64,000 bases of DNA from a bacterium (GTDB lineage: Bacteria; Bacillota_I; Bacilli_A; Izemoplasmatales; Izemoplasmataceae), in contig JAGYLV010000001.1 of the NCBI GenBank assembly GCA_018400875.1, positions 77,847-141,846 on the forward strand. Direction: 5' to 3'. The notes below the pieces were generated by a model that saw only the letters and a list, made by a program, of their open reading frames with translations, searched no databases and was not told where the DNA came from. Position numbers and translations under genes: made by a program. Positions 1 through 64,000 of this stretch are shown here, piece after piece; position 1 is the first letter of the stretch, and every line of letters starts with the position of its first letter.

Positions 1-1338
1 AACGTCGCCTCCAATGATTTCAAAGACGACATCAATATGACCCTTGAAAGCGATTATGAAACGTTGCGCTGGACCCGTGAATACTACAGCGAACTTGAAG
101 TTTCTCGCATCAAACGCTCAGGCATCAACCTCCGCAAACAATCGGCGGAAATTCGTCGCCATGAACAATCAGAAAAAAAATATTTAGAAAGTTTAGATAC
201 CTATCTAAAAAGTACTCAGCAAAGTGTCAATGCCATTTTTGACCGGTTCTATCAAAAGCTTGAAAAACAATCGTTGATCAAACCCAAAGAACTCATTCGT
301 CACGCGAAACACTTCCACGAAGAAACATTATCCCTGGTGGAAGAACAAACCCAATCGGTGATGAACGAAATTCAATCCTTGTTTGATTACATTCGGGCTC
401 AAGACATTGAATTTATTGCTGAAATTGAACACGGAGCCGATTCTGCGGTCGCGTCCATCCGGGCTAAATACGATCAAAATAGAGTACGCGTTTTAGCCGA
501 CATTGATGAAATCAATACCCGAATCCATGCGCACAAACGCTCATCAAGCGGCGCATACACTGAAAATGAAAACGCCGAACTTATCGCACAGAATGAAAAA
601 ATTGAAGCGGCGCAAAATGCCATCCAAGCCCTCGAAAACGAACGCAGTCAAAAACTCGAACGATTCAAGGGTGAAATCAATGCCCTTGAAAATGAATATC
701 AACAACGCACTGATGCGATTCATTTCGAGGAGCTAAGACGTTTAGATGACCTGAAAGCAGAAATGGAGCAAGAAGCGCAGCGGATTCAAGCCAAACTTGA
801 ACAAGCGGGGCAAATCTTAGCCGCCATCAAAGCCACCGAGCAAGAAACGCTGGATCACTACAAACAAGTCTTTGAGTACCAAAAAGCCAATGCGTTGCGT
901 GCGTATGAAGATAGGGTTCGCGATTTAGAAGATGCGATTGCCGAAGCCAAACGCGAACAAGACCGCAAAAAAATCGAAATTGAACGCGTCTTAAACCGAA
1001 ACATTGATACCATTCAAAAAGAAATATCTTCGAAAGAAACTCAACTCGAAGCTGCCTTAGAAAAAGTAAACCGTGAATACGATACCCTCTACTTCGACAA
1101 ACAAACCAGAACCCAGCATCTCAACGAACGTGTGGAAGTCATTCGTAAAAAACTCATCCAAAGCAAACAAGAACTTTTAGATGAACTCAAAGCGGACCTC
1201 TCGCAGTTGCCAGAACTGAATGAGCACGCATCGGTTAAAGCACTCGCCCACGATAACAAAGCCGCACTTCACTCTCACCGTGATGAAATCAGTCGGTGGA
1301 TTGAAGAAAAGAAACGCACATTCCAAGAAAGTCTTTAA
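1..1338 (+). CDS. Coiled-coil protein, C-terminal part (5' end outside window)
   Basis: Frame 1 is open from base 1, with no stop before the first ATG at 37. The sequence is E/K/Q/L/R-rich and heptad-like, with no TM segment or signal peptide. Stop at 1336-1338. Confidence 0.6.
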   Translation, partial: NVASNDFKDDINMTLESDYETLRWTREYYSELEVSRIKRSGINLRKQSAEIRRHEQSEKKYLESLDTYLKSTQQSVNAIFDRFYQKLEKQSLIKPKELIRHAKHFHEETLSLVEEQTQSVMNEIQSLFDYIRAQDIEFIAEIEHGADSAVASIRAKYDQNRVRVLADIDEINTRIHAHKRSSSGAYTENENAELIAQNEKIEAAQNAIQALENERSQKLERFKGEINALENEYQQRTDAIHFEELRRLDDLKAEMEQEAQRIQAKLEQAGQILAAIKATEQETLDHYKQVFEYQKANALRAYEDRVRDLEDAIAEAKREQDRKKIEIERVLNRNIDTIQKEISSKETQLEAALEKVNREYDTLYFDKQTRTQHLNERVEVIRKKLIQSKQELLDELKADLSQLPELNEHASVKALAHDNKAALHSHRDEISRWIEEKKRTFQESL

Positions 1339-1353
1339 GAAAGGAGGGATTCT

Positions 1354-4191
1354 ATGAAAAATGCCATTGCCAAGCAAGCTGAAATCAATCAAGAACTTGC
1401 GACACTCATTGATGAAGATCTCAAGCAAGAACAAGAATTACTCAAATCCCTCATTAAAGAAATTCTTGAGGCGAATGAGAAAATTAAGAATGCGCATTTT
1501 GAACGCGTTCAAGATACGGAAGCTAAATTAAAAGTTCTGAACTCCGAAGTCAAACGAATTCGCCGGACCATCAAAAAACAAGATGATGTGGTCACAAAAA
1601 AACGGCTCGAACTTCTGGGTGAGACCAAAGAAGAGTATTTTGACACATTGGCGGAAATGCGCTTGTCCGATGCGAAAGAGCACTTTGCCAATCCGCTGCG
1701 GAAGCATTTAGCCGATCTCAAACGCCAGTTTAGTCAATCACTTAAATCTTCCAGCCCCGCCATTAAAGACATTCAAGAACCGATAGAAGCGTATTTTGAG
1801 GCGTTAACTGAGAGTTTAGAACACGATTTTTCTTTCAGTCATTTAGCCCTTGATGAATCCTATAACCAGCTCGGTGGAACCACCGATCATCTGCAAAGTG
1901 CGCTGGAACCCCTCGCACCATTCGCAGAAAATATCTTTAAAACGTTTAAAGAGAAGCTCGAAACCCTGCTTTCCTTTTTTGATACGTCTGAACTTGACGA
2001 TCTCGTGGATGAAATTCAATCAACGAAAGCCAATGACCTCGATCAACTCAGCCAACAAAAAAAGGCCATTGATGAGGCTTTAACCGATGAACTAGAAAGG
2101 CTGGATGAAGCCTACTTAACCCAAGTGGATGACGCCCGTAAAGAAGCGCTTCAAGATGCCAATATATCTCTTTCCGAGACGGATAAAACGCTCTTAGATG
2201 CCTTCAAACATGCGGCCAGAGAATGGATTAAATCCGCCGATTCTCATCCATCTGCGCAAGCCTTAAAAACGTTAAAAAGTACCCAAAAAGCGTGGTCCAA
2301 GACACGGCCCGGGAAAACCACCAAGAAAATCGACAAAGCGTTTAAGAAAAACGCATCCAGCATCTTAGATGCAAAATCCCAAAAACGTTCCGAACATCTC
2401 GAGCAATCCTATGAAATCCGGATGCAAGATAAAGAGCGTGAAATCCAAGCCCTCATTGACATCAGCTCACTCAAAATGCGGACGCTTTTGACCTATTTAG
2501 AAAATCAAGAAGAAACACTGCTTTCAACGTTTGCGTTCATGGAAGATCTATTAGAATCAGGCTATGCGCTTGAACTGGCCTTAATTGATTTGGATCACAC
2601 CTTGCAAGTGGCACGCTTCCAAGCCGCCAAACGCACGCAAGAGTTGCGGCTTCAAAAGACCGAACTGTATCGCCGGTACGAACGGATGGTGCAGCGTTTA
2701 GAAGTTGAATCCCTCGATCTTTTAGAGCGCCAGCATATGACGTTTAAAGATGTGCAACTGCAAATGGATTTTGCCCTGGAAAAAGAACGCTTAGAAATCA
2801 ATCGCCTTTATGGGCTGCATAAAATATTAGACAAACGCGTGCAATTTATTGGTAAAAGCAAAGTCAAACGGATGGATGAACTCAAAGAACTCAAATTCCA
2901 ATTGTTCCAAGATGAAGCCGATATTGCCCTCGCCGAAAAAGAATATGACATCCAAGTGTTAAAAGCGCAATCCCTCTACGATCATGAAAAAGCCATCAAT
3001 AAAGTCCAATCCGAACGCATTGATGCGGGGGTAAGGGTCAATAAAGCGATGGTTCAAGCTACGGTCAAACGCCAGGTGAATTTTGCCGATCAACAGATTA
3101 AGTTTGCCGAGGCCGAATATGCCGCCCGGATGGAACACATTGAATACACGTTAAATCAAGAACTGTCTTACGCCGAAGAAACCTTGGGGTATCACGAGAA
3201 AAACTACGCGGCAAAGCGCGAAGAGATCGAGCAAGAATACGAGTCGAAAAAGCACTCCTTGGTCCAAAAGAAAAAGCTCTTTGAACATTCGCCCATGCTG
3301 AAAAAAGTCTTGTTGGAAGAAAAGGAAGTCGACGAAGCGTATCAAGAGCGTCTTCTCGCCTTTGAAGAACAACTGGCCAATGACATTTCCATTAAGCGCT
3401 ACCGCGAGCAAATTCAAAAGGCCCATGATCACGCTGAAAAAGCGCGAAACGATGCTTTAAATCTCCGGGATAAAGACATCGAAAGCTTCACCGCACTCAA
3501 AGAAGAATCCCTCGCCCGTTTAGCCAATGTCGAGAAAATGATGGCGGGTCCTGAACTCTTGCCTTATCATGAAGAAAGCGTAAACGATCAAGCCAGCGAA
3601 CGCCTTCAAGCCATGCTCAAAACCGCGGAAGATTTCCTTGAGGAAAAAACGGCGGAACCCAAAGCCCGCTTAGAAGACATCAAAGGGCGTATTATCGAAC
3701 TGGAAAAAGGCGATGTGGATTCCACGACGGTCAGTGAACTGAGCCGTCAAGAACAAAACCTCAACCAATCCTTTGCCGATCGCGTGCAAGACTTAGAGAA
3801 TACACTCAAAGAAAAACGTGCACTGCTTCTCACTCAAACCGAGCAAGCCCAGGCCCGTTCCCAAACGATCATTGAAGCCATTGACCGGGAACTGGCGGAG
3901 CCTATTCAAGTGTCATCAAATCATCACGCCGCACTCGTCGCAGCGATTGAAGCCAAAGAAAAAACGCTTCAAATCACCCACGAACAATGGCGATCTGAGC
4001 GTTTAATGAAGAAAAACGAACGACTCAACGTGCTTAACCGGACGCAATCGACCATTAAAAACCGGTTGATTGATACGTCGGTGAAAACGCAGATGAAAGT
4101 TGAGAAGATTGAAAATCTTCAAAACAAAGCCATCAGTGAATCGTATAAAATCTTGCACAAGCAATTTAAGAAAGATAAAAAAGCCCTTTAA
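1354..4191 (+). CDS. Large coiled-coil protein (945 aa), function unknown
   Basis: Long uninterrupted ORF with an AAGGAGG-like RBS at 1341-1348, 16 nt after the previous stop. Composition is dominated by E/K/L/Q/A and no enzymatic motif or TM segment was recognised. Confidence 0.65.
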   Translation: MKNAIAKQAEINQELATLIDEDLKQEQELLKSLIKEILEANEKIKNAHFERVQDTEAKLKVLNSEVKRIRRTIKKQDDVVTKKRLELLGETKEEYFDTLAEMRLSDAKEHFANPLRKHLADLKRQFSQSLKSSSPAIKDIQEPIEAYFEALTESLEHDFSFSHLALDESYNQLGGTTDHLQSALEPLAPFAENIFKTFKEKLETLLSFFDTSELDDLVDEIQSTKANDLDQLSQQKKAIDEALTDELERLDEAYLTQVDDARKEALQDANISLSETDKTLLDAFKHAAREWIKSADSHPSAQALKTLKSTQKAWSKTRPGKTTKKIDKAFKKNASSILDAKSQKRSEHLEQSYEIRMQDKEREIQALIDISSLKMRTLLTYLENQEETLLSTFAFMEDLLESGYALELALIDLDHTLQVARFQAAKRTQELRLQKTELYRRYERMVQRLEVESLDLLERQHMTFKDVQLQMDFALEKERLEINRLYGLHKILDKRVQFIGKSKVKRMDELKELKFQLFQDEADIALAEKEYDIQVLKAQSLYDHEKAINKVQSERIDAGVRVNKAMVQATVKRQVNFADQQIKFAEAEYAARMEHIEYTLNQELSYAEETLGYHEKNYAAKREEIEQEYESKKHSLVQKKKLFEHSPMLKKVLLEEKEVDEAYQERLLAFEEQLANDISIKRYREQIQKAHDHAEKARNDALNLRDKDIESFTALKEESLARLANVEKMMAGPELLPYHEESVNDQASERLQAMLKTAEDFLEEKTAEPKARLEDIKGRIIELEKGDVDSTTVSELSRQEQNLNQSFADRVQDLENTLKEKRALLLTQTEQAQARSQTIIEAIDRELAEPIQVSSNHHAALVAAIEAKEKTLQITHEQWRSERLMKKNERLNVLNRTQSTIKNRLIDTSVKTQMKVEKIENLQNKAISESYKILHKQFKKDKKAL

Positions 4192-4216
4192 ACCCTCATT
4201 TAATGAGGGTTTTTAT
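4189..4216. terminator. Bidirectional intrinsic terminator between the coiled-coil gene and deoB
   Basis: Palindrome aaccctcat-tta-atgagggtt followed by a T run. It overlaps the deoB stop codon. Confidence 0.6.
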
Positions 4217-5383
4217 TTGCGAATAAAAGGATGTACCGTGTGTGGTTTTAGGGACACCATAGATGTCTGAAATGGTTGCACCTAAAGAACTAAACGATAT
4301 GAGATCACCTAAGTTAAGGGATGATGTAAATGCTTTGGAATGAATCAGTAAGGGAACATATTCGCGCGTATGATCGGTGCCTATGTGCGTGGGGTCATTG
4401 CCGTGATCGGCCGTGACCATGAGTAAATCATCCTCACGCATTTGATCCATGAATGTTTTGAGTTGAGCATCAAATGTTTCTAGCGCTTGATGATAGCCTT
4501 CGGGGTCTCTGCGATGCCCATAAAGCGCATCAAAATCCACGAGATTTAAAAAGGCTAATCCTTCAAAGTCTTCTTCTAGGGCTTCAGTAAAGTGCTTCAT
4601 GCCTTCATCGTTGGAGGCTTGACGGCGGCTTTTCGTAATGCCTTCCCCGTCATAAATATCAGCGATTTTTCCGAAGGCTAAAACACTTAAGCCCGCTTCT
4701 TTGAGGTAATCCAACGTGGTTTTTGCAAAGGGTTTTAACGCGTAATCATGCCGGTGTGCGGTGCGGGTAAAGCCGGCTTCTTCGCTTCCAATAAACGGCC
4801 GGGCGATGATGCGTCCTAATTTATAAGGCCCTTCCAAGGTGAGTGCTCGGGCGATTTCGCAGGCTTGATAGAGCTCTTCCAACGGGACGACATCTTCATG
4901 GGCGGCAATTTGTAAAACACTGTCGGCACTCGTGTAAACAATGAGATGGCCGGTTTTGACATGGGCTGGGCCCAGTTCTTTTAAGATTTCTGTGCCCGAA
5001 GCGGCTTTATTGCCGATGATTTTGCGGCCCCATTTTTCTTCTAAGGTCTGGATTAAATCATCGGGAAACCCGGTTTCGGTGAAGGTTTGAAAAGGCACAT
5101 CGATTTGCAGGCCCATGAGCTCCCAGTGTCCCGTCATCGTATCTTTACCGGCACTGGTCTCTTGCATGCGCCCATAGGCAGCTTGGGTGGCGCTCGGTTT
5201 AATGCCGGGAATTTCGGTTAAATATCCCAGCCCAAATGATTCTAAGGTAGGTAAATGGATCGATCCCTTCGACTCGGCCGTATGTCTTAAAGTATGTGTG
5301 CCGACATCTTTAAAGGCTGCGGCATCGGGCGCTGCGCCAATTCCAACCGAATCCATGACAATGACAAAGGTGCGTTTAAACAT
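4196..5383 (-). CDS. deoB: Phosphopentomutase
   Basis: 395 aa. The N-terminus FVIVMDSVGIGAAPDA and the C-terminal TADHGNDPT motif are typical of DeoB-type alkaline-phosphatase-superfamily mutases. Confidence 0.9.
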   Translation of the reverse strand: MFKRTFVIVMDSVGIGAAPDAAAFKDVGTHTLRHTAESKGSIHLPTLESFGLGYLTEIPGIKPSATQAAYGRMQETSAGKDTMTGHWELMGLQIDVPFQTFTETGFPDDLIQTLEEKWGRKIIGNKAASGTEILKELGPAHVKTGHLIVYTSADSVLQIAAHEDVVPLEELYQACEIARALTLEGPYKLGRIIARPFIGSEEAGFTRTAHRHDYALKPFAKTTLDYLKEAGLSVLAFGKIADIYDGEGITKSRRQASNDEGMKHFTEALEEDFEGLAFLNLVDFDALYGHRRDPEGYHQALETFDAQLKTFMDQMREDDLLMVTADHGNDPTHIGTDHTREYVPLLIHSKAFTSSLNLGDLISFSSLGATISDIYGVPKTTHGTSFYSQIKTLIK

Positions 5384-5392
5384 GACTAGCTC

Positions 5393-6286
5393 CTAAAATT
5401 TGGTGGGATGATATTGGTCGTAAATGGCTTTGATATGCGTGGTGGATAAATGCGTATAAATTTCCGTGGTGGAAACATCCACATGCCCGAGCATTTCTTG
5501 GACGTAGCGCAAATCGACGCCGCGCTCTAACAAGTGGGTCGCAAAGGAATGCCTCAGGGTATGGGGACTCACGGTATGCGGAATGCCAGCTTTAAGCGCT
5601 AAGTCTTTTAAGACTTTGAAAAAACCCACCCGTGAGATGGGTTGGCCGTGCCGGTTTAAAAACACATAAGCGCTGGGGGCTTTGGCCAGTTTTAACCGGC
5701 CGCCTTCTAAATAGGTTTGTAAAGCACTAATCGCATAGGCTGAAAGGGGAACTACACGGCGCTTTTGACCTTTTCCAATCACATCCACCCGCGATTCGTT
5801 GAGGTGCAGTTGATTGGTCGTGAGTTCACACAGTTCACTCACCCTGAGGCCGGAGCCATAAAGCAATTCAACCATCGCTTTATTGCGCTGAGAAAGTGGG
5901 GCGTCCCCATCGGTTTGCGCGATAATTGCGGTGATATCATCCATGCTTAAAACCGCCGGCAGATGGGCTTTTTTCTTGGGCTTGGCAATCCGGGTGATGA
6001 TGTTTTCTTTCAGTACTTTTTCTTTCACTAAATACGCATGAAACTGATTCAGGGAGGAGAGTTTTCGTGATAGCGTCGACGCTTGGTAATGTTTTTTTCT
6101 TAACGTCATTACGTAATTCGTGACATCTTTACGGGTGATCGACTCAGGATCATCGAGGCCGCGAACGTCCGTTAAATACATCACATAATCGGTGCAATCT
6201 TTGAGGTACGCAAGAAGCGTATTCGCTGAAAGTCCCGATGATGCACGCAAATCATATTCAAATTCTTTCAGCAGTGTCTTCATCAT
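5393..6286 (-). CDS. xerD: Tyrosine recombinase XerD/XerC type
   Basis: Has the SAM-like N-domain and a catalytic C-terminus (R...HxLRH...Y: PHTLRHSFATHLL, EIYTH). The start was chosen at the ATG pair 6286/6283; the longer ORF to 6379 overlaps hemW by about 120 nt. The deoB-xerD neighbourhood matches Bacillus. Confidence 0.8.
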   Translation of the reverse strand: MMKTLLKEFEYDLRASSGLSANTLLAYLKDCTDYVMYLTDVRGLDDPESITRKDVTNYVMTLRKKHYQASTLSRKLSSLNQFHAYLVKEKVLKENIITRIAKPKKKAHLPAVLSMDDITAIIAQTDGDAPLSQRNKAMVELLYGSGLRVSELCELTTNQLHLNESRVDVIGKGQKRRVVPLSAYAISALQTYLEGGRLKLAKAPSAYVFLNRHGQPISRVGFFKVLKDLALKAGIPHTVSPHTLRHSFATHLLERGVDLRYVQEMLGHVDVSTTEIYTHLSTTHIKAIYDQYHPTKF

Positions 6287-7394
6287 CCAAACAATCCATC
6301 CATACGTTATTGGCGAAAAAGAGGCCTTTATCTGTGAGTTGTAACTGATCGTTTTCGATCCTAATAAGCCCTTCTTCAAGGCGGTCTTTGAGCCCTGGGA
6401 AGCGCGTTAAAGGATGCACTCCAAAGGTGGATTCAAAGGCGGTAACATTCACGCCTTCTTTCATCCTAAGGCCCATTAACAGTGTATCATGGATGGGTTG
6501 ATAGGGATAATCAATGCGCGCCTTTAAGCCCTTCTCAAGCATCGCATCCGTATATTTTTTGACCGAACGGATGTTTTCGTAACGGGTGTTTTCCAGGCGA
6601 CCATGGGCGCCAGCTCCTAACCCAAGGTACGCTTCATTACGCCAGTAAATGGGATTGTGAATGGACCTTCTACCGGGCTTCGCAAAACTCGAGATTTCAT
6701 AATGGTCGTAGCCTTCTTCTTTCATCCGTTTGATGATGTGCGCATACATATCCGCCACGAGATCATCATCCGGCAAGGTCAGTAAGCCGTGTGTGATTTG
6801 GTGATGGAGTTTCGTGTGGTCTTCTAAAATGAGGGCGTAAATCGAATAATGTTCGGCCCCCACTTGGATGAATTTTTCTAAATCTTCTTGGAATGCGTCC
6901 CACGACTGAGCGGGCAGGCCAAACATGATATCTAACGAATAATGCGTGAGGCCAACTTCTTTGAGATGATCTAAAGCTTTTAAAACATCGACTTGACGGT
7001 GATCGCGATTAATGAGCGTCAGTAACGCATCGTTAAACGTTTGCACCCCGAGACTCACACGCGTCACGCCGTGGGCTTTTAAAAGCTTTGCTTTTTCCTT
7101 AGTTAAACTGGATGGATTCGCTTCGACCGTAAATTCTTTGAGGTTTTTCACATCCACATGTTGATTGATCTCGACTAATAACAATTCAAAGTCTTCATCG
7201 GAAAGCGCCGTGGGCGTTCCCCCACCAATGTAGACCGTATCGGTGGTTTGAAACATCTCTTCTGATAGTTTCATTTCGTAAAAAAGCGCCTTTAAATAGG
7301 CGCGTTTTTTTTCAGGTTTCGCGATTTCTTTGGCAAAGTCACAGTAGGTGCACAGTTTTTCACAAAATGGAATATGGATATAGGTGCCAAACAC
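6258..7394 (-). CDS. hemW: Radical SAM heme chaperone HemW / oxygen-independent coproporphyrinogen oxidase-like protein
   Basis: 378 aa with the CxxxCxxC cluster motif (FCEKLCTYCDF) at the N-terminus and a HemN_C-like tail. Confidence 0.8.
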   Translation of the reverse strand: MFGTYIHIPFCEKLCTYCDFAKEIAKPEKKRAYLKALFYEMKLSEEMFQTTDTVYIGGGTPTALSDEDFELLLVEINQHVDVKNLKEFTVEANPSSLTKEKAKLLKAHGVTRVSLGVQTFNDALLTLINRDHRQVDVLKALDHLKEVGLTHYSLDIMFGLPAQSWDAFQEDLEKFIQVGAEHYSIYALILEDHTKLHHQITHGLLTLPDDDLVADMYAHIIKRMKEEGYDHYEISSFAKPGRRSIHNPIYWRNEAYLGLGAGAHGRLENTRYENIRSVKKYTDAMLEKGLKARIDYPYQPIHDTLLMGLRMKEGVNVTAFESTFGVHPLTRFPGLKDRLEEGLIRIENDQLQLTDKGLFFANNVWMDCLDDEDTAERI

Positions 7395-8800
7395 TAAAGT
7401 TTCACCTTCGGATTAAAATAGAGTAAGATGCCCGCAAACACACTAAATAACACAGCAATTATGCCTAAAACTAACCACGTGGAAGCATCCGAAACTGGCG
7501 CAATCCCGACCAATAATATGACGGGGAAGCCAAACAAGATCGCCGTCGATGAGCCGACCACTAAATCCGACGCCGCAGGCGTTTTAAATTCCGGATCGAG
7601 TTCACGGATTAAAATGACGCCCGTGGAAGCCGTCCCCGTGAGCATGCCAAACATGCCAAGCGTGGCTTCGTTTTTATATTCGGGATAAATTCGGCTGGTC
7701 ATGAAAATCATATAAAGTGCGGTGGTTATCCCGACAATCAGTCCGAGGGTCAGTAATAAGACCCAATAACGGGCTAAGTCTTCCAACCGGATGGCCGCAA
7801 TGGAGGCCACAATCATAATGTCAAAGGTGAACCCACTGATGCGGTTGAGTAAAAAGTTATTGGGGTATTGACGCGTCATGACTTTGTTTTTTCTCAAAAG
7901 CATCAGGATTTGTTTCAGTAAAAGTGCAAACAACATCCCAATGATAAAGTTAAAGCCCCACAGGAGTGGACCGATGGTATTAATCCCAAAATCCCCTAAA
8001 GCGCCGCCGTTTAACCAATTGGTCGTTCCGCGGATTGCGCCGTACGTAATGAGATAGACAAATAACACAATGATGACTTGAATGGTAAATTTATCGATGG
8101 ATTCCGCCAATGGGATCTCATCGGGGGATGAATTAAGTTGCGGCGAGTTAAAGGTATCCACGGCGGTTTCCGTGCGTTTCACATGGCCTTTTTTTGCCAG
8201 ATAATTGAGATAGATCACCCCGAATATCGCCGCCCATAAAAAGCCAAACGAAGCGATCGCCAGCCCAAAGCTTGCGCCGCCCGCAAAGCCATAGGATGTC
8301 TCATACACCGTCCCAATATTGAGGGCTTGACCCGGGCCTTGACCGAAGCCCATGGGGAATAAGATCCCACTGCTTCTAAATAGATCTGGCATAAACGTAT
8401 ACGAAAGCCCAAGGGTAATCGAAAGACCCACTAAGCCTTGAATGAGATAGGTCGAGACAATGAGTAAACCACTGAAAAAGCTCTGACCACGCTTGAGTTG
8501 ATAGCGCGCTTTTTCACTGACTTTAAGGCCTAAGGCAATAAACCCTAAGGCAATGGCGTGGTACGTAATTAAACTGAAGAATTGATTGAGCGCCAAGACG
8601 GCTTCAGGATCCGCAAGGGGAGCATAGATGAACTCTTTGATCAACAGACCTAAGAATCCTGCAATGACCGCACTGGGTAATAAGGAACGTCTTAAAAAGG
8701 GGACTTTGCGTCTCAGGGTATTACCCAGAAGTAAAAGCACCGCAATGAGTCCAAAATAATAAATGGATTGCCAAGAATCGGGACTGGTAAAATCAAACAT
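7394..8800 (-). CDS. gltS: Sodium/glutamate symporter family (GltS/ESS) permease
   Basis: 468-aa polytopic membrane protein. The N-terminus (LLLLGNTLRRKVPFLRRSLLPSAVIAG) and overall architecture resemble GltS. The family call rests on recalled similarity only. Confidence 0.6.
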   Translation of the reverse strand: MFDFTSPDSWQSIYYFGLIAVLLLLGNTLRRKVPFLRRSLLPSAVIAGFLGLLIKEFIYAPLADPEAVLALNQFFSLITYHAIALGFIALGLKVSEKARYQLKRGQSFFSGLLIVSTYLIQGLVGLSITLGLSYTFMPDLFRSSGILFPMGFGQGPGQALNIGTVYETSYGFAGGASFGLAIASFGFLWAAIFGVIYLNYLAKKGHVKRTETAVDTFNSPQLNSSPDEIPLAESIDKFTIQVIIVLFVYLITYGAIRGTTNWLNGGALGDFGINTIGPLLWGFNFIIGMLFALLLKQILMLLRKNKVMTRQYPNNFLLNRISGFTFDIMIVASIAAIRLEDLARYWVLLLTLGLIVGITTALYMIFMTSRIYPEYKNEATLGMFGMLTGTASTGVILIRELDPEFKTPAASDLVVGSSTAILFGFPVILLVGIAPVSDASTWLVLGIIAVLFSVFAGILLYFNPKVKL

Positions 8801-9971
8801 AGGAAGTCTCCTTTTGGAGTATTTTGATCATCGATACGTATTTGAGTGCGCTGCGTTTTTCATCACTTAAACAGTAATACGTCTTCGCCGTGGGTCGGTG
8901 ATATAAAATCAATCCAGTTCGGTGTTGGACCGCGGGATCGATATCTAGAGGGTCCCACGTTTCATGGGTGTGCGGCCCTTCAATCGTGAGCGCTTTTTTA
9001 GTCAAGGTGATAGACACCCGGTCCCGTTTTTCTTTCGGCTTTAAATCTAGAATCTCGTAGAGTGTTTCATCCGCGTCATGAAATAAAACCGCATCGTCTT
9101 TTTGTGTTTCAACCAACGATTTAAAGACCGCAATCTGATCATCAAACCAAGCGGGAGTTGCGCTAAAGTAACGGCCATCAAAGTGGGGTTCAAACCGCCC
9201 ATAATCATTAACCGTTACATGGAAGGCACACGCCGTGCAGTGGACATCATCACCTTTGGAATAAAGGGTTTCAATGCGGTGACAGTGGGGACAGACCACA
9301 TAAGCTGATTCGATGTTGACCGCTTTATTTTTCCCTTTAAAAGGGGTATCGGTGAATAATTTAAAATCATTCACCGCCAGCGTGTTTTTGATATATTGAT
9401 GTAAGGTTTCAACGTCCATCGTTTGAATTTCTTCCACCGTTAAAATCTTTTTCACCGAGCCATGCATTTTGCCTTTACGGCCGTATTTGGCCCATCTAGG
9501 GTGAGATAAATGTCCGCCTTCAATCGTATGAAACACGACTTTCACTTTGGCTTTTTTAACCAGTTTAGCAATGGCGATACCAATCGGCATTTGTTCGCCT
9601 GAAAAACTGGTATTTCCTTCCGGGTACAAGGCCACGTGTTGGCCTTCTTTAAGGGTTTTTAAAATGGCTTTGGTGCTTCTTAAGTCGCTGCGGAATTTAT
9701 TGATGGGGATGGGCGCGACTAAATAATCGAGGACTTTCGACCACACCGGTAAGTTATAAATCATCGTTGATGCCACAAAATAAATGGGCTTTTTAAAACT
9801 AAACGATAAAAAAACAGGATCGAGCGCTTGGGTATGATTGCCCAATATTAAATAAGGTTCCAAGGTTTCTTCGAACCGGTCAAATGTATACCGAAATTTA
9901 AAGCGTGCATACCATTCAAAGACTTTGCGGAAAATGGCGAATGTCACGCGATGACGGAATTTACTACGCAT
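8793..9971 (-). CDS. Lysophospholipid (1-acyl-sn-glycerol-3-phosphate) acyltransferase family protein with a C-terminal CxxC...CxxC domain
   Basis: HxxxxD motif (NHTQALD), a PEG block (YPEGNTS) and a C-terminal CPHC...CTAC zinc-ribbon-like element. Confidence 0.7.
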   Translation of the reverse strand: MRSKFRHRVTFAIFRKVFEWYARFKFRYTFDRFEETLEPYLILGNHTQALDPVFLSFSFKKPIYFVASTMIYNLPVWSKVLDYLVAPIPINKFRSDLRSTKAILKTLKEGQHVALYPEGNTSFSGEQMPIGIAIAKLVKKAKVKVVFHTIEGGHLSHPRWAKYGRKGKMHGSVKKILTVEEIQTMDVETLHQYIKNTLAVNDFKLFTDTPFKGKNKAVNIESAYVVCPHCHRIETLYSKGDDVHCTACAFHVTVNDYGRFEPHFDGRYFSATPAWFDDQIAVFKSLVETQKDDAVLFHDADETLYEILDLKPKEKRDRVSITLTKKALTIEGPHTHETWDPLDIDPAVQHRTGLILYHRPTAKTYYCLSDEKRSALKYVSMIKILQKETSYV

Positions 9972-9996
9972 GCGAGACTCCTCAGATGTTTCATAA

Positions 9997-10005
9997 ATTA
10001 TAGCA
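9997..10005 (-). promoter_or_regulatory. Extended -10 element TGCTATAAT upstream of the acyltransferase gene
   Basis: Plus strand reads attatagca. It lies 26 nt upstream of the ATG at 9971, with a GAGGAG RBS in between. Confidence 0.5.
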
Positions 10006-10036
10006 TATTTCTTTCAAAATTTAGATTAAAATTCCG

Positions 10037-11854
10037 TTAATCCTCAAGCGATAAAACACTGAGGAAGGCCTCTTGCGGGACGTCGACTTTGCCGACGGTT
10101 TTCATCCGTTTCTTGCCTTCTTTTTGTTTTTCTAAGAGTTTTTTCTTTCGAGATATATCGCCCCCATAACACTTGGCGATGACATTTTTACGCATCGCTT
10201 TGATCGTGGAGCGGGCGATGATTTTCCCACCGATGGCCGCTTGGATGGGCACTTCAAACATTTGTCTAGGGATCAGTTCTTTGAGTTTATCGGCCATCTT
10301 CTTCCCGCGCGAGTAGGCGAAATCTCGGTGGACAATCGAGGATAGTGCATCGACGATTTCTGCGTTGATTAAAATATCCATTTTGACAAGCTGAGACGGG
10401 ATGTAGCGCTCAAACACATAATCAAACGACGCATAGCCTTTGGATGTCGATTTGAGTTTGTCAAAAAAGTCATAGACGATTTCGAGTAAGGGCAGCTCAT
10501 AGGTGATTTCGACGCGCGAATCACTGAGGTAATCCATTTTGACGTACGTTCCGCGTTTTTTCTGACAGAGCTCCATGACATTCCCAACATAATCTTTGGG
10601 GGTCATGAGCGTCGCCTTCATGAGCGGTTCTTCGATCCGGTCGATTTTGGAAGGATCCGGTAATAACGAAGGATTATCGACCACCACCATCGAGCCATCG
10701 CTTAAAAACACATGGTAAGACACCGACGGAGCCGTGGCTAAGATGCCTAAATTGAATTCTCTCTCTAAACGTTCTTGGACAATTTCTAAATGGAGCATCC
10801 CTAAAAATCCCACGCGAAAGCCAAAGCCTAAGGCGCCGGAGGTTTCCGGTTCAAAAATCAGCGATGCATCATTCAGATGGAGTTTTGCCAGCGCATCTTT
10901 AAGCGGCGCATAATCGTTGGAATCAAGCGGATATAACCCGCAATACACCATCGGGTTTAGCGGCCGGTATCCCGGTAAAGGCGTATCGGTGGGCCGTTTT
11001 TTATCCGTGATGGTATCACCGACGCGGACGTGATCGGGATCTTTAATGTTCGCCACACAATATCCCACATCGCCTGGAACCAGCATCTCAACGGGTTTTG
11101 CCGCAGGCGTATTGACGCCCACTTCGATCACTTCATACGATGCTTGGGATGCCACCATTTGGATAACATCGCCTTTTTTTAGGGTGCCATCGACAATCCG
11201 GATGGAAGGAATCACCCCGCGGTAAGGATCGTAGTATGAGTCAAATATGAGCGCGCGTAAGCTGCCTTCAGGATCGCCTTCAGGTGATGGGACTTGATCA
11301 ATGATCGCATCTAAAATGAGTTCAATTCCAATGCCTTCTTTGGCCGAGACGAGGGGGGCATTGGACGCATCGAGGGCAAGCATGTTTTCAATGTCTTCTT
11401 TGACGCCTTCAATGTTGGCACTGGGTAAATCTATTTTATTGATGACAGGTATGATTTCTAAGTTGTTATCGTAAGCCAAATACACATTGGCGAGGGTCTG
11501 CGCTTCGATGCCTTGGGCCGCATCCACGACTAAAATAGCGCCTTCACAGGCGGCTAAAGAGCGCGACACTTCATAGGTAAAATCGACGTGACCCGGGGTA
11601 TCAATCAAATGAAAGATATACGTTTCATCGCCTTTTTGATATTGCAATTCCACCGCATTAAGCTTGATGGTTATGCCCCGTTCGCGTTCGATGTCCATGG
11701 AGTCTAGGAGTTGTTCTTTCATCTCCCGCTTCGTGACGCTATGCGTCATTTCTAAAATGCGGTCTGCGAGGGTACTTTTCCCATGATCGATGTGCGCAAT
11801 GATGGAGAAATTGCGAATTCGTCGCATCCGGTCTTGTATCTGTTTTAGGTCCAA
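10037..11854 (-). CDS. lepA: Elongation factor 4 (LepA), TTG start
   Basis: 605 aa with the GTPase motifs [14 protein letters not shown] and NKID plus a LepA C-terminal domain. The start codon is TTG (plus strand caa at 11852-11854), preceded by an AAGGA RBS and a TATAAT at 11877-11882. Confidence 0.95.
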
Positions 11855-11908
11855 ACGAGCACATCCTTTCTAGCCTATTATAACAAACTTAAGGCCACAT
11901 TTAAGCGT

Positions 11909-11935
11909 TAAAAAAGAGACCTCAGTGAGGTCTCT
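11909..11935 (-). terminator. Intrinsic terminator downstream of rnpB
   Basis: On the minus strand: agagacctc-act-gaggtctct followed by a T run. Confidence 0.75.
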
Positions 11936-11938
11936 TCT

Positions 11939-12283
11939 CTTGCATTGCATAAGCCATGTTCTGTCCCCTTAAAAAAGGGTGGCAACCATTTATCTGTACA
12001 ATGTACCTCGGCGTTAAGTTCAGTTCCTCACGCCAAGTGCCCCTACCAAAATTTGGGTTTCTAGCTTGCGGGGTTTACCCGTTCCACCTCTTTTATTGCT
12101 AAAAGAGCTCGTCTCTGTGGCACTTTTAAAGATACTCAAGACTTATAAAGCCTCTTTCTCAGCCGTCACCCTTGCGGGTGCATAGAGTTATGGTTTCCTC
12201 TATCACAATCACTACAGGCAATCGCAGCCTGTGCTAGCATGGACTTTCCTAACCATTACTGGCTCGGTTGCCTACAATGCAAG
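11939..12283 (-). ncRNA. rnpB: RNase P RNA, type B (Bacillus type)
   Basis: The minus strand carries AGGAAAGTCCATGCTAGCAC, AAGTGCCACAGAGACGAGCTC, GGTAAACCCCGCAAGCTAGAAACCCAAAT..GGTAGGGGCAC and ACAGAACATGGCTTATGC. P1 pairs CTTGCATTG (5' end) with CAATGCAAG (3' end). Confidence 0.93.
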
Positions 12284-12289
12284 GCAGGT

Positions 12290-14440
12290 TTATTTGCTTT
12301 CTTTCGGTGCTTCTTTACTGGTTTCTTCGGGTCTGGGGAGTAATGCTTTATGGGAGAGGTCAATCCGGCCGCGTTCATCGATGCCGATGACTTTCACTTT
12401 TAAGGCTTGACCCATCTTCACAACGTCTTCGACATTGGCCACCCGGTGGTGGGCGAGTTTAGAAACGTGACACAGCCCATCGGTCCCGGGCCAAAGTTCC
12501 ACGAAGCACCCGAATTTTTCGATGCGAACGACTTTCCCGTCGTAGACTTCGCCGATCTTGGCGACTTTGACAATTTCTTCGATGATACTCATCGCTTTAT
12601 CAATCGGTTCATACCGGGGATGCATCAAGGTGACACGGCCATCTTGTTCGATGTCGATTTTAATGCCATCGCATTTATCGATGATATCGTTGATGGATTT
12701 TCCGCCCGGACCAATGACATCGCGGATTTTATCCGGAGCGATGAACATGATTTTAACTTTCGGCGCATATTTGGATAGTTGGGGTCTGGGCCCTTCGATC
12801 GCTGAGAGCATGTTTTCTAAAATGTGTAAACGTCCCACGCGTGCTTGAGCGAGGGCTTCTTCTAAGATTTCTTTGGATAACCCTTCAATCTTGATATCCA
12901 TTTGTAAGGCGGTGATGCCTTTTTCAGTCCCGGCGACTTTGAAGTCCATATCCCCTAAGTGATCTTCAAGGCCTTGAATATCCGAGAGTACGCGGTGGGT
13001 ATTTCCATCGCTAATCAGACCCATTGCAATGCCGGCGACTGGGGCCTTTAAGGGCACCCCGGCAGCCATTAAACTCATACAGCCGGCGCAAATGGAAGCT
13101 TGAGAGGTCGATCCGTTACTTTCTAAAATTTCAGAGACAATCCGGATGGTGTATGGAAAATCTTCTTCGGAAGGTAACACTTGACGTAAAGCCCGCTCAC
13201 CGAGTGCCCCATGCCCAATTTCACGGCGCCCCGGAGGCCCGTACCGCCCATTTTCACCCACACTGTAAGGGGGGAAATTATAATGGAGCATAAACCGTTT
13301 GTATTCTTCGCCTTCACCGAGTCCATCAATGATTTGATGTTCTCTTAAAGCGCCAAGGGTCGTAATTGAGAGCGCTTGGGTTTCCCCGCGGGTAAATAAG
13401 GCTGACCCGTGTGTACGCTCTAGAATATCGACTTGCGAATTCAAGGGACGAATATCGGTGAGGCCCCTTCCGTCCGGTCTTTTTTCATCGGCAATGATGA
13501 GCCGTCTAACTTCATTTTTTACTTCGTTATCGACCAGTTTTTTGATGATTTTCATGGCATCTTTGAGCTCATTTTCATCAAGGTCAGGACGGTCTTGAGC
13601 GTAGGTGGCTTCTAAGTCATCTAAAATGGCGCCAATCGCATCACCACGGTCGTGGCGTCCATTAATGGCCGCCGCTTGTTTGACTTTTTCCAGCCCGTTT
13701 TCTTGGACGAACTTGACGAATTCTTCGGGATCTTCTGATGGAATAAATTCGACCTTTTCGGGTTGAACAGCATCGATGATTTCTTCTTGGAACGCGACCA
13801 ATTTTTTAATCCACTCATGGCCAAACATAATCGCATCCACCATGTCGGCTTCACTGGCTTCTAAGGCGCCGGCTTCCACCATGTTGATGGCGTGTTTGGT
13901 GCCTGCCACGTATAAGTCAATGTCGGAGAGTTCTTTTTCTTCGGTGGTGGGGTTTAAGACAAATGTCCCGTCTACACGGCCCACTTCCACGCCCGCAATC
14001 GGGCCTGAAAATGGCGCTTGGGTGAGACTTAAAGACATCGAGCTTCCGAACATTGCCGTCGCTGAAGGGGAGCGGTCAACGTTCCCACTTAAGACGGTAT
14101 TAATGATTTGAATGTCATGTTTGTAGCCTTTGGGAAAAAGCGGTCTAATCGGCCGGTCAATGAGTCTGGCACTTAAGGTTTCAGTCTCACTGGGCCTTCC
14201 TTCGCGTTTGAAGAAACCTCCCGGTATTTTTCCTGCGGCATATTGTTTTTCAGTGTAAATGATCATCAACGGGAAAAAATCCAATTGACTTTCGGTTCTC
14301 GAAACTTGGCTGACACTCAACACAGCGGTATCGTCATAACGCACGAGCACTGCGGCGCTGGCTTGCTTGGCCAGTTCACCAAATTCGACACTGAGGCTTT
14401 TACCATCTAAGTCCATGGTAAAGACTCTTTTTTCTGACAT
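12290..14440 (-). CDS. pnp: Polyribonucleotide nucleotidyltransferase (PNPase)
   Basis: Two RNase PH domains plus KH and S1 domains. The start was chosen at ATG 14440 (MSEKRVF...), which has a GAGGAGA RBS; the ORF-track N-terminal extension has no RBS. Confidence 0.95.
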
Positions 14441-14474
14441 ATAGTCTCCTCTTTTTTTAGTTTTCCAATTATTT

Positions 14475-14483
14475 ATTGTAGCA
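14475..14483 (-). promoter_or_regulatory. Extended -10 element TGCTACAAT upstream of pnp
   Basis: Plus strand reads attgtagca, about 35 nt upstream of the pnp ATG. Confidence 0.45.
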
Positions 14484-14516
14484 TACTGCCGCCTTTTAGA
14501 CCACCCGGCGGCGGCA

Positions 14517-14540
14517 AACAAAAAGCATGCATTGCATGCT
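14517..14540 (-). terminator. Intrinsic terminator after the UPF0316 gene
   Basis: Stem agcatgc/gcatgct followed by a T run on the minus strand. It abuts the stop codon at 14539. Confidence 0.6.
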
Positions 14541-15081
14541 ATTTGCGTAGGCCCCGGTACCCGCCGTAAATCGGCCGGATGTCATTGATGGTAATGACCA
14601 CGCCGGGAGAAAGCGCCTTGAGGGCATTGATGGTTGGGGTGATTTTTTTCCGGTGAATGTGTAAGTTCAAGATGTGTCTAGCCCCATCGCGACCTTCCCC
14701 CGGAATGACGGTGAGGGCGTAGCCTTGTTCGCGCATGCCTTGGGCGATGATGCGGCCCTCTTGCGCGGAGACGATGGCGGTGATGTTGATGGTGCCTAAG
14801 GCGAGTTTTTCTTCTAGCATCGAGCCGACATAATTTCCGAAGGCAAACGCCGCCCCGTAAATGACAATTTTGAGGGGATCACTCATCAGATCGTCCAAGA
14901 CTAAGGTGACCACAAAGACCCAAAGCATGACTTCAAAAAACGCAATGATGGCGCCTTTTTCTCGTTCACCTTTGGTGACGATGACGATGCGTAAGGTCGA
15001 GATGGTGACTTCGACAAATTTCAAGGTGAATATCAAGAGATACATCCACACGGTGGGAATGTTTGAAAAATCAAGGCTCAT
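14539..15081 (-). CDS. UPF0316 family membrane protein (DUF2179 C-terminal domain)
   Basis: 180 aa: three N-terminal TM helices followed by a soluble domain. The N-terminus resembles the Bacillus YebE-type UPF0316 family. Confidence 0.6.
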
Positions 15082-16190
15082 TTTTGTTTCACAGCTTCTT
15101 TCGGGTTAGATTGGGGTGGGTGTTTGCGATTTTTTTCATGATAGTATTCCACGGCCGAGCGAATGGTTCCTGTGAGGGGAATGGCTAAGATGATGCCAAC
15201 CACCCCAAATAAATACCCAAAGAACAGTAAGGATGAAAGCACCAATAAGGGATGCATTTTCGTTTCCCGGCCCATAATATACGGTTGGAGGAGATTGTTT
15301 TGTAAAAAATTGACCACGAAGACCACGATGAGGACGGCGAGGGGTGCAAAATCACCAAAGACAATCGTATCATCAGCCAGCGTATAAAGCATCGGTAAGA
15401 GCGTGCCGATGACTGGACCGATGTACGGGATGATATCTAAAACGCCCAGTAAAAAGCCAAATAGAATGCTCCGTGCCCCGAAACCCATGATAAAAAAGAT
15501 GATGTTAAAGACGACGATCATGATGGCAATTGAGGTAAACCGGCCGTTAAAATATTGTTTGATTACCGTGTCAGCCCGACGGGTGAGTTGGTCCGCATCG
15601 GTTTCCGTTTTTTCGGGTAAGACTTTGATGATCGCGTGACGAATTTTCGAGCCATCCCGGAGTAAAAAGAATAAAAATACTGGCGTCAAGACCGTCGCAA
15701 TCACAATATTTGAAAGACTAATCACGGCGCCATAAATATCGAACGTTACATTGGAGATTGATTCAAAATCCAGATAGGGCATGACAAAATCGTAGACATC
15801 TGACAGTCCTGAATTGTCATCGATTAACGCTTGCAAAGCAGCCAATATCGCAGGCCAATCATTTTCGATAAAAAGCAACGCTTGCGTATAAATGACATCC
15901 CCAGCCGTCACCACAAAGATGCCGATGACCACTAAGAGAAAAAGCACAATCACTAAACTTCGTACGGTTTTGTTCGTCAGTTTGAGTTTAATGAGGAATT
16001 GGTTGAGAGGCGCCACTAAGTAAACGATGAATAACGCGATGGAAAATGGAATAAAGATCGCGTAAAACGCGCCGAAAAAACGTCCAAATAAGGACGGGAA
16101 TACTTGGTTAATCATAAAAATCGTGGCCAAGGTTAGCAGCGCTAAGATGGCGGTTTTAATCCAAAGCTTTTGCCAGGGTTTGAATGTCAT
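15078..16190 (-). CDS. AI-2E / PerM (UPF0118) family transporter
   Basis: 370-aa polytopic protein with the characteristic C-terminal block (HPLLVLSSLLFFGYLFGVVGIILAIPL). Confidence 0.7.
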   Translation of the reverse strand: MTFKPWQKLWIKTAILALLTLATIFMINQVFPSLFGRFFGAFYAIFIPFSIALFIVYLVAPLNQFLIKLKLTNKTVRSLVIVLFLLVVIGIFVVTAGDVIYTQALLFIENDWPAILAALQALIDDNSGLSDVYDFVMPYLDFESISNVTFDIYGAVISLSNIVIATVLTPVFLFFLLRDGSKIRHAIIKVLPEKTETDADQLTRRADTVIKQYFNGRFTSIAIMIVVFNIIFFIMGFGARSILFGFLLGVLDIIPYIGPVIGTLLPMLYTLADDTIVFGDFAPLAVLIVVFVVNFLQNNLLQPYIMGRETKMHPLLVLSSLLFFGYLFGVVGIILAIPLTGTIRSAVEYYHEKNRKHPPQSNPKEAVKQK

Positions 16191-16205
16191 AAAATCTCCT
16201 TGAAA

Positions 16206-16236
16206 AGAAAAAAAGAAACCTCAGAAGAAGTTTCTT
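16206..16236 (-). terminator. Intrinsic terminator after rpsO
   Basis: Stem agaaac/gtttct followed by T7 on the minus strand. Confidence 0.6.
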
Positions 16237-16506
16237 TTATCGTCTTAATCCGAGGCGTTGAATGAGTGATTGGTAACGCGCTTCGTCGGTTTTCATCAAG
16301 TAATTCAGTAAGTTCCGGCGATGACCAACTTTTTTGAGAAGACCACGACGTGAATGGAAATCATGTTTGTGGGTACTTAAATGTCCATTCAATTCGATGA
16401 TTTCTTCGGTGAGTAAGGCGACTTGGACTTCCGTAGAACCTGAGTCTCCTTCTTTGCGGCCATAGGCTTTGACAATTTCAGCCCGTTTCTCTTTGGTAAG
16501 AGCCAT
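16237..16506 (-). CDS. rpsO: 30S ribosomal protein S15
   Basis: 89 aa containing [17 protein letters not shown] and [16 protein letters not shown]. Confidence 0.97.
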
Positions 16507-16603
16507 AGGGTTTCCTCCTTTAAATGATTATTCGGACCGGATGCCACGTAAATCTCATGGAGGTGGGATAAACCTCGCAACCGGCGCAACCACTATTATA
16601 GCA
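16507..16603 (-). promoter_or_regulatory. rpsO promoter (TGCTATAAT at 16595-16603) and ~85-nt structured leader, a candidate S15 autoregulatory element
   Basis: The extended -10 overlaps the ribF stop. The leader contains GC-rich pairing segments (gcgccggttgcg, ccacctcc/ggaggaa) that reach the RBS. Its role as an S15 leader is inferred from position only. Confidence 0.35.
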
Positions 16604-17534
16604 TAAATTCAGGTGAGGGCAAGACAAGTTTCAAGGGATTTAATGCGGCCTTTGAATCGACCGCATCCCGGTCGATTTGGGCGATGAGATCACCGACACT
16701 GTCAAACTTCTGTTCGTCTCTCAACCACTGGACAAAATAGGTCGTGATGACTTCTCCGTATATGGTTTGATCAAAGTCAAATAAATAACTTTCCACACTC
16801 AGTGGATGGGCCGCATTCAGCGTTGGATTATGCCCCACACTGGTCATCGATGGATACAAGGTATCGCCCACCCGCGTGATGCTTGCATACACGCCACGTT
16901 TGGGGGTGATGCTGCTGGAAAGTTCAATATTCGCAGTCGGATAGCCAATCAGACGCCCCTTTTTCTCCCCATGAATGACTTCACCGGTAATCGAAAAATA
17001 CCGGCCCAAACGCTGATGCGCATCTTGCATTTTGCCTGCTTGAATGAGCTCTCGAATGATAGTTGAGCCAATTTTCTGGGAAGCAAGGCGCCTTTCTTCC
17101 ATCACGTGCACGTGAAAGTTACCTTCTTCTTTTAACGTCTGGGTCGTTCCTAATCCTCCGTGGCCAAATCGGAAATCAAATCCACACACTAACATGTGGA
17201 CGCCATTTAAATACTGCTGGATGAACGTAGACGCCTCCACCTTTGATAAGGCTTTATCAAACGGTAAAACAAATACACGCTGGATGCCGTAGGCTTTAAG
17301 TAAAGCGATTTTTTCTTTAAGTGGGGTGATGTATTGAAAATCCATCTCAAAAATGACGCTTTTCGGATGGCGATCAAACGTGATGACCACCGGCGTTTTA
17401 CCGGCCTTTTTGGCTTCATCCAGCGTCACTTGAATCAACGCTTGGTGGGCCGTGTGAACCCCATCAAAAAACCCGATGGAAGCGACCATGGTGTCATCAA
17501 GCATATGGGGGGTTAAAGTGTCAGTCATGGTCAA
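16596..17534 (-). CDS. ribF: Bifunctional riboflavin kinase / FMN adenylyltransferase
   Basis: 312 aa with an N-terminal FAD synthetase domain (GFFDGVH) and a C-terminal riboflavin kinase domain (GYPTANI). Confidence 0.9.
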   Translation of the reverse strand: MTMTDTLTPHMLDDTMVASIGFFDGVHTAHQALIQVTLDEAKKAGKTPVVITFDRHPKSVIFEMDFQYITPLKEKIALLKAYGIQRVFVLPFDKALSKVEASTFIQQYLNGVHMLVCGFDFRFGHGGLGTTQTLKEEGNFHVHVMEERRLASQKIGSTIIRELIQAGKMQDAHQRLGRYFSITGEVIHGEKKGRLIGYPTANIELSSSITPKRGVYASITRVGDTLYPSMTSVGHNPTLNAAHPLSVESYLFDFDQTIYGEVITTYFVQWLRDEQKFDSVGDLIAQIDRDAVDSKAALNPLKLVLPSPEFML

Positions 17535-18397
17535 TCTCCTTTAAACATCCGCAGCGGGCGGTACTTGTCTTGCGTCCAGTGATATAGCCCAAATAAATCT
17601 CCTTCGGCATTAATCACTTTAATCTGATCACCTGTGCGAGGAATCGCTAAAGCCCGGCCGTGGGCGACATCTTCCGGGTTCAGGTAATCTAAATAGACCA
17701 CATCAAAACCGGGCAACGCTTCACTCAGACGAATCAGGTCTTGGCCGGCTAAGGTATCTAAGGGCGATGCAGTTTCGATGGAAAACGCTCCAACCGCTAA
17801 GCGGTGAATGAAATGGGTATGGGCGAGGGTGCCATGATGTCCCGCTAAATCAAGGGCGAGCTTCCGCACGTAAAGGCCACTGCTGGCCTTGACTTCAAAT
17901 GTCGCTTGCACCGTGTCTTTTTCGCGTTTTAGAGGCTCGGTTTGGGTGAATGAGGTGACGGTCAAGGTGCGTGGGGGAACATCGGGGATGGGTTGACCTT
18001 CTCGGGCATACTCATACAGCTTTTTACCTGCCACTTTAACCGCTGAATACGCCGGAGGGGTTTGTTCATACGTCCCCACAAACGCCTGGCAATCCAACCA
18101 ATCGGGGAGATTAACAGGGAGCGTATTTAAAGGCTTTCCGGTATGATCGAGCGTATCGGTCTGTGTGCCGAACGTGACGCCGAACGCGTAGTGCTTGTTC
18201 GCGTGCTGCAAATAATGCAACAGTTTGGTCCCTTCGTTAATGCCCACCAAAAGTACGCCAGACGCTTCAACGTCAAGCGTGCCGGCATGACCGACGCGCC
18301 GCGTGGCGAATGTACGTCGGACGTGATTGACAACATCGTGGGAGCTCATCCCGATGGGTTTATGGATATTAAAAATGCCATGCAGTGGTTTCATCAT
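17531..18397 (-). CDS. truB: tRNA pseudouridine(55) synthase
   Basis: 288 aa with the HAGTLD catalytic Asp motif. It overlaps ribF by 4 nt. Confidence 0.9.
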   Translation of the reverse strand: MMKPLHGIFNIHKPIGMSSHDVVNHVRRTFATRRVGHAGTLDVEASGVLLVGINEGTKLLHYLQHANKHYAFGVTFGTQTDTLDHTGKPLNTLPVNLPDWLDCQAFVGTYEQTPPAYSAVKVAGKKLYEYAREGQPIPDVPPRTLTVTSFTQTEPLKREKDTVQATFEVKASSGLYVRKLALDLAGHHGTLAHTHFIHRLAVGAFSIETASPLDTLAGQDLIRLSEALPGFDVVYLDYLNPEDVAHGRALAIPRTGDQIKVINAEGDLFGLYHWTQDKYRPLRMFKGD

Positions 18398-18429
18398 GGC
18401 TTATTATAAATGATACATGGCATGAAACC

Positions 18430-18457
18430 GAAAAAAAACACCGTTTAAACGGTGTTT
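18430..18457 (-). terminator. Intrinsic terminator after trxA
   Basis: Palindrome acaccgttt/aaacggtgt followed by T8 on the minus strand. Confidence 0.75.
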
Positions 18458-18764
18458 ATGCGCCTTGAACCCATTTTAAGAGCTGTTCTTTGGGCATGAA
18501 GCCCGCTTTTCGATCGGCCACTTGACCGTCTTTCATCACAAAGAGTGTGGGGATGGCACGCACTTCGTGCTTTTGCGCGACAGACATATTTTCATCCACA
18601 TTCAGTTTCACGATTTTAATATCGTCATGCTCCCCGGCAATTTCTTCTAAGACAGGGGCAATCATTTTACAGGGGCCACACCAATCGGCATAAAAGTCTA
18701 CGATTACAGTACCACTGCTTGTATCTTGTTCAAACGATGCTTCACTCGAATATACGATGGGCAT
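18456..18764 (-). CDS. trxA: Thioredoxin
   Basis: 102 aa with the WCGPCK active site. Confidence 0.95.
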   Translation of the reverse strand: MPIVYSSEASFEQDTSSGTVIVDFYADWCGPCKMIAPVLEEIAGEHDDIKIVKLNVDENMSVAQKHEVRAIPTLFVMKDGQVADRKAGFMPKEQLLKWVQGA

Positions 18765-18833
18765 ATAAGTCCTCCTAGATTAACTACCGCAATTATACCG
18801 CAAAATGGTCCGTCGACAAGTAAAATACACATT

Positions 18834-21125
18834 CTAAAAATAAACCACGGTCACCCCAGCGCCCCCTTCACCGCCTTCACCACTGCGGAAACTTTGTACG
18901 GCGGGATTTTCTTTTAAGGCCGTTTGCACCATGTCCCGAATGGCAAACGTTCCATACCCGTGAATGATTCGGGCAAAGGGAAGCTTTGATAGCGCGCAAT
19001 CATCCAAGTATTTATCCAGTAAATGGGCCGCTTCTTCGACCCTTAGACCGCGTAAGTCAAGTTCAGACGCTACCCGTTTTTTCGGGACACTGGCTTTGGG
19101 TATTTTTTCTTTGGGACGTGTTTTTTTCGTATCCACAAAATAAAATTCCGATTCATCCAAAGTCGATTCCACATTGCCCATAAGCACTTGCCAACGCCCA
19201 GCTTTGAGGGCTTTTTTTAACTCCCCGTTCCGGTTGAACTTATTCACATGAACGATGTCCCCCGGTTGATAGACGTGATTATTTGTTTCCTTTTCACTTG
19301 ATTGGGGAGTCTCTTGGAAAAGGGTTTCTTTCGCTTGGTTGATTTCATGCGGTTTTAGACGGCTTGCTTTTAACGATGTGACGATTTCTTCAAAGGCCGT
19401 CTCTAAGGATTCTTTATCCCGTTGATATTGGCGGGTAAAGCGATCCGTCAGGGATTGTTTTTTGGCTTCTAGGTCGGTTTTTTCTTGTTGAAGCGCTTTT
19501 TTTAAAGCTTCGGTGTCACGTCGCAGTTGATTGAGTTCAGTTCTTTCGTTTTCTAATGCCGCCTTTTTTTGCTCCAAAGTTTGAATGAGATCGCTGACGG
19601 GGTTTTGTTCATTTTGAAAATAATCTTCTGCTTTTTCAATGATCGATGGCTTAAATCCAAGGCGTCTCGCAATCAACAAGGCATGGGATTCACCCGGGGT
19701 ATCAAGATACAAGTGATAGGTGGGTTTTAACGTCTCTTTATCAAAGGCCACACTCGCATTGATGGCGGTGGGATGGTCATACGCATAGGCTTTGAGCTCT
19801 GGATAATGCGTGGTCACAAAAATATCGTGCGGATGCTGACTCAAATCATCCATTAAAGCTCTGGCAAACGCTGCACCTGCTTTCGGGTCGGTCCCCCCTC
19901 CCACTTCATCGAGTAAGATGAGCGAACCCGATGGAGCGGTTTGAATGATCCGCTGGATGTTGGTCAAATGGGACGAAAAAGTCGAAAGGGATTGCTCAAT
20001 GCTTTGTTCATCACCAATGTCGGCATAAATGCCGGTGTAAAAAGGCAAACTGGATCCTTTTTCGGCGGGAATCAAAAGGCCCGATACGGCCATCAGTGAC
20101 AAAAGGCCCACGGTTTTTAATACCACCGTTTTCCCACCGGTATTCGATCCAGAGATAATGACAAGATGGGTATCAAAAGAAAGCTCAATGGCATTCGGGA
20201 CGACTTCTTTCGGGTTAATCAACGGATGACGGGCATTTTTTAGTGCCAAATGAGACCCAAACGTGACCCTCTCCATATTGAGTTTTGCGGCATACTCCGC
20301 TTTGGCAAATATTGCATCTAAGGTGCCGATGGTTTCATGGTTGAGCGCGAGTGTTTCATAGTGTGTGTGGAGGGTTTGAGAAATCGCCGTAAGGATTCGC
20401 TCAATTTCAGTCTCAATGGCCATTTCGATTTTTCTTTTTTCAGCACTCATCTCACCCACGGCGGCCGGTTCCATATACACCGTTTCACCACTGGCGGAAT
20501 AATCGACAACACTGCCTTTAAACCGGTTCTTGTAGGTTTGTTTAACAGGAACCACATAGCGCCCTTGGCGCTCAGTATAAAAGGTTTCTGATAACATATC
20601 CCCCGATTGATCGACGAGGCTTTTTAGTTTTTGAGTAAGGCGATTTTCCATCACCCTTAACGCATTTTTGTGTTTTTTAAGTAGACTAGAGGCATTTTCT
20701 TTGAGGCCTTCATCATCCACCAATTGATCAAGCTCCATTTTCAATGTGGATAAAGGCTCTAAGGTTATTACATAAGGATCAAGGGCATTTGATTGCAAAT
20801 CTTCGGGGGCGTTCTTAAGCCGCTTATAGACCTGAGTGAGCTCATTTAAAAACCGACGAATGTGCATTAAATCTTGAACGCTTAGGATGCGGGCAATCTT
20901 AATGTCACGCAGGGGCTTAGCAAGGTCAAAAAAATCGCCAAAACGCGGGGCTTTGGCATTTAAGATATAATGTTTAGCGCTTTCGATTTCACGCATGCTT
21001 AAAAGCGCCGCTGCTTCCGTTTCATACGGGATTAGGCGGGCAATTTTTTCTTGACCCAGTGGGGTATTTGAGTAGGTAGAAATGGCGTTTAATATCGCCG
21101 AAAATTCCAGTGTTTTTAGGTCCAT
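18834..21125 (-). CDS. mutS2: Endonuclease MutS2 (MutS ATPase domain plus C-terminal Smr domain)
   Basis: 763 aa with Walker A GSNTGGKT and an Smr domain (LDLRGLRVEEA...HGYGT). Confidence 0.9.
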   Translation of the reverse strand: MDLKTLEFSAILNAISTYSNTPLGQEKIARLIPYETEAAALLSMREIESAKHYILNAKAPRFGDFFDLAKPLRDIKIARILSVQDLMHIRRFLNELTQVYKRLKNAPEDLQSNALDPYVITLEPLSTLKMELDQLVDDEGLKENASSLLKKHKNALRVMENRLTQKLKSLVDQSGDMLSETFYTERQGRYVVPVKQTYKNRFKGSVVDYSASGETVYMEPAAVGEMSAEKRKIEMAIETEIERILTAISQTLHTHYETLALNHETIGTLDAIFAKAEYAAKLNMERVTFGSHLALKNARHPLINPKEVVPNAIELSFDTHLVIISGSNTGGKTVVLKTVGLLSLMAVSGLLIPAEKGSSLPFYTGIYADIGDEQSIEQSLSTFSSHLTNIQRIIQTAPSGSLILLDEVGGGTDPKAGAAFARALMDDLSQHPHDIFVTTHYPELKAYAYDHPTAINASVAFDKETLKPTYHLYLDTPGESHALLIARRLGFKPSIIEKAEDYFQNEQNPVSDLIQTLEQKKAALENERTELNQLRRDTEALKKALQQEKTDLEAKKQSLTDRFTRQYQRDKESLETAFEEIVTSLKASRLKPHEINQAKETLFQETPQSSEKETNNHVYQPGDIVHVNKFNRNGELKKALKAGRWQVLMGNVESTLDESEFYFVDTKKTRPKEKIPKASVPKKRVASELDLRGLRVEEAAHLLDKYLDDCALSKLPFARIIHGYGTFAIRDMVQTALKENPAVQSFRSGEGGEGGAGVTVVYF

Positions 21126-21193
21126 AAGACCCCCTTAACTTGTTTTATTTTAGCACTATTCGTGGTAAAATAGGGAGAAAGGGTGTGAAAAAA

Positions 21194-22111
21194 ATGAACT
21201 ACGTTTTAGAGCTCACATTGGAACAAATCGAAGCCTTAATTACTTACTATGAACCCCTTGCTGAATCGGTATTTGTTGAAAACACGATGGCGGCCTTTGA
21301 AGGCAACCATGTCAATATATCCATCTACCCTTCCAAAAAAGTAATGTTTCAAGGAAAGAAAGCTGCTCAACACTACGATTATTGGATTGAACAATTCGAC
21401 CTGGGCGAGACGCAAGCGGAAAAGAAAGCAAAAAAAGAAGACACACCGAATAAAGACGCTTTTTATGAACCTTCCATCGGTTCCGATGAATCAGGATCAG
21501 GCGATTACTTTGGCCCCCTATGCGTCGCGGCGGTTTATGTCTCAGCCAACGATAAAGAGTTTTTATCAAAATTTCCGATTAAAGATTCCAAACAAATGGA
21601 AGATTCGACCATTTTAGAAACGGTCCCAGAAATCATCAAACGCATTCCTTATAGTCTGATGGTCTTACAAAATGGACAGTACAATCAAATGATTGACAAA
21701 GGGTATAACTTGAACGCGCTTAAAGCTTACTTACATGCCCAAGCCCACAAGAAAATCAGTGATAAAGTCGGGAAAAAAGGGCCCATTGTTGTTGATCAAT
21801 TCGTCCAGCCCACCAAATACTATGAATATTTAAAAGACTTAGAAGACGTTCCGCAAGTGCAAACATTCATGACCAAGGCTGAGGATCATTACATCTCGGT
21901 GGCCTTAGCCTCGATGATTGCCCGCTATGCGTTTTTAAATCATCTCACGAAGCTTTCCAAAGCCTTGAAACTGAAACTGCAAAAAGGCGCATCCCCCATG
22001 GTCGATGAACAAGCCGCCCATATCATTAAAACGCATGGTGAGCGCCAACTTAAAGAAGTGGCGAAAGTGCACTTTGCGAATACACTCAAAGCCAAGGCCT
22101 TAATTAAATAG
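21194..22111 (+). CDS. rnhC: Ribonuclease HIII
   Basis: N-terminal HIII-specific domain and catalytic GSDESGSGDYFGPL. The start was chosen at ATG 21194, after a GGGAGAAAGGG RBS. Confidence 0.85.
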   Translation: MNYVLELTLEQIEALITYYEPLAESVFVENTMAAFEGNHVNISIYPSKKVMFQGKKAAQHYDYWIEQFDLGETQAEKKAKKEDTPNKDAFYEPSIGSDESGSGDYFGPLCVAAVYVSANDKEFLSKFPIKDSKQMEDSTILETVPEIIKRIPYSLMVLQNGQYNQMIDKGYNLNALKAYLHAQAHKKISDKVGKKGPIVVDQFVQPTKYYEYLKDLEDVPQVQTFMTKAEDHYISVALASMIARYAFLNHLTKLSKALKLKLQKGASPMVDEQAAHIIKTHGERQLKEVAKVHFANTLKAKALIK

Positions 22112-22135
22112 GCCTTGTTTTTTTAGGAGGCACGT

Positions 22136-22537
22136 ATGTTTTGGATCACCGCACTTTTTGTTTTAGTCATCTTCATGGTTATTGATCTCATTTGGCTGGG
22201 CTTTGTTGGCCGGTCGCTTTACCAAAAGTACATTGGTCACTTACTCAAAAAAGATGTTAATTGGACGGCGGCCTTGATTTTTTATGGGCTTTTTGTCCTC
22301 GGGCTTACCTTTTTTGCAGTCTTCCCCGCGTTAGAAGCATCTTCGCTGACCGATGCGCTTTTACTCGGCGGATTTTTTGGCCTGTTAATGTATGCGACCT
22401 ATGATCTGACCAACCTGGCCACGTTAGAAGGTTGGAGTGTGCCCATCACCATTATCGATATGATCTGGGGGACCTTTTTAGGCGCTTTAGTCAGTAGTCT
22501 CACGGTGTTACTCATGACCCTCTTTGGGGTGGTGTAA
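22136..22537 (+). CDS. DUF2177 family small membrane protein
   Basis: 133 aa, 4 TM helices. Family assignment is from recalled similarity. Confidence 0.5.
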   Translation: MFWITALFVLVIFMVIDLIWLGFVGRSLYQKYIGHLLKKDVNWTAALIFYGLFVLGLTFFAVFPALEASSLTDALLLGGFFGLLMYATYDLTNLATLEGWSVPITIIDMIWGTFLGALVSSLTVLLMTLFGVV

Positions 22538-22538
22538 T

Positions 22539-23306
22539 ATGACGTATGCGTTTGGCGCGCTGGTACTCGTCGCCTTCTTTACACTCATTTACATTGTGGC
22601 CCTCATTCGCAATGATTATTCCACCGTGGATGTCTTTTGGGGTATGGCTCAAGTCGTATTAGTGGTGTCCCTCGCGTTATATTTAGACGGGCACGGGCTT
22701 TTTCACTGGATCGTCTACGGGGCGATTATGCTTTGGGGACTGCGATTATCATGGTATTTATACCGACGAAACTGGCATAAACCCGAAGATTTTCGTTATC
22801 AAGCGATGCGCAAAAAATGGGTGAAACTAGAAAAACTGCAAGCCTACATTAAAGTCTATCTCTTACAAAGTGGCTTTGCCTTACTCATGGGCATCACCGT
22901 GATCAGCATGGAGACCCTCTCTTTACGCTATTTGGGGGTATTCATCGGCGGGGCCTTCCTCTTTGGGGTGGGTTTCATTTTTGAAACCTTAGCCGATGAA
23001 CAGATGATGGCGTTTCAAAAGATTAAAAAACCAGGAGAAATTCTCACCACAGGCGTTTGGAAGTTATCGCGTCATCCCAATTATTTCGGGGAAGTCACGG
23101 TATGGTGGGGCATCGGAATCATGGCTTTAGCGCATGCGAATACGTTACTTGTTGCCTTACTGATGCTGATATCTCCGATAACCATTACCTATTTACTGTT
23201 AGGGTTATCGGGCATTCCCATCTTAGAAAAACGGTATGACGGAGATCCTAACTATGAAGCGTACCGAAAAAAAACCCGCGCCTTCTTCCCGTTTCCAAAA
23301 AAATAA
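22539..23306 (+). CDS. DUF1295 / steroid 5-alpha-reductase-like membrane protein
   Basis: Polytopic protein with the SRHPNYFGE motif. The ATG at 22539 lies 1 nt after the upstream stop. Confidence 0.6.
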   Translation: MTYAFGALVLVAFFTLIYIVALIRNDYSTVDVFWGMAQVVLVVSLALYLDGHGLFHWIVYGAIMLWGLRLSWYLYRRNWHKPEDFRYQAMRKKWVKLEKLQAYIKVYLLQSGFALLMGITVISMETLSLRYLGVFIGGAFLFGVGFIFETLADEQMMAFQKIKKPGEILTTGVWKLSRHPNYFGEVTVWWGIGIMALAHANTLLVALLMLISPITITYLLLGLSGIPILEKRYDGDPNYEAYRKKTRAFFPFPKK

Positions 23307-23330
23307 GACCAGACATGTGTCTGGTCTTTT

Positions 23331-23693
23331 TCATAATATGACGTTGGCGATGGTAAAGGAGATTACTAAGTACGAAAGTCCCACAAGAAAATTATGCCAA
23401 GCGCCTTCGTTATCGGCTTTGACTTCTCTCTCGGACATGTAATCGTGGTAAGTCACAGCGCGAAAATTTCGTCTAAACACCAGCTTAAAGATATAGTTGG
23501 TGGAAAGAAAAATATTGCTGGCGCGGGTCAAGGTAATGAGTCCCCAAAAAAATAGGAGTAACCCGACGATAAATAACCCATCGGAGATGGCCTGAATTCT
23601 AGGCACACTGCGGCCGAGTGTGAAAATCCATAAGGCGGTAAACGAAAGGGATATGATGACGAGTTTGATGATGCGTTTAAGGCGATAACTCAC
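23331..23693 (-). CDS. Small membrane protein (possibly DUF3899)
   Basis: 120 aa, 3-4 TM helices. It overlaps the oppF stop by 4 nt. Confidence 0.4.
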   Translation of the reverse strand: MSYRLKRIIKLVIISLSFTALWIFTLGRSVPRIQAISDGLFIVGLLLFFWGLITLTRASNIFLSTNYIFKLVFRRNFRAVTYHDYMSEREVKADNEGAWHNFLVGLSYLVISFTIANVIL

Positions 23694-24841
23694 TTAAGCT
23701 CTTGTTTGTAGGCCGCGATTTCTGCTTGGTTGGCATAAATGAGGTGGCCTTTTTTAATTTCGTGCAATTCCGGTAAATCACTGGAGTAATCGTGCACGGT
23801 AGGGTCATATTTAATCCGTTGACGGCCGCGCTCATATTCAGGATCGGGAAGCGGGACGGCGGAAAGCAGGGATTTAGTATACGGATGAAGCGGGTTTTTA
23901 AAGAGTTCATCTTTATCAGCCAGTTCAACGAGTTTCCCATAATACATCACGCCAATCCGGTCGGCGAAATATTTCACGACCGACAAATCGTGCGCAATGA
24001 ATAAAATGGTGATGCCAAAATCTTTCCGTAAGTCATTGAGTAAGTTGATGACTTGGGCTTGAATGGAAACATCGAGGGCACTGATGGGCTCATCGGCAAT
24101 GATGAATTCAGGATTAACCACTAACGCGCGCGCAATCCCAATTCGTTGACGTTGACCCCCAGAAAATTCATGGGGATAGCGGCTGGCGTGCTCAGGGAGC
24201 AGCCCGACGGTTTCTAAAACATCATTCACTTTTTCTTGAATGACTTTTTCTTTTTTCTCACCCGCGATGCGCAGTCCCTCTGCGATGATTTCTTTGACGG
24301 TCATCCGAGGATTTAACGAGGCAATCGGGTCTTGGAAAATCATCTGCATCTTGTTAAGAATTTCACGGTCATCTTGGGCCGTGTCTTCTTTACGCTTGGG
24401 AATGTCGCGTTTAAGATTTTTCACGACCGCATCACGCTTCAGTTCAACGGCTTTGATTTTTTCTTGATACGTCGCTTGGACTTTGGCTTTGTCAGATTCG
24501 CTGGCGCTTTCTAATTCAGACGCCATCGCTTGTTTGAGTTCAGCGATTTCTTGGGCGGCGTTTCGTTTTTCGTCTTTAATTTGTTGTTTAAGTCCCACGG
24601 TGCCCGCACTGATGCGATTGCCTAAGAAATACACTTCACCATCGGTGGGTTCATACAGTTTAATGATGGTCCGTCCGGTGGTGGTTTTTCCACAGCCTGA
24701 TTCACCCACGAGGCCAAAAACTTCCCCTTTTTGGATGTCAAACGAGACATCATCCACGGCTTTAACTACAAGTTTATTGCGGCCGATTCCAGTGGTAAAA
24801 TGCTGCTTTAGATTGCGTACGCTTAATATTGTCTCTGCCAT
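23690..24841 (-). CDS. oppF: Oligopeptide-type ABC transporter ATPase with a coiled-coil insert
   Basis: Walker [10 protein letters not shown], signature FSGGQRQR, Walker B IIADEP and an oligopeptide-type C-terminal domain. A ~90-aa K/E/A-rich insert lies between Walker A and the Q-loop. Confidence 0.8.
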
Positions 24842-26295
24842 TAGTTGCGTGCCTCACTTTGCGTAGAATCTTTAGAGCGTTGTTTCATGGCTTTAATTCG
24901 ATCTTGAATGACTTGAGGAGGTTTCACTTTAGGGGCATCTTTATGGAGAAGCCAGGTCGCCGCATAGTGGGTATCTGATACTTTGAAATACGGCGGTTGT
25001 TCTTCGAAATCAATGGCCATTGCGTATTCATTGCGATCCGCAAAGGCATCCCCTTTTGGGGGATAAAGCATATTGGGCGGTGTCCCTGGAATGCTAAAGA
25101 GACGGTCTCTCGAAGATAAATCAGGCATCGATGAAAGAAGCGCCCACGTGTATGGGTGTTTGGGATTGTAGAAAATTTCTTCACTGGTTCCAATTTCGAC
25201 GACTTTACCGGCATACATAACAGCCACGCGGTCTGCCATATTGGCCACAACCCCTAAATCGTGGGTAATAAAGATGACGGTTAAATCACGTTCTTCTTTC
25301 AACCGATTAATCAGCTCTAAGATTTGCGCTTGAATGGTCACATCCAGCGCCGTCGTGGGTTCGTCACAAATCAGTAAATCGGGATTGGCTGTTAAGGCAA
25401 TCGCAATGACGATTCGCTGACGCATCCCGCCGGAAAACTGGAACGGATATTGTTTCAATCTTTTTTCGGGTTCTGGAATTCCCACTTCATTCATGACTTC
25501 AAGGGCCCGTTCGCGGGCTTCTTTTTGCGTGACTTGTTTGTAACGCGCAAGTTCTTCTTTAAGGTCACTGATTTCAGCGCGATAGCCTTTTTTCTCTTCG
25601 CCACTGGCACTGCTCATTTTGGCTTTAACGGCCGCAATTTTCTCCGCGTATTCCGCTTTTTTAGCGGCCCACTCTTGATCAACTTCTTTTTTGGCCGCTT
25701 TTTTGGCGGCTTGATACGCCGCTTTAGCCTCGGCCACTTGTTTTTTCAAAGTAGCCTGCTTGGCGGCGGATGCACTCTTAAGTGCGGAAGCATCGCCATC
25801 ACCGGATTCTTTGATGGCTGCAAGGGCTGACGCCAATGCTTCTTTTTCTTTCGCAAGTTCATCTTTTAAATTGAGATATTTACGGCGTTCAGGGTGAGAT
25901 TTAGCTTTAATTTTGTTTTTAAGATGCTTCCCGTTGACGACCATCCCTTCGGTGATTTGTTTCCCAATTTTCATGATGGGATTGAGACTTGAAAGGGGAT
26001 CTTGGAAAATCATTCCGAGTTTATTCCCCCGGAGTTTATGAAAGTCCTCCTCACGGATTTTTGTGAGGTCTTCATCTTCATAGATGATCGACCCACTATC
26101 AATCGTCGCGTTACCGGCCAAAATGCCCATAATCGAACGACTGGTGACAGATTTACCGGATCCGGATTCACCGACAATGGCGAGCGTTTCTCTTTGATAG
26201 AGATCAAAACTGATGTCACGTACGGCGCGGACCGGGCCTTGAGGCGTTTTAAAGGAGATACTCAAGTCTTTGACAGATAATTTTACATCAGGCAT
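24841..26295 (-). CDS. oppD: Oligopeptide-type ABC transporter ATPase with a ~150-aa Ala/Lys coiled-coil insert
   Basis: Walker A GESGSGKS, signature FSGGMRQR and Walker B LICDEP. The insert runs from [14 protein letters not shown] to ARERALEVM. Confidence 0.8.
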
Positions 26296-28190
26296 TATTC
26301 GGACCCCCTCAAGGATGGATTAAAGGCATCGCGCAGGGCGTTACCAAACAAGTTAAAGGTAATCATTAAGATGGATATAATCACGGCCGGCCAAATCGTA
26401 AGATACGGACGACTGACAATCTCAGCCCGACCATCGGCGAGTAATACCCCGATGGATACGCCAGAGAATGTAATTGGGCCAATACTAAACGACTGACCAT
26501 GGCCGATTCCAAATCCTAAGTACGATAATGTCGACTCTGTAAAAATAACTAGGGGAATGGATAAAATACTGGCGGTGATAATCGTCCCAATCCCATTCGG
26601 TAAAATGTGACGGAAAATGAGTCGGTTATCTTTAGCACCCAAGGTTCTGGAGGCTAAGACATATTCTCGGCCTTTATACCGGTAAAATTGCGTCCGGGTG
26701 ACCGAGGCGACGCCAATCCACCCCGAGACTATGAGGACAATAAATAACGTCGTAATCCCCGGTCCGATGTAAGCCACGGCAATGGCTAAGACCACAAGGA
26801 AAGGAATTCGGGCAATAATTTCTGAGAAACGCTCCATCAAGATATCGACTTTACCGCCGTAATATCCAGAAATGGCGCCATAGATAATCCCAATCGTAAT
26901 ATTGACAAGGGCGGCGGAAACCCCGATCAGTAATGAAGTTCTCAGGGCGACCCACGCTAGGTTAAATAGATCCCGACCCGTATTGGTCGTTCCGGCCAAA
27001 TAATAAGGCACGGTATCATACCCGGCATAAAGCCCATAATTCATAATGACTTCATAGGAGACGTATTCGACCCCATCGACTACTACAGCCTCAGATGTTC
27101 TGATGACTTCACGGACCGGACAGCCTTCATCTAAATACCATCCATCCGGATTATCTGGATTTTCAATGACATTGCAGCTACCACTATTGGCTTCGACGAT
27201 TTTTTCGTATTCGGATTTGGAGAAGTTGGCAATACGGTAATCACCGAGGGCAGCCCCATACGCATCAAACTCAAAACTCGACATCGTAATGGTGGCTTCA
27301 AAACGGGTGAGACGACCCGTTCCATCGAGCGTTTCAAACCTCGCTAAATCATATCCTGATGCATCCACTAAAGGTTCTTCCGCACCATCGAATGTGAAAA
27401 GAACATTTTCTAATCGTACATAATCACTTTGATCTGAATTTTCAAATAACAGTCTTAATTCTGTGGGATAAAAGAACAGATCATCGGGATTTTCTATGGC
27501 ATCAAGCACCGAAAAAGTCACTTCTCCGGCTTCTTCCACTTCGCCAATACTGACATAGTTTCCCGTGCCGTCATTCACTAACACACTGAATGAAGAGCCT
27601 TCAGCAAGTTGAACTTCAGAAACGTTAATCGTAATCGTTGGATTTGAATCAAGCTCGGGGAAAAAGCTTCCCGGGGCTTTAAAGGTCGAAGCACTATCCG
27701 TTTCACGGTTCGCAAAATTGACCAAACCACCCATACAGTTTTCCGTAATTTCTGAACAGCCAATTTCGTAATTGACCAACGTATCCATAACAATGTATTC
27801 GGATGGATAGCGGGTTTGATTGGGGACTCCTAACCCGGTTTCTGGATCTATGGTTTCGGGTAAAACTTGTTGATTTTCAATATAAACATTACCGTCAAGG
27901 ACTCCAAAGTTTTCAACAATCGGGACACGGGGAGGCAAAAAAGCCATTCGAGGTTCTAATTCAGTAAAGTTTTTGTTCGTGAATGTGGGAATTAAGATGG
28001 ATAAGGTGATCAGCGTAAATAAGATAACGGTCGCAACCACGTTGGTTTTATTTTTGACAAACCGAATCATCGCATCTTTGAAGTAACCAACGGGTTTAGT
28101 TTCAAACTTTTTATCAAATATTTTTTCATCCCGTTGGACGAACTGTAGTTTTTCCTTGTCTACGTTTGGATTCGTATTTTTTTCGTTCAT
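26295..28190 (-). CDS. oppC: Oligopeptide-type ABC permease with a ~330-aa extracytoplasmic insertion
   Basis: 631 aa: TM1, then a long acidic soluble region, then a canonical BPD-type permease core (EAA-like region ASRTLGAKDNRLIFRHILPN). Confidence 0.75.
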   Translation of the reverse strand: MNEKNTNPNVDKEKLQFVQRDEKIFDKKFETKPVGYFKDAMIRFVKNKTNVVATVILFTLITLSILIPTFTNKNFTELEPRMAFLPPRVPIVENFGVLDGNVYIENQQVLPETIDPETGLGVPNQTRYPSEYIVMDTLVNYEIGCSEITENCMGGLVNFANRETDSASTFKAPGSFFPELDSNPTITINVSEVQLAEGSSFSVLVNDGTGNYVSIGEVEEAGEVTFSVLDAIENPDDLFFYPTELRLLFENSDQSDYVRLENVLFTFDGAEEPLVDASGYDLARFETLDGTGRLTRFEATITMSSFEFDAYGAALGDYRIANFSKSEYEKIVEANSGSCNVIENPDNPDGWYLDEGCPVREVIRTSEAVVVDGVEYVSYEVIMNYGLYAGYDTVPYYLAGTTNTGRDLFNLAWVALRTSLLIGVSAALVNITIGIIYGAISGYYGGKVDILMERFSEIIARIPFLVVLAIAVAYIGPGITTLFIVLIVSGWIGVASVTRTQFYRYKGREYVLASRTLGAKDNRLIFRHILPNGIGTIITASILSIPLVIFTESTLSYLGFGIGHGQSFSIGPITFSGVSIGVLLADGRAEIVSRPYLTIWPAVIISILMITFNLFGNALRDAFNPSLRGSE

Positions 28191-29284
28191 TATTTGCGAG
28201 CCCCCATACGAATTCTAGGATCAACCAGCCCATACGACAAATCGACAAGCAGTATCGCAAATAGACTGATCACCGTATAAAATGCTGTAATGCCTAAGAT
28301 TAAGTTGAAATCATAGTTGTTCTGGGTCATGGCGCGAATGAATATGCGGCCCGTCCCTGGAATGGAATAGATGACTTCGATGATGACTGATCCCGATAAA
28401 AGTCCGACAAAGGATGCAATAATCCCAGGCACTAAGGGCACCATCGAATTACGCATTGCATGTCTTAAAACGGCTTGAGTTTGGGAAAGTCCTTTGGTTC
28501 TTGCTAAGAGTAAGAATTCAGATGTTAACACTTCAGAAAGCTCCGCCCGAGATGTCCGGGTGAGTGAAGCCAGAGCACCGAACGATAAACCGAGTACGGG
28601 AAGCACAAAGGCTGTGTAACGAATGGACCCCGTAACATCGGCCGGTGGGAATTGGACGGGAAGCCATCCTAGCCCATAACCAAAGACCAAGACCAGGAAC
28701 GTCATGGTCACAAAACTCGGAAGCGAGATCAGAATCATGACCGCCACAGAGATAAAGTTATCCAAAAAGCTATTTTTTCTAAGCGCCGCAAGAATTCCCA
28801 GGGCAAACCCAATGGGAATGTAAAAGAGTAACGCAACAATGTTTAACTGGAAAGTCACTGGAATCCGCGAGAGCAAGATGTCAAAAACAGGGACATTGGC
28901 TTGCACCCGGGTCGATACCCCCCAGTTCCATTCCGTTACGATATTCCGGACCCAATTGAAATATTGATTAATCAAGGGCACCGGTTTATAAATTCTAAAT
29001 TGATCGCCTTCATCTCGATACCACGCGTTGCGAACCAAGGTATATTCATCGCTTGCAGCAGGTTCTCTAAGCTCTTGGCGAATGATTTCAACCATTTCAG
29101 GATCGCGTTCTAACTCGATGGTCATATAACCATCGGAAACTTGACGCGCATAGTAAATTTCTCGCTGTTCTTCAATCGTGGGAGGGTATTCGGGCGCATT
29201 CTTAAGCAATATAAAATTGATAGAAAGAATGGTCACTAAAATGATAAATACCCAAACGGTTCGAATCATTGTATATCGTAACAT
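28190..29284 (-). CDS. oppB: Oligopeptide-type ABC permease
   Basis: 364 aa with a BPD permease core (LLARTKGLSQTQAVLRHAMRNS). Confidence 0.8.
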   Translation of the reverse strand: MLRYTMIRTVWVFIILVTILSINFILLKNAPEYPPTIEEQREIYYARQVSDGYMTIELERDPEMVEIIRQELREPAASDEYTLVRNAWYRDEGDQFRIYKPVPLINQYFNWVRNIVTEWNWGVSTRVQANVPVFDILLSRIPVTFQLNIVALLFYIPIGFALGILAALRKNSFLDNFISVAVMILISLPSFVTMTFLVLVFGYGLGWLPVQFPPADVTGSIRYTAFVLPVLGLSFGALASLTRTSRAELSEVLTSEFLLLARTKGLSQTQAVLRHAMRNSMVPLVPGIIASFVGLLSGSVIIEVIYSIPGTGRIFIRAMTQNNYDFNLILGITAFYTVISLFAILLVDLSYGLVDPRIRMGARK

Positions 29285-29391
29285 TCACATCATCCTTATT
29301 TTTAGATTAAAAATTGAAACATTTGATGATTAAATCATACAAAATCGATGGTTTAAACAGCAAATATTTCAACAATGGAACTACTTAAAAC

Positions 29392-29442
29392 ATAATGAAC
29401 CAAATGCAAACCCGAATGGGCTTGCATTTGGTCGTTCATTAT
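29392..29442 (-). terminator. Long intercistronic hairpin / partial terminator between oppA and oppB
   Basis: A ~20-bp stem (aatgaaccaaatgcaaaccc / gggcttgcatttggtcgttcatt) is followed on the minus strand by a weak U tract (TGTTTTAAG). This is the usual arrangement for expressing the binding protein in excess. Confidence 0.55.
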
Positions 29443-29470
29443 ATTCAGTTCAGTAAAGCAATGGGATGGT

Positions 29471-31729
29471 TTACTCGACTACCATTCCATCTTCAAGTTC
29501 AACTTCAGAGGTGAGTAACCGCTGAATGGCATCGAAGGAGAAGATTTCACGGAGCGTTTCACCGGTGGATGGGTTGACATATTCAAGCTCAATGTTTGCT
29601 TGAGTCGTGTCAAAGTCATCGCCCCAGTTCAGGGTAAAGCCAGATGTGTTCAATGAGTTAAAGGTATCTAAGAATCCTGCGGCATCTAAGGTTGAACCTG
29701 AGATACCACCGAAGCCCATGTCCGTTTCACCAGGAATGATGAAGTTAAAGTAGTTATTTGGGAATGGTTCGGCTTGGATTACGATATCAATACTAATGTC
29801 TAGCTCCTCATTAACAAACAGTTCTTCGAGTTCAGCTTCGATGTACTCCGCACCGAGTTCTGATCCTTGAGAGTTTGCTTGGATAACGAGTTGAAGTTCA
29901 ATCACATCACCTTCAGCATAATCGCCTGCGGCGACAGCGTCTTCAACGGCACTGTCAAAGAATGCTTTAGCGGCATCAGGGTTGTATCCTTGCGTGGATG
30001 GTGAAAGGCCCTCTAAGACTGTGGCACCATATTCGGTATCACGGAATGGAACCCCACCGGCTGGATCAACTAAGTATGCAGGTGTGAAGTAGAACTGCGC
30101 AGGTTCAGCGGTTCTTTGAACGTCGACTGCAAGTTCTTGACGGTTAATACCGAAGTATAACGCGCTACGGAAGTCTTCATACGCAAGAATCGGTTCAGGG
30201 ATTAAGGTTGAATCAGGGAATTGTTCTCTTTGCGATTCGACAGTACCGTGTGCATTAATGTTCATACGGAATACGGTAGCCCCTGGAGCAAAGCGGATTC
30301 CTGGGTAGGATTGATATTCATCAAACCGTGATGCAGGAAGTCCAGTCGCATCTAAACGACCTGTAATAAAGCTTTGGAATGCGATGTCAGCATCGTTAAT
30401 AACTTCGAACGTATACCCGGTATAGAATGTCCGGTTAGGATCGTGGAAGTTAGGGTTTTCTTTGAGTCGTAAAATCCGGTCAGCTTCATAGGTTTCAAGA
30501 TAGAAACGGCCACTGTAGGAAGTCGTTTCAGCACTCGTTCCGTATTCGTCACCGACTTCTTCATAAAGGTCTAAGTTGATTGGGGTCATGACGAAACCGG
30601 ATAACCAGTAAATGACGTTCCATTCACTCATGAGTGGGACAAATTCAAAGACAATGTTGTTGCCTTCCACAGAGATACCGACTTCATCCCATTCTGCATC
30701 ACCGTCAACGTATTCTTGCATGTTGACGATTTCTTGCGCTGGGTTCAAGAAGTCACCACCGCCGGAAATCGCACGGAACCAACCGTTATCCACGGCAAGT
30801 TTATAGGTATCTAAGAAATCTTGAGCGGTAATATCGCCGGCTTCAGCGCCTGTATGATCGGTCCAAACAAGTCCATCACGAACTGGGACGCTCCATACAT
30901 TGGCCACTTCAGTCCCAAAGACTTCTTGAGCATCCGATGGGGTAGGCATGCCTGAGGCCATCGAAGGTTGAAGTTCGAAACCTGAGAAATCAGAGTTGTA
31001 GTTGAAGAAATAAAGCGCATCTAAGAATGTCGTGATGACATCACTGGAGATGGAATCTTCATAAATCCATTGGTTAAGGGTCGCTGGGTTTTCAGTGAGG
31101 CGCGTACGGTAAGTGTATTCACCGGCTTCACCCGCTTGACCATCATCCATAATGACTGAAGAGTCATCTTGACTCATCGATGCGTAAGCAATCCCAAAGC
31201 CCATAACTGGGTCATAGCCTTCGGTTGGAAGTTGCATACGATCTGAGAATAAGTTGAATGATGATGAGGCCCATAAGGGAATCCCACCAATATGGTTGGT
31301 GACTAAGTAACGTTCTGCGGCGGCAAAGAATTGATGTTTCAAATCAACCGGAGCAAATTTGAAATCATAGACGCCACTGGCCGGAACAAAATCGCCAAGC
31401 GCTGGCTCATCGGGTTCTTCTTCAGCCGATTCAACGGTTACAGTCCGCGTGACTGAGACGCTTTCACCTTCAGAGTTTTCGACACTATACGTAAGTGTAT
31501 ACGTGCCTGCTGCGTTGACATTGACAGACCCAGAAACTTCGATATCCGAAGTTAAATCACCATCATTTTCATCGTCAGCACTAACCCCAGCAAGTGGATC
31601 AAAACTTTCACCCACTTCTAAGGTTGCATTTCCGGTGCCTGAAATGGTTGGAACACTTGGATCGCCAGCACATGCTGCGAGTCCTGCGACAAGCACGAGA
31701 AACGATAAAGCTAATAAAACTTTTTTCAT
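29471..31729 (-). CDS. oppA: Family-5 (oligopeptide-type) solute-binding lipoprotein with an N-terminal Ig-like domain
   Basis: Lipobox LAAC. An N-terminal ~80-aa Ig-like repeat (GTYTLTYSVENSEGESVSVTRTVTV) precedes a large acidic SBP body. Substrate is unknown. Confidence 0.65.
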   Translation of the reverse strand: MKKVLLALSFLVLVAGLAACAGDPSVPTISGTGNATLEVGESFDPLAGVSADDENDGDLTSDIEVSGSVNVNAAGTYTLTYSVENSEGESVSVTRTVTVESAEEEPDEPALGDFVPASGVYDFKFAPVDLKHQFFAAAERYLVTNHIGGIPLWASSSFNLFSDRMQLPTEGYDPVMGFGIAYASMSQDDSSVIMDDGQAGEAGEYTYRTRLTENPATLNQWIYEDSISSDVITTFLDALYFFNYNSDFSGFELQPSMASGMPTPSDAQEVFGTEVANVWSVPVRDGLVWTDHTGAEAGDITAQDFLDTYKLAVDNGWFRAISGGGDFLNPAQEIVNMQEYVDGDAEWDEVGISVEGNNIVFEFVPLMSEWNVIYWLSGFVMTPINLDLYEEVGDEYGTSAETTSYSGRFYLETYEADRILRLKENPNFHDPNRTFYTGYTFEVINDADIAFQSFITGRLDATGLPASRFDEYQSYPGIRFAPGATVFRMNINAHGTVESQREQFPDSTLIPEPILAYEDFRSALYFGINRQELAVDVQRTAEPAQFYFTPAYLVDPAGGVPFRDTEYGATVLEGLSPSTQGYNPDAAKAFFDSAVEDAVAAGDYAEGDVIELQLVIQANSQGSELGAEYIEAELEELFVNEELDISIDIVIQAEPFPNNYFNFIIPGETDMGFGGISGSTLDAAGFLDTFNSLNTSGFTLNWGDDFDTTQANIELEYVNPSTGETLREIFSFDAIQRLLTSEVELEDGMVVE

Positions 31730-31958
31730 TGTGTGTTCTCCTCTCTTTTTTACTTACACTATAATCCCTGAACACGGGGCTTATATATAAGGTTGTAAAA
31801 AGACTTGTGGAATTTGTGAAGTCTTTTGAATAAAATACCACTCTTTATGCCCTTTTGACAAGTTTTTTTATCTTTTTTCGCATAAAAAAGCGTTTTCATT
31901 GATAAATTACCCCCAAACCCTTCCAATCATGACGATATGTCATAGGTAGGCGGTGGGA

Positions 31959-31987
31959 CAAAAAAAGCACTCCGTTTCGGAGTGCTT
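31959..31987 (-). terminator. Intrinsic terminator after nqrF
   Basis: Stem agcactccg/cggagtgct followed by T7 on the minus strand. Confidence 0.8.
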
Positions 31988-31997
31988 GATCCATTGC

Positions 31998-33083
31998 TTA
32001 AGCAAAACTGTCGTAATAGGTATGTTCTCTAGGGAGATCGTGTTTATTGAGGACGGCGATGCAGGCATGAATCATCCCGGGGGACCCACAAAGGTAGGCT
32101 TCCGAGCCTGCCAAGTCACCGGTCATCCGGTCTAAGACATCGGTAATGAGGCCGGTTTCACCGTCCCAGTTATCTTCCGGTAAGGGTTCTGAAAGAGCGG
32201 GAATGTATTCAAAGTTCGGAAATTCTTTTTGCAGTTCAACAAATTCTTCGGTGTAATAGAGATCTTTTTTGGTTTTTGCCCCAAAGAAATAGCGAACTTT
32301 ACGCGGCATATTGAGGTCTCTTAAACGGTAAAGAATCGAGCGGATCGGTGCTTTACCCGACCCCCCCGCGATACAGACAATATCGCGATCGGATTCTTCT
32401 CTTAAGTAAAAGTCGCCATACGGCCCCGTGATTTTCATCGGGTCACCCGGTTGCATCACTTCGTGAATAAAGGTCGTGGCGACCCCTTTATGGACCAAAC
32501 GGACTAAGAATTCCACGTGGTCTTTGACTTTCGCATCGCCCGCGAAGGAATACGCCCGGACCGCTTCCACCCCAGGAATGATGAACTGCGCGTATTGTCC
32601 GGGATGAAAATCCAAGGTTTTCGGATTAATCATTTTAAAACGGACCAGTTTGATGTCATATGTGAGGTCTTCTAAGGCCGCCAGTTCGACGTCGTATTCT
32701 TTGGCGCCAAATAGACTTTCGGGAATTTCAATTTTAGTATCTTGAGCAATCCGGGTTTGGCAAGAAAGTCTGATGCCGTTGGCCGCATCTTTCGGGCCAA
32801 TGAAAGGTTCTTCCGTCGGTTTAAGATCAAAGGCACCTTCGGTTACTTTGACTTTACATAACCCGCATGTCGCTTTTCCTCCGCACGCGGAAGGAATATA
32901 TATTTGATTTTTAGAGAGTATATTGAGTGCGGTATCTGATTCATTGATTGGAATTTGCAAGGAATCATTGACCGTTAATATTTTTTCACCACTGTTGCCA
33001 AAGGCGGTTTCGGCGGCAACGAGTAATAGACTCATTAAGACAAGCATGCCAATGAGGATGCTAATGACAATAATCGGTTCCAT
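31998..33083 (-). CDS. nqrF: NqrF-type subunit: TM anchor, 2Fe-2S ferredoxin domain and FAD/NADH-binding reductase domain
   Basis: 361 aa with an N-terminal TM helix, CGGKATCGLC...C (plant-type 2Fe-2S), RAYSF (FAD) and GGSGKAP (NADH). Confidence 0.85.
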   Translation of the reverse strand: MEPIIVISILIGMLVLMSLLLVAAETAFGNSGEKILTVNDSLQIPINESDTALNILSKNQIYIPSACGGKATCGLCKVKVTEGAFDLKPTEEPFIGPKDAANGIRLSCQTRIAQDTKIEIPESLFGAKEYDVELAALEDLTYDIKLVRFKMINPKTLDFHPGQYAQFIIPGVEAVRAYSFAGDAKVKDHVEFLVRLVHKGVATTFIHEVMQPGDPMKITGPYGDFYLREESDRDIVCIAGGSGKAPIRSILYRLRDLNMPRKVRYFFGAKTKKDLYYTEEFVELQKEFPNFEYIPALSEPLPEDNWDGETGLITDVLDRMTGDLAGSEAYLCGSPGMIHACIAVLNKHDLPREHTYYDSFA

Positions 33084-33092
33084 CGTTTCCTC

Positions 33093-33677
33093 CTAAAAGA
33101 ATGAGAGTCCAGTAAAGCCAATAAAGGCTAAGGATAAAATCCCCATGATGATGAATACAATCCCGCGGCCGGCGAGGCCTCTTGGGACGGTGGAATGATT
33201 TTCCATTTTTTCACGAATGGCCGCAATCAAGATAATCGCTAAGGCCCAGCCAATCCCGGCCCCGAGTGAAAATGTGGCGGTTTCTGCAAAGTTATAGCTC
33301 CGGTTCACAAAGAACTGAGACACGGCTAACACGACGCAGTTCACCGTAATGAGGGGGAGAAATAATCCAAAGTTGTTATACATTCTGGGAGATACTTTTT
33401 CAATAAAGATTTCTAAAAACTGAACGGTCGTCGCAATGGTAATGATGAACACTAAAATGGATAAACGCTCAGTCCCAGTCGCTTCTAACAATAAATAAAT
33501 GGGGTAGTTAATGACCGCGGTTAAAAAGACCACGAAAATAACGGCTAAGCCCATCCCTTTAGCATTTTTTACATTCGTCGAGATGGCAATGAGTGGACAC
33601 ATCCCTAAAATAAAGATGAGGGCAATGTTTCTAGAAAGGACCGATTCAATAAAAACTTCAATTAAATTAATCATCAT
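33093..33677 (-). CDS. nqrE: NqrE/RnfA family membrane subunit
   Basis: 194 aa, 6 TM helices, with conserved cysteines in GMCPLIA and NCVVLA. Confidence 0.8.
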   Translation of the reverse strand: MMINLIEVFIESVLSRNIALIFILGMCPLIAISTNVKNAKGMGLAVIFVVFLTAVINYPIYLLLEATGTERLSILVFIITIATTVQFLEIFIEKVSPRMYNNFGLFLPLITVNCVVLAVSQFFVNRSYNFAETATFSLGAGIGWALAIILIAAIREKMENHSTVPRGLAGRGIVFIIMGILSLAFIGFTGLSFF

Positions 33678-33684
33678 CTACCCC

Positions 33685-34320
33685 CTATTCCGCTGCCACT
33701 TCAAAGTTTTGGGCCCATTCACGGACGCCCCAAATGATTAAGCCGAGGACGAAGAATCCACCAGGGGCTAAGGCCATAACGGTCCAGTTCACCCAGGTTT
33801 CTGGCATAACACGGAAGTTAAGGATGGTTCCAAAGGCTAAGGCTTCACGGATAATCGCCACCGCGATTAAAATCCAGGTATAACCCAAAGAGTTGGCAAT
33901 GCCATCAAAGAACGTATACTTCATCGGATTTTTAACGGCAAAGGCTTCGGCGCGTCCCATGACGATACAGTTGGTGACGATTAAGCCCAAATACGCTCCG
34001 AGCGCTGCGGCAATCACCGGGAAATACGCTTCTAAAAACATTTGCACCATGATCACAAAAGCCGAAATGATCACCATGTAAGTGATCATACGGACCCGGG
34101 CAGGAATCACTTTACGGACCATGGAGACCACCAAGGAACTGGCCGTGACCACAAATGTAACGGCAAGACCCATGGCAATCGCGTTCTCCACACGGTTGGT
34201 CACGGCTAAGGCTGAACAAATCCCCAGTACAGCCACGACAATGGGGTTTTCTTTGAATAAGCCATCTTTGGTGATGTTAAACCATTTTGTGTATTGAATC
34301 TTTATCCAAAACTTTCGCAT
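33685..34320 (-). CDS. nqrD: NqrD/RnfE family membrane subunit
   Basis: 211 aa with GICSALAVT and TNCIVMGRAEAF motifs. Confidence 0.8.
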   Translation of the reverse strand: MRKFWIKIQYTKWFNITKDGLFKENPIVVAVLGICSALAVTNRVENAIAMGLAVTFVVTASSLVVSMVRKVIPARVRMITYMVIISAFVIMVQMFLEAYFPVIAAALGAYLGLIVTNCIVMGRAEAFAVKNPMKYTFFDGIANSLGYTWILIAVAIIREALAFGTILNFRVMPETWVNWTVMALAPGGFFVLGLIIWGVREWAQNFEVAAE

Positions 34321-34919
34321 TATTCGCCTCCGAGTGTGGCTTGATACGCCGGTATAACTTGTTCATAACTATCGTTTAGAATGGTTTGGAACGCACTGGA
34401 TGTTGAAGTTGCTCCGGTAATCGCATCGACTTGATTGGGTGCGCTTGCGCCTTCTTTTAATACTTCAACGATGGGGTCAAACACGACCCCTTCGTATTTT
34501 GCGAGGTAGGGAATTTCAACAATCCGGCCACCGAGGCCCGGGGTTTCTTGTTGGGCAAGGATGCCGATATTTTCAATGGTTCGAAGATCTTCGTTAAGTG
34601 TTAAAACACCAATGATCGGTCCCCATACACCACCGCCTTCAATTTCAAAGCTGATGCTTCCTGTGTCTGGGTTACGGTAGACTGGAACATCCACCCCATC
34701 GATGGTGAGTTCCACTTTTTCGACGTTCGCGGTGAACGTGTCATATATATTTGAGGTGTTATATTGGATTTCAAACGCATCTAATATTTTAGATTGTAAT
34801 AACGCTTCTTCGTTGCGCGTGATACGCTCTGAGGTCAAGACGTCCATGCCAATGAGCAAGGTCGATGTGATAACCCCCATCGCCACGACAAATCCCATAA
34901 TTTTTAAAATTCGGTTCAT
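34320..34919 (-). CDS. nqrC: NqrC/RnfG family FMN-binding subunit
   Basis: 199 aa with an N-terminal TM anchor and the flavinylation motif D-A-I-T-G-A-T-S near the C-terminus. Confidence 0.8.
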   Translation of the reverse strand: MNRILKIMGFVVAMGVITSTLLIGMDVLTSERITRNEEALLQSKILDAFEIQYNTSNIYDTFTANVEKVELTIDGVDVPVYRNPDTGSISFEIEGGGVWGPIIGVLTLNEDLRTIENIGILAQQETPGLGGRIVEIPYLAKYEGVVFDPIVEVLKEGASAPNQVDAITGATSTSSAFQTILNDSYEQVIPAYQATLGGE

Positions 34920-35857
34920 GCCGCTTCCTCCTTACCTGTTAGCCATGCATCAATGAGAGCCCCCACGGCGCTCATAATGATGATGGCAAAAATAAAGCCT
35001 TCTGCAAACGTCGCAAAATAGCGAATGATAAAGGTGATGAAGGCGACGCCGGCCCCATACAGCCATATGGCTTTTTTATTCACAGGGGCATGGACAGGGT
35101 CACTGGCAATGAATATGGCCCCAAAAAGTAATGAGCCCGTAAACACTGAAGGAATCGTCCCCCCGGTCGCGCCGAAGAGTTCGAATATCCCAGCAGTCAC
35201 GATATAACTGACTAAGATCGACACCGGTAAGCGCCAATCAATGACTTTTAAGAAGGCTAAAATGGCACCTAAGCCAATGAGTAATAGTCCGAAGGTTTCC
35301 CCGGTGTTGCCCGGTACAAACCCTAATACTAAATCACTCAAAGGATAAAATGTCGATCCACTCGCATTAATCTGATGCAGCGGCATCACAGGTGCTAAGG
35401 CATCAAGTGAACTTTGGGAGAATGGATTAAACCAACCAAATGTTTGGGGGTCATACCACCCAAAGATTAAAGCTGGAAACGAAATCATTAAAAACATAAT
35501 CCCTACAGCGGCGGGATGGAAAATGGTTTTTCCGTAACCACCGAATAATTGTTTGGCAAATAAATTTCCGAATACAACGCCCACTCCGGCCATCCACAAT
35601 GGCGCACTGGGGGGAAGCATTAACGCATAAAGTAAAGGGAAGACAAGCCAACCTTCATCGATTTTTTTCTTTTTAGTACGGGCAAAGACATAATCAACCC
35701 CTACACTAAGGGCGATGGAAAGCCCCGCGATTACTAAGACATACCACCCAAAAATCATAAAGGATGCAGCTAAAATAACCCCTAAGGCGGCCTCTAAATA
35801 GAGCAGTTTTTTACCGGTAATAGCTCGGCTGACAAACGCAGGTTGCGAGTCACTCAT
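34916..35857 (-). CDS. nqrB: NqrB/RnfD family membrane subunit
   Basis: 313-aa polytopic protein that overlaps the next gene by 4 nt. Its size is closer to RnfD than to NqrB. Confidence 0.75.
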   Translation of the reverse strand: MSDSQPAFVSRAITGKKLLYLEAALGVILAASFMIFGWYVLVIAGLSIALSVGVDYVFARTKKKKIDEGWLVFPLLYALMLPPSAPLWMAGVGVVFGNLFAKQLFGGYGKTIFHPAAVGIMFLMISFPALIFGWYDPQTFGWFNPFSQSSLDALAPVMPLHQINASGSTFYPLSDLVLGFVPGNTGETFGLLLIGLGAILAFLKVIDWRLPVSILVSYIVTAGIFELFGATGGTIPSVFTGSLLFGAIFIASDPVHAPVNKKAIWLYGAGVAFITFIIRYFATFAEGFIFAIIIMSAVGALIDAWLTGKEEAA

Positions 35858-35901
35858 GATGTCACCACTTTCTAATTAATATATGTATTACATCTTTTAA
35901 C

Positions 35902-35910
35902 ATTATAGCA
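35902..35910 (-). promoter_or_regulatory. Extended -10 element TGCTATAAT upstream of the nqrB-F operon
   Basis: Plus strand reads attatagca, 45 nt upstream of the ATG at 35857. Confidence 0.5.
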
Positions 35911-35968
35911 TAATCCCAAGTACAATTTGTAGGATTTGAGCGATGAAAGCGCCTTAATTATAAAGTTT

Positions 35969-36778
35969 TTAATTTATCGAATGGGTCGTCATATACCTTT
36001 CCGCAAAGTCAATGATTTCACGCATGGAAATCAAACGACTATCGGCTTGGCCCACCATGCCTTTATGGAGTGTTTGTTCCTTTTCAAATGCACGGCCACA
36101 TCCTTGAAAAGTTTCCGTGGAATAATGATAGTCCCACACGTAACGGATTTTAGCGCCTGCTTGGGTGTTGACATAGTAAAGTTCTTTTTCACTTTTTTTC
36201 GTAGCCACTAGACTCTCGGCATAGTGAAGGGCTGTTAGAGTGTCATAGTGTGTCCCAATCATTAATAGTTTGAAATCAGCGTGATACATCCGGTGCAATG
36301 GACTCTCTTCATCAAACGCATGCCCTGGGTGATGCGGATGTAGGATGGCTTCTGCCTTTTTCCCCCAAGCTGCAAAGGCACTTCGGGGATGACTTGAGCG
36401 CTTCACTCCTGGATACGTCCTAAAGTATTCGGCCACCCGGCCGATGCCATAAGCCGGGGTTTTTAAGGGATCATAGGCCGGCATATGCGCTTTAATCTTT
36501 TCGACCCATTCCACAGGAACAGGGGGATTTTCCCACATAGCGGGATCGGATAGATTGCCCGTTTGAGAAGGCATCACGAGTGTGCCTTCTTCGCTTATCA
36601 CCGTCATTAAGGCTTCAATGAGCGTTCGCTCACCGCCAATGATCCAGCCGATTTTGGCTAAACTCACATGAACCATGACTGAGTCGCCCGGGGATAGTCC
36701 CAAGGCTTTTAAATCTTCCACCAAATCCGTCTTGGAAATGGGGGATTTAGTTTTTTCAATGACCTTAAGCTCACTCAT
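35969..36778 (-). CDS. Aminoglycoside 3-N-acetyltransferase family protein, AAC(3)/YokD-like
   Basis: Conserved blocks VHVSLAKIGWIIGG, GTLVMPSQT, NPPVP and SHPRSAFAAWG. The ATG at 36778 overlaps the upstream TGA (ATGA). Confidence 0.8.
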   Translation of the reverse strand: MSELKVIEKTKSPISKTDLVEDLKALGLSPGDSVMVHVSLAKIGWIIGGERTLIEALMTVISEEGTLVMPSQTGNLSDPAMWENPPVPVEWVEKIKAHMPAYDPLKTPAYGIGRVAEYFRTYPGVKRSSHPRSAFAAWGKKAEAILHPHHPGHAFDEESPLHRMYHADFKLLMIGTHYDTLTALHYAESLVATKKSEKELYYVNTQAGAKIRYVWDYHYSTETFQGCGRAFEKEQTLHKGMVGQADSRLISMREIIDFAERYMTTHSIN

Positions 36779-38322
36779 AGACTGGCCTTTTCTAGTTGAA
36801 GTTCGATGGGACAAATATCTTCATAAAAATCGCGTTCGTGTGAGACGAGAATCAAGGTGCCTTCATAGGCAATAAGCGCTTCTTTGAGTGCTTCTTTGAT
36901 TGCCACATCCAAATGGTTCGTCGGTTCATCTAAGATGAATACATTGCTTTTGACCGGCCAAAGTAAGGCGAGGCGCACTTTGGATTGTTCGCCCCCCGAG
37001 AGGGTTTTAATCGGTCTTAACGCTTTATCATTGCGGATGCCAAACCGGGCGAGCGTTGCGTAGACTTTTTTTCGGTCATACTCTGGGAAATGACTTTGGA
37101 CGATTTGATAAGGATTTAAGGCAGGGTCTAGGTGATGGTCTTGAGAAAAATAATTAACCTGGGCCGTGTCAATCCAAGTCACTAAGCCTTCTAACGCAGA
37201 GTGTTGATTCATGATGGTCCGAATCAATGTGGTTTTCCCGACCCCATTTTCACCGGTAATCGCCCATTTTTCGCCGCGCCGAATGGTGAGGGTAATGGGT
37301 TCAACCAGCGCTGAGTCATACCCAATGGATAGATCGTTAATCACACACACCTTTTCGCCCGTAGGGGCGGCCATGGGAAAGGAAAAATCATAGGCTTTCG
37401 CTTTTTCTAAGGGATCAATGCGTTCGAGTTTAGCCAGTTGTTTGCGTCGACTTTGAGCGCGCCTGGTCGTTTTGGCTCGGGCGATGTTTTTGGCAATGAA
37501 TTCTTCCGTTTTTGCGATGTATTTTTGTTGGGCTTTAAAGGCTTTTTGATGTTGCTCGGCTCTTAACGTGCGTTCTTTGAGGTAAAAGCTGTAATCTCCC
37601 CGGTAAACTTGAATGGATTTTTGTTCAAGCGCCCATATCGTCGTGGCGATTTCTTCGGCAATCCGGGATTCATGCGTCACGACGATAAACGCATTGGGCA
37701 ACCGTTTTAAATATTTTAATAGCCAATCGACTTGGCCTTCATCTAAAAAGTTTGAGGGTTCATCCAAGAGCATAATGTCGGCATTTGACAATAGTATTTC
37801 AGAGAGTTTGACTTTTGAGCGCATGCCACCCGATAAGGTTCCAATGGTTTGTTCTAAGACCGAAGCCTCTAAGCCTAAACCCGTAATGACTTTTAAGATT
37901 TCGGTTTGATACTGATAAAACTGAGAATCATTGAGTGTTTCTTGAATCCGACTGGCTTGGCTGATTTTTTTTAATTGAATGTCCGCATCTGCACGGGCAG
38001 CCTCGTCATATAACTGGTGCATCCGTTTTTCTAAATCAAAAAATTCTTGGTAAACGCCGGATAAATAATGAATGACCGTTTCATCTTTGGGTAATACTAA
38101 ATGTTGATCCAAGGCTTTAAAGACTTTGTGGGGATGAAAGGTAATTAGACCGGAATCGGGGGTGAGCTGATGCATTAAAAGCCGGACCAAGGTCGATTTC
38201 CCCGTTCCATTGGGACCAAGTAAAACCACATGCTCACCCGGAAGTAAACGTGCGGTTATGGTTTCAAGGAGCGCAGTCCCATCATAATTAAAAGTTACGT
38301 CTTTCAAATCGATTAAACTCAT
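36775..38322 (-). CDS. ABC-F family ATPase (two NBDs, no TM domain)
   Basis: 515 aa with two Walker A motifs (GPNGTGKST, GENGVGKTT), two signatures (LSGGMRSK, LSGGEQSK) and a basic interdomain linker. Confidence 0.85.
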   Translation of the reverse strand: MSLIDLKDVTFNYDGTALLETITARLLPGEHVVLLGPNGTGKSTLVRLLMHQLTPDSGLITFHPHKVFKALDQHLVLPKDETVIHYLSGVYQEFFDLEKRMHQLYDEAARADADIQLKKISQASRIQETLNDSQFYQYQTEILKVITGLGLEASVLEQTIGTLSGGMRSKVKLSEILLSNADIMLLDEPSNFLDEGQVDWLLKYLKRLPNAFIVVTHESRIAEEIATTIWALEQKSIQVYRGDYSFYLKERTLRAEQHQKAFKAQQKYIAKTEEFIAKNIARAKTTRRAQSRRKQLAKLERIDPLEKAKAYDFSFPMAAPTGEKVCVINDLSIGYDSALVEPITLTIRRGEKWAITGENGVGKTTLIRTIMNQHSALEGLVTWIDTAQVNYFSQDHHLDPALNPYQIVQSHFPEYDRKKVYATLARFGIRNDKALRPIKTLSGGEQSKVRLALLWPVKSNVFILDEPTNHLDVAIKEALKEALIAYEGTLILVSHERDFYEDICPIELQLEKASL

Positions 38323-38330
38323 CGGGCATT

Positions 38331-38339
38331 ATTATAGCA
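38331..38339 (-). promoter_or_regulatory. Extended -10 element TGCTATAAT only 8 nt upstream of the ABC-F ATG (leaderless-type arrangement)
   Basis: Minus strand reads atgctataat-aatgcccg-ATG. There is no SD sequence between the -10 and the start codon. Confidence 0.5.
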
Positions 38340-38381
38340 TTCTAAGGCATAAAAAAAACGACCCAATGGCCGTTTTTAAGT

Positions 38382-38981
38382 CTATTTGTTTAGTGCCTTG
38401 ATATGAGACAAGGCAACGTCCATCACGGTTTTGTCATCTTGATTGGCATCAACAATCACATACGGCACATCGTGAATGAGGCACTGGGCCTCTAAGAGTT
38501 TGACATAATCTTTCAGCAACGTCTTGAAGTAAGGAATGTTGGCATCAAAATTATCAATTTCTTGTTGGCGACCCCGTTTTTTTAACCGATCTTCAAACGT
38601 GTCCCAGCTGACATCTAATATGATATACAAATCAATCGCTTTGACGTCATTCATGTAGGCACTGAAGACGCCATTGTAAAAGTTTTTAATGGTCTTATCT
38701 TGGATATTTTTTTGGGCAAACAGCCAGTGTTCGATCATATGACGATCGATGATGACATTATCATCATAGGTTTTTTGGGTTTTCCAATGTTTATGGAGGA
38801 AATATATTTGCAGAAGCATTTCAACATCATCCATGCCTTCATACAACCATTTTAGCAAGGTATTAAAAACCGGGTCTTCTTTCGCAAATTCATCCATAAA
38901 TGGCACATCTAAAGCAGCGCCAAGTTTTCTAACTAATGTACTTTTTCCTGAGGCAATCATACCTCCAATGGCTACGCGCAT
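38382..38981 (-). CDS. Deoxynucleoside kinase (dAK/dGK family)
   Basis: 199 aa with the P-loop GMIASGKST and an overall dNK family layout. Confidence 0.75.
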   Translation of the reverse strand: MRVAIGGMIASGKSTLVRKLGAALDVPFMDEFAKEDPVFNTLLKWLYEGMDDVEMLLQIYFLHKHWKTQKTYDDNVIIDRHMIEHWLFAQKNIQDKTIKNFYNGVFSAYMNDVKAIDLYIILDVSWDTFEDRLKKRGRQQEIDNFDANIPYFKTLLKDYVKLLEAQCLIHDVPYVIVDANQDDKTVMDVALSHIKALNK

Positions 38982-39049
38982 CGGTTTACTCCTTGAATTT
39001 TTTCGTCTTTTTTATCATATCACTTTTAGTGAATATAATCTGAAAAAAT

Positions 39050-39085
39050 CCAAAAAAAAACCAACCCCGAAAGGTTGGTTTTTTG
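39050..39085 (-). terminator. Intrinsic terminator after the rhodopsin gene
   Basis: Stem aaccaacc/ggttggtt followed by T9 on the minus strand; there is also a T run on the plus strand. Confidence 0.8.
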
Positions 39086-39099
39086 AACAAATATTTAAT

Positions 39100-39903
39100 T
39101 TACGCTTCCACGTATCCTTGTTCTTCAGAGAGCCATGTCGATGAAACATTAAGCATAACTCCATAGAAGATTTTGGATGTCACGTCGGCGATGGTGTAAA
39201 GCACTTGTTGTGCGACAATCGCTAAGGCTGCTACTTCGGAAGCTGAGCCACCGAATAAAGGCATTACGTAAGCGATTGGGTAGATGGTCCATGCCACATA
39301 GAATAAAGGTAAGATGGCGGCGAAGAGTGGTTCTGCTTTGCTGCCTTTCATATTAGCACGGCCTTCTTTAATCACTTGTGTAATGAGGACTAATACCCAA
39401 ATGTAGAAGAGTGTTGAAATGACACCCCAGACGATCCACATAGTGATATCAGTTTCAGCGCCACGGCCTGGTTCATAGTACTGACCAATGTAACCAGTAA
39501 TGATCATGAGTGACCCACTGGCGGTGAAACGCACTAAGTATTTCTTAAATGCGGCACCTGCAATCCCAGCTACGAAAAGAATTTGGATGAGAAGATGTGG
39601 GACATCAATCAACCAGTTCAAGTAACGGAATCCGTTGGTGAAAGTGCTTTCGCCAGAAGCCACATATTGGCTACCTTCTAAGACGAATGCATCGGCCCAA
39701 CTTTGGGATTGTAAGAATAAGAGTAAGAACGCTGATACCATAACGACACCAGAAAGTACACTGGAAGGACGATATCTTGGTGCGTTATTTTTAATGGTTA
39801 ATACGAAATAAAGAAGTGCTGCCCCCATAGCAGCAAATCCAAAGGTTAAAACATGTTGCACAACTTCAAATTGCCATACTGCTAAGCTGCTTAAACCTGT
39901 CAT
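39100..39903 (-). CDS. Microbial (type-1) rhodopsin with an NDQ motif, predicted light-driven Na+ pump (KR2-like)
   Basis: 267 aa, 7 TM helices. Helix C reads R93-Y-L-N96-W-L-I-D100-V-P-H-L-L-I-Q107. Helix G reads D240-V-T-S-K244 (Schiff-base lysine). Codons were checked in the DNA: AAC at 39618-39616, GAT at 39606-39604, CAA at 39585-39583, AAA at 39174-39172. An AAGGAGG RBS precedes the ATG. Confidence 0.9.
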   Translation of the reverse strand: MTGLSSLAVWQFEVVQHVLTFGFAAMGAALLYFVLTIKNNAPRYRPSSVLSGVVMVSAFLLLFLQSQSWADAFVLEGSQYVASGESTFTNGFRYLNWLIDVPHLLIQILFVAGIAGAAFKKYLVRFTASGSLMIITGYIGQYYEPGRGAETDITMWIVWGVISTLFYIWVLVLITQVIKEGRANMKGSKAEPLFAAILPLFYVAWTIYPIAYVMPLFGGSASEVAALAIVAQQVLYTIADVTSKIFYGVMLNVSSTWLSEEQGYVEA

Positions 39904-40017
39904 TTGTTCCTCCTTGATATATTATAAAGATACATTTATTGTACTCCTATCGATTAAACATTACAAATAGAAACGCTTACAAAGTATTTATTTGAAAAAA
40001 AATTTAGGCACATTGCA

Positions 40018-40046
40018 CAAAAAAAGCATACCATTTGGTATGCTTA
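40018..40046 (-). terminator. Intrinsic terminator after the lipoprotein gene, upstream of the rhodopsin promoter
   Basis: Stem aagcatacc/ggtatgctt followed by T7 on the minus strand. Confidence 0.8.
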
Positions 40047-40058
40047 TTAAACTATTTT

Positions 40059-40895
40059 TTATTCCGATTGGTTGGATTCACGAAGTGCTTCAAGTTCCTC
40101 TTTGAACTGCCTAAATTGTTCAACAAGTTGATCTTTTAATTCTTCGCGCGATTCCGGGGGCACTATTTCACCCGCTTCGACCGCCGCGTCGTATTCGGCG
40201 ATGCGTGCTTCGACTAAGGCTTTGATTTCTTCTTTGATTACAGAGGCTTCTTCTTCACGTTCGGCTTTGTAAGCGTCAAAGCGCGATTGGAAATCAGCTT
40301 GTAACTTTTCTGTGAGCACTTCCGGATCGGTTTCTAAGGCCGCTTCAAAGGTGAGTGTCTCATCGTTTCGCATGGCGGCACGAATCAGGATAATTCGACC
40401 GACGGATACATCGTTGGCTTCAGCTTGCTCACGGATGTCTTCGTAGTACTCTGCACCATTTTCAACAGCCGCTTGAATACCACTGGTACTTAAGTGCTCG
40501 GCAATTTTTGCTTGCACTTCGTTTTGGAAGGCTTCGTAACCCGCTTCCGCTTCTTGTGTAATGGTGACAACGACGACATTATCGGTCCGAGTAACATCGA
40601 CGTAGCCGGTTTCAATGGCGGCGTCTAGGAACAATGCTAACGCGTCATCGTAAGTCAACCCAATAAAGGTTAAGTCCGCTGCCACAATTTCGGCATCTTC
40701 ATTCGATAGGACATATCCGGTAATCACGCCGTCTTCATCGAGAGTAAACGTGATGGATGGATTAATGTCCACCGTAATGAAGGTGGAGGCATCTTGAGGA
40801 TCATACGTCGGGGTTTCATTGGATAAAGTAGGTTCTGCACACGCAGCTAAAAAGAAAACCGCTAAAAGTGTGAATGCTAGAAATAGTTTTTTCAT
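40059..40895 (-). CDS. Acidic Glu/Ala-rich lipoprotein, function unknown
   Basis: Signal peptide with lipobox LAAC. The start was chosen at ATG 40895 (MKKLFLAF), which has a GAAGGGA RBS; the longer ORF start at 40913 has none. Confidence 0.6.
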   Translation of the reverse strand: MKKLFLAFTLLAVFFLAACAEPTLSNETPTYDPQDASTFITVDINPSITFTLDEDGVITGYVLSNEDAEIVAADLTFIGLTYDDALALFLDAAIETGYVDVTRTDNVVVVTITQEAEAGYEAFQNEVQAKIAEHLSTSGIQAAVENGAEYYEDIREQAEANDVSVGRIILIRAAMRNDETLTFEAALETDPEVLTEKLQADFQSRFDAYKAEREEEASVIKEEIKALVEARIAEYDAAVEAGEIVPPESREELKDQLVEQFRQFKEELEALRESNQSE

Positions 40896-40980
40896 AAGTA
40901 TCCCTTCTTTCATCTATATTATATGCTTCTAAGTCACAGACTACAAGTAAATAACTTTGAGATTGCTAGATGTTTTACAG

Positions 40981-41009
40981 TTGCAATTATATACCCTATG
41001 GGGTATAAT
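40981..41009 (+). promoter_or_regulatory. Promoter TTGCAA-17-TATAAT with an embedded inverted repeat TATACCC-TATG-GGGTATA (CsoR-family-type operator)
   Basis: -35 at 40981-40986 and -10 at 41004-41009. The 7-bp inverted repeat spans 40990-41007, across the spacer and the -10. It lies directly upstream of the CsoR-family gene. Confidence 0.6.
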
Positions 41010-41040
41010 CACAACGGTTATAAACTATAGGAGAAACAAT

Positions 41041-41292
41041 ATGATATGTGACCAAAATATTAAAAATCGTATTAAGCGCGCGCAAGGCCAAATGAGCGGC
41101 GTTTTAAATATGATGGAAAACGATCTTGCGTGTGAAGATATTATTACGCAACTCAAAGCCATACGGTCGAGTATTGATAAAGCGATTGGCGTGCTGACTG
41201 CGGATAATATTTTACAGGCCTTAAATTTTGAATCGGACCTCGATAAAGAGACGCTTAAAGAAGCCCTCAATTTAGTCATCAAAGGCCGGTAG
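41041..41292 (+). CDS. CsoR/RcnR/FrmR (DUF156) family transcriptional repressor
   Basis: 83 aa with the typical block RIKRAQGQMSGVLNMMENDLACEDIITQLKAIRSSIDKA. The ATG at 41041 follows a TAGGAGA RBS. Confidence 0.8.
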   Translation: MICDQNIKNRIKRAQGQMSGVLNMMENDLACEDIITQLKAIRSSIDKAIGVLTADNILQALNFESDLDKETLKEALNLVIKGR

Positions 41293-41304
41293 AAAGGAGA
41301 CACT

Positions 41305-42273
41305 ATGTTTGATTTTGCTGTTGAGACTCAATCCAAACAATCACTTTTTGAATCGCAAAAACATTTTGATTTTGCGATCATTGGGGGCGGCCCAGCGGGC
41401 ATGAATGCCGCACTATATGCCATCCGTAAAGGATTATCAGTGGCCGTCTTTTCTTTAGAAATAGGCGGACAACTTCACAATACCAGTGAAGTAGACAATT
41501 ATATCGGAATAGAGCATACGACGGGCGGGAAGCTTTCTGAAGCGTTCCACCATCATGTCTTAGAACTCGGTGTACCCATTAAAACTGGACACCTGGTCAC
41601 CAAATTGGAAAAACCCGATGATTTTCACATTACCTTAGATAACAATGAAGTCTACACCGCTAAGACCGTCCTTTATGCAACGGGCGGGGCGCCAAGGAGA
41701 CTCGGCGTTCCGGGTGAAGAAGAATTTGCGAATAAAGGGGTATCTTACTGCACCACCTGTGATGCGCCGTTCTTCAAAAATGAACACGTCATTGTCGCAG
41801 GCGGGGGTAATAGTGCCGCTGAATCCGTGGTTGACCTCGCGGCGTGGGCGTCCAAAATTACCGTGGTTCACCGATCACAGTGGCGCGCCGATCAGATCAT
41901 TCTTGATCAGTTCAAAAATATCGAGGGCCTGGAAATCAATTTAGAGACGCAAATTCTAGAAATTTTCGGAGATACGAAAATGCGCGGGGTTAGAGTCTTA
42001 GATAAACCGTCCGGTAAAGAACGGGTCATTGAGGCCGATGGTATGTTTGTGGAAATCGGTAATATCCCCAAAAGTGACTTGCTCAAAGGTCTTGTGGACT
42101 TAAATGAACAAGGTGAAGTGATTGTATCACGCGATCAAGAAACATCACTCCCTGGCCTCTATGCGGCGGGTGATGTCACCACACAACCATACAAACAAAT
42201 CATCATTTCTGCCTCGGAAGGCGCCGTTGCGGCGCTGGCAGCCACCCAATATTTAATGCATCATAAAAATTAA
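41305..42273 (+). CDS. Thioredoxin reductase / AhpF C-terminal-like flavoprotein disulfide reductase
   Basis: 322 aa with GGGPAG (FAD), redox-active CTTCDAPFF and GGGNSAAE (NAD(P)H). Confidence 0.8.
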   Translation: MFDFAVETQSKQSLFESQKHFDFAIIGGGPAGMNAALYAIRKGLSVAVFSLEIGGQLHNTSEVDNYIGIEHTTGGKLSEAFHHHVLELGVPIKTGHLVTKLEKPDDFHITLDNNEVYTAKTVLYATGGAPRRLGVPGEEEFANKGVSYCTTCDAPFFKNEHVIVAGGGNSAAESVVDLAAWASKITVVHRSQWRADQIILDQFKNIEGLEINLETQILEIFGDTKMRGVRVLDKPSGKERVIEADGMFVEIGNIPKSDLLKGLVDLNEQGEVIVSRDQETSLPGLYAAGDVTTQPYKQIIISASEGAVAALAATQYLMHHKN

Positions 42274-42283
42274 GGAGATAAAC

Positions 42284-42928
42284 ATGGAAAAATTATTGAA
42301 TGAAGAAGTTACCAAACAAGTTAAAGAATATTTAAACCCGATGAAAGAATCGGTTACGATGGTTCTTTTCACCCAAGAAGGGGCGTGTAATACGTGCCAA
42401 GAAACGCGTCAGCTCTTAAGTGAAGTGGCCGCCTTAACCGACAAACTCACCCTAGTCGAAAAAGATCTAAATAAAGACGCAGCTCTTGCCGAAGAATACG
42501 GCGTGACCATGACCCCAAGTTTTGTCATGCTTGACAAAAAAGACACCTACAAAGGCGTCAAATTTAACGGCATCCCTGCCGGGCATGAAATCAATTCATT
42601 CTTATCGGCCCTGATGGATATGTCCGGCATTGATTTTGGCTTAGCTGAAACCATCGGCTCCCGTTTAGATAAACTGGATAAACCCGTTAATATTAAAGTC
42701 TTTGTGACATTATCGTGCCCCCACTGCCCCGGGGCGGTATCCAATGCACACCGTTTAGCAATGAGTCATCCACACATTGAAAGTGAAATGATCGAAGCGC
42801 AAACCTTTGGCGAACTTTCCCAAAAATTCAATGTATCCGGCGTCCCAAAAATCATCATCAACGATGAACACGAACTCGTCGGCAATCAACCCATCCAAGA
42901 GTACTTAAAAACCATCGAAGCCTTATAA
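42284..42928 (+). CDS. Glutaredoxin-like / protein disulfide oxidoreductase (PDO, AhpF N-terminal-like; two thioredoxin folds)
   Basis: 214 aa with CNTC in fold 1 and CPHCP in fold 2. The block FNGIPAGHEINSFLSAL resembles PDO/AhpF-N. Confidence 0.7.
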   Translation: MEKLLNEEVTKQVKEYLNPMKESVTMVLFTQEGACNTCQETRQLLSEVAALTDKLTLVEKDLNKDAALAEEYGVTMTPSFVMLDKKDTYKGVKFNGIPAGHEINSFLSALMDMSGIDFGLAETIGSRLDKLDKPVNIKVFVTLSCPHCPGAVSNAHRLAMSHPHIESEMIEAQTFGELSQKFNVSGVPKIIINDEHELVGNQPIQEYLKTIEAL

Positions 42929-42934
42929 ATGTGA

Positions 42935-42964
42935 AAAGCCACCCATTGCGGTGGCTTTTTTTTG
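42935..42964 (+). terminator. Intrinsic terminator after the redox operon
   Basis: Stem aagccacc/ggtggctt followed by T9. Confidence 0.8.
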
Positions 42965-42996
42965 GCCAAAAAAAAGACACCCTCAGGTATCTAAAT

Positions 42997-43083
42997 TGGT
43001 GCGAATGGGGGGAGTTGAACCCCCACAGCCTTGCGGCCACATGGCCCTCAACCATGCGCGTCTACCAGTTCCGCCACACTCGC
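42997..43083 (-). tRNA. tRNA-Leu (anticodon GAG), CCA encoded
   Basis: Manual fold: acceptor GCGAGTG/CATTCGC, anticodon loop TTGAGGG, long variable arm, T-loop GGTTCAACTCC. Confidence 0.85.
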
Positions 43084-43086
43084 AGG

Positions 43087-43161
43087 TGGTGGAGAATGAC
43101 GGATTCGAACCATCGACCCCTTGCACGTCAAGCAAGTGCTCTCCCACTGAGCTAATCCTCC
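43087..43161 (-). tRNA. tRNA-Val (anticodon GAC), CCA encoded
   Basis: Manual fold: GGAGGATTAGCTCAGTGGGAGAGC, anticodon loop TTGACGT, T-loop GGTTCGAATCC. Confidence 0.85.
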
Positions 43162-43176
43162 ACAGCTGCAAAAAAC

Positions 43177-43205
43177 ATTGTATCTTAAGGCCTTCTGCAT
43201 GTCAA
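43177..43205 (-). promoter_or_regulatory. Promoter TTGACA-17-TACAAT for the tRNA-Val/tRNA-Leu pair
   Basis: -35 is plus-strand tgtcaa at 43200-43205; -10 is plus-strand attgta at 43177-43182; the spacer is 17 nt. Confidence 0.7.
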
Positions 43206-43221
43206 GATAAAACGGGCCTTT

Positions 43222-44577
43222 TTACTCGGGATTTGTCGCTTGTTTAAAGCGGAAAAGCGTGTATGGAACCAAGATGAATACGGCACTCCAATTGACGATG
43301 ACAATGCCCCACCAAACCCCGGAGACTCCGTACCCTAATACCCCGCCCAATAGATAAAAGATGGCCGCTGGGAAAATCTGGCGGTACACCCCGATAACCA
43401 CGGAAAAACCTGGGCGTTTAATTGCTTGTAAGGTGGAGACGGAAATATTTAAAAAGATATACGACGTAAATCCAACCGTGGCGATCCGCAAGTAACTCAC
43501 ACCGATCTCAATCACGCTGGTATCGTCGATAAAAAGAGGCATTAAGATGGGGGCCATAATAAAGATAATAACCATGGATGTTCCCATGATGACGAGGCCA
43601 ATAATGCCCGTTTTTTTAATCGTTTCTCGCATCCGGTCATAGGCTTTAGCCCCATAGTTTTGGGCGACAATCGAGAGCGCTGCGATGTTGAGGCCGATGG
43701 TGGGTAAAAAGAGCAGTTGTTCAATCCTTAACGCTGCGCCATACGCAGCCACCGCCGCATCGCCGCCATATAGCACAGCAAAATAATTGATCACAAAGAC
43801 CCCTAAAGCGATGGTCGCGTTGGAAAGCGACACGGGGATGGCTTGTTGGGTGATTAAGCCTTGAAAACGCCAAGAGAGCTTGGCGGCTTTGAACTTGGCC
43901 CATTCGAAATAGTCGGATTTCAACAACTGAGTAAATAAATAGACGGTACCCGTGGCTTGGACGATCACCGTCGCCAAGGCGACTCCAAGGGTGGAAAGTT
44001 CAGGCAGGCCAAACCAGCCAAAAATAAATAATGGATTTAATAGGATATTTAAAAAGAATCCTAAGATTAAGAAATTGCGGAAGGGTTTCGTGTTGCCTTC
44101 AGCACTCAAGATACCGTTCATCAGATAATTAAACGCAAAGAAAATGGCCCCCAAATAAATCGTTTGGGTGTATTGAATGCCTAAGCGCAAGGTTTCATCG
44201 GTTGCGCCCATGAAGGCAAATAAATAAGGGATAAGGAAAATCCCCGCCGTGGCGAAAAAAATCGATAAGCCTAAGGTTAATACCCAGCCATTTTTGATGA
44301 TGTCATGATATTCATCAAACTTCTTCTTCCCGATGTCATGCGCCGAAAGGGCGGTCATCGCTTGGGAAACTCCACTGGTCAGGGCGATAACCATGAAAAA
44401 AATGGGAAAAGAAAGGGATAAACCGGCCAACGCTTCCCTGGATAATTGGCCGACATAAAGCGTATCCACAACATTAAAAAGGGTGTTAAATAAAAAACCG
44501 ACCGAAGCCGGGATGGCAATGACTTTGATGTGACTGAGGATGTTGCCTTGGGTTAAATCTCGTGAGTTTTTTTGCAT
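43222..44577 (-). CDS. MATE family efflux transporter
   Basis: 451 aa, 12 TM helices, with a typical MATE N-terminus (LTQGNILSHIKVIAIPASVGFLFNTLFNVVDTLYVG). Confidence 0.85.
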   Translation of the reverse strand: MQKNSRDLTQGNILSHIKVIAIPASVGFLFNTLFNVVDTLYVGQLSREALAGLSLSFPIFFMVIALTSGVSQAMTALSAHDIGKKKFDEYHDIIKNGWVLTLGLSIFFATAGIFLIPYLFAFMGATDETLRLGIQYTQTIYLGAIFFAFNYLMNGILSAEGNTKPFRNFLILGFFLNILLNPLFIFGWFGLPELSTLGVALATVIVQATGTVYLFTQLLKSDYFEWAKFKAAKLSWRFQGLITQQAIPVSLSNATIALGVFVINYFAVLYGGDAAVAAYGAALRIEQLLFLPTIGLNIAALSIVAQNYGAKAYDRMRETIKKTGIIGLVIMGTSMVIIFIMAPILMPLFIDDTSVIEIGVSYLRIATVGFTSYIFLNISVSTLQAIKRPGFSVVIGVYRQIFPAAIFYLLGGVLGYGVSGVWWGIVIVNWSAVFILVPYTLFRFKQATNPE

Positions 44578-44620
44578 ACGGTCAGTGTATCACCTCTTTG
44601 GGATATGATGCGTGTTAATG

Positions 44621-45331
44621 CTAATCATTCATGTAAATATCAATCAAATCTTCCGGGCTTAATATCCCGAGCATCGTTTCACTCGGTTTTCCGTTTTCCG
44701 TGACAATGACGAGTTCAAGACGCTTATCATCCGTCGTTAAAAATGCAGAAAACCGATCCGCAATATCATCTAAGGTAGCGTGCCGGCTGACAAAGGTGTA
44801 TTGATGAGTCGGGTGATTGGTGAGGTATAAATAATCTTGAAAATCTTTCAGTGGAGAATCCAACGTCACAGTTAAAGTCTTCAAATCCAACAAAGCGTAA
44901 AATAAAGTACTTTCATTGAACATACCGACACACCGGTCATTTTGAATAACGGGTAAATTTTGAAACCCATTTTTTTGCATAACCCTGGAGGCTTTTTCTA
45001 AAGAATCTTCAAGATAAAGTTTTTCGACATTTTGATAAGGCGTCATTTGATGTTCGGCTTTTAAAGGGTTTAAGATACGACTTGCAACTTTGGCAAAATG
45101 GGCCGCAAAATCTTGTGAAATAACGGCCACGTCTTCTTTGTGGGATAGTAAATTACGGAGTTGAGCCGCATTTTCTAAGATGCGTTGATGATACGAAGAT
45201 TTAAACACACGGCGGTGCGACCGGTAAACCATCTCATTAAAAGAGACATGATCGCGTTCCGATAGCTTGAGTTCAATCCTGAGGGAAAGTTCGAGTTTTT
45301 TAAACGTGTCTAAAAAAGCGTCATTGGTCAT
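44621..45331 (-). CDS. CBS-pair protein with an N-terminal HEPN-like (Rx4H) helical domain
   Basis: 236 aa. The N-terminal ~95 aa are helical and contain LRNLLSH. The C-terminal part is a tandem CBS pair (LPVIQNDRCVGMF..., VIVTENGKPSETMLGILS). Confidence 0.55.
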   Translation of the reverse strand: MTNDAFLDTFKKLELSLRIELKLSERDHVSFNEMVYRSHRRVFKSSYHQRILENAAQLRNLLSHKEDVAVISQDFAAHFAKVASRILNPLKAEHQMTPYQNVEKLYLEDSLEKASRVMQKNGFQNLPVIQNDRCVGMFNESTLFYALLDLKTLTVTLDSPLKDFQDYLYLTNHPTHQYTFVSRHATLDDIADRFSAFLTTDDKRLELVIVTENGKPSETMLGILSPEDLIDIYMND

Positions 45332-45350
45332 AAGAACTCCTTAAATGAAG

Positions 45351-45424
45351 CGTTCCGGGAGGGATTCGAACCCCCGACCTGCAGCTTAGGAAGCCGTTGC
45401 TCTATCCTACTGAGCTACCGGAAC
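45351..45424 (-). tRNA. tRNA-Arg (anticodon CCT), no encoded CCA
   Basis: Manual fold: acceptor GTTCCGG/CCGGAAC, anticodon loop TTCCTAA, T-loop GGTTCGAATCC. A TATAAT at 45433-45438 lies 8 nt upstream. Confidence 0.8.
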
Positions 45425-45557
45425 GTGCGTATATTATAAAACGTTATCAAGCATTCGGCAAAACTCTAAAGCTTTTAAATTGTTATGTAAGCGTTTTTAT
45501 GCTATGGTGAATGTGACATCAAGATTCTCATAAATAAACCTTAGGAGGTAAATAAAT

Positions 45558-46322
45558 ATGGGAAGAATTGAAGGAAAAGTAGCCATCATTACTGGTGGAG
45601 CTGGGGGAATCGGTATCGTTACTGCCCAGCGGTTTTTAGATGAAGGCGCGAAAGTCGCCCTTGTAGACATCTCACAAAAAGCGCTCGATGATGCAGTAAA
45701 AGAACTCGGTGCGCCCGACAAAGTCATAGCGATTCAAGCCGATGTATCTAATGAGGCTGACGTCAAAAAATATGTTCAAGAAACCGTCAAAGCCTTTGGC
45801 AAAGTGGACATATTCTTTAACAATGCCGGCATTGAAGGAAAATCAGCCCCCCTCACCGATGTAGCCCAAGAAGATTTTGATAAGCTTATTGGTATTAACG
45901 TGCGCGGAGTATGGCTTGGCATTAAACATGTGGTCCCCGAAATGATGAAAAACAAATCTGGGTCCATTATCAACACATCCAGTGTTGCAGGACTCACAGG
46001 ATCTGCAGGCTTAGGCCCTTATGTAACGAGCAAACATGCAGTGATTGGATTAACGCGCGTGGCAGCACTTGAATACGCGCCTTATATCCGAGTGAATTCC
46101 ATCCATCCGGGGCCGATTCACACTCGAATGATGAGATCCATTGAAGGGCAGTTTAGTCCCGATGATCCTGAAGCAGTGATGAAAGGATACGAACAAACCA
46201 TTCCGCTGAAACGCTATGGTGAGCCCATTGAAATTGCTAACTTAGTGCTCTTCTTAGCCAGCGATGAGTCCAGTTACTCCACAGGAAAACAATTTGTTGC
46301 AGACGGCGGCTTTATCAATTAA
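45558..46322 (+). CDS. Short-chain dehydrogenase/reductase (classical SDR)
   Basis: 254 aa with [12 protein letters not shown] and a YxxxK catalytic motif (YVTSKHA). An AGGAGG RBS is present. Confidence 0.85.
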
Positions 46323-46330
46323 TCACACTA

Positions 46331-46368
46331 AAAAGCGATGACCCAGTCTTTGGGCCATCGCTTTTTTC
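46331..46368 (+). terminator. Intrinsic terminator after the SDR gene
   Basis: Stem gcgatgaccca/tgggccatcgc (one mismatch) followed by T6. Confidence 0.7.
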
Positions 46369-46401
46369 GTTTATATAATTGAAATTATGATTTGGTGTAC
46401 T

Positions 46402-46475
46402 TGGAGCGATAGAGGGGAATCGAACCCCCGTCTTCACCGTGGGAGGGTGACGTTCTACCATTGAACCACTACCGC
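46402..46475 (-). tRNA. tRNA-Gly (anticodon CCC), CCA encoded
   Basis: Manual fold: GCGGTAGTGGTTCAATGGTAGAAC, anticodon loop CTCCCAC, T-loop GGTTCGATTCC. Confidence 0.8.
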
Positions 46476-46482
46476 ATAATGA

Positions 46483-46559
<77 letters not shown>

Positions 46560-46571
46560 ACAAGCTTTAAT

Positions 46572-46600
46572 ATTATAGACCAACTTGGCCTTCAAGTAAA
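46572..46600 (-). promoter_or_regulatory. Candidate promoter TTTACT-17-TATAAT for tRNA-Arg(TCT)/tRNA-Gly
   Basis: -10 is plus-strand attata at 46572-46577; -35 is plus-strand agtaaa at 46595-46600. Confidence 0.5.
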
Positions 46601-46611
46601 CACACGCATAA

Positions 46612-46637
46612 AAAAAACCTAGGATATTCCTAGGTTA
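46612..46637 (-). terminator. Intrinsic terminator overlapping the end of the Fur-family gene
   Basis: Stem aacctagg/cctaggtt followed by T8 on the minus strand. Confidence 0.7.
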
Positions 46638-47106
46638 AGTGGGCCACGTGGCAAGCGCTTGTGATTTTGCATGATTTCGGGTCGTAATTGGGGCATTCCC
46701 CTTCGACCACGATTTGCATCTTAGAAATGTTAAAGCCTTTAAATATCTCGTGATTTTTAATCATTTCAAATAAGTCTTTGTCATCGATTTCTACGATCTT
46801 ATTGTTCACTGAACATGACAAATGGATGTGTTGGTCCGCGGAGTGATGGCTTTTTTCACCCGCGACCAAGTCATAATGTTTTTTCCCCTTGATGTAAACT
46901 TCCGCGATGACTTTTTGCTCCATCAAAACATCGAGATTGTTGTAAATCGTCCCTAAGTTTTTATAGCCTTTTTCTTTCATGGCTAAGTGCAGTTCATAAA
47001 GCGTTAAGTGGTTTCCATTTAACGCATCAATGATCGCCCGGCGTTGCTGGGTGACCCGAATATTTTTATCCCGCAAGCGGTTGTAAAGTTCTTCAATGGG
47101 TTTCAT
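46630..47106 (-). CDS. Fur family transcriptional regulator (Fur/PerR/Zur; subtype not resolved)
   Basis: 158 aa with a winged-helix N-domain (RVTQQRRAIIDAL), HHxxxxH-type metal ligands and C-terminal cysteines. Confidence 0.75.
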   Translation of the reverse strand: MKPIEELYNRLRDKNIRVTQQRRAIIDALNGNHLTLYELHLAMKEKGYKNLGTIYNNLDVLMEQKVIAEVYIKGKKHYDLVAGEKSHHSADQHIHLSCSVNNKIVEIDDKDLFEMIKNHEIFKGFNISKMQIVVEGECPNYDPKSCKITSACHVAHLT

Positions 47107-47183
47107 ATTATCACCTAAGGCTAGTTTAACATTTTTCTAAATAAGAAAAAAGGAATTCGTAATACAACTTTTTAAAAGGGGTT

Positions 47184-47208
47184 TAAAAAAGCGCTTTATT
47201 GAGCGCTT
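47184..47208 (-). terminator. Intrinsic terminator overlapping the coaD stop
   Basis: Stem agcgct/agcgct around the stop codon, followed by T6 on the minus strand. Confidence 0.6.
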
Positions 47209-47684
47209 TTTTTTGTTTTTTCTAACATTTTTTCAGCCGCATAGGGGGGTAAAAAGGCCGAAATATCCCCGCCAAACCGGGCGATCTCTTTGACGGCTGA
47301 AGAGCTTAAGAAGGCGTGTTGGTTATCGGTCATGAAAAAAATCGTATCAATGGATTTATCTAACACACGGTTCGCGTTGGTCATTTGGAATTCGTAATCA
47401 AAATCGGTGAGGGCCCGTAAGCCTCTGACAATGTGGGTGGCGTTCATTTCTTTGGCTTTTTGAACGGTCAAGACTCGGTTTTCAATGATTTCAATTTGGG
47501 GGTATTCTTTTAAGACTTCTTCTAAAATATCTTGGCGCTCTTTAGCGGTAAAAAGCGTCTTTTTTTCAGGATTCACACTGATGACAACATAAAGTTTATC
47601 AAAGATTTTCAAGGCGCGTTCAATGATATCTAAATGGCCATTGGTAATCGGGTCAAAGCTCCCGGGATAAAGGGCAATTTTCAT
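47196..47684 (-). CDS. coaD: Phosphopantetheine adenylyltransferase
   Basis: 162 aa with YPGSFDPITNGHLDI. Confidence 0.92.
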   Translation of the reverse strand: MKIALYPGSFDPITNGHLDIIERALKIFDKLYVVISVNPEKKTLFTAKERQDILEEVLKEYPQIEIIENRVLTVQKAKEMNATHIVRGLRALTDFDYEFQMTNANRVLDKSIDTIFFMTDNQHAFLSSSAVKEIARFGGDISAFLPPYAAEKMLEKTKKSAQ

Positions 47685-48214
47685 CGTAACTCCTTCAGGT
47701 GCGATATGAATGTGCGGCCAAGCTTGCGACTGGATACTACGTCAAAATCAGGCGCATTAAAAGGCGTTTCATGTAAACATACAATACGCGTATGGTCGGT
47801 GTATAACCCATGTTTTTTGATTGCCTTTAAAAACGGTTCGAGCAAAGCGGCTTTATAAGGCGGATCACACACAATGAGATCATATGGATCTTGCTTGGTT
47901 TGAACAAACGCAAAGACATCCATATGAATGGCTTTGATCGGCATTTTCAGTGCGTTGATGTTACGGGTGAGTAACTGAAAGGCCGCCCGGTCTTGTTCAA
48001 CCGCATCCACCCATTGAGCCCCCCTAGAGATCGCTTCAAAGGATAAACTGCCAATGCCCGCAAAGGCATCTAGGACACGCTCATAATGAAAGGGTTCAAG
48101 TTGGTTGAAAAGCGATTCTTTCACCCGGTCTTTGACGGGTCTGGTTTGCGGCAAATCACCGGTTTCAAATTGCAAACGGCGGTGCGTGCCCGCAATAATC
48201 CGGGCTTTAGGCAT
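47681..48214 (-). CDS. rsmD: 16S rRNA (guanine966-N2)-methyltransferase
   Basis: DPPY motif (VCDPPYK) and an RsmD-type N-terminus (RIIAGTHRR). The start was chosen at ATG 48214. Confidence 0.8.
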   Translation of the reverse strand: MPKARIIAGTHRRLQFETGDLPQTRPVKDRVKESLFNQLEPFHYERVLDAFAGIGSLSFEAISRGAQWVDAVEQDRAAFQLLTRNINALKMPIKAIHMDVFAFVQTKQDPYDLIVCDPPYKAALLEPFLKAIKKHGLYTDHTRIVCLHETPFNAPDFDVVSSRKLGRTFISHLKELR

Positions 48215-49274
48215 CGTAAGTGATCGCTTCAACCGCTTTCGCATCCAAAGCATCGATCACGGCAATGAGCAATTTCACCAAATGGGTATAATCGTCTTCG
48301 TGAATCATTGAGGTGTGCGAATGAAGATATCTTACGGGTAAACAAAAGGCGATGCTTGGAGCGCCGTTTTTCGCTAAATGCATTTGTCCACCGTCGGTCC
48401 CACCACGCGTAAGTGATGTGAGTTGAACGGGGATATCTTGAGTTTTGGCGATCTCTAACACAAAATCTCTTAACCCTTTATGCCCAATCATCGATGAATC
48501 GCGAATCATAATGGCCGGGCCTTTGCCCAGCTGTGTCTCTTTGGAACCACCGGGAAAATCATGGGAAATCGTCGTATCCACGGCAATCCCAATGTCGGGA
48601 GCGACTTGATAGGCGCTGGTTCTGGCGCCTCTGAGTCCAACTTCTTCTTGCACGGTGGCGACGCCATAAAGTTCATTGGGATGATCGTTTTTGGCATAAT
48701 GAGCCATCACATCTAAGACGGCCGCACATCCGACGCGGTTGTCGAAAGCTTTGCCTAAATAATATTTTTCATCGGATAACACAGTGGTTTCAATGTAAGG
48801 AGTCATCATGTCGCCGACATTAACCCCAAACGAAAGCGCCGTTTCTTTGTCTTTCGCACCGATATCTAAAAACATATCGTCCATATCCACCGGTTTTTTG
48901 CGTTCTTCAGGGGTGAGAATATGCGGCGCTTTCGCGCCAATCGCACCGCGCACTTTTTTCCCTTTTTGGGTGGTGATATTAAACTGTTGAGCCAGCATCA
49001 CTTGCGACCACCAGCCCCCAGCGGGCGTAAATTTCACGTAGCCTTCATCGGTGATGCGGGTCACGATGAAACCGACTTCGTCCATGTGACCGGCCATCAT
49101 AACTTTTGGACCTTGATCGCCATGTTTAGAAATGAACGAACCGAGCCGGTCGGTGGAGATTTCGGCTTGACCGTCTAAGGTAGCTTTCATGTAATCGCGG
49201 ACTTCTTTTTCGAAGGACGGGATTGCGTTGAGCATGGTCAGTGCTTTTAAGTGTTTATGCATTTGATTCCTCAC
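48207..49274 (-). CDS. M42 family aminopeptidase (YsdC/PepA/FrvX-like)
   Basis: 355 aa with HMDEVGF, FDNRVGC and QEEVGLRGA motifs. Confidence 0.85.
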   Translation of the reverse strand: MRNQMHKHLKALTMLNAIPSFEKEVRDYMKATLDGQAEISTDRLGSFISKHGDQGPKVMMAGHMDEVGFIVTRITDEGYVKFTPAGGWWSQVMLAQQFNITTQKGKKVRGAIGAKAPHILTPEERKKPVDMDDMFLDIGAKDKETALSFGVNVGDMMTPYIETTVLSDEKYYLGKAFDNRVGCAAVLDVMAHYAKNDHPNELYGVATVQEEVGLRGARTSAYQVAPDIGIAVDTTISHDFPGGSKETQLGKGPAIMIRDSSMIGHKGLRDFVLEIAKTQDIPVQLTSLTRGGTDGGQMHLAKNGAPSIAFCLPVRYLHSHTSMIHEDDYTHLVKLLIAVIDALDAKAVEAITYDA

Positions 49275-49695
49275 TTAAGTATGCCTGTTGGTTTTCGATG
49301 AGCTCTTGGATAATGTAGGTAAAGTTTTTTTGATCCCTCGGGGACAGTGAATGCAGTAAGATTTGTTCGCAATGACTTTCCAGTCCGTGGATGGTTGAAA
49401 GTTGTTCGGACGCTTTTTTTGTAAGATAAAGATGTTGTTTACGGCGGTCAGAAACATCGGTTTCTTTTTGAATCCAACCAGCTCCAACGAGCCTACGGAT
49501 AATGCCTGAGAGCGTAGCTTTGTCTGAATCCAGTAAGACGATTAACGACTGCGCGAGTATACCAGGGGTTTGTTCGATTTCTTTGAGCGCTAAATATTGT
49601 GCATAGGTGACATCATAGCGTTCCAACATCCGGTTCATTATGCGTTTGTGATTCAGGGATATCTTTTGCAGACTGTTACACAGTTCATGCATCAT
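49255..49695 (-). CDS. MarR family transcriptional regulator
   Basis: 146 aa with a winged-helix core (TYAQYLALKEI...DRRKQHLYLT). Confidence 0.8.
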   Translation of the reverse strand: MMHELCNSLQKISLNHKRIMNRMLERYDVTYAQYLALKEIEQTPGILAQSLIVLLDSDKATLSGIIRRLVGAGWIQKETDVSDRRKQHLYLTKKASEQLSTIHGLESHCEQILLHSLSPRDQKNFTYIIQELIENQQAYLSEESNA

Positions 49696-50314
49696 GGTCG
49701 CTTACCTCCTTAACCTCGGGAGTGGTTTCTTGCCATTCAATGGATTTTAAATCTTGGACCGGTTCTTGTTTTTCTGTTTCTGGATTCTTATATGCTTTAT
49801 ACGCGACAAACCCAGTTTTAAGGGCTCGCTTAAGGGCCACGGTAACGACAATCCCGCTCATCACAGCGGGGGTAAACGTGCCTTCGATGATGAGGTAGGT
49901 TCCGGCCACTAAAGCCGCAATATGAATAAAAAAGGTCGCTAAATCTTCCGTTTGATCACTGACCCGGGTGCCATAAAAGTAAAGCGTTCCCCGGAGAATA
50001 AAAAGGCCACCAAGTAAATAACCAAACCAAACGCCTAAAGAGCCACGCGTCACCCAACCGATGTAAATAAAGACACCACCGATCAAGATCTGGCCCACAA
50101 TTTCACCGAGATAAAGTTTAATGGTGAGCGTTTTTTCTTTTCGTTTAATGAGTGTCCATAGGCGCCACAACGCAAAAATAATGATAATAAGTCCCATTAC
50201 GGGAACCATGATGGATTCGCTATTAAAGATTGTGAGGACCAACGCTACACTTAAGTAAAAAATCGTGTAAAGAATATTGAGAGGGCCTTTATATTTCAAG
50301 GCAAAATTTTTCAT
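49685..50314 (-). CDS. Polytopic membrane protein, unknown function (HdeD/DUF308-like?)
   Basis: ~6 TM helices. The start was chosen at ATG 50314 (MKNFALKY), which has an AGGAGA RBS at 50321-50326. The longer ORF start lies inside the upstream RNA hairpin. Confidence 0.55.
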   Translation of the reverse strand: MKNFALKYKGPLNILYTIFYLSVALVLTIFNSESIMVPVMGLIIIIFALWRLWTLIKRKEKTLTIKLYLGEIVGQILIGGVFIYIGWVTRGSLGVWFGYLLGGLFILRGTLYFYGTRVSDQTEDLATFFIHIAALVAGTYLIIEGTFTPAVMSGIVVTVALKRALKTGFVAYKAYKNPETEKQEPVQDLKSIEWQETTPEVKEVSDHDA

Positions 50315-50326
50315 ACACAGTCTCCT

Positions 50327-50497
50327 AAAAGAACTACAGACTTGGAAATCACTCAATAGCAGAACCGACGTCTACTAGGGGGGTCACCTCTTGTTTTAGC
50401 TTTAGGATTCCCGTTAGGGTTATCAACACCACTAAAACCTCAGTGCCTTATGCAATAATTTGGGGTCGCTTATGAGTGATTTCCAACCCTGTAGTTC
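50327..50497 (-). ncRNA. Highly structured ~170-nt small RNA with 6S-RNA-like architecture (candidate ssrS)
   Basis: Arms of 25 nt (50331-50355 and 50473-50497) pair with two mismatches, and pairing continues inward. Inside are an asymmetric central loop, an inner stem (GGCAC/GUGCC, GUUUUAG/CUAAAAC) and an apical hairpin. A UUUU run follows the closing stem, and a consensus promoter is positioned so that transcription would start at the first arm. Confidence 0.5.
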
Positions 50498-50504
50498 TAA
50501 GCTC

Positions 50505-50533
50505 ATTATAGGCTTATCAAAGGGCTTTGTCAA
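50505..50533 (-). promoter_or_regulatory. Consensus sigma-A type promoter TTGACA-17-TATAAT driving the small RNA
   Basis: -35 is plus-strand tgtcaa at 50528-50533; -10 is plus-strand attata at 50505-50510; the spacer is exactly 17 nt. The -10 ends 7 nt before the hairpin arm. Confidence 0.7.
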
Positions 50534-50555
50534 TGAAGTGCCTGGGGGGCTAAGC

Positions 50556-50586
50556 CAAAAAAAACAGGAGAAATATCTCCTGTTTT
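50556..50586 (-). terminator. Intrinsic terminator after rplT (bidirectional shape)
   Basis: Stem acaggaga/tctcctgt followed by T8-9 on the minus strand and T4 on the plus strand. Confidence 0.8.
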
Positions 50587-50603
50587 ATCGTTGGATTGAG
50601 AAT

Positions 50604-51362
50604 TTATGCTTTTTCGATCAATGCAATGAGCTCTGCTTTTTTCAAACTGGAATAGCCTTCTAATCCTTTTTCTTTAGCAAGGGCTTTTAATTCAGCAACG
50701 GTCATGCCACTTAAATCTGCGGTTGCTTCTTTTTTCGCCGCAGGTTTAGCTTTAGGCGCCGCTTTAGCCTCCACTTTGGGAGCTGCTTTAGCTTTGGATT
50801 CTGCTTTGGGAGCCGCTTTAGCTTTGGGTTCTGCTTTGGGTTCTGCTTTAGGCGCCGCTTTAGCTTTGGGTTCTGCTTTGGGTTCGGCTTTAGGAGCCGC
50901 TTTAGCTTTGGGAGCCGCTTTAGCTTTGCTTTCAGCTTTAGGCGCCGCTTTAGCTTTGGGTTCTGCTTTAGGTGCTGCCTTTGCTACTTCCACAGGCGCT
51001 TTTGGATTGGCAATGCCTTCTTTGGCTTGAGCCACTAGCGCTTGGAATGCTTTGTCGTCGTTAATGGCAAGGTCGGCTAAGACTTTACGGTTTAAGACGA
51101 CATTGGATTTTTTGAGTCCATTCATAAATTGGGAATAACTCATCCCATGAATGCGGGCCGCAGCGTTGATTCGGCTAATCCAAAGTTTACGAAAATCACT
51201 TTTCCGTTTTTTCCGGTCTCTGTATGCATACATGAGAGATTTCATTACTTGTTCATGGGCGGTTTTGTACAGTAAATGTTTCGATCCAAAGTATCCTTTG
51301 GCGAGCTTTAATACCTTTTTGCGTCGTTTACGGGCGACGGTCCCACCTTTAACTCGAGCCAT
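50604..51362 (-). CDS. rplT: 50S ribosomal protein L20 fused to an Ala/Lys/Pro/Glu repeat tail and a C-terminal Rho_N/SAP-like domain
   Basis: Residues 1-118 are canonical L20 (MARVKGG...RKVLADLAI). Residues ~121-211 are [10 protein letters not shown]-type repeats. Residues ~216-252 read [36 protein letters not shown]. Confidence 0.9.
50730..51002 (-). repeat. In-frame degenerate tandem repeats encoding (A/E)(K)(A)(A/E)PK units within rplT
   Basis: The DNA shows iterated gctttagctttggg(t/a)(t/g)c(t/c)gc units. The antisense ORF 50704-51030 is an artefact of these repeats. Confidence 0.85.
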
Positions 51363-51371
51363 GATTCACCT

Positions 51372-51572
51372 CTACTTGATGTTATCCAAATTAGCTTTAA
51401 TCCGTTTTACGTCACTGGATGAAAGATAATTGGCCGAGCGATTATTACGCACGGTATTTTTATTTTTGTTCGATTTTAAGTGGTTGTGTTGTGCGTGGGC
51501 GACTTTAAAATTGCCATTCGCGGTCCGCTTGACGCGTTTTTTTGTGCCACTATGGGTTTTCATTTTAGGCAT
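51372..51572 (-). CDS. rpmI: 50S ribosomal protein L35
   Basis: 66 aa beginning MPKMKTHSGTKKRVK. Confidence 0.95.
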   Translation of the reverse strand: MPKMKTHSGTKKRVKRTANGNFKVAHAQHNHLKSNKNKNTVRNNRSANYLSSSDVKRIKANLDNIK

Positions 51573-51590
51573 AGTGTGCCTCCTTGTGAT

Positions 51591-52127
51591 TTAGTTTTTT
51601 TTGATCGGAGAAAGGACCATGTGCATGTTGCGGCCTTCTCGTTTCGGACGGGTTTCAATGGATGCTAAGTCTTCACATTTTTGGGCAAAATTAAGCATCA
51701 CTTCACGCCCTCTTTCCGTGTGGGCCATTTCCCGGCCTCTAAAACGGATGGAGAGTTTAAGTTTGTTGCCTTTTTCCAGAAATTTACGGCCGTTTTTCAG
51801 TTTCGTTTCTAAGTCATGGGCCTCAATTTTGGGGGATAAACGAATCTCTTTAAGCGTCGTCGTGGCCTGCTTCTTCTTCGCTTCTCGCTGTTTACGTTGC
51901 ATGTCGTATTTATACTTGGAGTAATCCATAAACTTCGCCACCGGAGGTTTCGCACCCGGGGCGACTAAAACGACATCTAAATCACGTTCACCGGCCCGCT
52001 CCATCGCTTCTTCTAGGCTCATTACACCCAGTTGTTCGCCGGTGTCGGTGATGACCATCATTTCTTTGACACGAATGGTGTCATTGACGTTGGTGACCAC
52101 TTCACGCTTTCTTGGATTTCTGACGAT
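51591..52127 (-). CDS. infC: Translation initiation factor IF-3, probable non-AUG start (ATC at 52127 or ATT at 52133)
   Basis: IF3 N- and C-domains are present. The frame stays open upstream of the tracked GTG at 52100, back to the TGA at 52136-52134. A GAGGTGA RBS lies 6-8 nt before ATC. IF3 genes classically use AUU/AUA/AUC starts. Confidence 0.85.
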   Translation of the reverse strand: MVRNPRKREVVTNVNDTIRVKEMMVITDTGEQLGVMSLEEAMERAGERDLDVVLVAPGAKPPVAKFMDYSKYKYDMQRKQREAKKKQATTTLKEIRLSPKIEAHDLETKLKNGRKFLEKGNKLKLSIRFRGREMAHTERGREVMLNFAQKCEDLASIETRPKREGRNMHMVLSPIKKN

Positions 52128-52291
52128 AAAAATTCACCTCACAATAAAAAATGTGGACGCCAAGATGTCCACACCTACAAAAAAACACTTTGCACGGGCG
52201 ATGGACCCATTGACGAAGTCAATCAGGTGAGAGTTTCCTCTACTTTCCTCGATTTACTCAAGTATTATAGCACGCTACTTTAAACTGTCAA
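52128..52291 (-). promoter_or_regulatory. infC-rpmI-rplT promoter (TTGACA-16-TGCTATAAT) and leader with an intrinsic attenuator (candidate L20 leader)
   Basis: -35 at 52286-52291 and -10 at 52264-52269. The leader holds the hairpin ATTGAC-TTC-GTCAAT and a terminator-like stem tgtggac/gtccaca (52152-52173) plus T6, just before the RBS. Confidence 0.6.
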
Positions 52292-52294
52292 GCC

Positions 52295-52954
52295 TCAAAG
52301 GAGGTCTTTTCTTAAGGCGATAAACCCCATCGCGCTCACGCCAGTGAGTAACATCGTTCCGATTTGCCAAAGATTGACCGGCGCTGATTCCATAGAACTT
52401 AGGGAAAATAAGGGCCACCATCCGTGCAGGAAGGGTATATTTGGCTCCAACCAAAAAAGCATGATTTGGAGGCTCGAAAGGGCGAGCCATGCCAGCGGCT
52501 TTAAACCTAACCCCATTCCGATACCGATCATTAGACTCCACGCGGCGATGGTTCTAATAAGCGCGCCCATAAAATCAAGCGGCACGGAATAATAGACGCT
52601 TAAAACCACGGTAAAAAGCGTGCTCATAGACAGTGAAATAAACACGCTGGAACTGTAAGAGAAAAATAAAAGAGCGATCGTTTTCAACCGGCCACAGCGT
52701 GACATGTAAGGCGTCCACTTCGCAAATGGGTGCCATAAAAAATAAGCTAAGACTCCAATCACACCGTGTTGAAGTATCCAAATGAAAACGACCCATTGTC
52801 GAATGAAGCCTTCCCCCGTGCGCGCCCACGTAAAATAGCTTAACCCGCGCGGTGTATGCATGAATAGGGCAAAGATAAACGCCAAAGCATGGGCTATGAA
52901 CGTGGCTTTCAAAAGGAATGAAAGCTCGGGAAAGTGAAACATAAAGCGTTTCAT
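52295..52954 (-). CDS. ABC-2-type-like polytopic membrane protein (putative permease partner)
   Basis: ~6 TM helices. The ATG at 52954 overlaps the TGA of the upstream ATPase gene (ATGA). Confidence 0.5.
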   Translation of the reverse strand: MKRFMFHFPELSFLLKATFIAHALAFIFALFMHTPRGLSYFTWARTGEGFIRQWVVFIWILQHGVIGVLAYFLWHPFAKWTPYMSRCGRLKTIALLFFSYSSSVFISLSMSTLFTVVLSVYYSVPLDFMGALIRTIAAWSLMIGIGMGLGLKPLAWLALSSLQIMLFWLEPNIPFLHGWWPLFSLSSMESAPVNLWQIGTMLLTGVSAMGFIALRKDLL

Positions 52955-53472
52955 GAAAAGTTGACCACTGGCCAACCGGGATAGACCGCCGGCGTGTGCG
53001 TGATGATGCTTACGGGGGGGTTAATGGCTTTTAAGACCCGCATGGCCCATTTTGCACTAAAAACATCTAACCCATGCAGGGGTTCATCCAATAAATAATG
53101 ATCCGCTGGCCATGACAAGGCATAGACTATCCGGAGTTTTTGGCGCATGCCTGTGGAGCATTCATTGACCGATAAAACATATTGATCGGGGTGGAAAAAG
53201 TCATGAAACAAAGCCCGGGCGTCCCCTTTTAAAAAAGGAATAAACGCTCCGATGGTCTTTTTGGGTAAGGGAAATTCCACCGGCATGTAAAACACATGCG
53301 CGGGTTTAACCATCCTTCCTTGATAATCAACAAGTCCCGCACAGGCTTTAAAAAGGGTGCTTTTCCCGCACCCATTTATCCCGTTTAAAAGGCATTTCTC
53401 GGGAAGCGCTAATGTATTTAATTGAATGCTCGCATGGCGGTAGTGTTTAGAAAAATCATTAATTTGAATCAT
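52951..53472 (-). CDS. Minimal ABC transporter ATPase (173 aa)
   Basis: Walker A GINGCGKST, degenerate signature CSTGMRQK, Walker B YLLDEP and H-loop IITH. The protein ends just after the H-loop. Confidence 0.65.
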   Translation of the reverse strand: MIQINDFSKHYRHASIQLNTLALPEKCLLNGINGCGKSTLFKACAGLVDYQGRMVKPAHVFYMPVEFPLPKKTIGAFIPFLKGDARALFHDFFHPDQYVLSVNECSTGMRQKLRIVYALSWPADHYLLDEPLHGLDVFSAKWAMRVLKAINPPVSIITHTPAVYPGWPVVNFS

Positions 53473-54397
53473 CCCGTTGTCCTTGGATTAATTGATCTAT
53501 ATGAATGCGCCTCTGGATAAATAAAAAGGGCGCGATGCACTCTTCTTTCAAGATTGAACCTTCTTTAAAGCCCAAGCAAACCGGGACTTCGCCGACCGGT
53601 GCGAGCGGATGATACGGGACAATCATCGTCTTAGTTTCACCGGGCTCGATGGGGGCTAATGAATGGGGCGTATAATCGCTCAATGGTTGACCTGCAATAA
53701 AGGAGTCATTCGTCATATGGATGACTTCACGGGGGGCCAATAAGTCGCTAAACCCAAGGTGAATCTGCGCAATGTCTAAGGGGACGCTGGTCCGGTTTTT
53801 CACCCGAATATAAAGACCTTCCAAGTGCTCATCTTGAAACAATCCGTAAAGACTTTCTATACTAAATGATTCCAAGGTATCGGGTGTAAAAACGCCCACA
53901 TGGATGCCGCCAAATTCTATGACTTCATCGTTGATTAAGCGGATCGATAGCGTCGCATTCTCAAAGCGTGTGGGATGAGTCGCAGCGTCCCAAGGGAAAC
54001 TGAGTATAAGATCCGTCGCATAAAGTGGCCCCGCTTCTAACGACTCACTGATGGCTTCTAAGCGAAGGGAGACCTCACTGTCTAAAGTCTTAAGTGTGAT
54101 CCCAACGATGGCCTCTTGATAAAGAAAAGGGTGGGTTGAAGCCGGATGATATAGCGTCCATGTGAACGTTTCATCGGGGATGAGGGCAATGCGTTCAGGG
54201 GCCATATATAGGGTGGAGTCAATGGGCTTAAGCCGCATCCATGTAAGCCCTAAAAGACTAACGAAAAGAATGATCCAAAGGGACTTTTTCAATGCCGTAA
54301 TACTCCGTCGCCAATATAAAATATTCGTATCCTCCTTCTCTGACCGGTCTAAAAAAGCGGTAAAATTTCGCCACCCCATTGGTGATATACCCTTCAC
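53459..54397 (-). CDS. Single-pass membrane protein with a large extracytoplasmic domain, unknown function
   Basis: Cytoplasmic N-terminus, one TM helix (SLWIILFVSLLGLTW), then a ~260-aa beta-rich domain. The start is uncertain (ATG 54397, ATG 54379, or ATT 54322 after an AAGGAGG at 54331-54337). Every option overlaps the upstream gene. Confidence 0.5.
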   Translation of the reverse strand: MKGISPMGWRNFTAFLDRSEKEDTNILYWRRSITALKKSLWIILFVSLLGLTWMRLKPIDSTLYMAPERIALIPDETFTWTLYHPASTHPFLYQEAIVGITLKTLDSEVSLRLEAISESLEAGPLYATDLILSFPWDAATHPTRFENATLSIRLINDEVIEFGGIHVGVFTPDTLESFSIESLYGLFQDEHLEGLYIRVKNRTSVPLDIAQIHLGFSDLLAPREVIHMTNDSFIAGQPLSDYTPHSLAPIEPGETKTMIVPYHPLAPVGEVPVCLGFKEGSILKEECIAPFLFIQRRIHIDQLIQGQRDDSN

Positions 54398-54893
54398 CGT
54401 AAATGGCGACCCTCAGTGAGGTTCCCGGGTCCACTTCGATGTCTATTTGGGTTTGTTCTTCAATGGTTTTGACGGTGGAATTGGAATAAGACAAATCAAG
54501 CTTAGCCTCTAAGTTGAGATCAAACCCCTTGACTTTGCCTTTCATGCGGGTGGTGATTTGACCCCGGGCATCGTATTGAATTTTCGATTGTTCGCTCACT
54601 TTGAGCGTGTACGATTGTTCAATCGGGGTGATGCCCGCGTTATCAATCATGAGGACGGTTTCTTTGGTGAAAAGCACTTTTTCATGTTCGGTGACGGGTT
54701 CAACGATCCATCCCCAAAAGCGTTTGTCGTCAATACGGTTTAAATAGCGGGTCATATCCAAATGGGAAAAGTCATTTAAGAAAGACCGGTTAGACTTGGT
54801 GAAATGAATCGTTTGGAAGTGCGTGTATTCACTCGCCTGGACTGACTGGGGCATCCACGCCAGGATCATGCAAAAAATCAACAGCCATTTCAT
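54258..54893 (-). CDS. Secreted beta-rich protein, unknown function
   Basis: The start was chosen at ATG 54893 (MKWLLIFCMILAWMPQSVQA signal peptide), which has an AAAGGAGG RBS. The mature part is rich in alternating polar/apolar beta-strand patterns. Confidence 0.55.
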   Translation of the reverse strand: MKWLLIFCMILAWMPQSVQASEYTHFQTIHFTKSNRSFLNDFSHLDMTRYLNRIDDKRFWGWIVEPVTEHEKVLFTKETVLMIDNAGITPIEQSYTLKVSEQSKIQYDARGQITTRMKGKVKGFDLNLEAKLDLSYSNSTVKTIEEQTQIDIEVDPGTSLRVAIYGEGYITNGVAKFYRFFRPVREGGYEYFILATEYYGIEKVPLDHSFR

Positions 54894-54956
54894 TACTTGC
54901 CTCCTTTTACTTAAACCATTCACTGAAAAGCGAAATTTACTCATAAAAAAAACACT

Positions 54957-55778
54957 TTATTTTTCAATAAAGTGTTGAAGCTCTGACAGTTTTTCTAAGG
55001 CGATGTGTCTTCCGTACGCCATCCGTTCGATGGATTTTTCCGGGACAAAATCTAAAATCCGGCCCAGTGATTTTTCTGGATGGACATACAAGACCTCTGC
55101 ATCCCCCGAATAAAAGGTGCGTTTGAGATTGTATTTAAATAAATCAATGACGAGAATATGGGTGCACCCCGCATCCAAAAGCGGTCTTAAAGGCGTGTTG
55201 TTATACACCCCACCATCCACATAGAGCCCATCGCCGATTTTGACTGGCTTAAATACGACCGGCACGGCGGTGGAAGCCATCAACGTTTTCCGCATGACTT
55301 TTTGGCTGACCGTATGGAGAGGAATGTATTCGACGGGTAAATGCCCATGCATAATACTTTTAAGGTTGTGGGCAATAATACCCCCAAGGGTAGTATCCCC
55401 ACTGCCTACCCGGGTGGTGCCGATATAAATTTCCCGGCCATCCAGTTTCGATTTAACCAACATCTCATCGAGATGCTTTTCGAGTTTGAGGGTGGGTAAT
55501 AGCCCATGGTTTAAGACATCAAATTCATTGTTTTTAAATTTTTCCAGTAACGATTTTTCCGACTTAAAGGCATTTTTTTTATCCACGGTTTCCCACACAA
55601 ACCGGGAATCATCCAGTTGATTGGAAGCCACACTAAAGGCATGTAACGCCCCAATCGATACCCCTGAAATGACAGAAAAAGCCTCTAATAGACCATTTTC
55701 ATGAAGTACTTCTAATACGCCTTGTTGAAAGGCGCCTTTCGCGCCGCCGCCTGCTAAGGCGAGTCCGAGTTTTTTCAT
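54957..55778 (-). CDS. Patatin-like phospholipase
   Basis: GGGAKG oxyanion motif, GVSIG (GxSxG nucleophile) and VDGG (catalytic Asp). The ATG overlaps the mnmA TGA (ATGA at 55775-55778). Confidence 0.85.
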   Translation of the reverse strand: MKKLGLALAGGGAKGAFQQGVLEVLHENGLLEAFSVISGVSIGALHAFSVASNQLDDSRFVWETVDKKNAFKSEKSLLEKFKNNEFDVLNHGLLPTLKLEKHLDEMLVKSKLDGREIYIGTTRVGSGDTTLGGIIAHNLKSIMHGHLPVEYIPLHTVSQKVMRKTLMASTAVPVVFKPVKIGDGLYVDGGVYNNTPLRPLLDAGCTHILVIDLFKYNLKRTFYSGDAEVLYVHPEKSLGRILDFVPEKSIERMAYGRHIALEKLSELQHFIEK

Positions 55779-56899
55779 CGTGGAAGTTTTTCGTCTCCTT
55801 CATAGACCGCATCGATAAATCCCCCCCCTAAGCATTCTTCACCCTGGTAAAAGACCACGGCTTGACCGGGAGTGACGGCGCGGGCGGGTTCATTAAACAT
55901 TACTTTAAAACCCGTTTCTACTTCGTGAATGGTGACGGAGTGATCGGTTTGGCGGTGTCTAAATTTCGCCGTACAGGTGAGACCGTCCACCGATAGGTCA
56001 GCAAGCCAGTTGAGCTCTGACCCAAATGCATGGGTGCCATAGAGTTTCGGATGATGATAGCCTTGCGCGGCAAGCAGCACGTTACGCTCTAAATCTTTCC
56101 CCACCACAAACCACGGCTCGGTATCGTAGGCTTTTAATCCCCCGATGCCTAGGCCCTTGCGTTGACCGATGGTGTAATGCATGAGACCGGTATGTTCGCC
56201 GATGACTTCACCGTCTAAGGTTTCAATCGCTCCCGGCTTGGCGGGTAAATAGTTGTTCAAAAACTGATTAAAATCACGCTCACCAATGAAACAAATGCCG
56301 GTGGAATCTTTTTTCTTCGCCGTGGCCAATTTGAGTTTTTCAGCGATGGCACGGATTTCGGCTTTCGTGTAATCGCCAATGGGAAACAGCACATTTTTCA
56401 GTTGATCTTGATTGAGTTGCGATAAAAAATAGGTTTGATCTTTATTATCGTCTTTGGCTCTGAGTAACCGTAAACGGCCCGTATGATCAATCCGGGCAAA
56501 ATGACCCATCGCAAAATAATCCGGCTCAAAGCGTGATCCGTAATCAAAAAACTCCGCAAACTTGATCATCTTATTACACATGACATCGGGGTTGGGGGTT
56601 CTGCCTTTTTCGTATTCGCGGATAAAATACTGAAAGACTTTATCCCAGTACGTTTCAATGAAATTGACTTTATGCAGGGGGATTCCGAGTTGATTGGCCA
56701 CTTTCTGCGCATCTTGGAAGTCTCTTTCTTGTTCGCAGACTTCATCGTTTAATGTGGGATTGCCTAATACATCTTGGTTGGTCGTGGCGTCCCAATTGCG
56801 CATAAATAAGCCGATGACTTCATGACCGGCCTCTTTGAGTAAGTAAGCAGCCACACTGGAATCGACCCCGCCACTCATGCCGAGGACTACTCTAGCCAT
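55775..56899 (-). CDS. mnmA: tRNA-specific 2-thiouridylase
   Basis: PP-loop GMSGGVDSS and catalytic cysteines. The start was chosen at ATG 56899 (or 56911); the 47-aa extension in the ORF track overlaps nadE. Confidence 0.9.
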   Translation of the reverse strand: MARVVLGMSGGVDSSVAAYLLKEAGHEVIGLFMRNWDATTNQDVLGNPTLNDEVCEQERDFQDAQKVANQLGIPLHKVNFIETYWDKVFQYFIREYEKGRTPNPDVMCNKMIKFAEFFDYGSRFEPDYFAMGHFARIDHTGRLRLLRAKDDNKDQTYFLSQLNQDQLKNVLFPIGDYTKAEIRAIAEKLKLATAKKKDSTGICFIGERDFNQFLNNYLPAKPGAIETLDGEVIGEHTGLMHYTIGQRKGLGIGGLKAYDTEPWFVVGKDLERNVLLAAQGYHHPKLYGTHAFGSELNWLADLSVDGLTCTAKFRHRQTDHSVTIHEVETGFKVMFNEPARAVTPGQAVVFYQGEECLGGGFIDAVYEGDEKLPR

Positions 56900-58769
56900 T
56901 TTGATCTCCATAACTGATATCGCTTGGCAGTCTGAAATCCGTTCTTGGACTGAGCGCGATATCGATGACTTTCGGCGCATCCGGGGATGCTTGCCGTTTA
57001 AATTGTTGATTGAAAAAGCGCCCGAAAAACCGTGATACATACACTTTTGATTCCGCTTCAGGCAGCTTAAAAACTGTCTTTAGTAAAAAGGCAATCCGGG
57101 ATTCTTTATCACCGTGTCTTAAAAAGCGCGCCATGATAAAATCGTTGATTTCATAGGATCCTATCATCGATTCACTTTCTTGACCCGGTATCAATTCCGG
57201 AGAGATCGGCGTCTTTATGATCGGGGTGGTAATAGGCGATAAATCCTCGCTAAATGCGTATTTCCCATACGCCCCGACGAGAAAGCGAACCAAGGTTTTT
57301 GGAATCCCTTGATTAATGCCATACATACTCATCTGATCGCCGTTATACGTCGCAAACCCGAGGGCAAGTTCACTCATATCTCCCGTTCCTAAGACGATGC
57401 CTTGATGCAAATTCGCGAGGTTCATTAAAATGAGTGTCCGCATCCGGGCATGGGCATTTTCATAGGTGGTATCCAACGTTTTCCCGTCATGCGCGATCAA
57501 GGAAAAATGGTCCCGCACCGCGTCATCAATAGGAATGACTTTGGGCGTAACCCCTAGGGCATCGGATAACGCGTCCGCTTGGGTTTTCGTCCGCGCTGAA
57601 TTGGCTTTAGCCGGCATCATCACCGCCCATACCGCCGTCCGTTTAAGACCCAGTTTATCGGCCACTCGGGCCGCAATCATAAGGGCTAAGGCAGAATCAA
57701 GTCCGCCGGAGACCCCACAGATAATGGTTTGGGCCCCAATGTGTGATAACCGCTTATAAAGCGCGGCTTCTAATAAACTTGAAAGTTGCTTAAACGCCGA
57801 CTCTTCTTCTTTTTTAGGCACAAAAGGCGTCGCATCGAGCGGATGATCAAAGCGATAACTTAAAGCCGGTTCAACGTCAATTTTGACACGTTGAACCGGA
57901 TAAGTTAGGGCGACTTTAAGGTCTCTAAAGCTTGAATAGTGTTGGCGTTTAAAGCGGATGGATTCGAGGTCAATATCCCCGGTAATGGTCACGGTTTCGG
58001 GATTAAAGTCTTCGGTTTCTTGGATCAATTCACCGGTGGAGGCCATGACTAAGTGGCCACTGAATACCGTTTCAGACGTTGATTCACTCGCCCCAGCACT
58101 CGCATAAATGTATGCGCCCATGTTTTTGCGAGAGTGTTCGATGATGGTGCGTTTTCTCACCTCGCGTTTCCCAAAGGTTTCGTTGGAGGCACTGATATTA
58201 AGTATCATTTTGGCGCCTTTTAACGCGAGTAAGTTTCCAGGCGTAAACGGTGCCCACATATCTTCGCACACTTCAACGCCGAAACTCACGGTTTCATCGT
58301 CCGTGGTGAAAAGCAATGACCCAAACGGAACTTTCTGACCGTCAAAGGTGACTTCGCTGACTTCATTGATAATTTTTAACCCGCTGGTGAACCAGCGCTT
58401 CTCGTAATATTCTTGGGTATTGGGGACATACAGTTTCGGAACGATGCCTAAGAGGCGGTTCTTTTTGATGACCCACGCCGCATTATACATGAGCCCTTGA
58501 TAATCAAAGGGCGCGCCCAAAACAATGAAACCGTCATACGGATTATCTTTGAGGAGCGCTTTAATTTCCGCATGCGCCGCACTTAAAAGCTGGCCTTGGA
58601 AAAAGAGATCGCCCGCCGTATATCCCGTCACCGATAGTTCAGGGAATACGACCATGTCGGTCTTTGCGCGTGCTAAAACATCCCGCATGATGCGCATGTT
58701 GGATGCAGGGTTACCGACAAATACTTCGGGCGCAGCGGCCATTACTTTGATAAAGCCTAATCCGGCCAT
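56892..58769 (-). CDS. nadE: Glutamine-dependent NAD+ synthetase (CN-hydrolase domain plus NAD synthetase domain)
   Basis: 625 aa with an N-terminal nitrilase-like domain (catalytic Cys in VEVCEDMW) and a C-terminal PP-loop SGGLDS. Confidence 0.88.
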   Translation of the reverse strand: MAGLGFIKVMAAAPEVFVGNPASNMRIMRDVLARAKTDMVVFPELSVTGYTAGDLFFQGQLLSAAHAEIKALLKDNPYDGFIVLGAPFDYQGLMYNAAWVIKKNRLLGIVPKLYVPNTQEYYEKRWFTSGLKIINEVSEVTFDGQKVPFGSLLFTTDDETVSFGVEVCEDMWAPFTPGNLLALKGAKMILNISASNETFGKREVRKRTIIEHSRKNMGAYIYASAGASESTSETVFSGHLVMASTGELIQETEDFNPETVTITGDIDLESIRFKRQHYSSFRDLKVALTYPVQRVKIDVEPALSYRFDHPLDATPFVPKKEEESAFKQLSSLLEAALYKRLSHIGAQTIICGVSGGLDSALALMIAARVADKLGLKRTAVWAVMMPAKANSARTKTQADALSDALGVTPKVIPIDDAVRDHFSLIAHDGKTLDTTYENAHARMRTLILMNLANLHQGIVLGTGDMSELALGFATYNGDQMSMYGINQGIPKTLVRFLVGAYGKYAFSEDLSPITTPIIKTPISPELIPGQESESMIGSYEINDFIMARFLRHGDKESRIAFLLKTVFKLPEAESKVYVSRFFGRFFNQQFKRQASPDAPKVIDIALSPRTDFRLPSDISYGDQNG

Positions 58770-59332
58770 GAGGTCTCCTTATATAAATGATGATCCAGAA
58801 TGTATTGATGCACGTTTGGGTCTAGGATCGACGCATCTTTGTTGGCGCGATACGCGGTCGAAGACACCGCTTCATCTACGTCTAATATACCATAAATAGC
58901 GCCTGGATAGTGAGCTTTGATGGCATCTATTGCCGCTTCCTCCACGCCTGGGCGACGGATCACTAAAAAGCGATTACGCGTTAATAATTGCTCGGCTTTT
59001 TTCCATGATAAAAGCGTAATGGCTTGGTCCATTCCGAGGACAAAAACCACTGGTTCACCGTATTTTTTTTCTAAGCGTTCCAGCGAATGAATCGCCCCTT
59101 TATATTCAGTGTCTTGGATTTCTAAATCCTCGACCCCCATGTTTGTTTCTCCGACTAGCATCGCTTGTACCATCGCTAAGCGGTGATGCGCTGGTACCAT
59201 GGGCTTTTCATAGATATCTCCGACTGGCAAGAAAACAAAGCGTGAATCCGGATAGGACGCTAATACGGTTTGGGCAATTTTTTTGTGGGCGATGGTGGGC
59301 GGATTAAACGCTCCACCCAAACAAAATATCAT
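58757..59332 (-). CDS. nadD: Nicotinate-nucleotide adenylyltransferase
   Basis: 191 aa with GGAFNPPTIAH. Confidence 0.85.
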   Translation of the reverse strand: MIFCLGGAFNPPTIAHKKIAQTVLASYPDSRFVFLPVGDIYEKPMVPAHHRLAMVQAMLVGETNMGVEDLEIQDTEYKGAIHSLERLEKKYGEPVVFVLGMDQAITLLSWKKAEQLLTRNRFLVIRRPGVEEAAIDAIKAHYPGAIYGILDVDEAVSSTAYRANKDASILDPNVHQYILDHHLYKETSWPD

Positions 59333-59379
59333 GGAAGTACCGCCTTTTCATGAAGATTAAAGGACGCTTTATTTTACCA

Positions 59380-59403
59380 TAAAAAAACCCCTTAAAGGGG
59401 TTA
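59380..59403 (-). terminator. Intrinsic terminator after the ABC ATPase gene
   Basis: Stem aacccct/aggggtt followed by T7 on the minus strand. Confidence 0.7.
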
Positions 59404-60030
59404 AGCCTTTTGCAGCTGGCCGTTTTCTAAACGATAGATTTGACCGCCTAAGGCTTTCGCCACTAAGGCATCATGGGTCACGGTTAAAACCGTTTGGTCA
59501 ACGTCTTTAAATAGGGTTTTAAACCGATCAATCAAGGCAAGCTTTAAAGGCTCATCGAGTGCCTTAAAAGGTTCATCCATCAAGATGATCGAAGGCGCAT
59601 ATATGAGCGCTCGCCCAAGCATGACACGCTGAATCTCTCCGCCCGATAACGCATCCGGATAGCGCGAGGCTAAGTCGTTGAGTTCAAGCGCTTCTAACCA
59701 CTTTTTGAGCAGGGCTTTGGATTTATTATTAGCCGTATAAAGCAAGTTATCTTTCACCGTCATGTGAGGAAAAAGCGTATCGTCTTGAGAGATTAACGTA
59801 ATGGGCCGCTGATGAGGACTGATAAACGGACGAATTAGGGACGCTCCATTCACCGTGATTTCTCCCGATGTCGGTTTGAGCGTTCCCATGATCAGTTTTA
59901 ACAGGGTGGATTTGCCCACGCCCGATGGCCCAATTATGGTCGTTCTTTCGCCTTTATTAACGCTTAAATCTAAGGCTTCAAAAAGTGTATTTGAGTCATA
60001 CCCAAAGGTGAGGTTTTGAATCTTAAGCAT
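59401..60030 (-). CDS. ABC transporter ATPase (short, no TOBE domain)
   Basis: Walker A GPSGVGKST, signature LSGGEIQR and Walker B LMDEP. Confidence 0.85.
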   Translation of the reverse strand: MLKIQNLTFGYDSNTLFEALDLSVNKGERTTIIGPSGVGKSTLLKLIMGTLKPTSGEITVNGASLIRPFISPHQRPITLISQDDTLFPHMTVKDNLLYTANNKSKALLKKWLEALELNDLASRYPDALSGGEIQRVMLGRALIYAPSIILMDEPFKALDEPLKLALIDRFKTLFKDVDQTVLTVTHDALVAKALGGQIYRLENGQLQKA

Positions 60031-61573
60031 CGAACGAGCGCTCCTTCATAAGCATAATGATGGCCAAAACGCTCAACATCATCATGCCTAAAGCTGGGCC
60101 TGCGGCCCGGGCGATTTCTTCATTTTGCAGGGAACGAAAAACAAGGGTTGATAACGTTTCAAACCCAAAGGGTCTCAGCATTAATGTCAGCGGAAGTTCT
60201 TTGAATAAATCAATCGCAATGAGTAACCCCGCTGAAATGAGGCTTTCTTTCAGCATCGGGATATCGACTTTATGCAAGGTTTCAAACCACGATTTACCCA
60301 AGTTTTGAGAGGCTATTGAGTAGCGCATCCCAACTTTTTTATAACCACTTTGAAGCGCATTCATGCCGAGGGTTAAAAAGCGGATGACCATGGCAAAGAT
60401 GACAATGACCAGCGAATATCTTAAAAATGACACACTGATAAACGCAAAACCCATCGCTTCCATGTCGGCAGTCAAGGCCATTAATGAAACGGCGATGATA
60501 CTCCCGGGAATCACGTAACCTAAGGACGCCATACGAATGAGCGGCAGGCGTTTTTTTCTGAGGGGCTGGATCAAAATGAGACTGATCATAAGAATGAGAG
60601 CGACCACCAAAGCACTCATCCACAACGTTCTTAAAAAAGCCATCCCAAACGCTTCTGGGACCGGAGCGATCGACAAATAATAGATGAGTTGAGCCAGCGG
60701 AATTCCTACGGTAATAAGTAAGAGTGCGCTCGCACTGAGGGCCGCCATCCATGGGTGGTTCAGATGTTGAGTGACCGGTTGAACCTTTTTAATTCTTCCT
60801 GCTCTTGGGCGTTTGAAGCGGTCCATCACCATCGATAAAACGAAGGTAAAGACGATGAAATACCCCCCAATGCGCAAAGCGGTGGTCAAATCACCCAGGC
60901 GAAACCACGCGTCAAAGATCGCAAACGAAAACACCGGAATATTAAAATACGCGACGGTGCCGTAATCATTCAAGACTTCAAATGCGACGAGCGATGCCCC
61001 CGCAATAATGCCGGGTGCAATCAAAGGAAGCGTGATGGTTCTAAATACTTTAAAGGGGGAAGTCCCTAAGTTTAAAGCCGCTTCTTCGTAGTGGGTCCCG
61101 TGATGGCGAACGGTCGTTTCGGTGAGTAAAAACACATACGGATAAAGCGCCAGGGCAAACATCACACTCACCCCAGGGATATTCATCCACGACAGCGAAA
61201 ATTGCATGCCTAATTGAGCGATATTTCTCCCAATAAAGCCGGTCACGCTAAATAAATCCGCATAGATCATCGCATACACATACGACGGAATCGCCAGCGG
61301 TAAAATGAGAGCTAAGCGCCAAAATTTCTTTCCTTTAAACGTGTAGCGGGCAAAATAAATCCCCAAGACTGTGCCGATCAAAGTCGCTAACCCTACACTG
61401 AAGATTAAAACACCCGTTGTGTGCCAAAGATACGTCGGTAAAAGCGTGTCTTGGACGTGTTCCCAGACCCGATTAGACGGGGAAAAAAGCGCCCCAATGA
61501 GGGCGCTAAATGGAACCAATAAAAGAACCGAAAGCGCGAGGGCTAATCCGGTGACACGCCTTGGAATTATCAC
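60023..61573 (-). CDS. ABC transporter permease with duplicated BPD domains (FbpB/ThiP type)
   Basis: 516 aa, ~12 TM helices, two permease repeats. Confidence 0.8.
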   Translation of the reverse strand: MIIPRRVTGLALALSVLLLVPFSALIGALFSPSNRVWEHVQDTLLPTYLWHTTGVLIFSVGLATLIGTVLGIYFARYTFKGKKFWRLALILPLAIPSYVYAMIYADLFSVTGFIGRNIAQLGMQFSLSWMNIPGVSVMFALALYPYVFLLTETTVRHHGTHYEEAALNLGTSPFKVFRTITLPLIAPGIIAGASLVAFEVLNDYGTVAYFNIPVFSFAIFDAWFRLGDLTTALRIGGYFIVFTFVLSMVMDRFKRPRAGRIKKVQPVTQHLNHPWMAALSASALLLITVGIPLAQLIYYLSIAPVPEAFGMAFLRTLWMSALVVALILMISLILIQPLRKKRLPLIRMASLGYVIPGSIIAVSLMALTADMEAMGFAFISVSFLRYSLVIVIFAMVIRFLTLGMNALQSGYKKVGMRYSIASQNLGKSWFETLHKVDIPMLKESLISAGLLIAIDLFKELPLTLMLRPFGFETLSTLVFRSLQNEEIARAAGPALGMMMLSVLAIIMLMKERSFDA

Positions 61574-62583
61574 TGATCAAACCGACTTTCATCGACTTTA
61601 ATGGACACGGTTTGGTACCAATCGCCCAAGGTCGAAAGATTAATGGGTTGTTCGTTAAATGTGCCCCACGCATCAATGTATGGATGCACCGTGGCCGTTT
61701 CAATGACCGGGTATTCATAGTTGGTGGAAGCAAACACATTTTGCACATTCTCACTGAGTAAATAAGCGATTAACGCTTCCGCAGCGGCTTTATTATCCGC
61801 ATTTTTAACCACCCCGAGTCCCGTGATATTTACGTGGGTCCCAGTCGTATCTTGATTCGGGAAAAAGACCTCTAAAGCGGCGGCGACTTCCCGTTCAAAT
61901 GGATCATCACTGAATGCCATTTTACCCATGTAATAAGTATTCATGATGGCGATGTCGGCTTCCCCCGAAAATACCGCTTTGGCTTGGTCGCGGTCATTGC
62001 CTGATGGGCGTCTGGCTAAATTATCTTTGAGCCCTAAAAGCCAGCTATCGAACGCTTCTTCTCCGTTGAGCTCAATGAAAGAGGCAAATAAGCTTTGATT
62101 GTAGACATTTTGCGAGCTTCTTAAGACAATCCGGCCTTGCATCGATGGGTCGGTGAGGGCTTCATAGGTTGAAAGATCAGAAAGTGCCACCCGGTCCGGA
62201 TGATACACCAACACTCGGGCACGCTTGGTGACACCGGTATAAAAATGATCGGGATGCCGGTAACGCTCGGGCACGGCGCTTAATATAGAGGCATCCACCG
62301 GCGCTAAGATATTTTCATCCACCGCCCGTTCTAAACGACCGACATCCGTTAAGAATAGTAAATCGGCGGGGGTATTCACGCCTTCGGATTGAATGCGCTG
62401 GATCAGTTCATCGGCGCTGGCCGATAAAATTTCCACCTCAATGCCAGTTTCTAAGGTAAAAGCGTCATAGATGGCATCATCGGTTTCATAATGCCGATCG
62501 GTATATATAACCAAGGCTTCTTGGTCGTCACATCCCGTGAGGAAAATACTCATCACTAGAAGGCTAAAAAGGGCGATTTTCAT
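61570..62583 (-). CDS. FbpA/AfuA-family solute-binding lipoprotein (iron(III)-type; true ligand uncertain)
   Basis: Lipobox LTGC. The block VIYTDRHYETDDAIYDAFTLETGIEVE...SEGVNTPADLLF resembles AfuA/FbpA-type SBPs. Confidence 0.7.
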   Translation of the reverse strand: MKIALFSLLVMSIFLTGCDDQEALVIYTDRHYETDDAIYDAFTLETGIEVEILSASADELIQRIQSEGVNTPADLLFLTDVGRLERAVDENILAPVDASILSAVPERYRHPDHFYTGVTKRARVLVYHPDRVALSDLSTYEALTDPSMQGRIVLRSSQNVYNQSLFASFIELNGEEAFDSWLLGLKDNLARRPSGNDRDQAKAVFSGEADIAIMNTYYMGKMAFSDDPFEREVAAALEVFFPNQDTTGTHVNITGLGVVKNADNKAAAEALIAYLLSENVQNVFASTNYEYPVIETATVHPYIDAWGTFNEQPINLSTLGDWYQTVSIKVDESRFDQ

Positions 62584-62673
62584 AGACCACTCCTTGCTTA
62601 ACGCTAGTTTATAAAAATTCTAAATAAGCCATTTCAGTATAACTTGTCATACATCTTTTGTCCACGGATATCA

Positions 62674-62700
62674 TAAAAAAAACACCCGATGTGGGTGTTT
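62674..62700 (-). terminator. Intrinsic terminator after the DUF402 gene
   Basis: Stem aacaccc/gggtgtt followed by T8 on the minus strand. Confidence 0.75.
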
Positions 62701-63235
62701 ATTCGTGCATGATTTTAAAGCGTTCATAGAGTTGGTCGACAAGCCCACCCGTAAAGGGGCCTTGTCTGGATTCAATCCATGTGATCAAGGTTTTTTGAGA
62801 CGCTTCTAAGACATTTTGAAGCGTTTCAGAATAGTGCATTTGTTCGAGATTACGCCGGTATTCTTTACGGTCCAAAAGCTTATACGTAAAGTCTTTATTC
62901 ACTTTGATATCGAGGTCGTAGTCGATGTATTTCAAAGCTTCATCGTCGATCACATAAGGGGAAGCAATGTTGCAGTAAAAGTAAATGCCATTGGGCCGGA
63001 TGATGCCAATCACGTTGAACCATTGGTCTTTGAAAAACCAGGTCACGGATGGTTCTTTGGTGTACCAGAAGCGGCCGTTGGCTTCGATAACTTTGGTGCG
63101 TTCATTCGCTAAGATAATTTGGTCTTGAGTACGATCAATAATGGTTGCTTTCGCCCAAATGCGATGGAGACGTTCATCGTGCTTATAACTTTGCACGACG
63201 ATGGGTTGGCCGAGGGCTTTATCCATACGCATCAC
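62699..63235 (-). CDS. DUF402 / UPF0374 family protein (nucleoside tri/diphosphatase Ntdp-like)
   Basis: 178 aa with blocks VQSYKHD..LHRIW and YCNIASP...YIDYDLDI, typical of the YgaC/Ntdp family. Confidence 0.7.
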   Translation of the reverse strand: MMRMDKALGQPIVVQSYKHDERLHRIWAKATIIDRTQDQIILANERTKVIEANGRFWYTKEPSVTWFFKDQWFNVIGIIRPNGIYFYCNIASPYVIDDEALKYIDYDLDIKVNKDFTYKLLDRKEYRRNLEQMHYSETLQNVLEASQKTLITWIESRQGPFTGGLVDQLYERFKIMHE

Positions 63236-63251
63236 ATCCTTATTGCCTCCA

Positions 63252-63260
63252 ATTATAGCA
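63252..63260 (-). promoter_or_regulatory. Extended -10 element TGCTATAAT upstream of the DUF402 gene
   Basis: Plus strand reads attatagca. On the minus strand it is followed by a GGAGG RBS and the ATG. Confidence 0.5.
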
Positions 63261-63285
63261 TAGATAAAGGCGCAGGACGTGAGGA

Positions 63286-63798
63286 TTACTTGATTAAATA
63301 ATCTTTCCCTTTGTAATACTCGGGTTCAAAGCGCTCAAGGCCCGGATAGTCTTGCTGGCGCATGACTTCATACATCACAATCGCCACCGTATTGGCGAGA
63401 TTTAAACTGCGAATATGCCCCGACATGGGCAATCTAAAACATGTTTCAATGTGGGGTCTTAAGATGGCTTTAGGGATGCCGGTGGATTCAGAGCCAAAAA
63501 AGAAATACCGCACCGTATCCGCATTCGATACATCTAAAGCATCGGGGGATTTCATCCCATAGCGGGAAAGAAAGTAATAGTCGCCTTTTTCTTTGGCAAA
63601 AAAAGCCTCAATGGAATCATGGACCACATAATCAAGGTGTTCTAAATAGTTGGCCGCGGCCCGTTTTAAATACTTTTCTTCCAAGGAAAACCCTAGGGGT
63701 TTAATCAAATGAAGCTTGGCATTAATGGCCACACAGGTACGCATGATGTTTCCGGTATTTTGGGGGATTTCGGGTTGATATAAGACAACGTGATTCAT
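63286..63798 (-). CDS. trmL: tRNA (cytidine/uridine34-2'-O)-methyltransferase (SpoU/TrmL type)
   Basis: 170 aa with NTGNIMRTC, FGSESTGIP and SLNLANTVAIVMYE (SPOUT knot). Confidence 0.85.
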   Translation of the reverse strand: MNHVVLYQPEIPQNTGNIMRTCVAINAKLHLIKPLGFSLEEKYLKRAAANYLEHLDYVVHDSIEAFFAKEKGDYYFLSRYGMKSPDALDVSNADTVRYFFFGSESTGIPKAILRPHIETCFRLPMSGHIRSLNLANTVAIVMYEVMRQQDYPGLERFEPEYYKGKDYLIK

Positions 63799-63801
63799 CG
63801 G

Positions 63802-64000
63802 CTACTCCATATCTTCAATGATTAACCTTACCGTGGATTCAAACCATGGCACATGCGCGTAATCGGCATACACTTTTTTGATGAGATCTAAATGCTCATA
63901 AAGTCTTTGATTGTACATCAACATGATGGCGTTACGTTTGAGTAAGAGTCCGCCTCTAAATGAAAAAGCGTAGTCTTTATAGCGGCGCTGAATCTCCCGG
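63802..64000 (-). CDS. 3' end of an unidentified CDS that starts beyond the window
   Basis: Manual translation of the minus strand gives ...REIQRRYKDYAFSFRGGLLLKRNAIMLMYNQRLYEHLDLIKKVYADYAHVPWFESTVRLIIEDME, ending at TAG 63804-63802, 3 nt before the trmL ATG. It is absent from the ORF track because it has no in-window start. Confidence 0.5.
   Translation of the reverse strand, partial: REIQRRYKDYAFSFRGGLLLKRNAIMLMYNQRLYEHLDLIKKVYADYAHVPWFESTVRLIIEDME

Follow-up and report, generated by a model that had tools for sequence, protein, structure and literature searches.

Operons of the nqrBCDEF type that lack nqrA have been noted in Pseudothermotoga thermarum and P. lettingae (PMC4148951), in Clostridium ultunense (PMC5924567) and in Ca. 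Izimaplasma ZiA1 and Acholeplasma palmae (PMC6256511), as annotation remarks made without cofactor-site analysis, phylogeny, function or a named electron acceptor. The A-less state, already remarked upon in genome papers of 2014 and 2018 and never characterised, is therefore not new as such. In the Rnf complex of Acetobacterium woodii, Na+ pumping has been assigned to RnfA/E, the stroke being complete once the electron sits on the FMN of RnfG, and RnfD is taken to be only electron-conducting (PMC11889175). For a two-subunit NQR/RNF-like system, the proposal is that electrons are exported one way, with NAD(P)H as donor and an extracytosolic FMN as recipient (PMC8238504, PMC10979944).

The locus considered here lies in a 64-kb stretch of DNA (the window) from a wall-less, soda-lake-type bacterium of the Izemoplasmataceae. 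Five translationally coupled minus-strand genes, all with intact reading frames, run from 35857 to 31998: an nqrB/rnfD-like gene (34916..35857, 313 aa), an nqrC/rnfG-like gene (34320..34919, 199 aa), an nqrD-like gene (33685..34320, 211 aa), an nqrE/rnfA-like gene (33093..33677, 194 aa) and an nqrF-like gene (31998..33083, 361 aa). B and C overlap by 4 nt, C and D by 1 nt, and gaps of 7 and 9 nt separate D from E and E from F. An extended -10 promoter-like element, TGCTATAAT (35902..35910, minus strand), which is a consensus match read from the sequence, stands 45 nt from the nqrB-like start codon, with a poor -35 hexamer and a GGTG-type ribosome-binding site downstream; it is not in the output of the promoter scan, owing to the poor hexamer. 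At the other end, 11 nt past the nqrF stop codon, the terminator scan and the sequence both give an intrinsic-terminator-like hairpin followed by a T-run (31965..31987, minus strand), with a 10-bp stem (6 G-C pairs) and a 3-nt loop. The original prediction had described five such genes, of these positions and sizes, between a promoter and a strong terminator; all were recovered, together with every motif that it quoted (DAITGAT, GICSALAVT and NCIVMG, GMCPLIA and NCVVLA, CGGKATCGLC, RAYSF and GGSGKAP).

The Pfam family assignments of the five proteins are far beyond chance: PF03116 for the NqrB-like protein (225.5 bits, E=1.3e-66), PF04205 (FMN_bind) for the NqrC-like one (59.1 bits, E=6.9e-16), PF02508 for both the NqrD-like (200.4 bits, E=3e-59) and the NqrE-like protein (172.3 bits, E=1.3e-50), and Fer2, FAD_binding_6 and NAD_binding_1 for the NqrF-like one. 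Profile searches for each subunit upheld these families, with all five proteins scoring under the NCBIfam equivalog cut-offs of both the Nqr and the Rnf families. The NqrB-like subunit, a polytopic membrane protein of RnfD-like length, reaches 162.5 bits with TIGR01946 (rnfD) against 141.7-145.5 bits with the nqrB models, all under the curated cut-offs, and matches RnfD 7zc6_D (105 bits) and NqrB 7xk3_B (94.6 bits) in the PDB. The NqrC-like subunit, in which an N-terminal transmembrane anchor precedes the extracytoplasmic domain that binds FMN, scores 66-68 bits with NqrC models against 54-57 bits with RnfG models, again under cut-off, and matches NqrC 7xk3_C (E=5e-9). The NqrD-like protein gives 224.8 bits with TIGR01939 nqrD (cut-off 244.85) against 177 bits with rnfE, and the NqrE-like protein 180.8 bits with nqrE against 172.1 bits with rnfA. 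The NqrF-like protein combines a transmembrane anchor, a plant-type [2Fe-2S] ferredoxin domain and an FAD/NADH-binding FNR-like domain; it scores 251.5 bits with TIGR01941 nqrF (cut-off 295), matches NqrF 8a1t_F over two stretches (174 bits), and falls some 40 aa short of canonical NqrF, the difference lying inside the FAD domain. Sizes, domains and model matches agree with the proposal that B and C of Rnf-like size are served by an NqrF-type input module. The announced absence of nqrA, rnfC and rnfB holds in the 64-kb window, where no NqrA/RnfC-like ORF was found in any frame and where the 51 further ORFs of 150 aa or more, annotated with Pfam, included no rnfB, apbE or quinone-biosynthesis gene.

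This arrangement is not a one-off: it is typical of free-living Mycoplasmatota. The B-C-D-E-F order was seen at all 81 informative Mycoplasmatota loci, from at least 80 species and including loci of three complete genomes, around which the housekeeping neighbours vary; at none of the 81 was an A/C-type ORF found, and an RnfB-type one was absent too. Selection is strongly purifying. Between the window and locus L007, dN/dS is 0.023 for B, 0.027 for C, 0.011 for D, 0.008 for E and 0.021 for F (dS 0.27-0.81), and within the clade it stays at 0.01-0.06 for all five genes, B included. The evolutionary rate of B and C is roughly double that of D, E and F, and columns at least 95% conserved make up 10% of B vs 41-43% of D and E.

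The new finding concerns this NqrB-like subunit, which, according to the alignments, has lost its flavin-binding residues in the clade of the window. The roles of the residues at stake, T162, N200, N203, T236 and D346 in Vibrio cholerae numbering, are taken from PMC10643135; all five are invariant across 13 Rnf/Nqr references, and the exact T/N/N/T/D signature is found in 187 of 264 diverse B homologues. The window clade reads F, T, H, M, D instead. Four independent alignments agree on a degenerate flavinylation loop, D152-A-L-A-P-V-M158-P-L (35378..35404, minus strand), in which Met158 (35384..35386) stands in place of the FMN-accepting T236. The riboflavin-ligand positions hold F73 (35639..35641), T111 (35525..35527) and H114 (35516..35518), for T, N and N in the references, and the fourth is kept as D253. 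The loss of the flavinylation threonine is a point that the original prediction had overlooked. The protein also lacks some 89 N-terminal residues, its residue 38 aligning with residue 127 of V. cholerae NqrB, and with them the helices of the quinone/HQNO site. The Met158 state is common to relatives down to 84% identity, and the FMN acceptor was lost independently at least five times in the family, once or more by deletion of the whole loop. Most family members beyond the window clade keep the canonical acceptor motif, so that NqrB probably still bears FMN there, and the five-gene family may lack one common mechanism. The window protein does keep D346, both gate phenylalanines (F338, F342) and D397, with an acidic residue at E144 (Glu or Asp in the family, Asp in this clade). 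The flavinylation loop also has, 11 residues downstream, a loosely ApbE-like S166-G-S-T169, without the upstream Asp and missing in a relative of 87% identity, L008. Despite its lost flavin sites, NqrB evolves under strong constraint, purifying selection keeping dN/dS at about 0.02. Since it is retained in every genome under such selection, an important role clearly remains, which could include non-covalent flavin binding.

The other four subunits have kept their cofactor residues. The NqrC flavinylation motif, D165-A-I-T-G-A-T171-S-T-S (34398..34427, minus strand), is intact and aligns with VDGLSGATLTS of V. cholerae NqrC, its Thr171 (34407..34409) being present in every one of the 81 family members. 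By sequence, NqrD and NqrE keep the four cysteines that ligate the [2Fe-2S] cluster within the membrane, as well as the surrounding residues for which a part in Na+ binding and gating has been proposed: C35, C118, R77, E125, L32 and L113 of NqrD are conserved in 81/81 proteins, and C27, C114, L24, P108, L109, T111, N113 and R155 of NqrE in 84/84. NqrF keeps its membrane anchor together with the cysteine ligands of its [2Fe-2S] cluster and its motifs for FAD and NADH; Cys67/73/76/108, RAYS and GGSGKAP are found in all 86 sequences compared.

These features suggest a functional, self-contained five-subunit Nqr-type complex, NADH-driven and probably Na+-pumping, in which, for the window clade, the NqrB path would be unused and electrons would exit at the FMN of NqrC; we give this reading a probability of about one half. 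Electrons would pass from NADH to the FAD and [2Fe-2S] of NqrF, then to the [2Fe-2S] of NqrD/E and on to the covalent FMN of the outward-facing NqrC, a transfer that is probably coupled to Na+ export through NqrD/E. The return path through NqrB may no longer carry electrons, NqrB being kept perhaps as a scaffold, as a docking site for NqrC or as an element of the ion path; this is the least certain step. At the cell surface, candidate acceptors of electrons leaving NqrC would be O2, free flavins, Fe(III) or an extracytoplasmic reductase, and neither the window nor the conserved neighbourhoods hold any pointer to the acceptor. An NDQ-type rhodopsin is encoded four genes upstream of the operon, a linkage seen in the window clade; together with the complex it would feed Na+-based membrane energetics, and Na+-binding F-ATPases have been predicted in Izemoplasmataceae MAGs (PMC10308030). 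The complex probably works unlike textbook Na+-NQR, and could help to settle where sodium moves in such pumps. The label 'reduced' is borne out by the absence of NqrA, RnfC and RnfB and of the quinone-site region of NqrB, and adaptation to a different electron acceptor, also suggested beforehand, becomes very probable in view of the missing quinone-site region, FMN acceptor and most riboflavin ligands. Against exit at NqrC stand the retention of NqrB with its kept residues and S166-G-S-T169, a model that places Na+ transport in NqrB itself (PMC10643135), and the reactive oxygen species that a reduced outward flavin would yield with O2.

A tentative alternative, somewhat less probable, has the U-shaped path of Nqr and Rnf conserved, with Na+ pumped as in Na+-NQR and electrons returned to a membrane quinone (menaquinone) or to a cytoplasmic redox protein; NqrB would bind its flavin or flavins without a covalent link, or else its pocket would receive the NqrC-tethered FMN in a swinging movement. 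The universal retention of NqrB under purifying selection, the conservation of D346, F338, F342, D397 and an acidic residue at E144, and the acceptor threonine of most family members all fit with it. The two-subunit NQR/RNF-like system also does without the NqrB acceptor, and an AlphaFold model suggested that its NqrC-type FMN visits the NqrB-type pocket (PMC10979944), current structures put the quinone on NqrB rather than NqrA (PMC10643135, PMC12174285), and complex I and cytochrome bd in some Izemoplasmatales imply a quinone pool (PMC8397711). It must nevertheless accommodate the replacement, in the window clade, of three of four riboflavin side-chain ligands at positions nearly invariant elsewhere in the superfamily, the deletion of the FMN loop in other lineages, and the missing helices of the quinone/HQNO site. 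That we are dealing with a decaying remnant, the lesions of NqrB marking a step towards a pseudogene in a reduced genome, is hardly credible: genome reduction does occur in Mycoplasmatota and B and C do evolve faster, yet all frames are intact and coupled, the Met158 state is shared among relatives, and the dN/dS values in effect refute it already.

An ordinary Na+-NQR or Rnf with its nqrA, or rnfC and rnfB, located elsewhere in the genome is very unlikely. Inspection covered 64 kb of this genome, and related Izimaplasma genomes were reported with complete rnf operons at other loci (PMC6256511); those operons, however, come with D, G, E and A genes of their own. The unit stands without A, C or B at 81/81 loci of at least 80 species, NqrB has no counterpart of the region that makes up the quinone site and the contact with NqrA, the five proteins fall under the equivalog cut-offs of both families, and for Pseudothermotoga and C. 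ultunense the genome papers report nqrA nowhere in the genome (PMC4148951, PMC5924567). Phylogeny points the same way. In a reciprocally rooted, neighbour-joining, sparsely sampled tree of the D/E paralogues, all NqrF-containing operons are apart from RnfE and RnfA (bootstrap 93 and 98), and the Mycoplasmatota clade, outside Rnf, appears as a deep branch of the Nqr-type lineage, sister to canonical Nqr plus other variants. The idea of an evolutionary intermediate between Rnf and Na+-NQR thus holds up only in part. That the A-less state itself is ancestral, following recruitment of NqrF and preceding that of NqrA, is improbable, even if B is nearer to RnfD models and C, D, E and F to Nqr models, and short B, C and F have Rnf-like or pre-canonical sizes. 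NqrA and RnfC are homologous (PMC12174285); as NqrA descends from RnfC, the ancestor had the subunit, and secondary loss is the best reading of its absence. The A-less operons L088 and L089 group with canonical Nqr and with L087, so that more than one loss of A is probable. L087 (CAYFYU010000026.1), a six-gene mosaic operon pairing an NqrA-like subunit carrying 4Fe-4S motifs with NqrF, is the better candidate for an intermediate.

Set beside the known systems, the complex shares with Na+-NQR the NqrF-type NADH input with its transmembrane anchor, [2Fe-2S] and FAD, the four-cysteine NqrD/E pair, an NqrC-type subunit with its flavinylation threonine, a subunit of NqrB/RnfD fold, the B-C-D-E-F order and the grouping of D and E. 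It differs in having no NqrA, an NqrB shortened and altered at T236 (Met) and T162/N200/N203 (F, T, H), an NqrC of 199 aa vs 257 and an NqrF of 361 aa vs 408, scores under the equivalog cut-offs, and a position outside canonical Nqr. With Rnf (RnfCDGEAB; Clostridium tetanomorphum, A. woodii; PDB 7zc6, 9eri) it has in common D, G, E and A homologues of comparable size, a B and a C about as long as RnfD and RnfG, and the RnfA/E residues proposed for Na+ binding and gating (PMC11889175). Unlike Rnf, it has neither RnfC (NAD+ site) nor RnfB (ferredoxin site), uses NqrF as input module, places D and E apart from RnfE and RnfA, and does not conserve the RnfD flavin sites. The published A-less operons resemble it in reported gene content and order, those of Ca. 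Izimaplasma ZiA1 and A. palmae coming from the same phylum; L088 and L089, from outside Mycoplasmatota, differ in keeping all NqrB flavin residues and in carrying an extra conserved gene of 153 aa. The two-subunit system (Meheust et al. 2021, eLife; 2024 preprint), found mainly in Actinobacteria and CPR, likewise joins an NqrB/RnfD-like protein without a conserved flavinylation site to a flavinylated NqrC/RnfG-like one. It fuses an NAD-binding domain to the former and lacks NqrD, NqrE and NqrF, whereas in the window D, E and F are subunits of their own and B is without that domain. L087, finally, shares the B-C-D-E core, the NqrF-type last gene and the Nqr-type grouping, and is set apart by a first subunit of 466 aa, related to NqrA (92 bits) and bearing two 4Fe-4S motifs, and by an NqrB with a partial N-terminal extension and all its flavin residues.

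Five open reading frames, with coordinates exactly those of the original prediction, follow one another on the minus strand: an nqrB/rnfD-like gene (35857..34916, 313 aa; Pfam NQR2_RnfD_RnfE, E=1.3e-66), an nqrC/rnfG-like gene (34919..34320, 199 aa; FMN_bind, E=6.9e-16), an nqrD-like gene (34320..33685, 211 aa; Rnf-Nqr, E=3e-59), an nqrE/rnfA-like gene (33677..33093, 194 aa; Rnf-Nqr, E=1.3e-50) and an nqrF-like gene (33083..31998, 361 aa; Fer2, FAD_binding_6 and NAD_binding_1). The first two junctions, B/C and C/D, are overlaps of 4 nt and 1 nt, and the last two are gaps of 7 nt and 9 nt, each with a Shine-Dalgarno-like sequence. An extended -10 element, TGCTATAAT (35910..35902), stands upstream of the nqrB-like gene without a convincing -35 hexamer, and a 10-bp hairpin followed by a T-run (31987..31965) lies beyond the nqrF-like gene. 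PF03116 is the sole domain of the NqrB-like protein (residues 4-307 of 313). The motifs of the 361-aa protein, and its PDB alignment, are those of an NqrF (transmembrane anchor, [2Fe-2S] Cys ligands, RAYS, GGSGKAP), with an FAD domain about 40 aa short. No NqrA- or RnfC-like ORF was found in any frame of the 64-kb window, and annotation of its other 51 ORFs of at least 150 aa gave no rnfB, apbE or quinone-biosynthesis gene. The five-gene set lacking NqrA (A-less) that had been described is thus real.

The surroundings of the operon merit a few observations of their own. Immediately on its 5′ side, a gene of the aminoglycoside 3-N-acetyltransferase family (35969..36814 (-); PF02522, 253 bits) overlaps the end of its neighbour, which encodes an ABC-F ATPase with two ABC_tran domains and ABC_tran_Xtn (36775..38322 (-)); also kept in the relatives L003, L005 and L006, the two may form an antibiotic-tolerance pair. 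Just 3′ of the operon, 29471..31729 (-) encodes an unusually large (752 aa) oligopeptide-ABC substrate-binding lipoprotein, in which, according to the annotation of an identical gene in the related locus L002, an N-terminal bacterial Ig-like domain precedes SBP_bac_5. Elsewhere in the window, ribosomal protein L20 (50604..51362 (-); residues 3-109) is unusually long, at 252 aa, owing to a C-terminal extension that ends in a Rho_N domain (residues 216-252), and two large adjacent ORFs of 433 and 945 aa (37..1338 (+) and 1354..4191 (+)), matching no Pfam family at E<=0.001, occupy a region of strong positive AT skew (0.25).

Measured against NCBIfam models, the five proteins all miss the Nqr equivalog cut-offs (nqrB to nqrF). 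B reaches 141.7-145.5 bits with nqrB (cut-off 349.9-414) and 162.5 with rnfD (207), C 66.6 with nqrC (144) and 53.7 with rnfG (102), D 224.8 with nqrD (244.85) and 177.2 with rnfE (213.4), and E 180.8 with nqrE (247.55) and 172.1 with rnfA (229.3); F scores 251.5 bits with nqrF TIGR01941, below its cut-off of 295, and matches no Rnf model. The one threshold passed in this subunit-by-subunit search is that of the RsxE model NF009070, which D exceeds slightly (188.2 bits against 184). The window subunits are about equidistant from the Vibrio Nqr and clostridial Rnf structures, with 156.8 versus 156.1 bits for D, 150.5 versus 142.4 for E and 94.6 versus 105.1 for B. By these scores, the predicted complex fits the standard form of neither Nqr nor Rnf.

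The operon belongs to a family of well-defined distribution. The nearest homologues of the window proteins are found in MAGs of Izemoplasmatales and Acholeplasmataceae, and in a scan of GTDB species representatives the NqrF-type protein had 393 confirmed relatives, of which the best 80 all come from Mycoplasmatota, three complete genomes and two cultured organisms, Liberiplasma polymorphum and Paracholeplasma vituli, being among them; the closest among the matches listed (97%) is from a Ca. Izemoplasmataceae MAG. The window also carries a class B RNase P RNA (11946..12279 (-), 277.6 bits), which fits a Bacillota/Mycoplasmatota origin. Contiguous A-less B-C-D-E-F genes with an NqrF-type gene last recur in the 86 Mycoplasmatota loci fetched (L001-L086) and in two variant operons, L088 and L089. 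When phmmer was run with NqrA of a canonical nqrABCDEF locus (L090), RnfC of an rnfCDGEA locus (L091) and the A/C-like protein of a third variant, L087, the window and the 86 Mycoplasmatota loci gave a single match, of 19.9 bits (L034). Because the order B-C-D-E-F on a single strand is constant in 81 of the 81 loci with enough sequence, and because the flanks vary and contain no A/C/B-type or ApbE gene in the Mycoplasmatota loci, we see the five genes as a unit that is stable in this phylum and self-contained. No neighbour qualified as an accessory or partner gene: none is shared across 80 loci, the neighbours being variable housekeeping genes (RidA-like and phosphoglycerate-mutase-like proteins, ABC ATPases, a solute-binding protein and an aldehyde dehydrogenase were seen by eye). 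In practical terms, annotation needs correcting in at least 80 Mycoplasmatota species, where the names 'NADH:ubiquinone reductase' or 'RnfD' are given to genes whose products probably do neither job.

Operons of this type have been noticed before, in Pseudothermotoga thermarum and P. lettingae (PMC4148951), in Clostridium ultunense (PMC5924567) and in Ca. Izimaplasma ZiA1 and Acholeplasma palmae (PMC6256511), the acceptor being called unknown in each case; the likeness to the Pseudothermotoga and C. ultunense operons is drawn from these published descriptions rather than from their sequences. The main study of Nqr evolution (PMC4014512) does not include A-less operons, a 2025 review of RNF/NQR does not mention them, and our literature search retrieved three genome notes and no functional study. 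Since genome-note remarks exist and functional work was not found in the literature, the operon type is known at the level of annotation, and the complex itself is uncharacterised. What is new here is that the NqrB flavin sites have been lost repeatedly in genes under purifying selection, with a frozen D/E/F/C core.

To place the complex, we used the fact that NqrD/RnfE and NqrE/RnfA are paralogues that root each other, in a neighbour-joining tree of 36 sequences and 187 columns (200 bootstraps; a simple method with sparse sampling) that included V. cholerae, C. tetanomorphum and A. woodii, taken from PDB alignments, together with L090 and L091. In both halves, every operon with an NqrF stands apart from Rnf (bootstrap 93 and 98), the Mycoplasmatota form a clade (88 and 99), and this clade is sister to canonical Nqr plus the three variant operons (78 and 80). 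Within the limits of this method and sampling, D and E of the window group with the Nqr type and not as orthologues of RnfE and RnfA, and the window complex is placed as a deep branch of the Nqr-type lineage. As NqrA is homologous to RnfC but carries no cofactor (PMC12174285), loss is the best reading of the A-less state, and it probably occurred more than once. The original prediction had proposed an evolutionary intermediate between Rnf and Na+-NQR; in its ancestral sense this is probably wrong, the D/E tree and the NqrA/RnfC homology both pointing to loss.

A better candidate for the Rnf-to-Nqr transition, a 'missing link' so to speak, is the L087 operon (CAYFYU010000026.1, GCA_964347455.1; 1216-7129), made of six or seven genes. 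Its first gene encodes a 466-aa NqrA-like protein (92 bits to NqrA versus about 40 to RnfC) that keeps two 4Fe-4S motifs and a mere trace of the NADH/FMN domain; there follow B (362 aa, with a partial NqrB-type N-terminus), C, D, E, an NqrF-type protein (364 aa) and a 123-aa ORF. The A-less operons of L088 (a Spirochaetales MAG) and L089 come with a conserved gene of about 153 codons (152-154 aa in the product) that has no Pfam match. Its soluble product (L088:7020-7478, L089:7075-7539; 63% identity between the loci) is encoded directly 3′ of the operon; we rejected it as a partner for the window operon, as neither the window nor any Mycoplasmatota locus encodes a homologue. In L088, the next genes encode a Fur-family regulator, rubrerythrin, desulfoferrodoxin, a ferritin-like protein and rubredoxin, which hints at a tie to the handling of oxygen or reactive oxygen species, or at a rubredoxin-type acceptor.

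The most telling feature of the family is the uneven fate of its cofactor sites. In the core, PDB alignments show that the anchor, Cys ligands and FAD/NADH motifs of NqrF are kept; C35 and C118 of NqrD and C27 and C114 of NqrE align with the membrane [2Fe-2S] ligands of V. cholerae and of Rnf, and these cysteines are invariant in 81-84 genomes; D-A-I-T-G-A-T171 of NqrC, aligning with the SGAT of V. cholerae NqrC and invariant in 81/81, predicts a covalently bound FMN. Judged by these residues, the alignments show an intact predicted chain of cofactors from NADH to the FMN of NqrC, and an intact D/E core. The D/E residues tested among those highlighted for Na+ binding and gating in A. woodii Rnf (PMC11889175) are likewise 100% conserved (RnfE R67-E115, L22 and L103; RnfA L22, P107, L108, T110, N112 and R154), save the equivalent of RnfA E158. 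As for NqrB, where the roles of T162, N200, N203 and D346 (riboflavin) and of F338 and F342 (gates) have been assigned in V. cholerae (PMC10643135), the flavin and gate residues were scored across about 100 sequences, with roles transferred by alignment from Vibrio and Acetobacterium. Thirteen references (Nqr, Rnf and L087-L089) are invariant at T162, G198, N200, N203, T236 and D346; in the clade of the window operon (the window clade), F73, T111, H114 and D253 stand at T162, N200, N203 and D346, so that of these four only the last is kept. The FMN loop, LDGVTTATPL in C. tetanomorphum, reads LDALAPVMPL, and four independent alignments agree in placing Met158 where the acceptor Thr (T236 in V. 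cholerae) should stand. A weak S166-G-S-T169 motif, considered as an alternative flavinylation site of NqrB, was judged probably coincidental, as it has no upstream Asp and is not conserved in the relative L008. The exact T-N-N-T-D signature is found in 187/264 diverse members of the superfamily, the deviants being concentrated in the family of the window operon. Residue 38 of window NqrB aligns to residue 127 of V. cholerae: the N-terminal extension is absent, and with it the amphipathic helices of the quinone/HQNO site. The window clade also keeps both gate Phe, as well as acidic residues at the positions of E144 and D397.

This loss is a recurrent one. On a tree of D+E+F (neighbour-joining, limited sampling), the acceptor Thr disappeared on at least five separate occasions, every loss having a Thr-retaining sister (bootstrap 99-100 in four cases, 78 for the L039/L056 pair), and by differing substitutions (M, L/I/P, N, A), the whole loop being deleted in the lineage of L057, L061, L072 and L081. 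Columns at least 95% conserved amount to 10% in B, 16% in C, 41% in D, 43% in E and 35% in F. Between the window and its relative L007, dN/dS (Nei-Gojobori, at dS 0.27-0.81) is 0.023 for B, 0.027 for C, 0.011 for D, 0.008 for E and 0.021 for F; at greater distances, values for B and C are two to three times those of D, E and F, all at or below 0.16. Pseudogenisation is rejected by these ratios, and the operon is functional, not decaying. Two parts of the original prediction survive well: a reduced complex and a different electron acceptor both agree with the absence of the NqrB flavin sites, of the quinone-site region and of NqrA.

How might such a complex work? The V. cholerae Nqr group places the crossing of Na+ in NqrB (PMC10643135), and the A. 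woodii Rnf group places it in the RnfA/E pair, RnfD being a pure electron wire and the pumping stroke being complete when the electron reaches the flavin of RnfG (PMC11889175). It is because we apply the latter model that we infer an outward flow of electrons from NADH to the NqrC flavin, to which export of Na+ would be coupled; the Na+ specificity of the complex is part of the same inference. Because the NqrB flavin signatures and the quinone-site helices are lost, the canonical return path seems unlikely in the window clade, and an exit of electrons at the FMN of NqrC is the reading that we favour over it there: they would leave to some acceptor at the surface of the wall-less cell, NqrB being kept as a scaffold, a docking site or an ion-path subunit. 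Neither the window nor the conserved neighbourhoods offered a candidate for this acceptor. The main rival holds that NqrB binds a flavin non-covalently, or that the FMN of NqrC swings into the NqrB pocket, electrons then going to quinone or a cytoplasmic acceptor; such a swing of an NqrC-type FMN has been proposed from a model of a two-subunit system. Taken in full, the outward-exit reading describes an Nqr reduced to four cofactors that form a one-way chain (FAD, [2Fe-2S], intramembrane [2Fe-2S] and, at the outer face, covalent FMN), in which NqrB would be non-redox, Na+ would be pumped and the electrons of NADH would be delivered outside. We hold this tentatively, at a probability of about 0.3. 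A bifunctional riboflavin kinase/FAD synthetase gene, ribF (16596..17534 (-)), is present in the window, so the cell can make FMN and FAD from riboflavin.

Supporting context comes from what may be called the Na+ economy of these organisms. Four genes upstream of the operon, 39100..39903 (-) encodes a microbial rhodopsin of 267 aa (PF01036, 132 bits), with the N-D-Q motif YLNWLIDVPHLLIQ and the retinal Lys in the context DVTSK; it matches Na+-pumping entries of KR2 type at 205-207 bits and has 8jh0 as best match (236 bits). This would make it a putative light-driven Na+ pump, carried by a member of the Mycoplasmatota. Synteny of rhodopsin and operon is seen only in the window clade (L003, L005, L006, L008 and L010), the very clade with the F/Y-T-H replacements in NqrB. 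Soda-lake and alkaline saline sites are the sources of relatives, and Na+-binding F-ATPases have been predicted in Izemoplasmataceae MAGs (PMC10308030); rhodopsin, habitats and F-ATPase prediction fit an economy based on Na+. Near the rhodopsin, 41305..42928 (+) carries genes for a thioredoxin-reductase-like flavoprotein (322 aa) and then a 214-aa protein with two thioredoxin-like domains, a pair that sits between rhodopsin/RsgI-like genes and a MatE transporter and is preceded in relatives by a CsoR-type metal-sensing repressor.

That NqrB has lost its flavin sites bears directly on where the Rnf/Nqr superfamily pumps Na+, and the family looks like a natural experiment, in which these sites were repeatedly removed with D, E, F and the NqrC flavin frozen. 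Continued Na+ pumping by the complex would lend the D/E model strong independent support and define a minimal pump; an exit of electrons at the outer-face flavin would be a new route by which fermentative wall-less bacteria could dispose of NADH electrons and conserve energy. Should the one-way chain be true, it would amount to an extracellular electron conduit of a new, energy-conserving kind, and to a natural 'knock-out' placing the Na+ stroke in NqrD/E (RnfE/A), complete at the NqrC/RnfG flavin.

Set beside known systems, the window operon shares with Na+-NQR the NqrF architecture (anchor, [2Fe-2S], FAD/NADH domain), albeit below the TIGR01941 cut-off, the two cysteines each of NqrD and NqrE for an intramembrane [2Fe-2S] and, by its S/T-G-A-T motif, the predicted covalent FMN of NqrC. 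It differs in that Na+-NQR has six subunits, including a cytoplasmic NqrA seated on NqrB, which the window operon lacks, and in that the Thr236 FMN acceptor and three of the four riboflavin ligands of NqrB are replaced. Rnf takes its electrons through RnfC (NAD+/FMN, 4Fe-4S) and the poly-ferredoxin RnfB; neither is in the window operon, no Fer4-rich ORF was found in or beside it, and NqrF holds the input position. The 'NQR/RNF-like' arrangement of Meheust et al. and Light is another, two-subunit one, with NqrB/RnfD fused to a C-terminal NAD-binding domain (PF00175); we rejected this identity, as B is unfused, D, E and F are present and the NAD-binding domain lies on the separate NqrF-type protein. 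It is with the A-less NqrBCDEF group, as genome notes describe it, that the window operon agrees, in its contiguous genes, in the NqrF-type gene placed last and in doing without nqrA.

Follow-up and report, generated by a model that had tools for sequence, protein, structure and literature searches.

The 64-kb window, the whole stretch of DNA analysed here, carries a gene for a type-1 rhodopsin on its reverse strand (Table 1). The ORF list gives a protein of 267 aa followed by a stop codon, and a stop codon upstream bounds the frame, so that no 5′ extension is possible. The slot is flanked by RsgI_M-lipoprotein and dNK genes. Because a terminator-like hairpin ends the upstream gene, the rhodopsin gene appears to be its own transcription unit. 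The analysis confirmed what the preliminary description had claimed of the layout, namely a monocistronic gene with two bracketing terminators and a perfect AAGGAGG RBS. An Rfam scan found nothing near the gene, indicating no riboswitch or leader. An NqrBCDEF-like cluster (31998-35857), encoding an Nqr/Rnf-type complex, lies 3 kb from the rhodopsin gene, and the window also holds a Na+/glutamate-symporter-like gene and a MatE gene. In other Izemoplasmatales, a canonical Rnf is located near the rhodopsin homologue. The host had been guessed to be a Mollicutes-like, low-GC lineage. The first part was right, since near-identical syntenic contigs belong to Candidatus Izemoplasmataceae MAGs and RNase P class B is present in the window; the second was not, because the window has a GC content of about 45%, which is not particularly low.

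Table 1. Coordinates of the rhodopsin gene and associated features (positions in the window)
Feature	Position	Strand	Basis and remarks
Rhodopsin CDS, NDQ-type (NaR family) opsin	39100..39903	-	ORF list, Pfam, PDB matches, AF2, Foldseek
Helix C R + NDQ motif codons	39583..39627	-	Direct codon reading; KR2/BR alignment; R93 39625-39627, N96 39616-39618, D100 39604-39606, Q107 39583-39585
Helix G codons	39172..39186	-	Codons read, KR2/BR alignment; D240 39184-39186, S243 39175-39177, K244 39172-39174 (AAA)
Q232 codon CAA at the KR2 R243 / IaNaR R242 position	39208..39210	-	Clade-defining loss of the triad Arg
E144-P145-G146-R147	39463..39474	-	E160 equivalent followed by clade-specific insertion, extracellular D-E loop
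Short N-terminus, 11 residues before the KR2 Y25 equivalent	39871..39903	-	Upstream stop, alignments, AF2
RBS AAGGAGG, 5 nt 5′ of ATG	39909..39915	-	Direct sequence reading
Promoter-like TTGTAA-17-TACAAT	39938..39966	-	Weak; consensus match only, site count in the region not above shuffled expectation
Intrinsic terminator-like hairpin, 12-13 bp stem + T-run, 16 nt past the rhodopsin stop	39055..39084	-	
Terminator-like hairpin ending the upstream RsgI_M-domain lipoprotein gene	40024..40045	-	

The functional residues were read codon by codon, and the numbering of R93, N96, D100, Q107, D240, and K244 is exact. The helix-C string RYLNWLIDVPHLLIQ begins at residue 93, and the helix-G string YTIADVTSKIFYG begins at residue 236. 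Aligned column for column, the six residues correspond to R109, N112, D116, Q123, D251, and K255 of KR2, and the full RNDQDK hexad is present. The ungapped helix-C match to bacteriorhodopsin (BR) puts R93, N96, D100, and Q107 on R82, D85, T89, and D96, while D240 and K244 fall on D212 and K216. Both the HMMER and the MAFFT alignments place N96, D100, and Q107 in the NDQ columns, and the helix-C R + NDQ motif is invariant in 120/120 database relatives listed. K244 is the Schiff-base lysine, D240 the second counterion, and S243 the equivalent of KR2 S254. Among the KR2 retinal-pocket and ion-path residues, 28 of 30 are identical in this protein, and the core Na+-path residues (R93, N96, D100, Q107, D240, S57, S243, and L61) are invariant among the relatives listed. 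The earlier reading of N/D/Q at BR positions 85/89/96, together with a lysine in helix G, was thus borne out by codons and alignments. The likeness to KR2 had been put too strongly: the conserved blocks rylnwlidvpmllfqilfv, miitgyigqfye, and ytiadvsskviygv are indeed present in the alignment, but "nearly identical" is an overstatement at an identity of 43-46%. The cytoplasmic entrance differs from that of KR2, with N61 replaced by S48 and G263 by N252. In KR2, these two positions tune ion selectivity, according to the PDB titles of G263F K+-pumping mutants.

Sequence, fold, and phylogeny all assign the protein to the NDQ family of sodium-pumping rhodopsins (NaRs), in agreement with the preliminary description. 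Pfam PF01036 (Bac_rhodopsin) covers residues 15-251 with an E-value of 2.8e-38, and an NCBIfam scan of the rhodopsin returned no family match. In a PDB sequence search, the best solved relatives were IaNaR (E 5.2e-69) and KR2 (about 5e-60), and the bit scores decreased from IaNaR (236) through KR2 (206), ErNaR (179), and a chloride pump (158) to xanthorhodopsin (115). The AF2 model has seven TM helices with a pLDDT of 93.4 and a pTM of 0.88, and when it was used as a Foldseek query, the top 50 matches were all Na+ pumps with TM scores of 0.85-0.90. A neighbor-joining (NJ) distance tree was rooted with two outgroups, the sequence-verified NmClR and Gloeobacter rhodopsin (GR). The monophyly of NDQ rhodopsins, including a clade from Mollicutes, other Bacilli, and Spirochaetes to which our protein belongs, was recovered in 178/200 bootstraps, and the clade itself in 198/200. 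This clade is nested among other NDQ rhodopsins, and the protein groups with NaRs rather than with NTQ chloride or DTE proton pumps. The RNDQDK hexad delimits NDQ rhodopsins according to Podoliak et al. 2024 (PMC11006869), who also divided them by the KR2 L74 position into Subgroup 1 (Leu or Ile) and Subgroup 2 (Glu). This position is L61 here and Leu in 120/120 relatives listed, indicating Subgroup 1 by that criterion.

The extracellular side of the protein departs from this family pattern. In KR2, IaNaR, and ErNaR, a triad (E11-E160-R243) and an N-helix are kept, which are described as important for stability and Na+ release, although they are not a formal criterion for NaRs (PMC11006869). 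Here, E144, the equivalent of E160, is the only triad residue kept. All clade members are without the N-terminal capping helix and E11, and have Gln at the KR2 R243 position; the count is 120/120 database matches listed and 43/43 clade genomes, whereas the chloride pump NmClR and all other NDQ rhodopsins compared (13/13) have Arg there. The AF2 model shows no N-helix: helix A begins at residue 9, preceded by a strand of residues 6-8. In addition, E144 is followed by a Pro-Gly-Arg insertion that is absent from KR2, IaNaR, and Chloroflexota NaRs. E and P are invariant, G and R are found in 70/73 aligned clade members, and R147 is thus a conserved loop Arg. The release side of this rhodopsin is therefore built differently from that of every characterised NaR. 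Experiments on IaNaR (8JH0), a proven Na+ pump, bear directly on this architecture. Its E10-E159-R242 cluster gates Arg108, and the E10Q mutant is nearly inactive, but the E10Q/R242Q double mutant pumps Na+ again (PMC10679507). Because that double mutant pumps, the natural combination of no E11 and Gln at R243 is compatible with pumping. The clade can be viewed as a natural counterpart of the rescue mutant.

Judging from the sequence and the structural model, the protein probably binds retinal and, as a member of the NDQ (NaR) family, uses light to pump cations out of the cell, most likely Na+. By homology to KR2 and IaNaR, all-trans retinal would be bound to K244 as a protonated Schiff base. 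Light would isomerise the retinal, and the Schiff-base proton would move to D100. Na+ would then enter from the cytoplasm via Q107, S48, and N252, pass the neutral Schiff base, be held transiently near N96 and D240, and leave past R93 to the outside. The gene would most likely serve a fermentative host by exporting Na+ and generating a sodium-motive force; the same host has genes for an Nqr/Rnf-type complex.

Whether another substrate, mainly H+ or another cation such as K+, could be carried through the S48/N252 entrance and the rebuilt release vestibule (Q232, no N-helix, Pro-Gly-Arg) was also considered. We regard this as unlikely, although several features point in that direction. The residues at KR2 N61 and G263 are S and N here, with N in 100/120 relatives listed; the KR2 variants G263F and S254A have been deposited as K+ pumps (PDB titles); the triad is lost clade-wide; and part of the clade comes from rivers and freshwater lakes (MAG names), where Na+ is scarce. 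However, the proven Na+ pump IaNaR itself has S and T at the KR2 N61 and G263 positions, its E10Q/R242Q double mutant retains Na+ pumping, and the core Na+-path residues of the clade do not vary. In the absence of Na+, pumps of the KR2 type transport H+ as well, so which ion is moved in nature will depend on the habitat. A sensory or regulatory role in place of pumping is extremely improbable. Spirochaete homologues adjoin a MerR/B12-binding light-regulator-type gene, but this fits regulation of the rhodopsin gene and not signalling by the rhodopsin. No transducer or signalling gene is adjacent to our rhodopsin gene, which has the full pump motif and carboxylates, and the closest characterised relatives are all pumps.

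The gene had been suggested earlier to be horizontally acquired and lineage-novel, which could not be upheld, because close homologues occur throughout related genomes. One clade unites at least 120 database clusters (formed at 90% identity, among the matches listed) and 43 genomes, which come from Izemoplasmatales, Acholeplasmataceae, other Bacilli, and Spirochaetes; a 2023 survey reported 219 clusters at 90% identity for all NDQ rhodopsins together. Identities of homologues across Izemoplasmatales, Acholeplasmataceae, and other Bacilli MAGs are 54-69%. A recent transfer into the Izemoplasmataceae genome, for example from Bacteroidota, would be in line with the isolated, monocistronic position of the gene, with its synonymous codon usage (the third most atypical of 58 genes in the window), with its GC3 (the fourth lowest), and with the comparison between the window and a related locus (L005), in which the rhodopsin is 91% identical and the neighbours 42-86%. 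Yet such an event is quite improbable, considering that five species-representative genomes carry the gene at the same syntenic position, with flanking proteins down to 42-70% identity, and that synonymous divergence from five orthologues tracks genome divergence, with dS up to 1.6 and dN/dS of 0.037-0.054. Moreover, the GC content is within 1 sd of that of the window genes, the GC3 is in range, and several ordinary genes are as deviant in codon usage, a bias that high expression could explain equally well. No flanking direct repeats were found around the gene, and no integrase lies nearer than 33 kb. The closest relatives come from other Mollicutes/Bacilli and not from Bacteroidota, which share 44-51% identity. 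In the comparison with the window genes that had been proposed as a check, GC3 is normal and codon usage moderately atypical. The rhodopsin gene is an old, conserved, vertically inherited, and strongly constrained Izemoplasmataceae gene. The only transfer left is an ancient one between wall-less Bacilli and Spirochaetes, which is plausible; the branching order of Izemoplasmatales and Spirochaetes inside the clade has bootstraps of 17-35.

As for the chromophore, no carotenoid or retinal genes were detected among the 58 window ORFs, either by Pfam on ORFs of at least 120 aa or when the seven ORFs lacking a match were rescanned with lenient settings. Searching by tblastn with spirochaete CrtY and Blh returned nothing in the window or at any Mollicutes/Bacilli locus. 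These results agree with the earlier remark that blh and crt genes are missing from the window. More specifically, blh, crtY, crtI, and crtB were found neither in the 64-kb window nor within 10 kb of any Mollicutes/Bacilli homologue, and the window holds no self-sufficient cassette of an opsin with linked Blh (PF15461) or crt genes. By contrast, crtY and blh adjoin the rhodopsin gene of the spirochaete homologues. With no genes for retinal synthesis linked to the rhodopsin gene, uptake from the environment is the probable source of the chromophore, and the Izemoplasmatales and Acholeplasmatales hosts probably depend on retinal made by their neighbours. Rhodopsin-bearing bacteria without blh can use exogenous retinal. 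The same lack of blh, crtY, crtI, and crtB could be taken as a sign that the gene is a non-functional or chromophore-less relic in an organism unable to make retinal, but this is highly improbable, because dN/dS stays at about 0.04 over a long divergence, the lysine and the pocket are intact in 119/120 relatives listed, and the gene has a perfect RBS and its own terminator; besides, the search covers one part of the genome.

To our knowledge, the structures and mechanisms of Na+-pumping rhodopsins have been studied entirely on proteins in which an N-terminal cap covers the E11-E160-R243 triad. Members of the clade have lost the cap and two residues of this triad, which is regarded as universal in NaRs, although strong purifying selection acts on them. 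They form a large and apparently unstudied branch of sodium-pump-type rhodopsins: a literature search, with subscription journals outside its coverage, found no description of these Izemoplasmatales/Bacilli/Spirochaete NDQ proteins. The soda-lake study behind three of the MAGs did scan for rhodopsins. We tentatively suggest, as a possibility that we hold to be less than even, that sodium-pump rhodopsins have a third structural type, made up of these proteins and abundant in Spirochaetes as well as in wall-less Bacilli (Izemoplasmatales, Acholeplasmatales, and freshwater relatives). In this type, the Na+ release gate would have been rebuilt, with the N-helix carrying E11 and also R243 lost and R147 acting as the new partner of E144; in Mollicutes-type fermenters, retinal-scavenging phototrophy would feed a sodium cycle shared with Nqr/Rnf-type complexes. 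If so, the rebuilt gate could change release kinetics, pH dependence, or ion selectivity. The clade also provides compact putative pumps of 256-270 aa that could serve optogenetics. Izemoplasmatales and Acholeplasmatales are wall-less, small-genome fermenters usually described from dark sediments, and the finding would place light-driven sodium energetics in them, while leaving the known repertoire of rhodopsin functions unchanged.

Compared with known systems, IaNaR from Indibacter alkaliphilus (PDB 8JH0) is the best solved match, with about 50% identity and a TM score of 0.86. It shares with our protein the RNDQDK hexad, S at KR2 N61, L at L74, H30, and E160, but it has an N-helix with E10 and R242, both of which are missing here, where Q232 and a Pro-Gly-Arg after E144 are found. 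Krokinobacter eikastus rhodopsin 2 (KR2), the prototype NaR and a member of NDQ Subgroup 1, has the same fold (TM 0.87-0.89; 43-46% identity). Apart from the N61, G263, and R243 replacements and the missing E11 and N-helix, it differs in D102, which is S86 here, so that the interprotomer Na+ site is lost, and in the D-E loop, which is 4-5 residues longer in our protein. ErNaR from Erythrobacter sp. HL-111, an NDQ Subgroup 2 pump with an extra Glu counterion, shares the pump fold (TM 0.88-0.90) at a lower similarity (179 bits, 35% identity); it has Glu at the L74 position and an E5-E149-R234 triad with a short N-helix (PMC11006869), whereas our protein has Leu61 and no triad. The NTQ chloride pump NmClR (PDB 5G28) stands for a sister family among the "NQ" rhodopsins and is 38% identical to our protein. 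R, N, Q, D, K, and the counterpart of E160 are common to both, but NmClR carries Thr at the KR2 D116 position, has retained residues corresponding to E11 and R243, and falls outside the NDQ group in 178/200 bootstraps. Within the clade, the spirochaete members (Alkalispirochaeta and Salinispira MAGs) are 61-66% identical, lack the triad, and have the same Q232, N252, and Pro-Gly-Arg. Their genes form a cassette in the order MerR/B12 regulator, rhodopsin, crtY, and blh, which makes retinal synthesis possible and light regulation of the rhodopsin gene probable, whereas the Izemoplasmataceae gene stands alone. Finally, a type-1 rhodopsin in a wall-less "Tenericutes" has a published precedent in the xenorhodopsin of Haloplasma contractile, read as an ancient transfer (PMC3198991); that protein belongs to a different class, akin to Anabaena sensory rhodopsin, and is not an NDQ pump.

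The ORF at 39100..39903 (-) encodes a protein of 267 aa and cannot be extended, since a stop codon bounds its upstream side. Its translation contains the helix-C motif R93-Y-L-N96-W-L-I-D100-V-P-H-L-L-I-Q107 and the helix-G motif Y-T-I-A-D240-V-T-S-K244, both as read in the preliminary description, and matches Pfam Bac_rhodopsin (E 2.8e-38). A search against all PDB sequences ranked the sodium pump IaNaR first (8JH0; E 5.2e-69, 236 bits), followed by KR2 (4XTL, 3X3B and others; E about 5e-60, 206 bits), ErNaR (8QLE; E 1e-51, 179 bits), chloride pumps (5G28 family; E about 1e-44, 158 bits), and xanthorhodopsin (3DDL; E 6e-32, 115 bits). Entry 8JH0 was deposited as 'Xanthorhodopsin' but is actually the Indibacter alkaliphilus sodium pump (PMC10679507). 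In these alignments, N96/D100/Q107/D240/K244 occupied the KR2 N112/D116/Q123/D251/K255 columns. A MAFFT alignment including bacteriorhodopsin likewise placed N96/D100/Q107 on D85/T89/D96, as had been proposed, and D240/K244 on D212/K216. The AlphaFold model (pLDDT 93.4, pTM 0.88) retrieved only sodium pumps among its best 50 Foldseek matches in the PDB, with TM scores of 0.86-0.89 for KR2, 0.85-0.86 for IaNaR, and 0.88-0.90 for ErNaR. The protein is an NDQ rhodopsin, far beyond chance, although assignment to this family is as such ordinary.

The ribosome-binding site and the hairpins on both sides indicate that the rhodopsin gene is its own transcription unit, so that the described monocistronic layout and AAGGAGG site both hold. 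Beyond the neighbours in the table lie genes for an ABC-F ATPase and an aminoglycoside N-acetyltransferase, then a five-gene Nqr/Rnf-type cluster, which also adjoins the rhodopsin gene in L002, L003, and L005 (genomes with close orthologues). Its NqrF-like gene encodes 2Fe-2S, FAD, and NAD domains, and genes for NqrA, RnfC, and RnfB are missing from the cluster. Nqr subunits were its best NCBIfam matches, all scoring under the curated cut-offs (for example, nqrD 224.8 bits vs 244.85 and nqrF 251.5 vs 295). Its product may be a Na+-translocating complex of intermediate or reduced type, here in a Mollicutes-type genome.

Features of the window around and beyond the rhodopsin gene
Feature	Position	Strand	Remark
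Ribosome-binding site AAGGAGG	39909-39915	(-)	5 nt ahead of rhodopsin ATG
Terminator-like hairpin	39084..39055	(-)	12-13 bp stem and T-run, 16 nt past rhodopsin stop
Terminator-like hairpin	40045..40024	(-)	closes gene upstream of rhodopsin
Promoter-like site, weak	39966..39938	(-)	ahead of rhodopsin gene
RsgI_M-domain lipoprotein	40059-40913		rhodopsin neighbour
Deoxynucleoside kinase (dNK)	38382-38981		rhodopsin neighbour
Nqr/Rnf-type cluster	31998-35857	(-)	B/D-like, C/G-like (FMN_bind), NqrD/RnfE-like, NqrE/RnfA-like, NqrF-like
RNase P RNA class B	11946-12279	(-)	277.6 bits
Five tRNA genes	42997-43161, 45350-45424, 46402-46559	(-)	Leu-GAG, Val-GAC, Arg-CCT, Gly-CCC, Arg-TCT
Ribosomal protein L20 fusion	50604-51362	(-)	L20 at residues 3-109; Rho_N at residues 216-252
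Large ORF	37-1338	(+)	433 aa
Large ORF	1354-4191	(+)	945 aa
Overlapping ORF run	52295-54944	(-)	52295-52975, 52951-53472, 53459-54397, 54258-54944

Elsewhere in the window, L20 carries an unusual 140-residue C-terminal extension ending in the Rho_N domain. The two large neighbouring ORFs remained without a Pfam family at a cut-off as lenient as E 0.05, and AT skew around them is strongly positive (0.25). Most of the overlapping ORFs have no Pfam match, and in the second the match is confined to the Walker-A end of an ABC ATPase. Frameshifting or splitting of genes could account for the run, as could a divergent ABC-type system.

The class B RNase P RNA indicates a Bacillota or Mollicutes host. 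A protein scan of genomes, one per GTDB species, found five contigs (L001-L005) with proteins 91-99% identical to the window rhodopsin, from MAGs named Candidatus Izemoplasmataceae, Izimaplasma, or 'uncultured Tenericutes'; NCBI taxonomy places Izemoplasmataceae in Mycoplasmatota, Mollicutes. The identical protein also occurs on a Logan contig. The lineage guess of the preliminary description was correct, but 'low-GC' overstates the case for a window of about 45% GC.

The same description suggested horizontal acquisition. All five contigs share one slot: a TrxR/Trx-like gene in the opposite orientation, then codirectional RsgI_M lipoprotein, rhodopsin, dNK, ABC-F, NAT, and NqrBCDEF-like genes, and SBP5. 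In L005, the dNK gene is absent and identity of the flanking proteins is down to 42-86%. By the Nei-Gojobori method, dS against the five orthologues was 0.24, 0.31, 0.75, 1.19, and 1.60, with dN/dS of 0.037-0.054, indicating that strong purifying selection acted on the rhodopsin while it diverged in step with these genomes. Neither GC (0.439 vs 0.454 +/- 0.025) nor GC3 (z = -1.4) stands out. In synonymous codon choice, the gene is the third most deviant of 58 (z -3.7 vs pooled expectation), but this signal is weak and could just as well reflect high expression. No direct repeats flank the gene, and the closest integrase-family gene is 33 kb off. The tRNA genes lie 3-7 kb away, but no integrated element is in evidence there. 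Given the shared slot, the dS values, the ordinary composition, and the lack of flanking repeats, recent import was rejected; the gene is clearly inherited vertically.

A search of a 5.8-billion-protein database gave 1254 matches, the best 120 match clusters being 59-93% identical to the window rhodopsin. In the genome scan, homologues of 54-69% identity were widespread in Izemoplasmatales, Acholeplasmataceae, many 'Bacilli/Bacillota' MAGs (some, by name, from rivers and lakes), and Spirochaetes (Alkalispirochaeta, Salinispira), which removes the suggested lineage novelty; NaRs of Chloroflexota, cyanobacteria, and Bacteroidota followed at 41-51%. Two MAGs titled 'Staphylococcus epidermidis' (L037, CAMBSI01; L038, CAMCVC01) carry a freshwater Bacilli-type NaR nearly identical to uncultured Bacilli MAG proteins from rivers and lakes, and their record taxonomy is probably wrong.

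In neighbour-joining (NJ) trees, the window protein and those of L001-L043 formed one clade in 200/200 bootstraps with the signature column removed and in 198/200 with outgroups. The window protein grouped with L001-L005 at 100% and the spirochaete sequences were monophyletic at 100%, while bootstrap support for the order of subgroups inside the clade was low. When the tree was rooted on NmClR, a chloride pump, and on Gloeobacter rhodopsin (exact matches to PDB 5FJG/5G28 and 6NWD), the NDQ sequences including the clade were monophyletic in 178/200 replicates, in keeping with the sodium-pump placement proposed earlier. The other NDQ sequences were paraphyletic, which places the clade inside the NaRs. 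Public MAGs already contain clade sequences, under no more specific annotation than 'bacteriorhodopsin'. In the full-text literature, we found no paper describing NaRs in Mollicutes, Izemoplasmatales, Acholeplasmatales, or Alkalispirochaeta; a Haloplasma xenorhodopsin was the only wall-less precedent found (PMC3198991). NDQ rhodopsins have been noted in Absconditabacteria too. The host lineage is noteworthy, though not unique to this genome.

As for the chromophore, Blh (PF15461), lycopene cyclase, phytoene synthase/desaturase, and polyprenyl synthase had no match among the 58 window ORFs of at least 120 aa, consistent with the earlier reading. On an Alkalispirochaeta chromosome (L086 8963-13105, equivalent to L011), a MerR/B12-binding regulator is followed by rhodopsin, crtY, and blh. 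The whole cassette recurs in L013, and the LitR/CarH-type regulator alone in three more spirochaete loci (L009, L024, L043), which suggests that Alkalispirochaeta-type spirochaetes pump Na+ under light regulation and with retinal of their own making. Spirochaete CrtY and Blh had no tblastn match in the window or any Mollicutes/Bacilli locus. Since no blh/crt genes are linked there, Mollicutes-type hosts probably scavenge retinal, judging from the part of each genome covered. Other Izemoplasmatales loci have the opsin near msrB, Fe-hydrogenase, and canonical RnfCDGEAB genes, again with no blh. In L084/L085 (206-9877), genes for MsrB and an FMN_bind protein, an Fe-only hydrogenase module, and the RnfCDGEAB operon are found at distances of 0.1-10 kb from the rhodopsin, and an Opp transporter is encoded on its other side. 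The order Opp - Nqr-like - rhodopsin in the window bears a loose resemblance to this layout.

KR2 and the window protein share 28 of 30 residues of the retinal pocket and ion path. Besides the NDQ residues, D251, and K255, KR2 H30, S64, S70, L74, R109, W113, L120, E160, W215, Y218, and S254 are kept (window H17, S51, S57, L61, R93, W97, L104, E144, W205, Y208, and S243), whereas N61, G263, and D102 are replaced by S48, N252, and S86. The extracellular E11-E160-R243 triad of KR2 is broken. Only 11 residues precede the Y25 equivalent, with no E11 equivalent, and helix A of the model starts at residue 9 without an N-terminal helix; R243 is Gln (Q232). After E144 follows a P145-G146-R147 (PGR) insertion; E144 and P145 never vary within the clade, while G146 and R147 are kept in 70/73 members. 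Gln replaces R243 in all of the best 120 of 1254 database matches and in 43/43 clade genomes, and E11 is absent in 118 of those 120 matches. Both E11 and R243 were present in 13/13 NDQ sequences outside the clade and in NmClR, indicating that the triad is ancestral and its perfectly clade-specific loss derived. R147 may stand in for R243 as the partner of E144.

The photocycle of KR2 is well established and serves as the template here. Light would isomerise retinal on K244, and the Schiff-base proton would pass to D100. Na+ could then enter past Q107, S48, and N252, cross the neutral Schiff base, bind transiently near N96 and D240, and exit by way of R93 and a vestibule in which E144, Q232, and the PGR loop take the place of the capped triad. 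For IaNaR, the homology is taken from PMC10679507. We consider the window protein likely to be a Na+ pump. Its motif, fold, phylogeny, and selective constraint are shown by the data, while ion specificity, direction of transport, retinal binding, and the part played by R147 are inferred. It would extrude Na+ and set up a sodium-motive force in a fermenter; the window also has genes for a Na+/glutamate-symporter-like protein and a MATE transporter, besides those of the Nqr/Rnf-type complex.

The new point is triad loss across the whole clade, which sets the extracellular side of the window protein apart from all characterised NaRs. Podoliak et al. 2024 found internal polar residues conserved across the whole NDQ clade, and the triad is present even in Subgroup 2, as E5-E149-R234 of ErNaR (PMC11006869). 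In IaNaR, E10Q abolishes pumping and E10Q/R242Q restores it (PMC10679507); the natural combination of the clade corresponds to this double change, and it is therefore plausible that the pump works.
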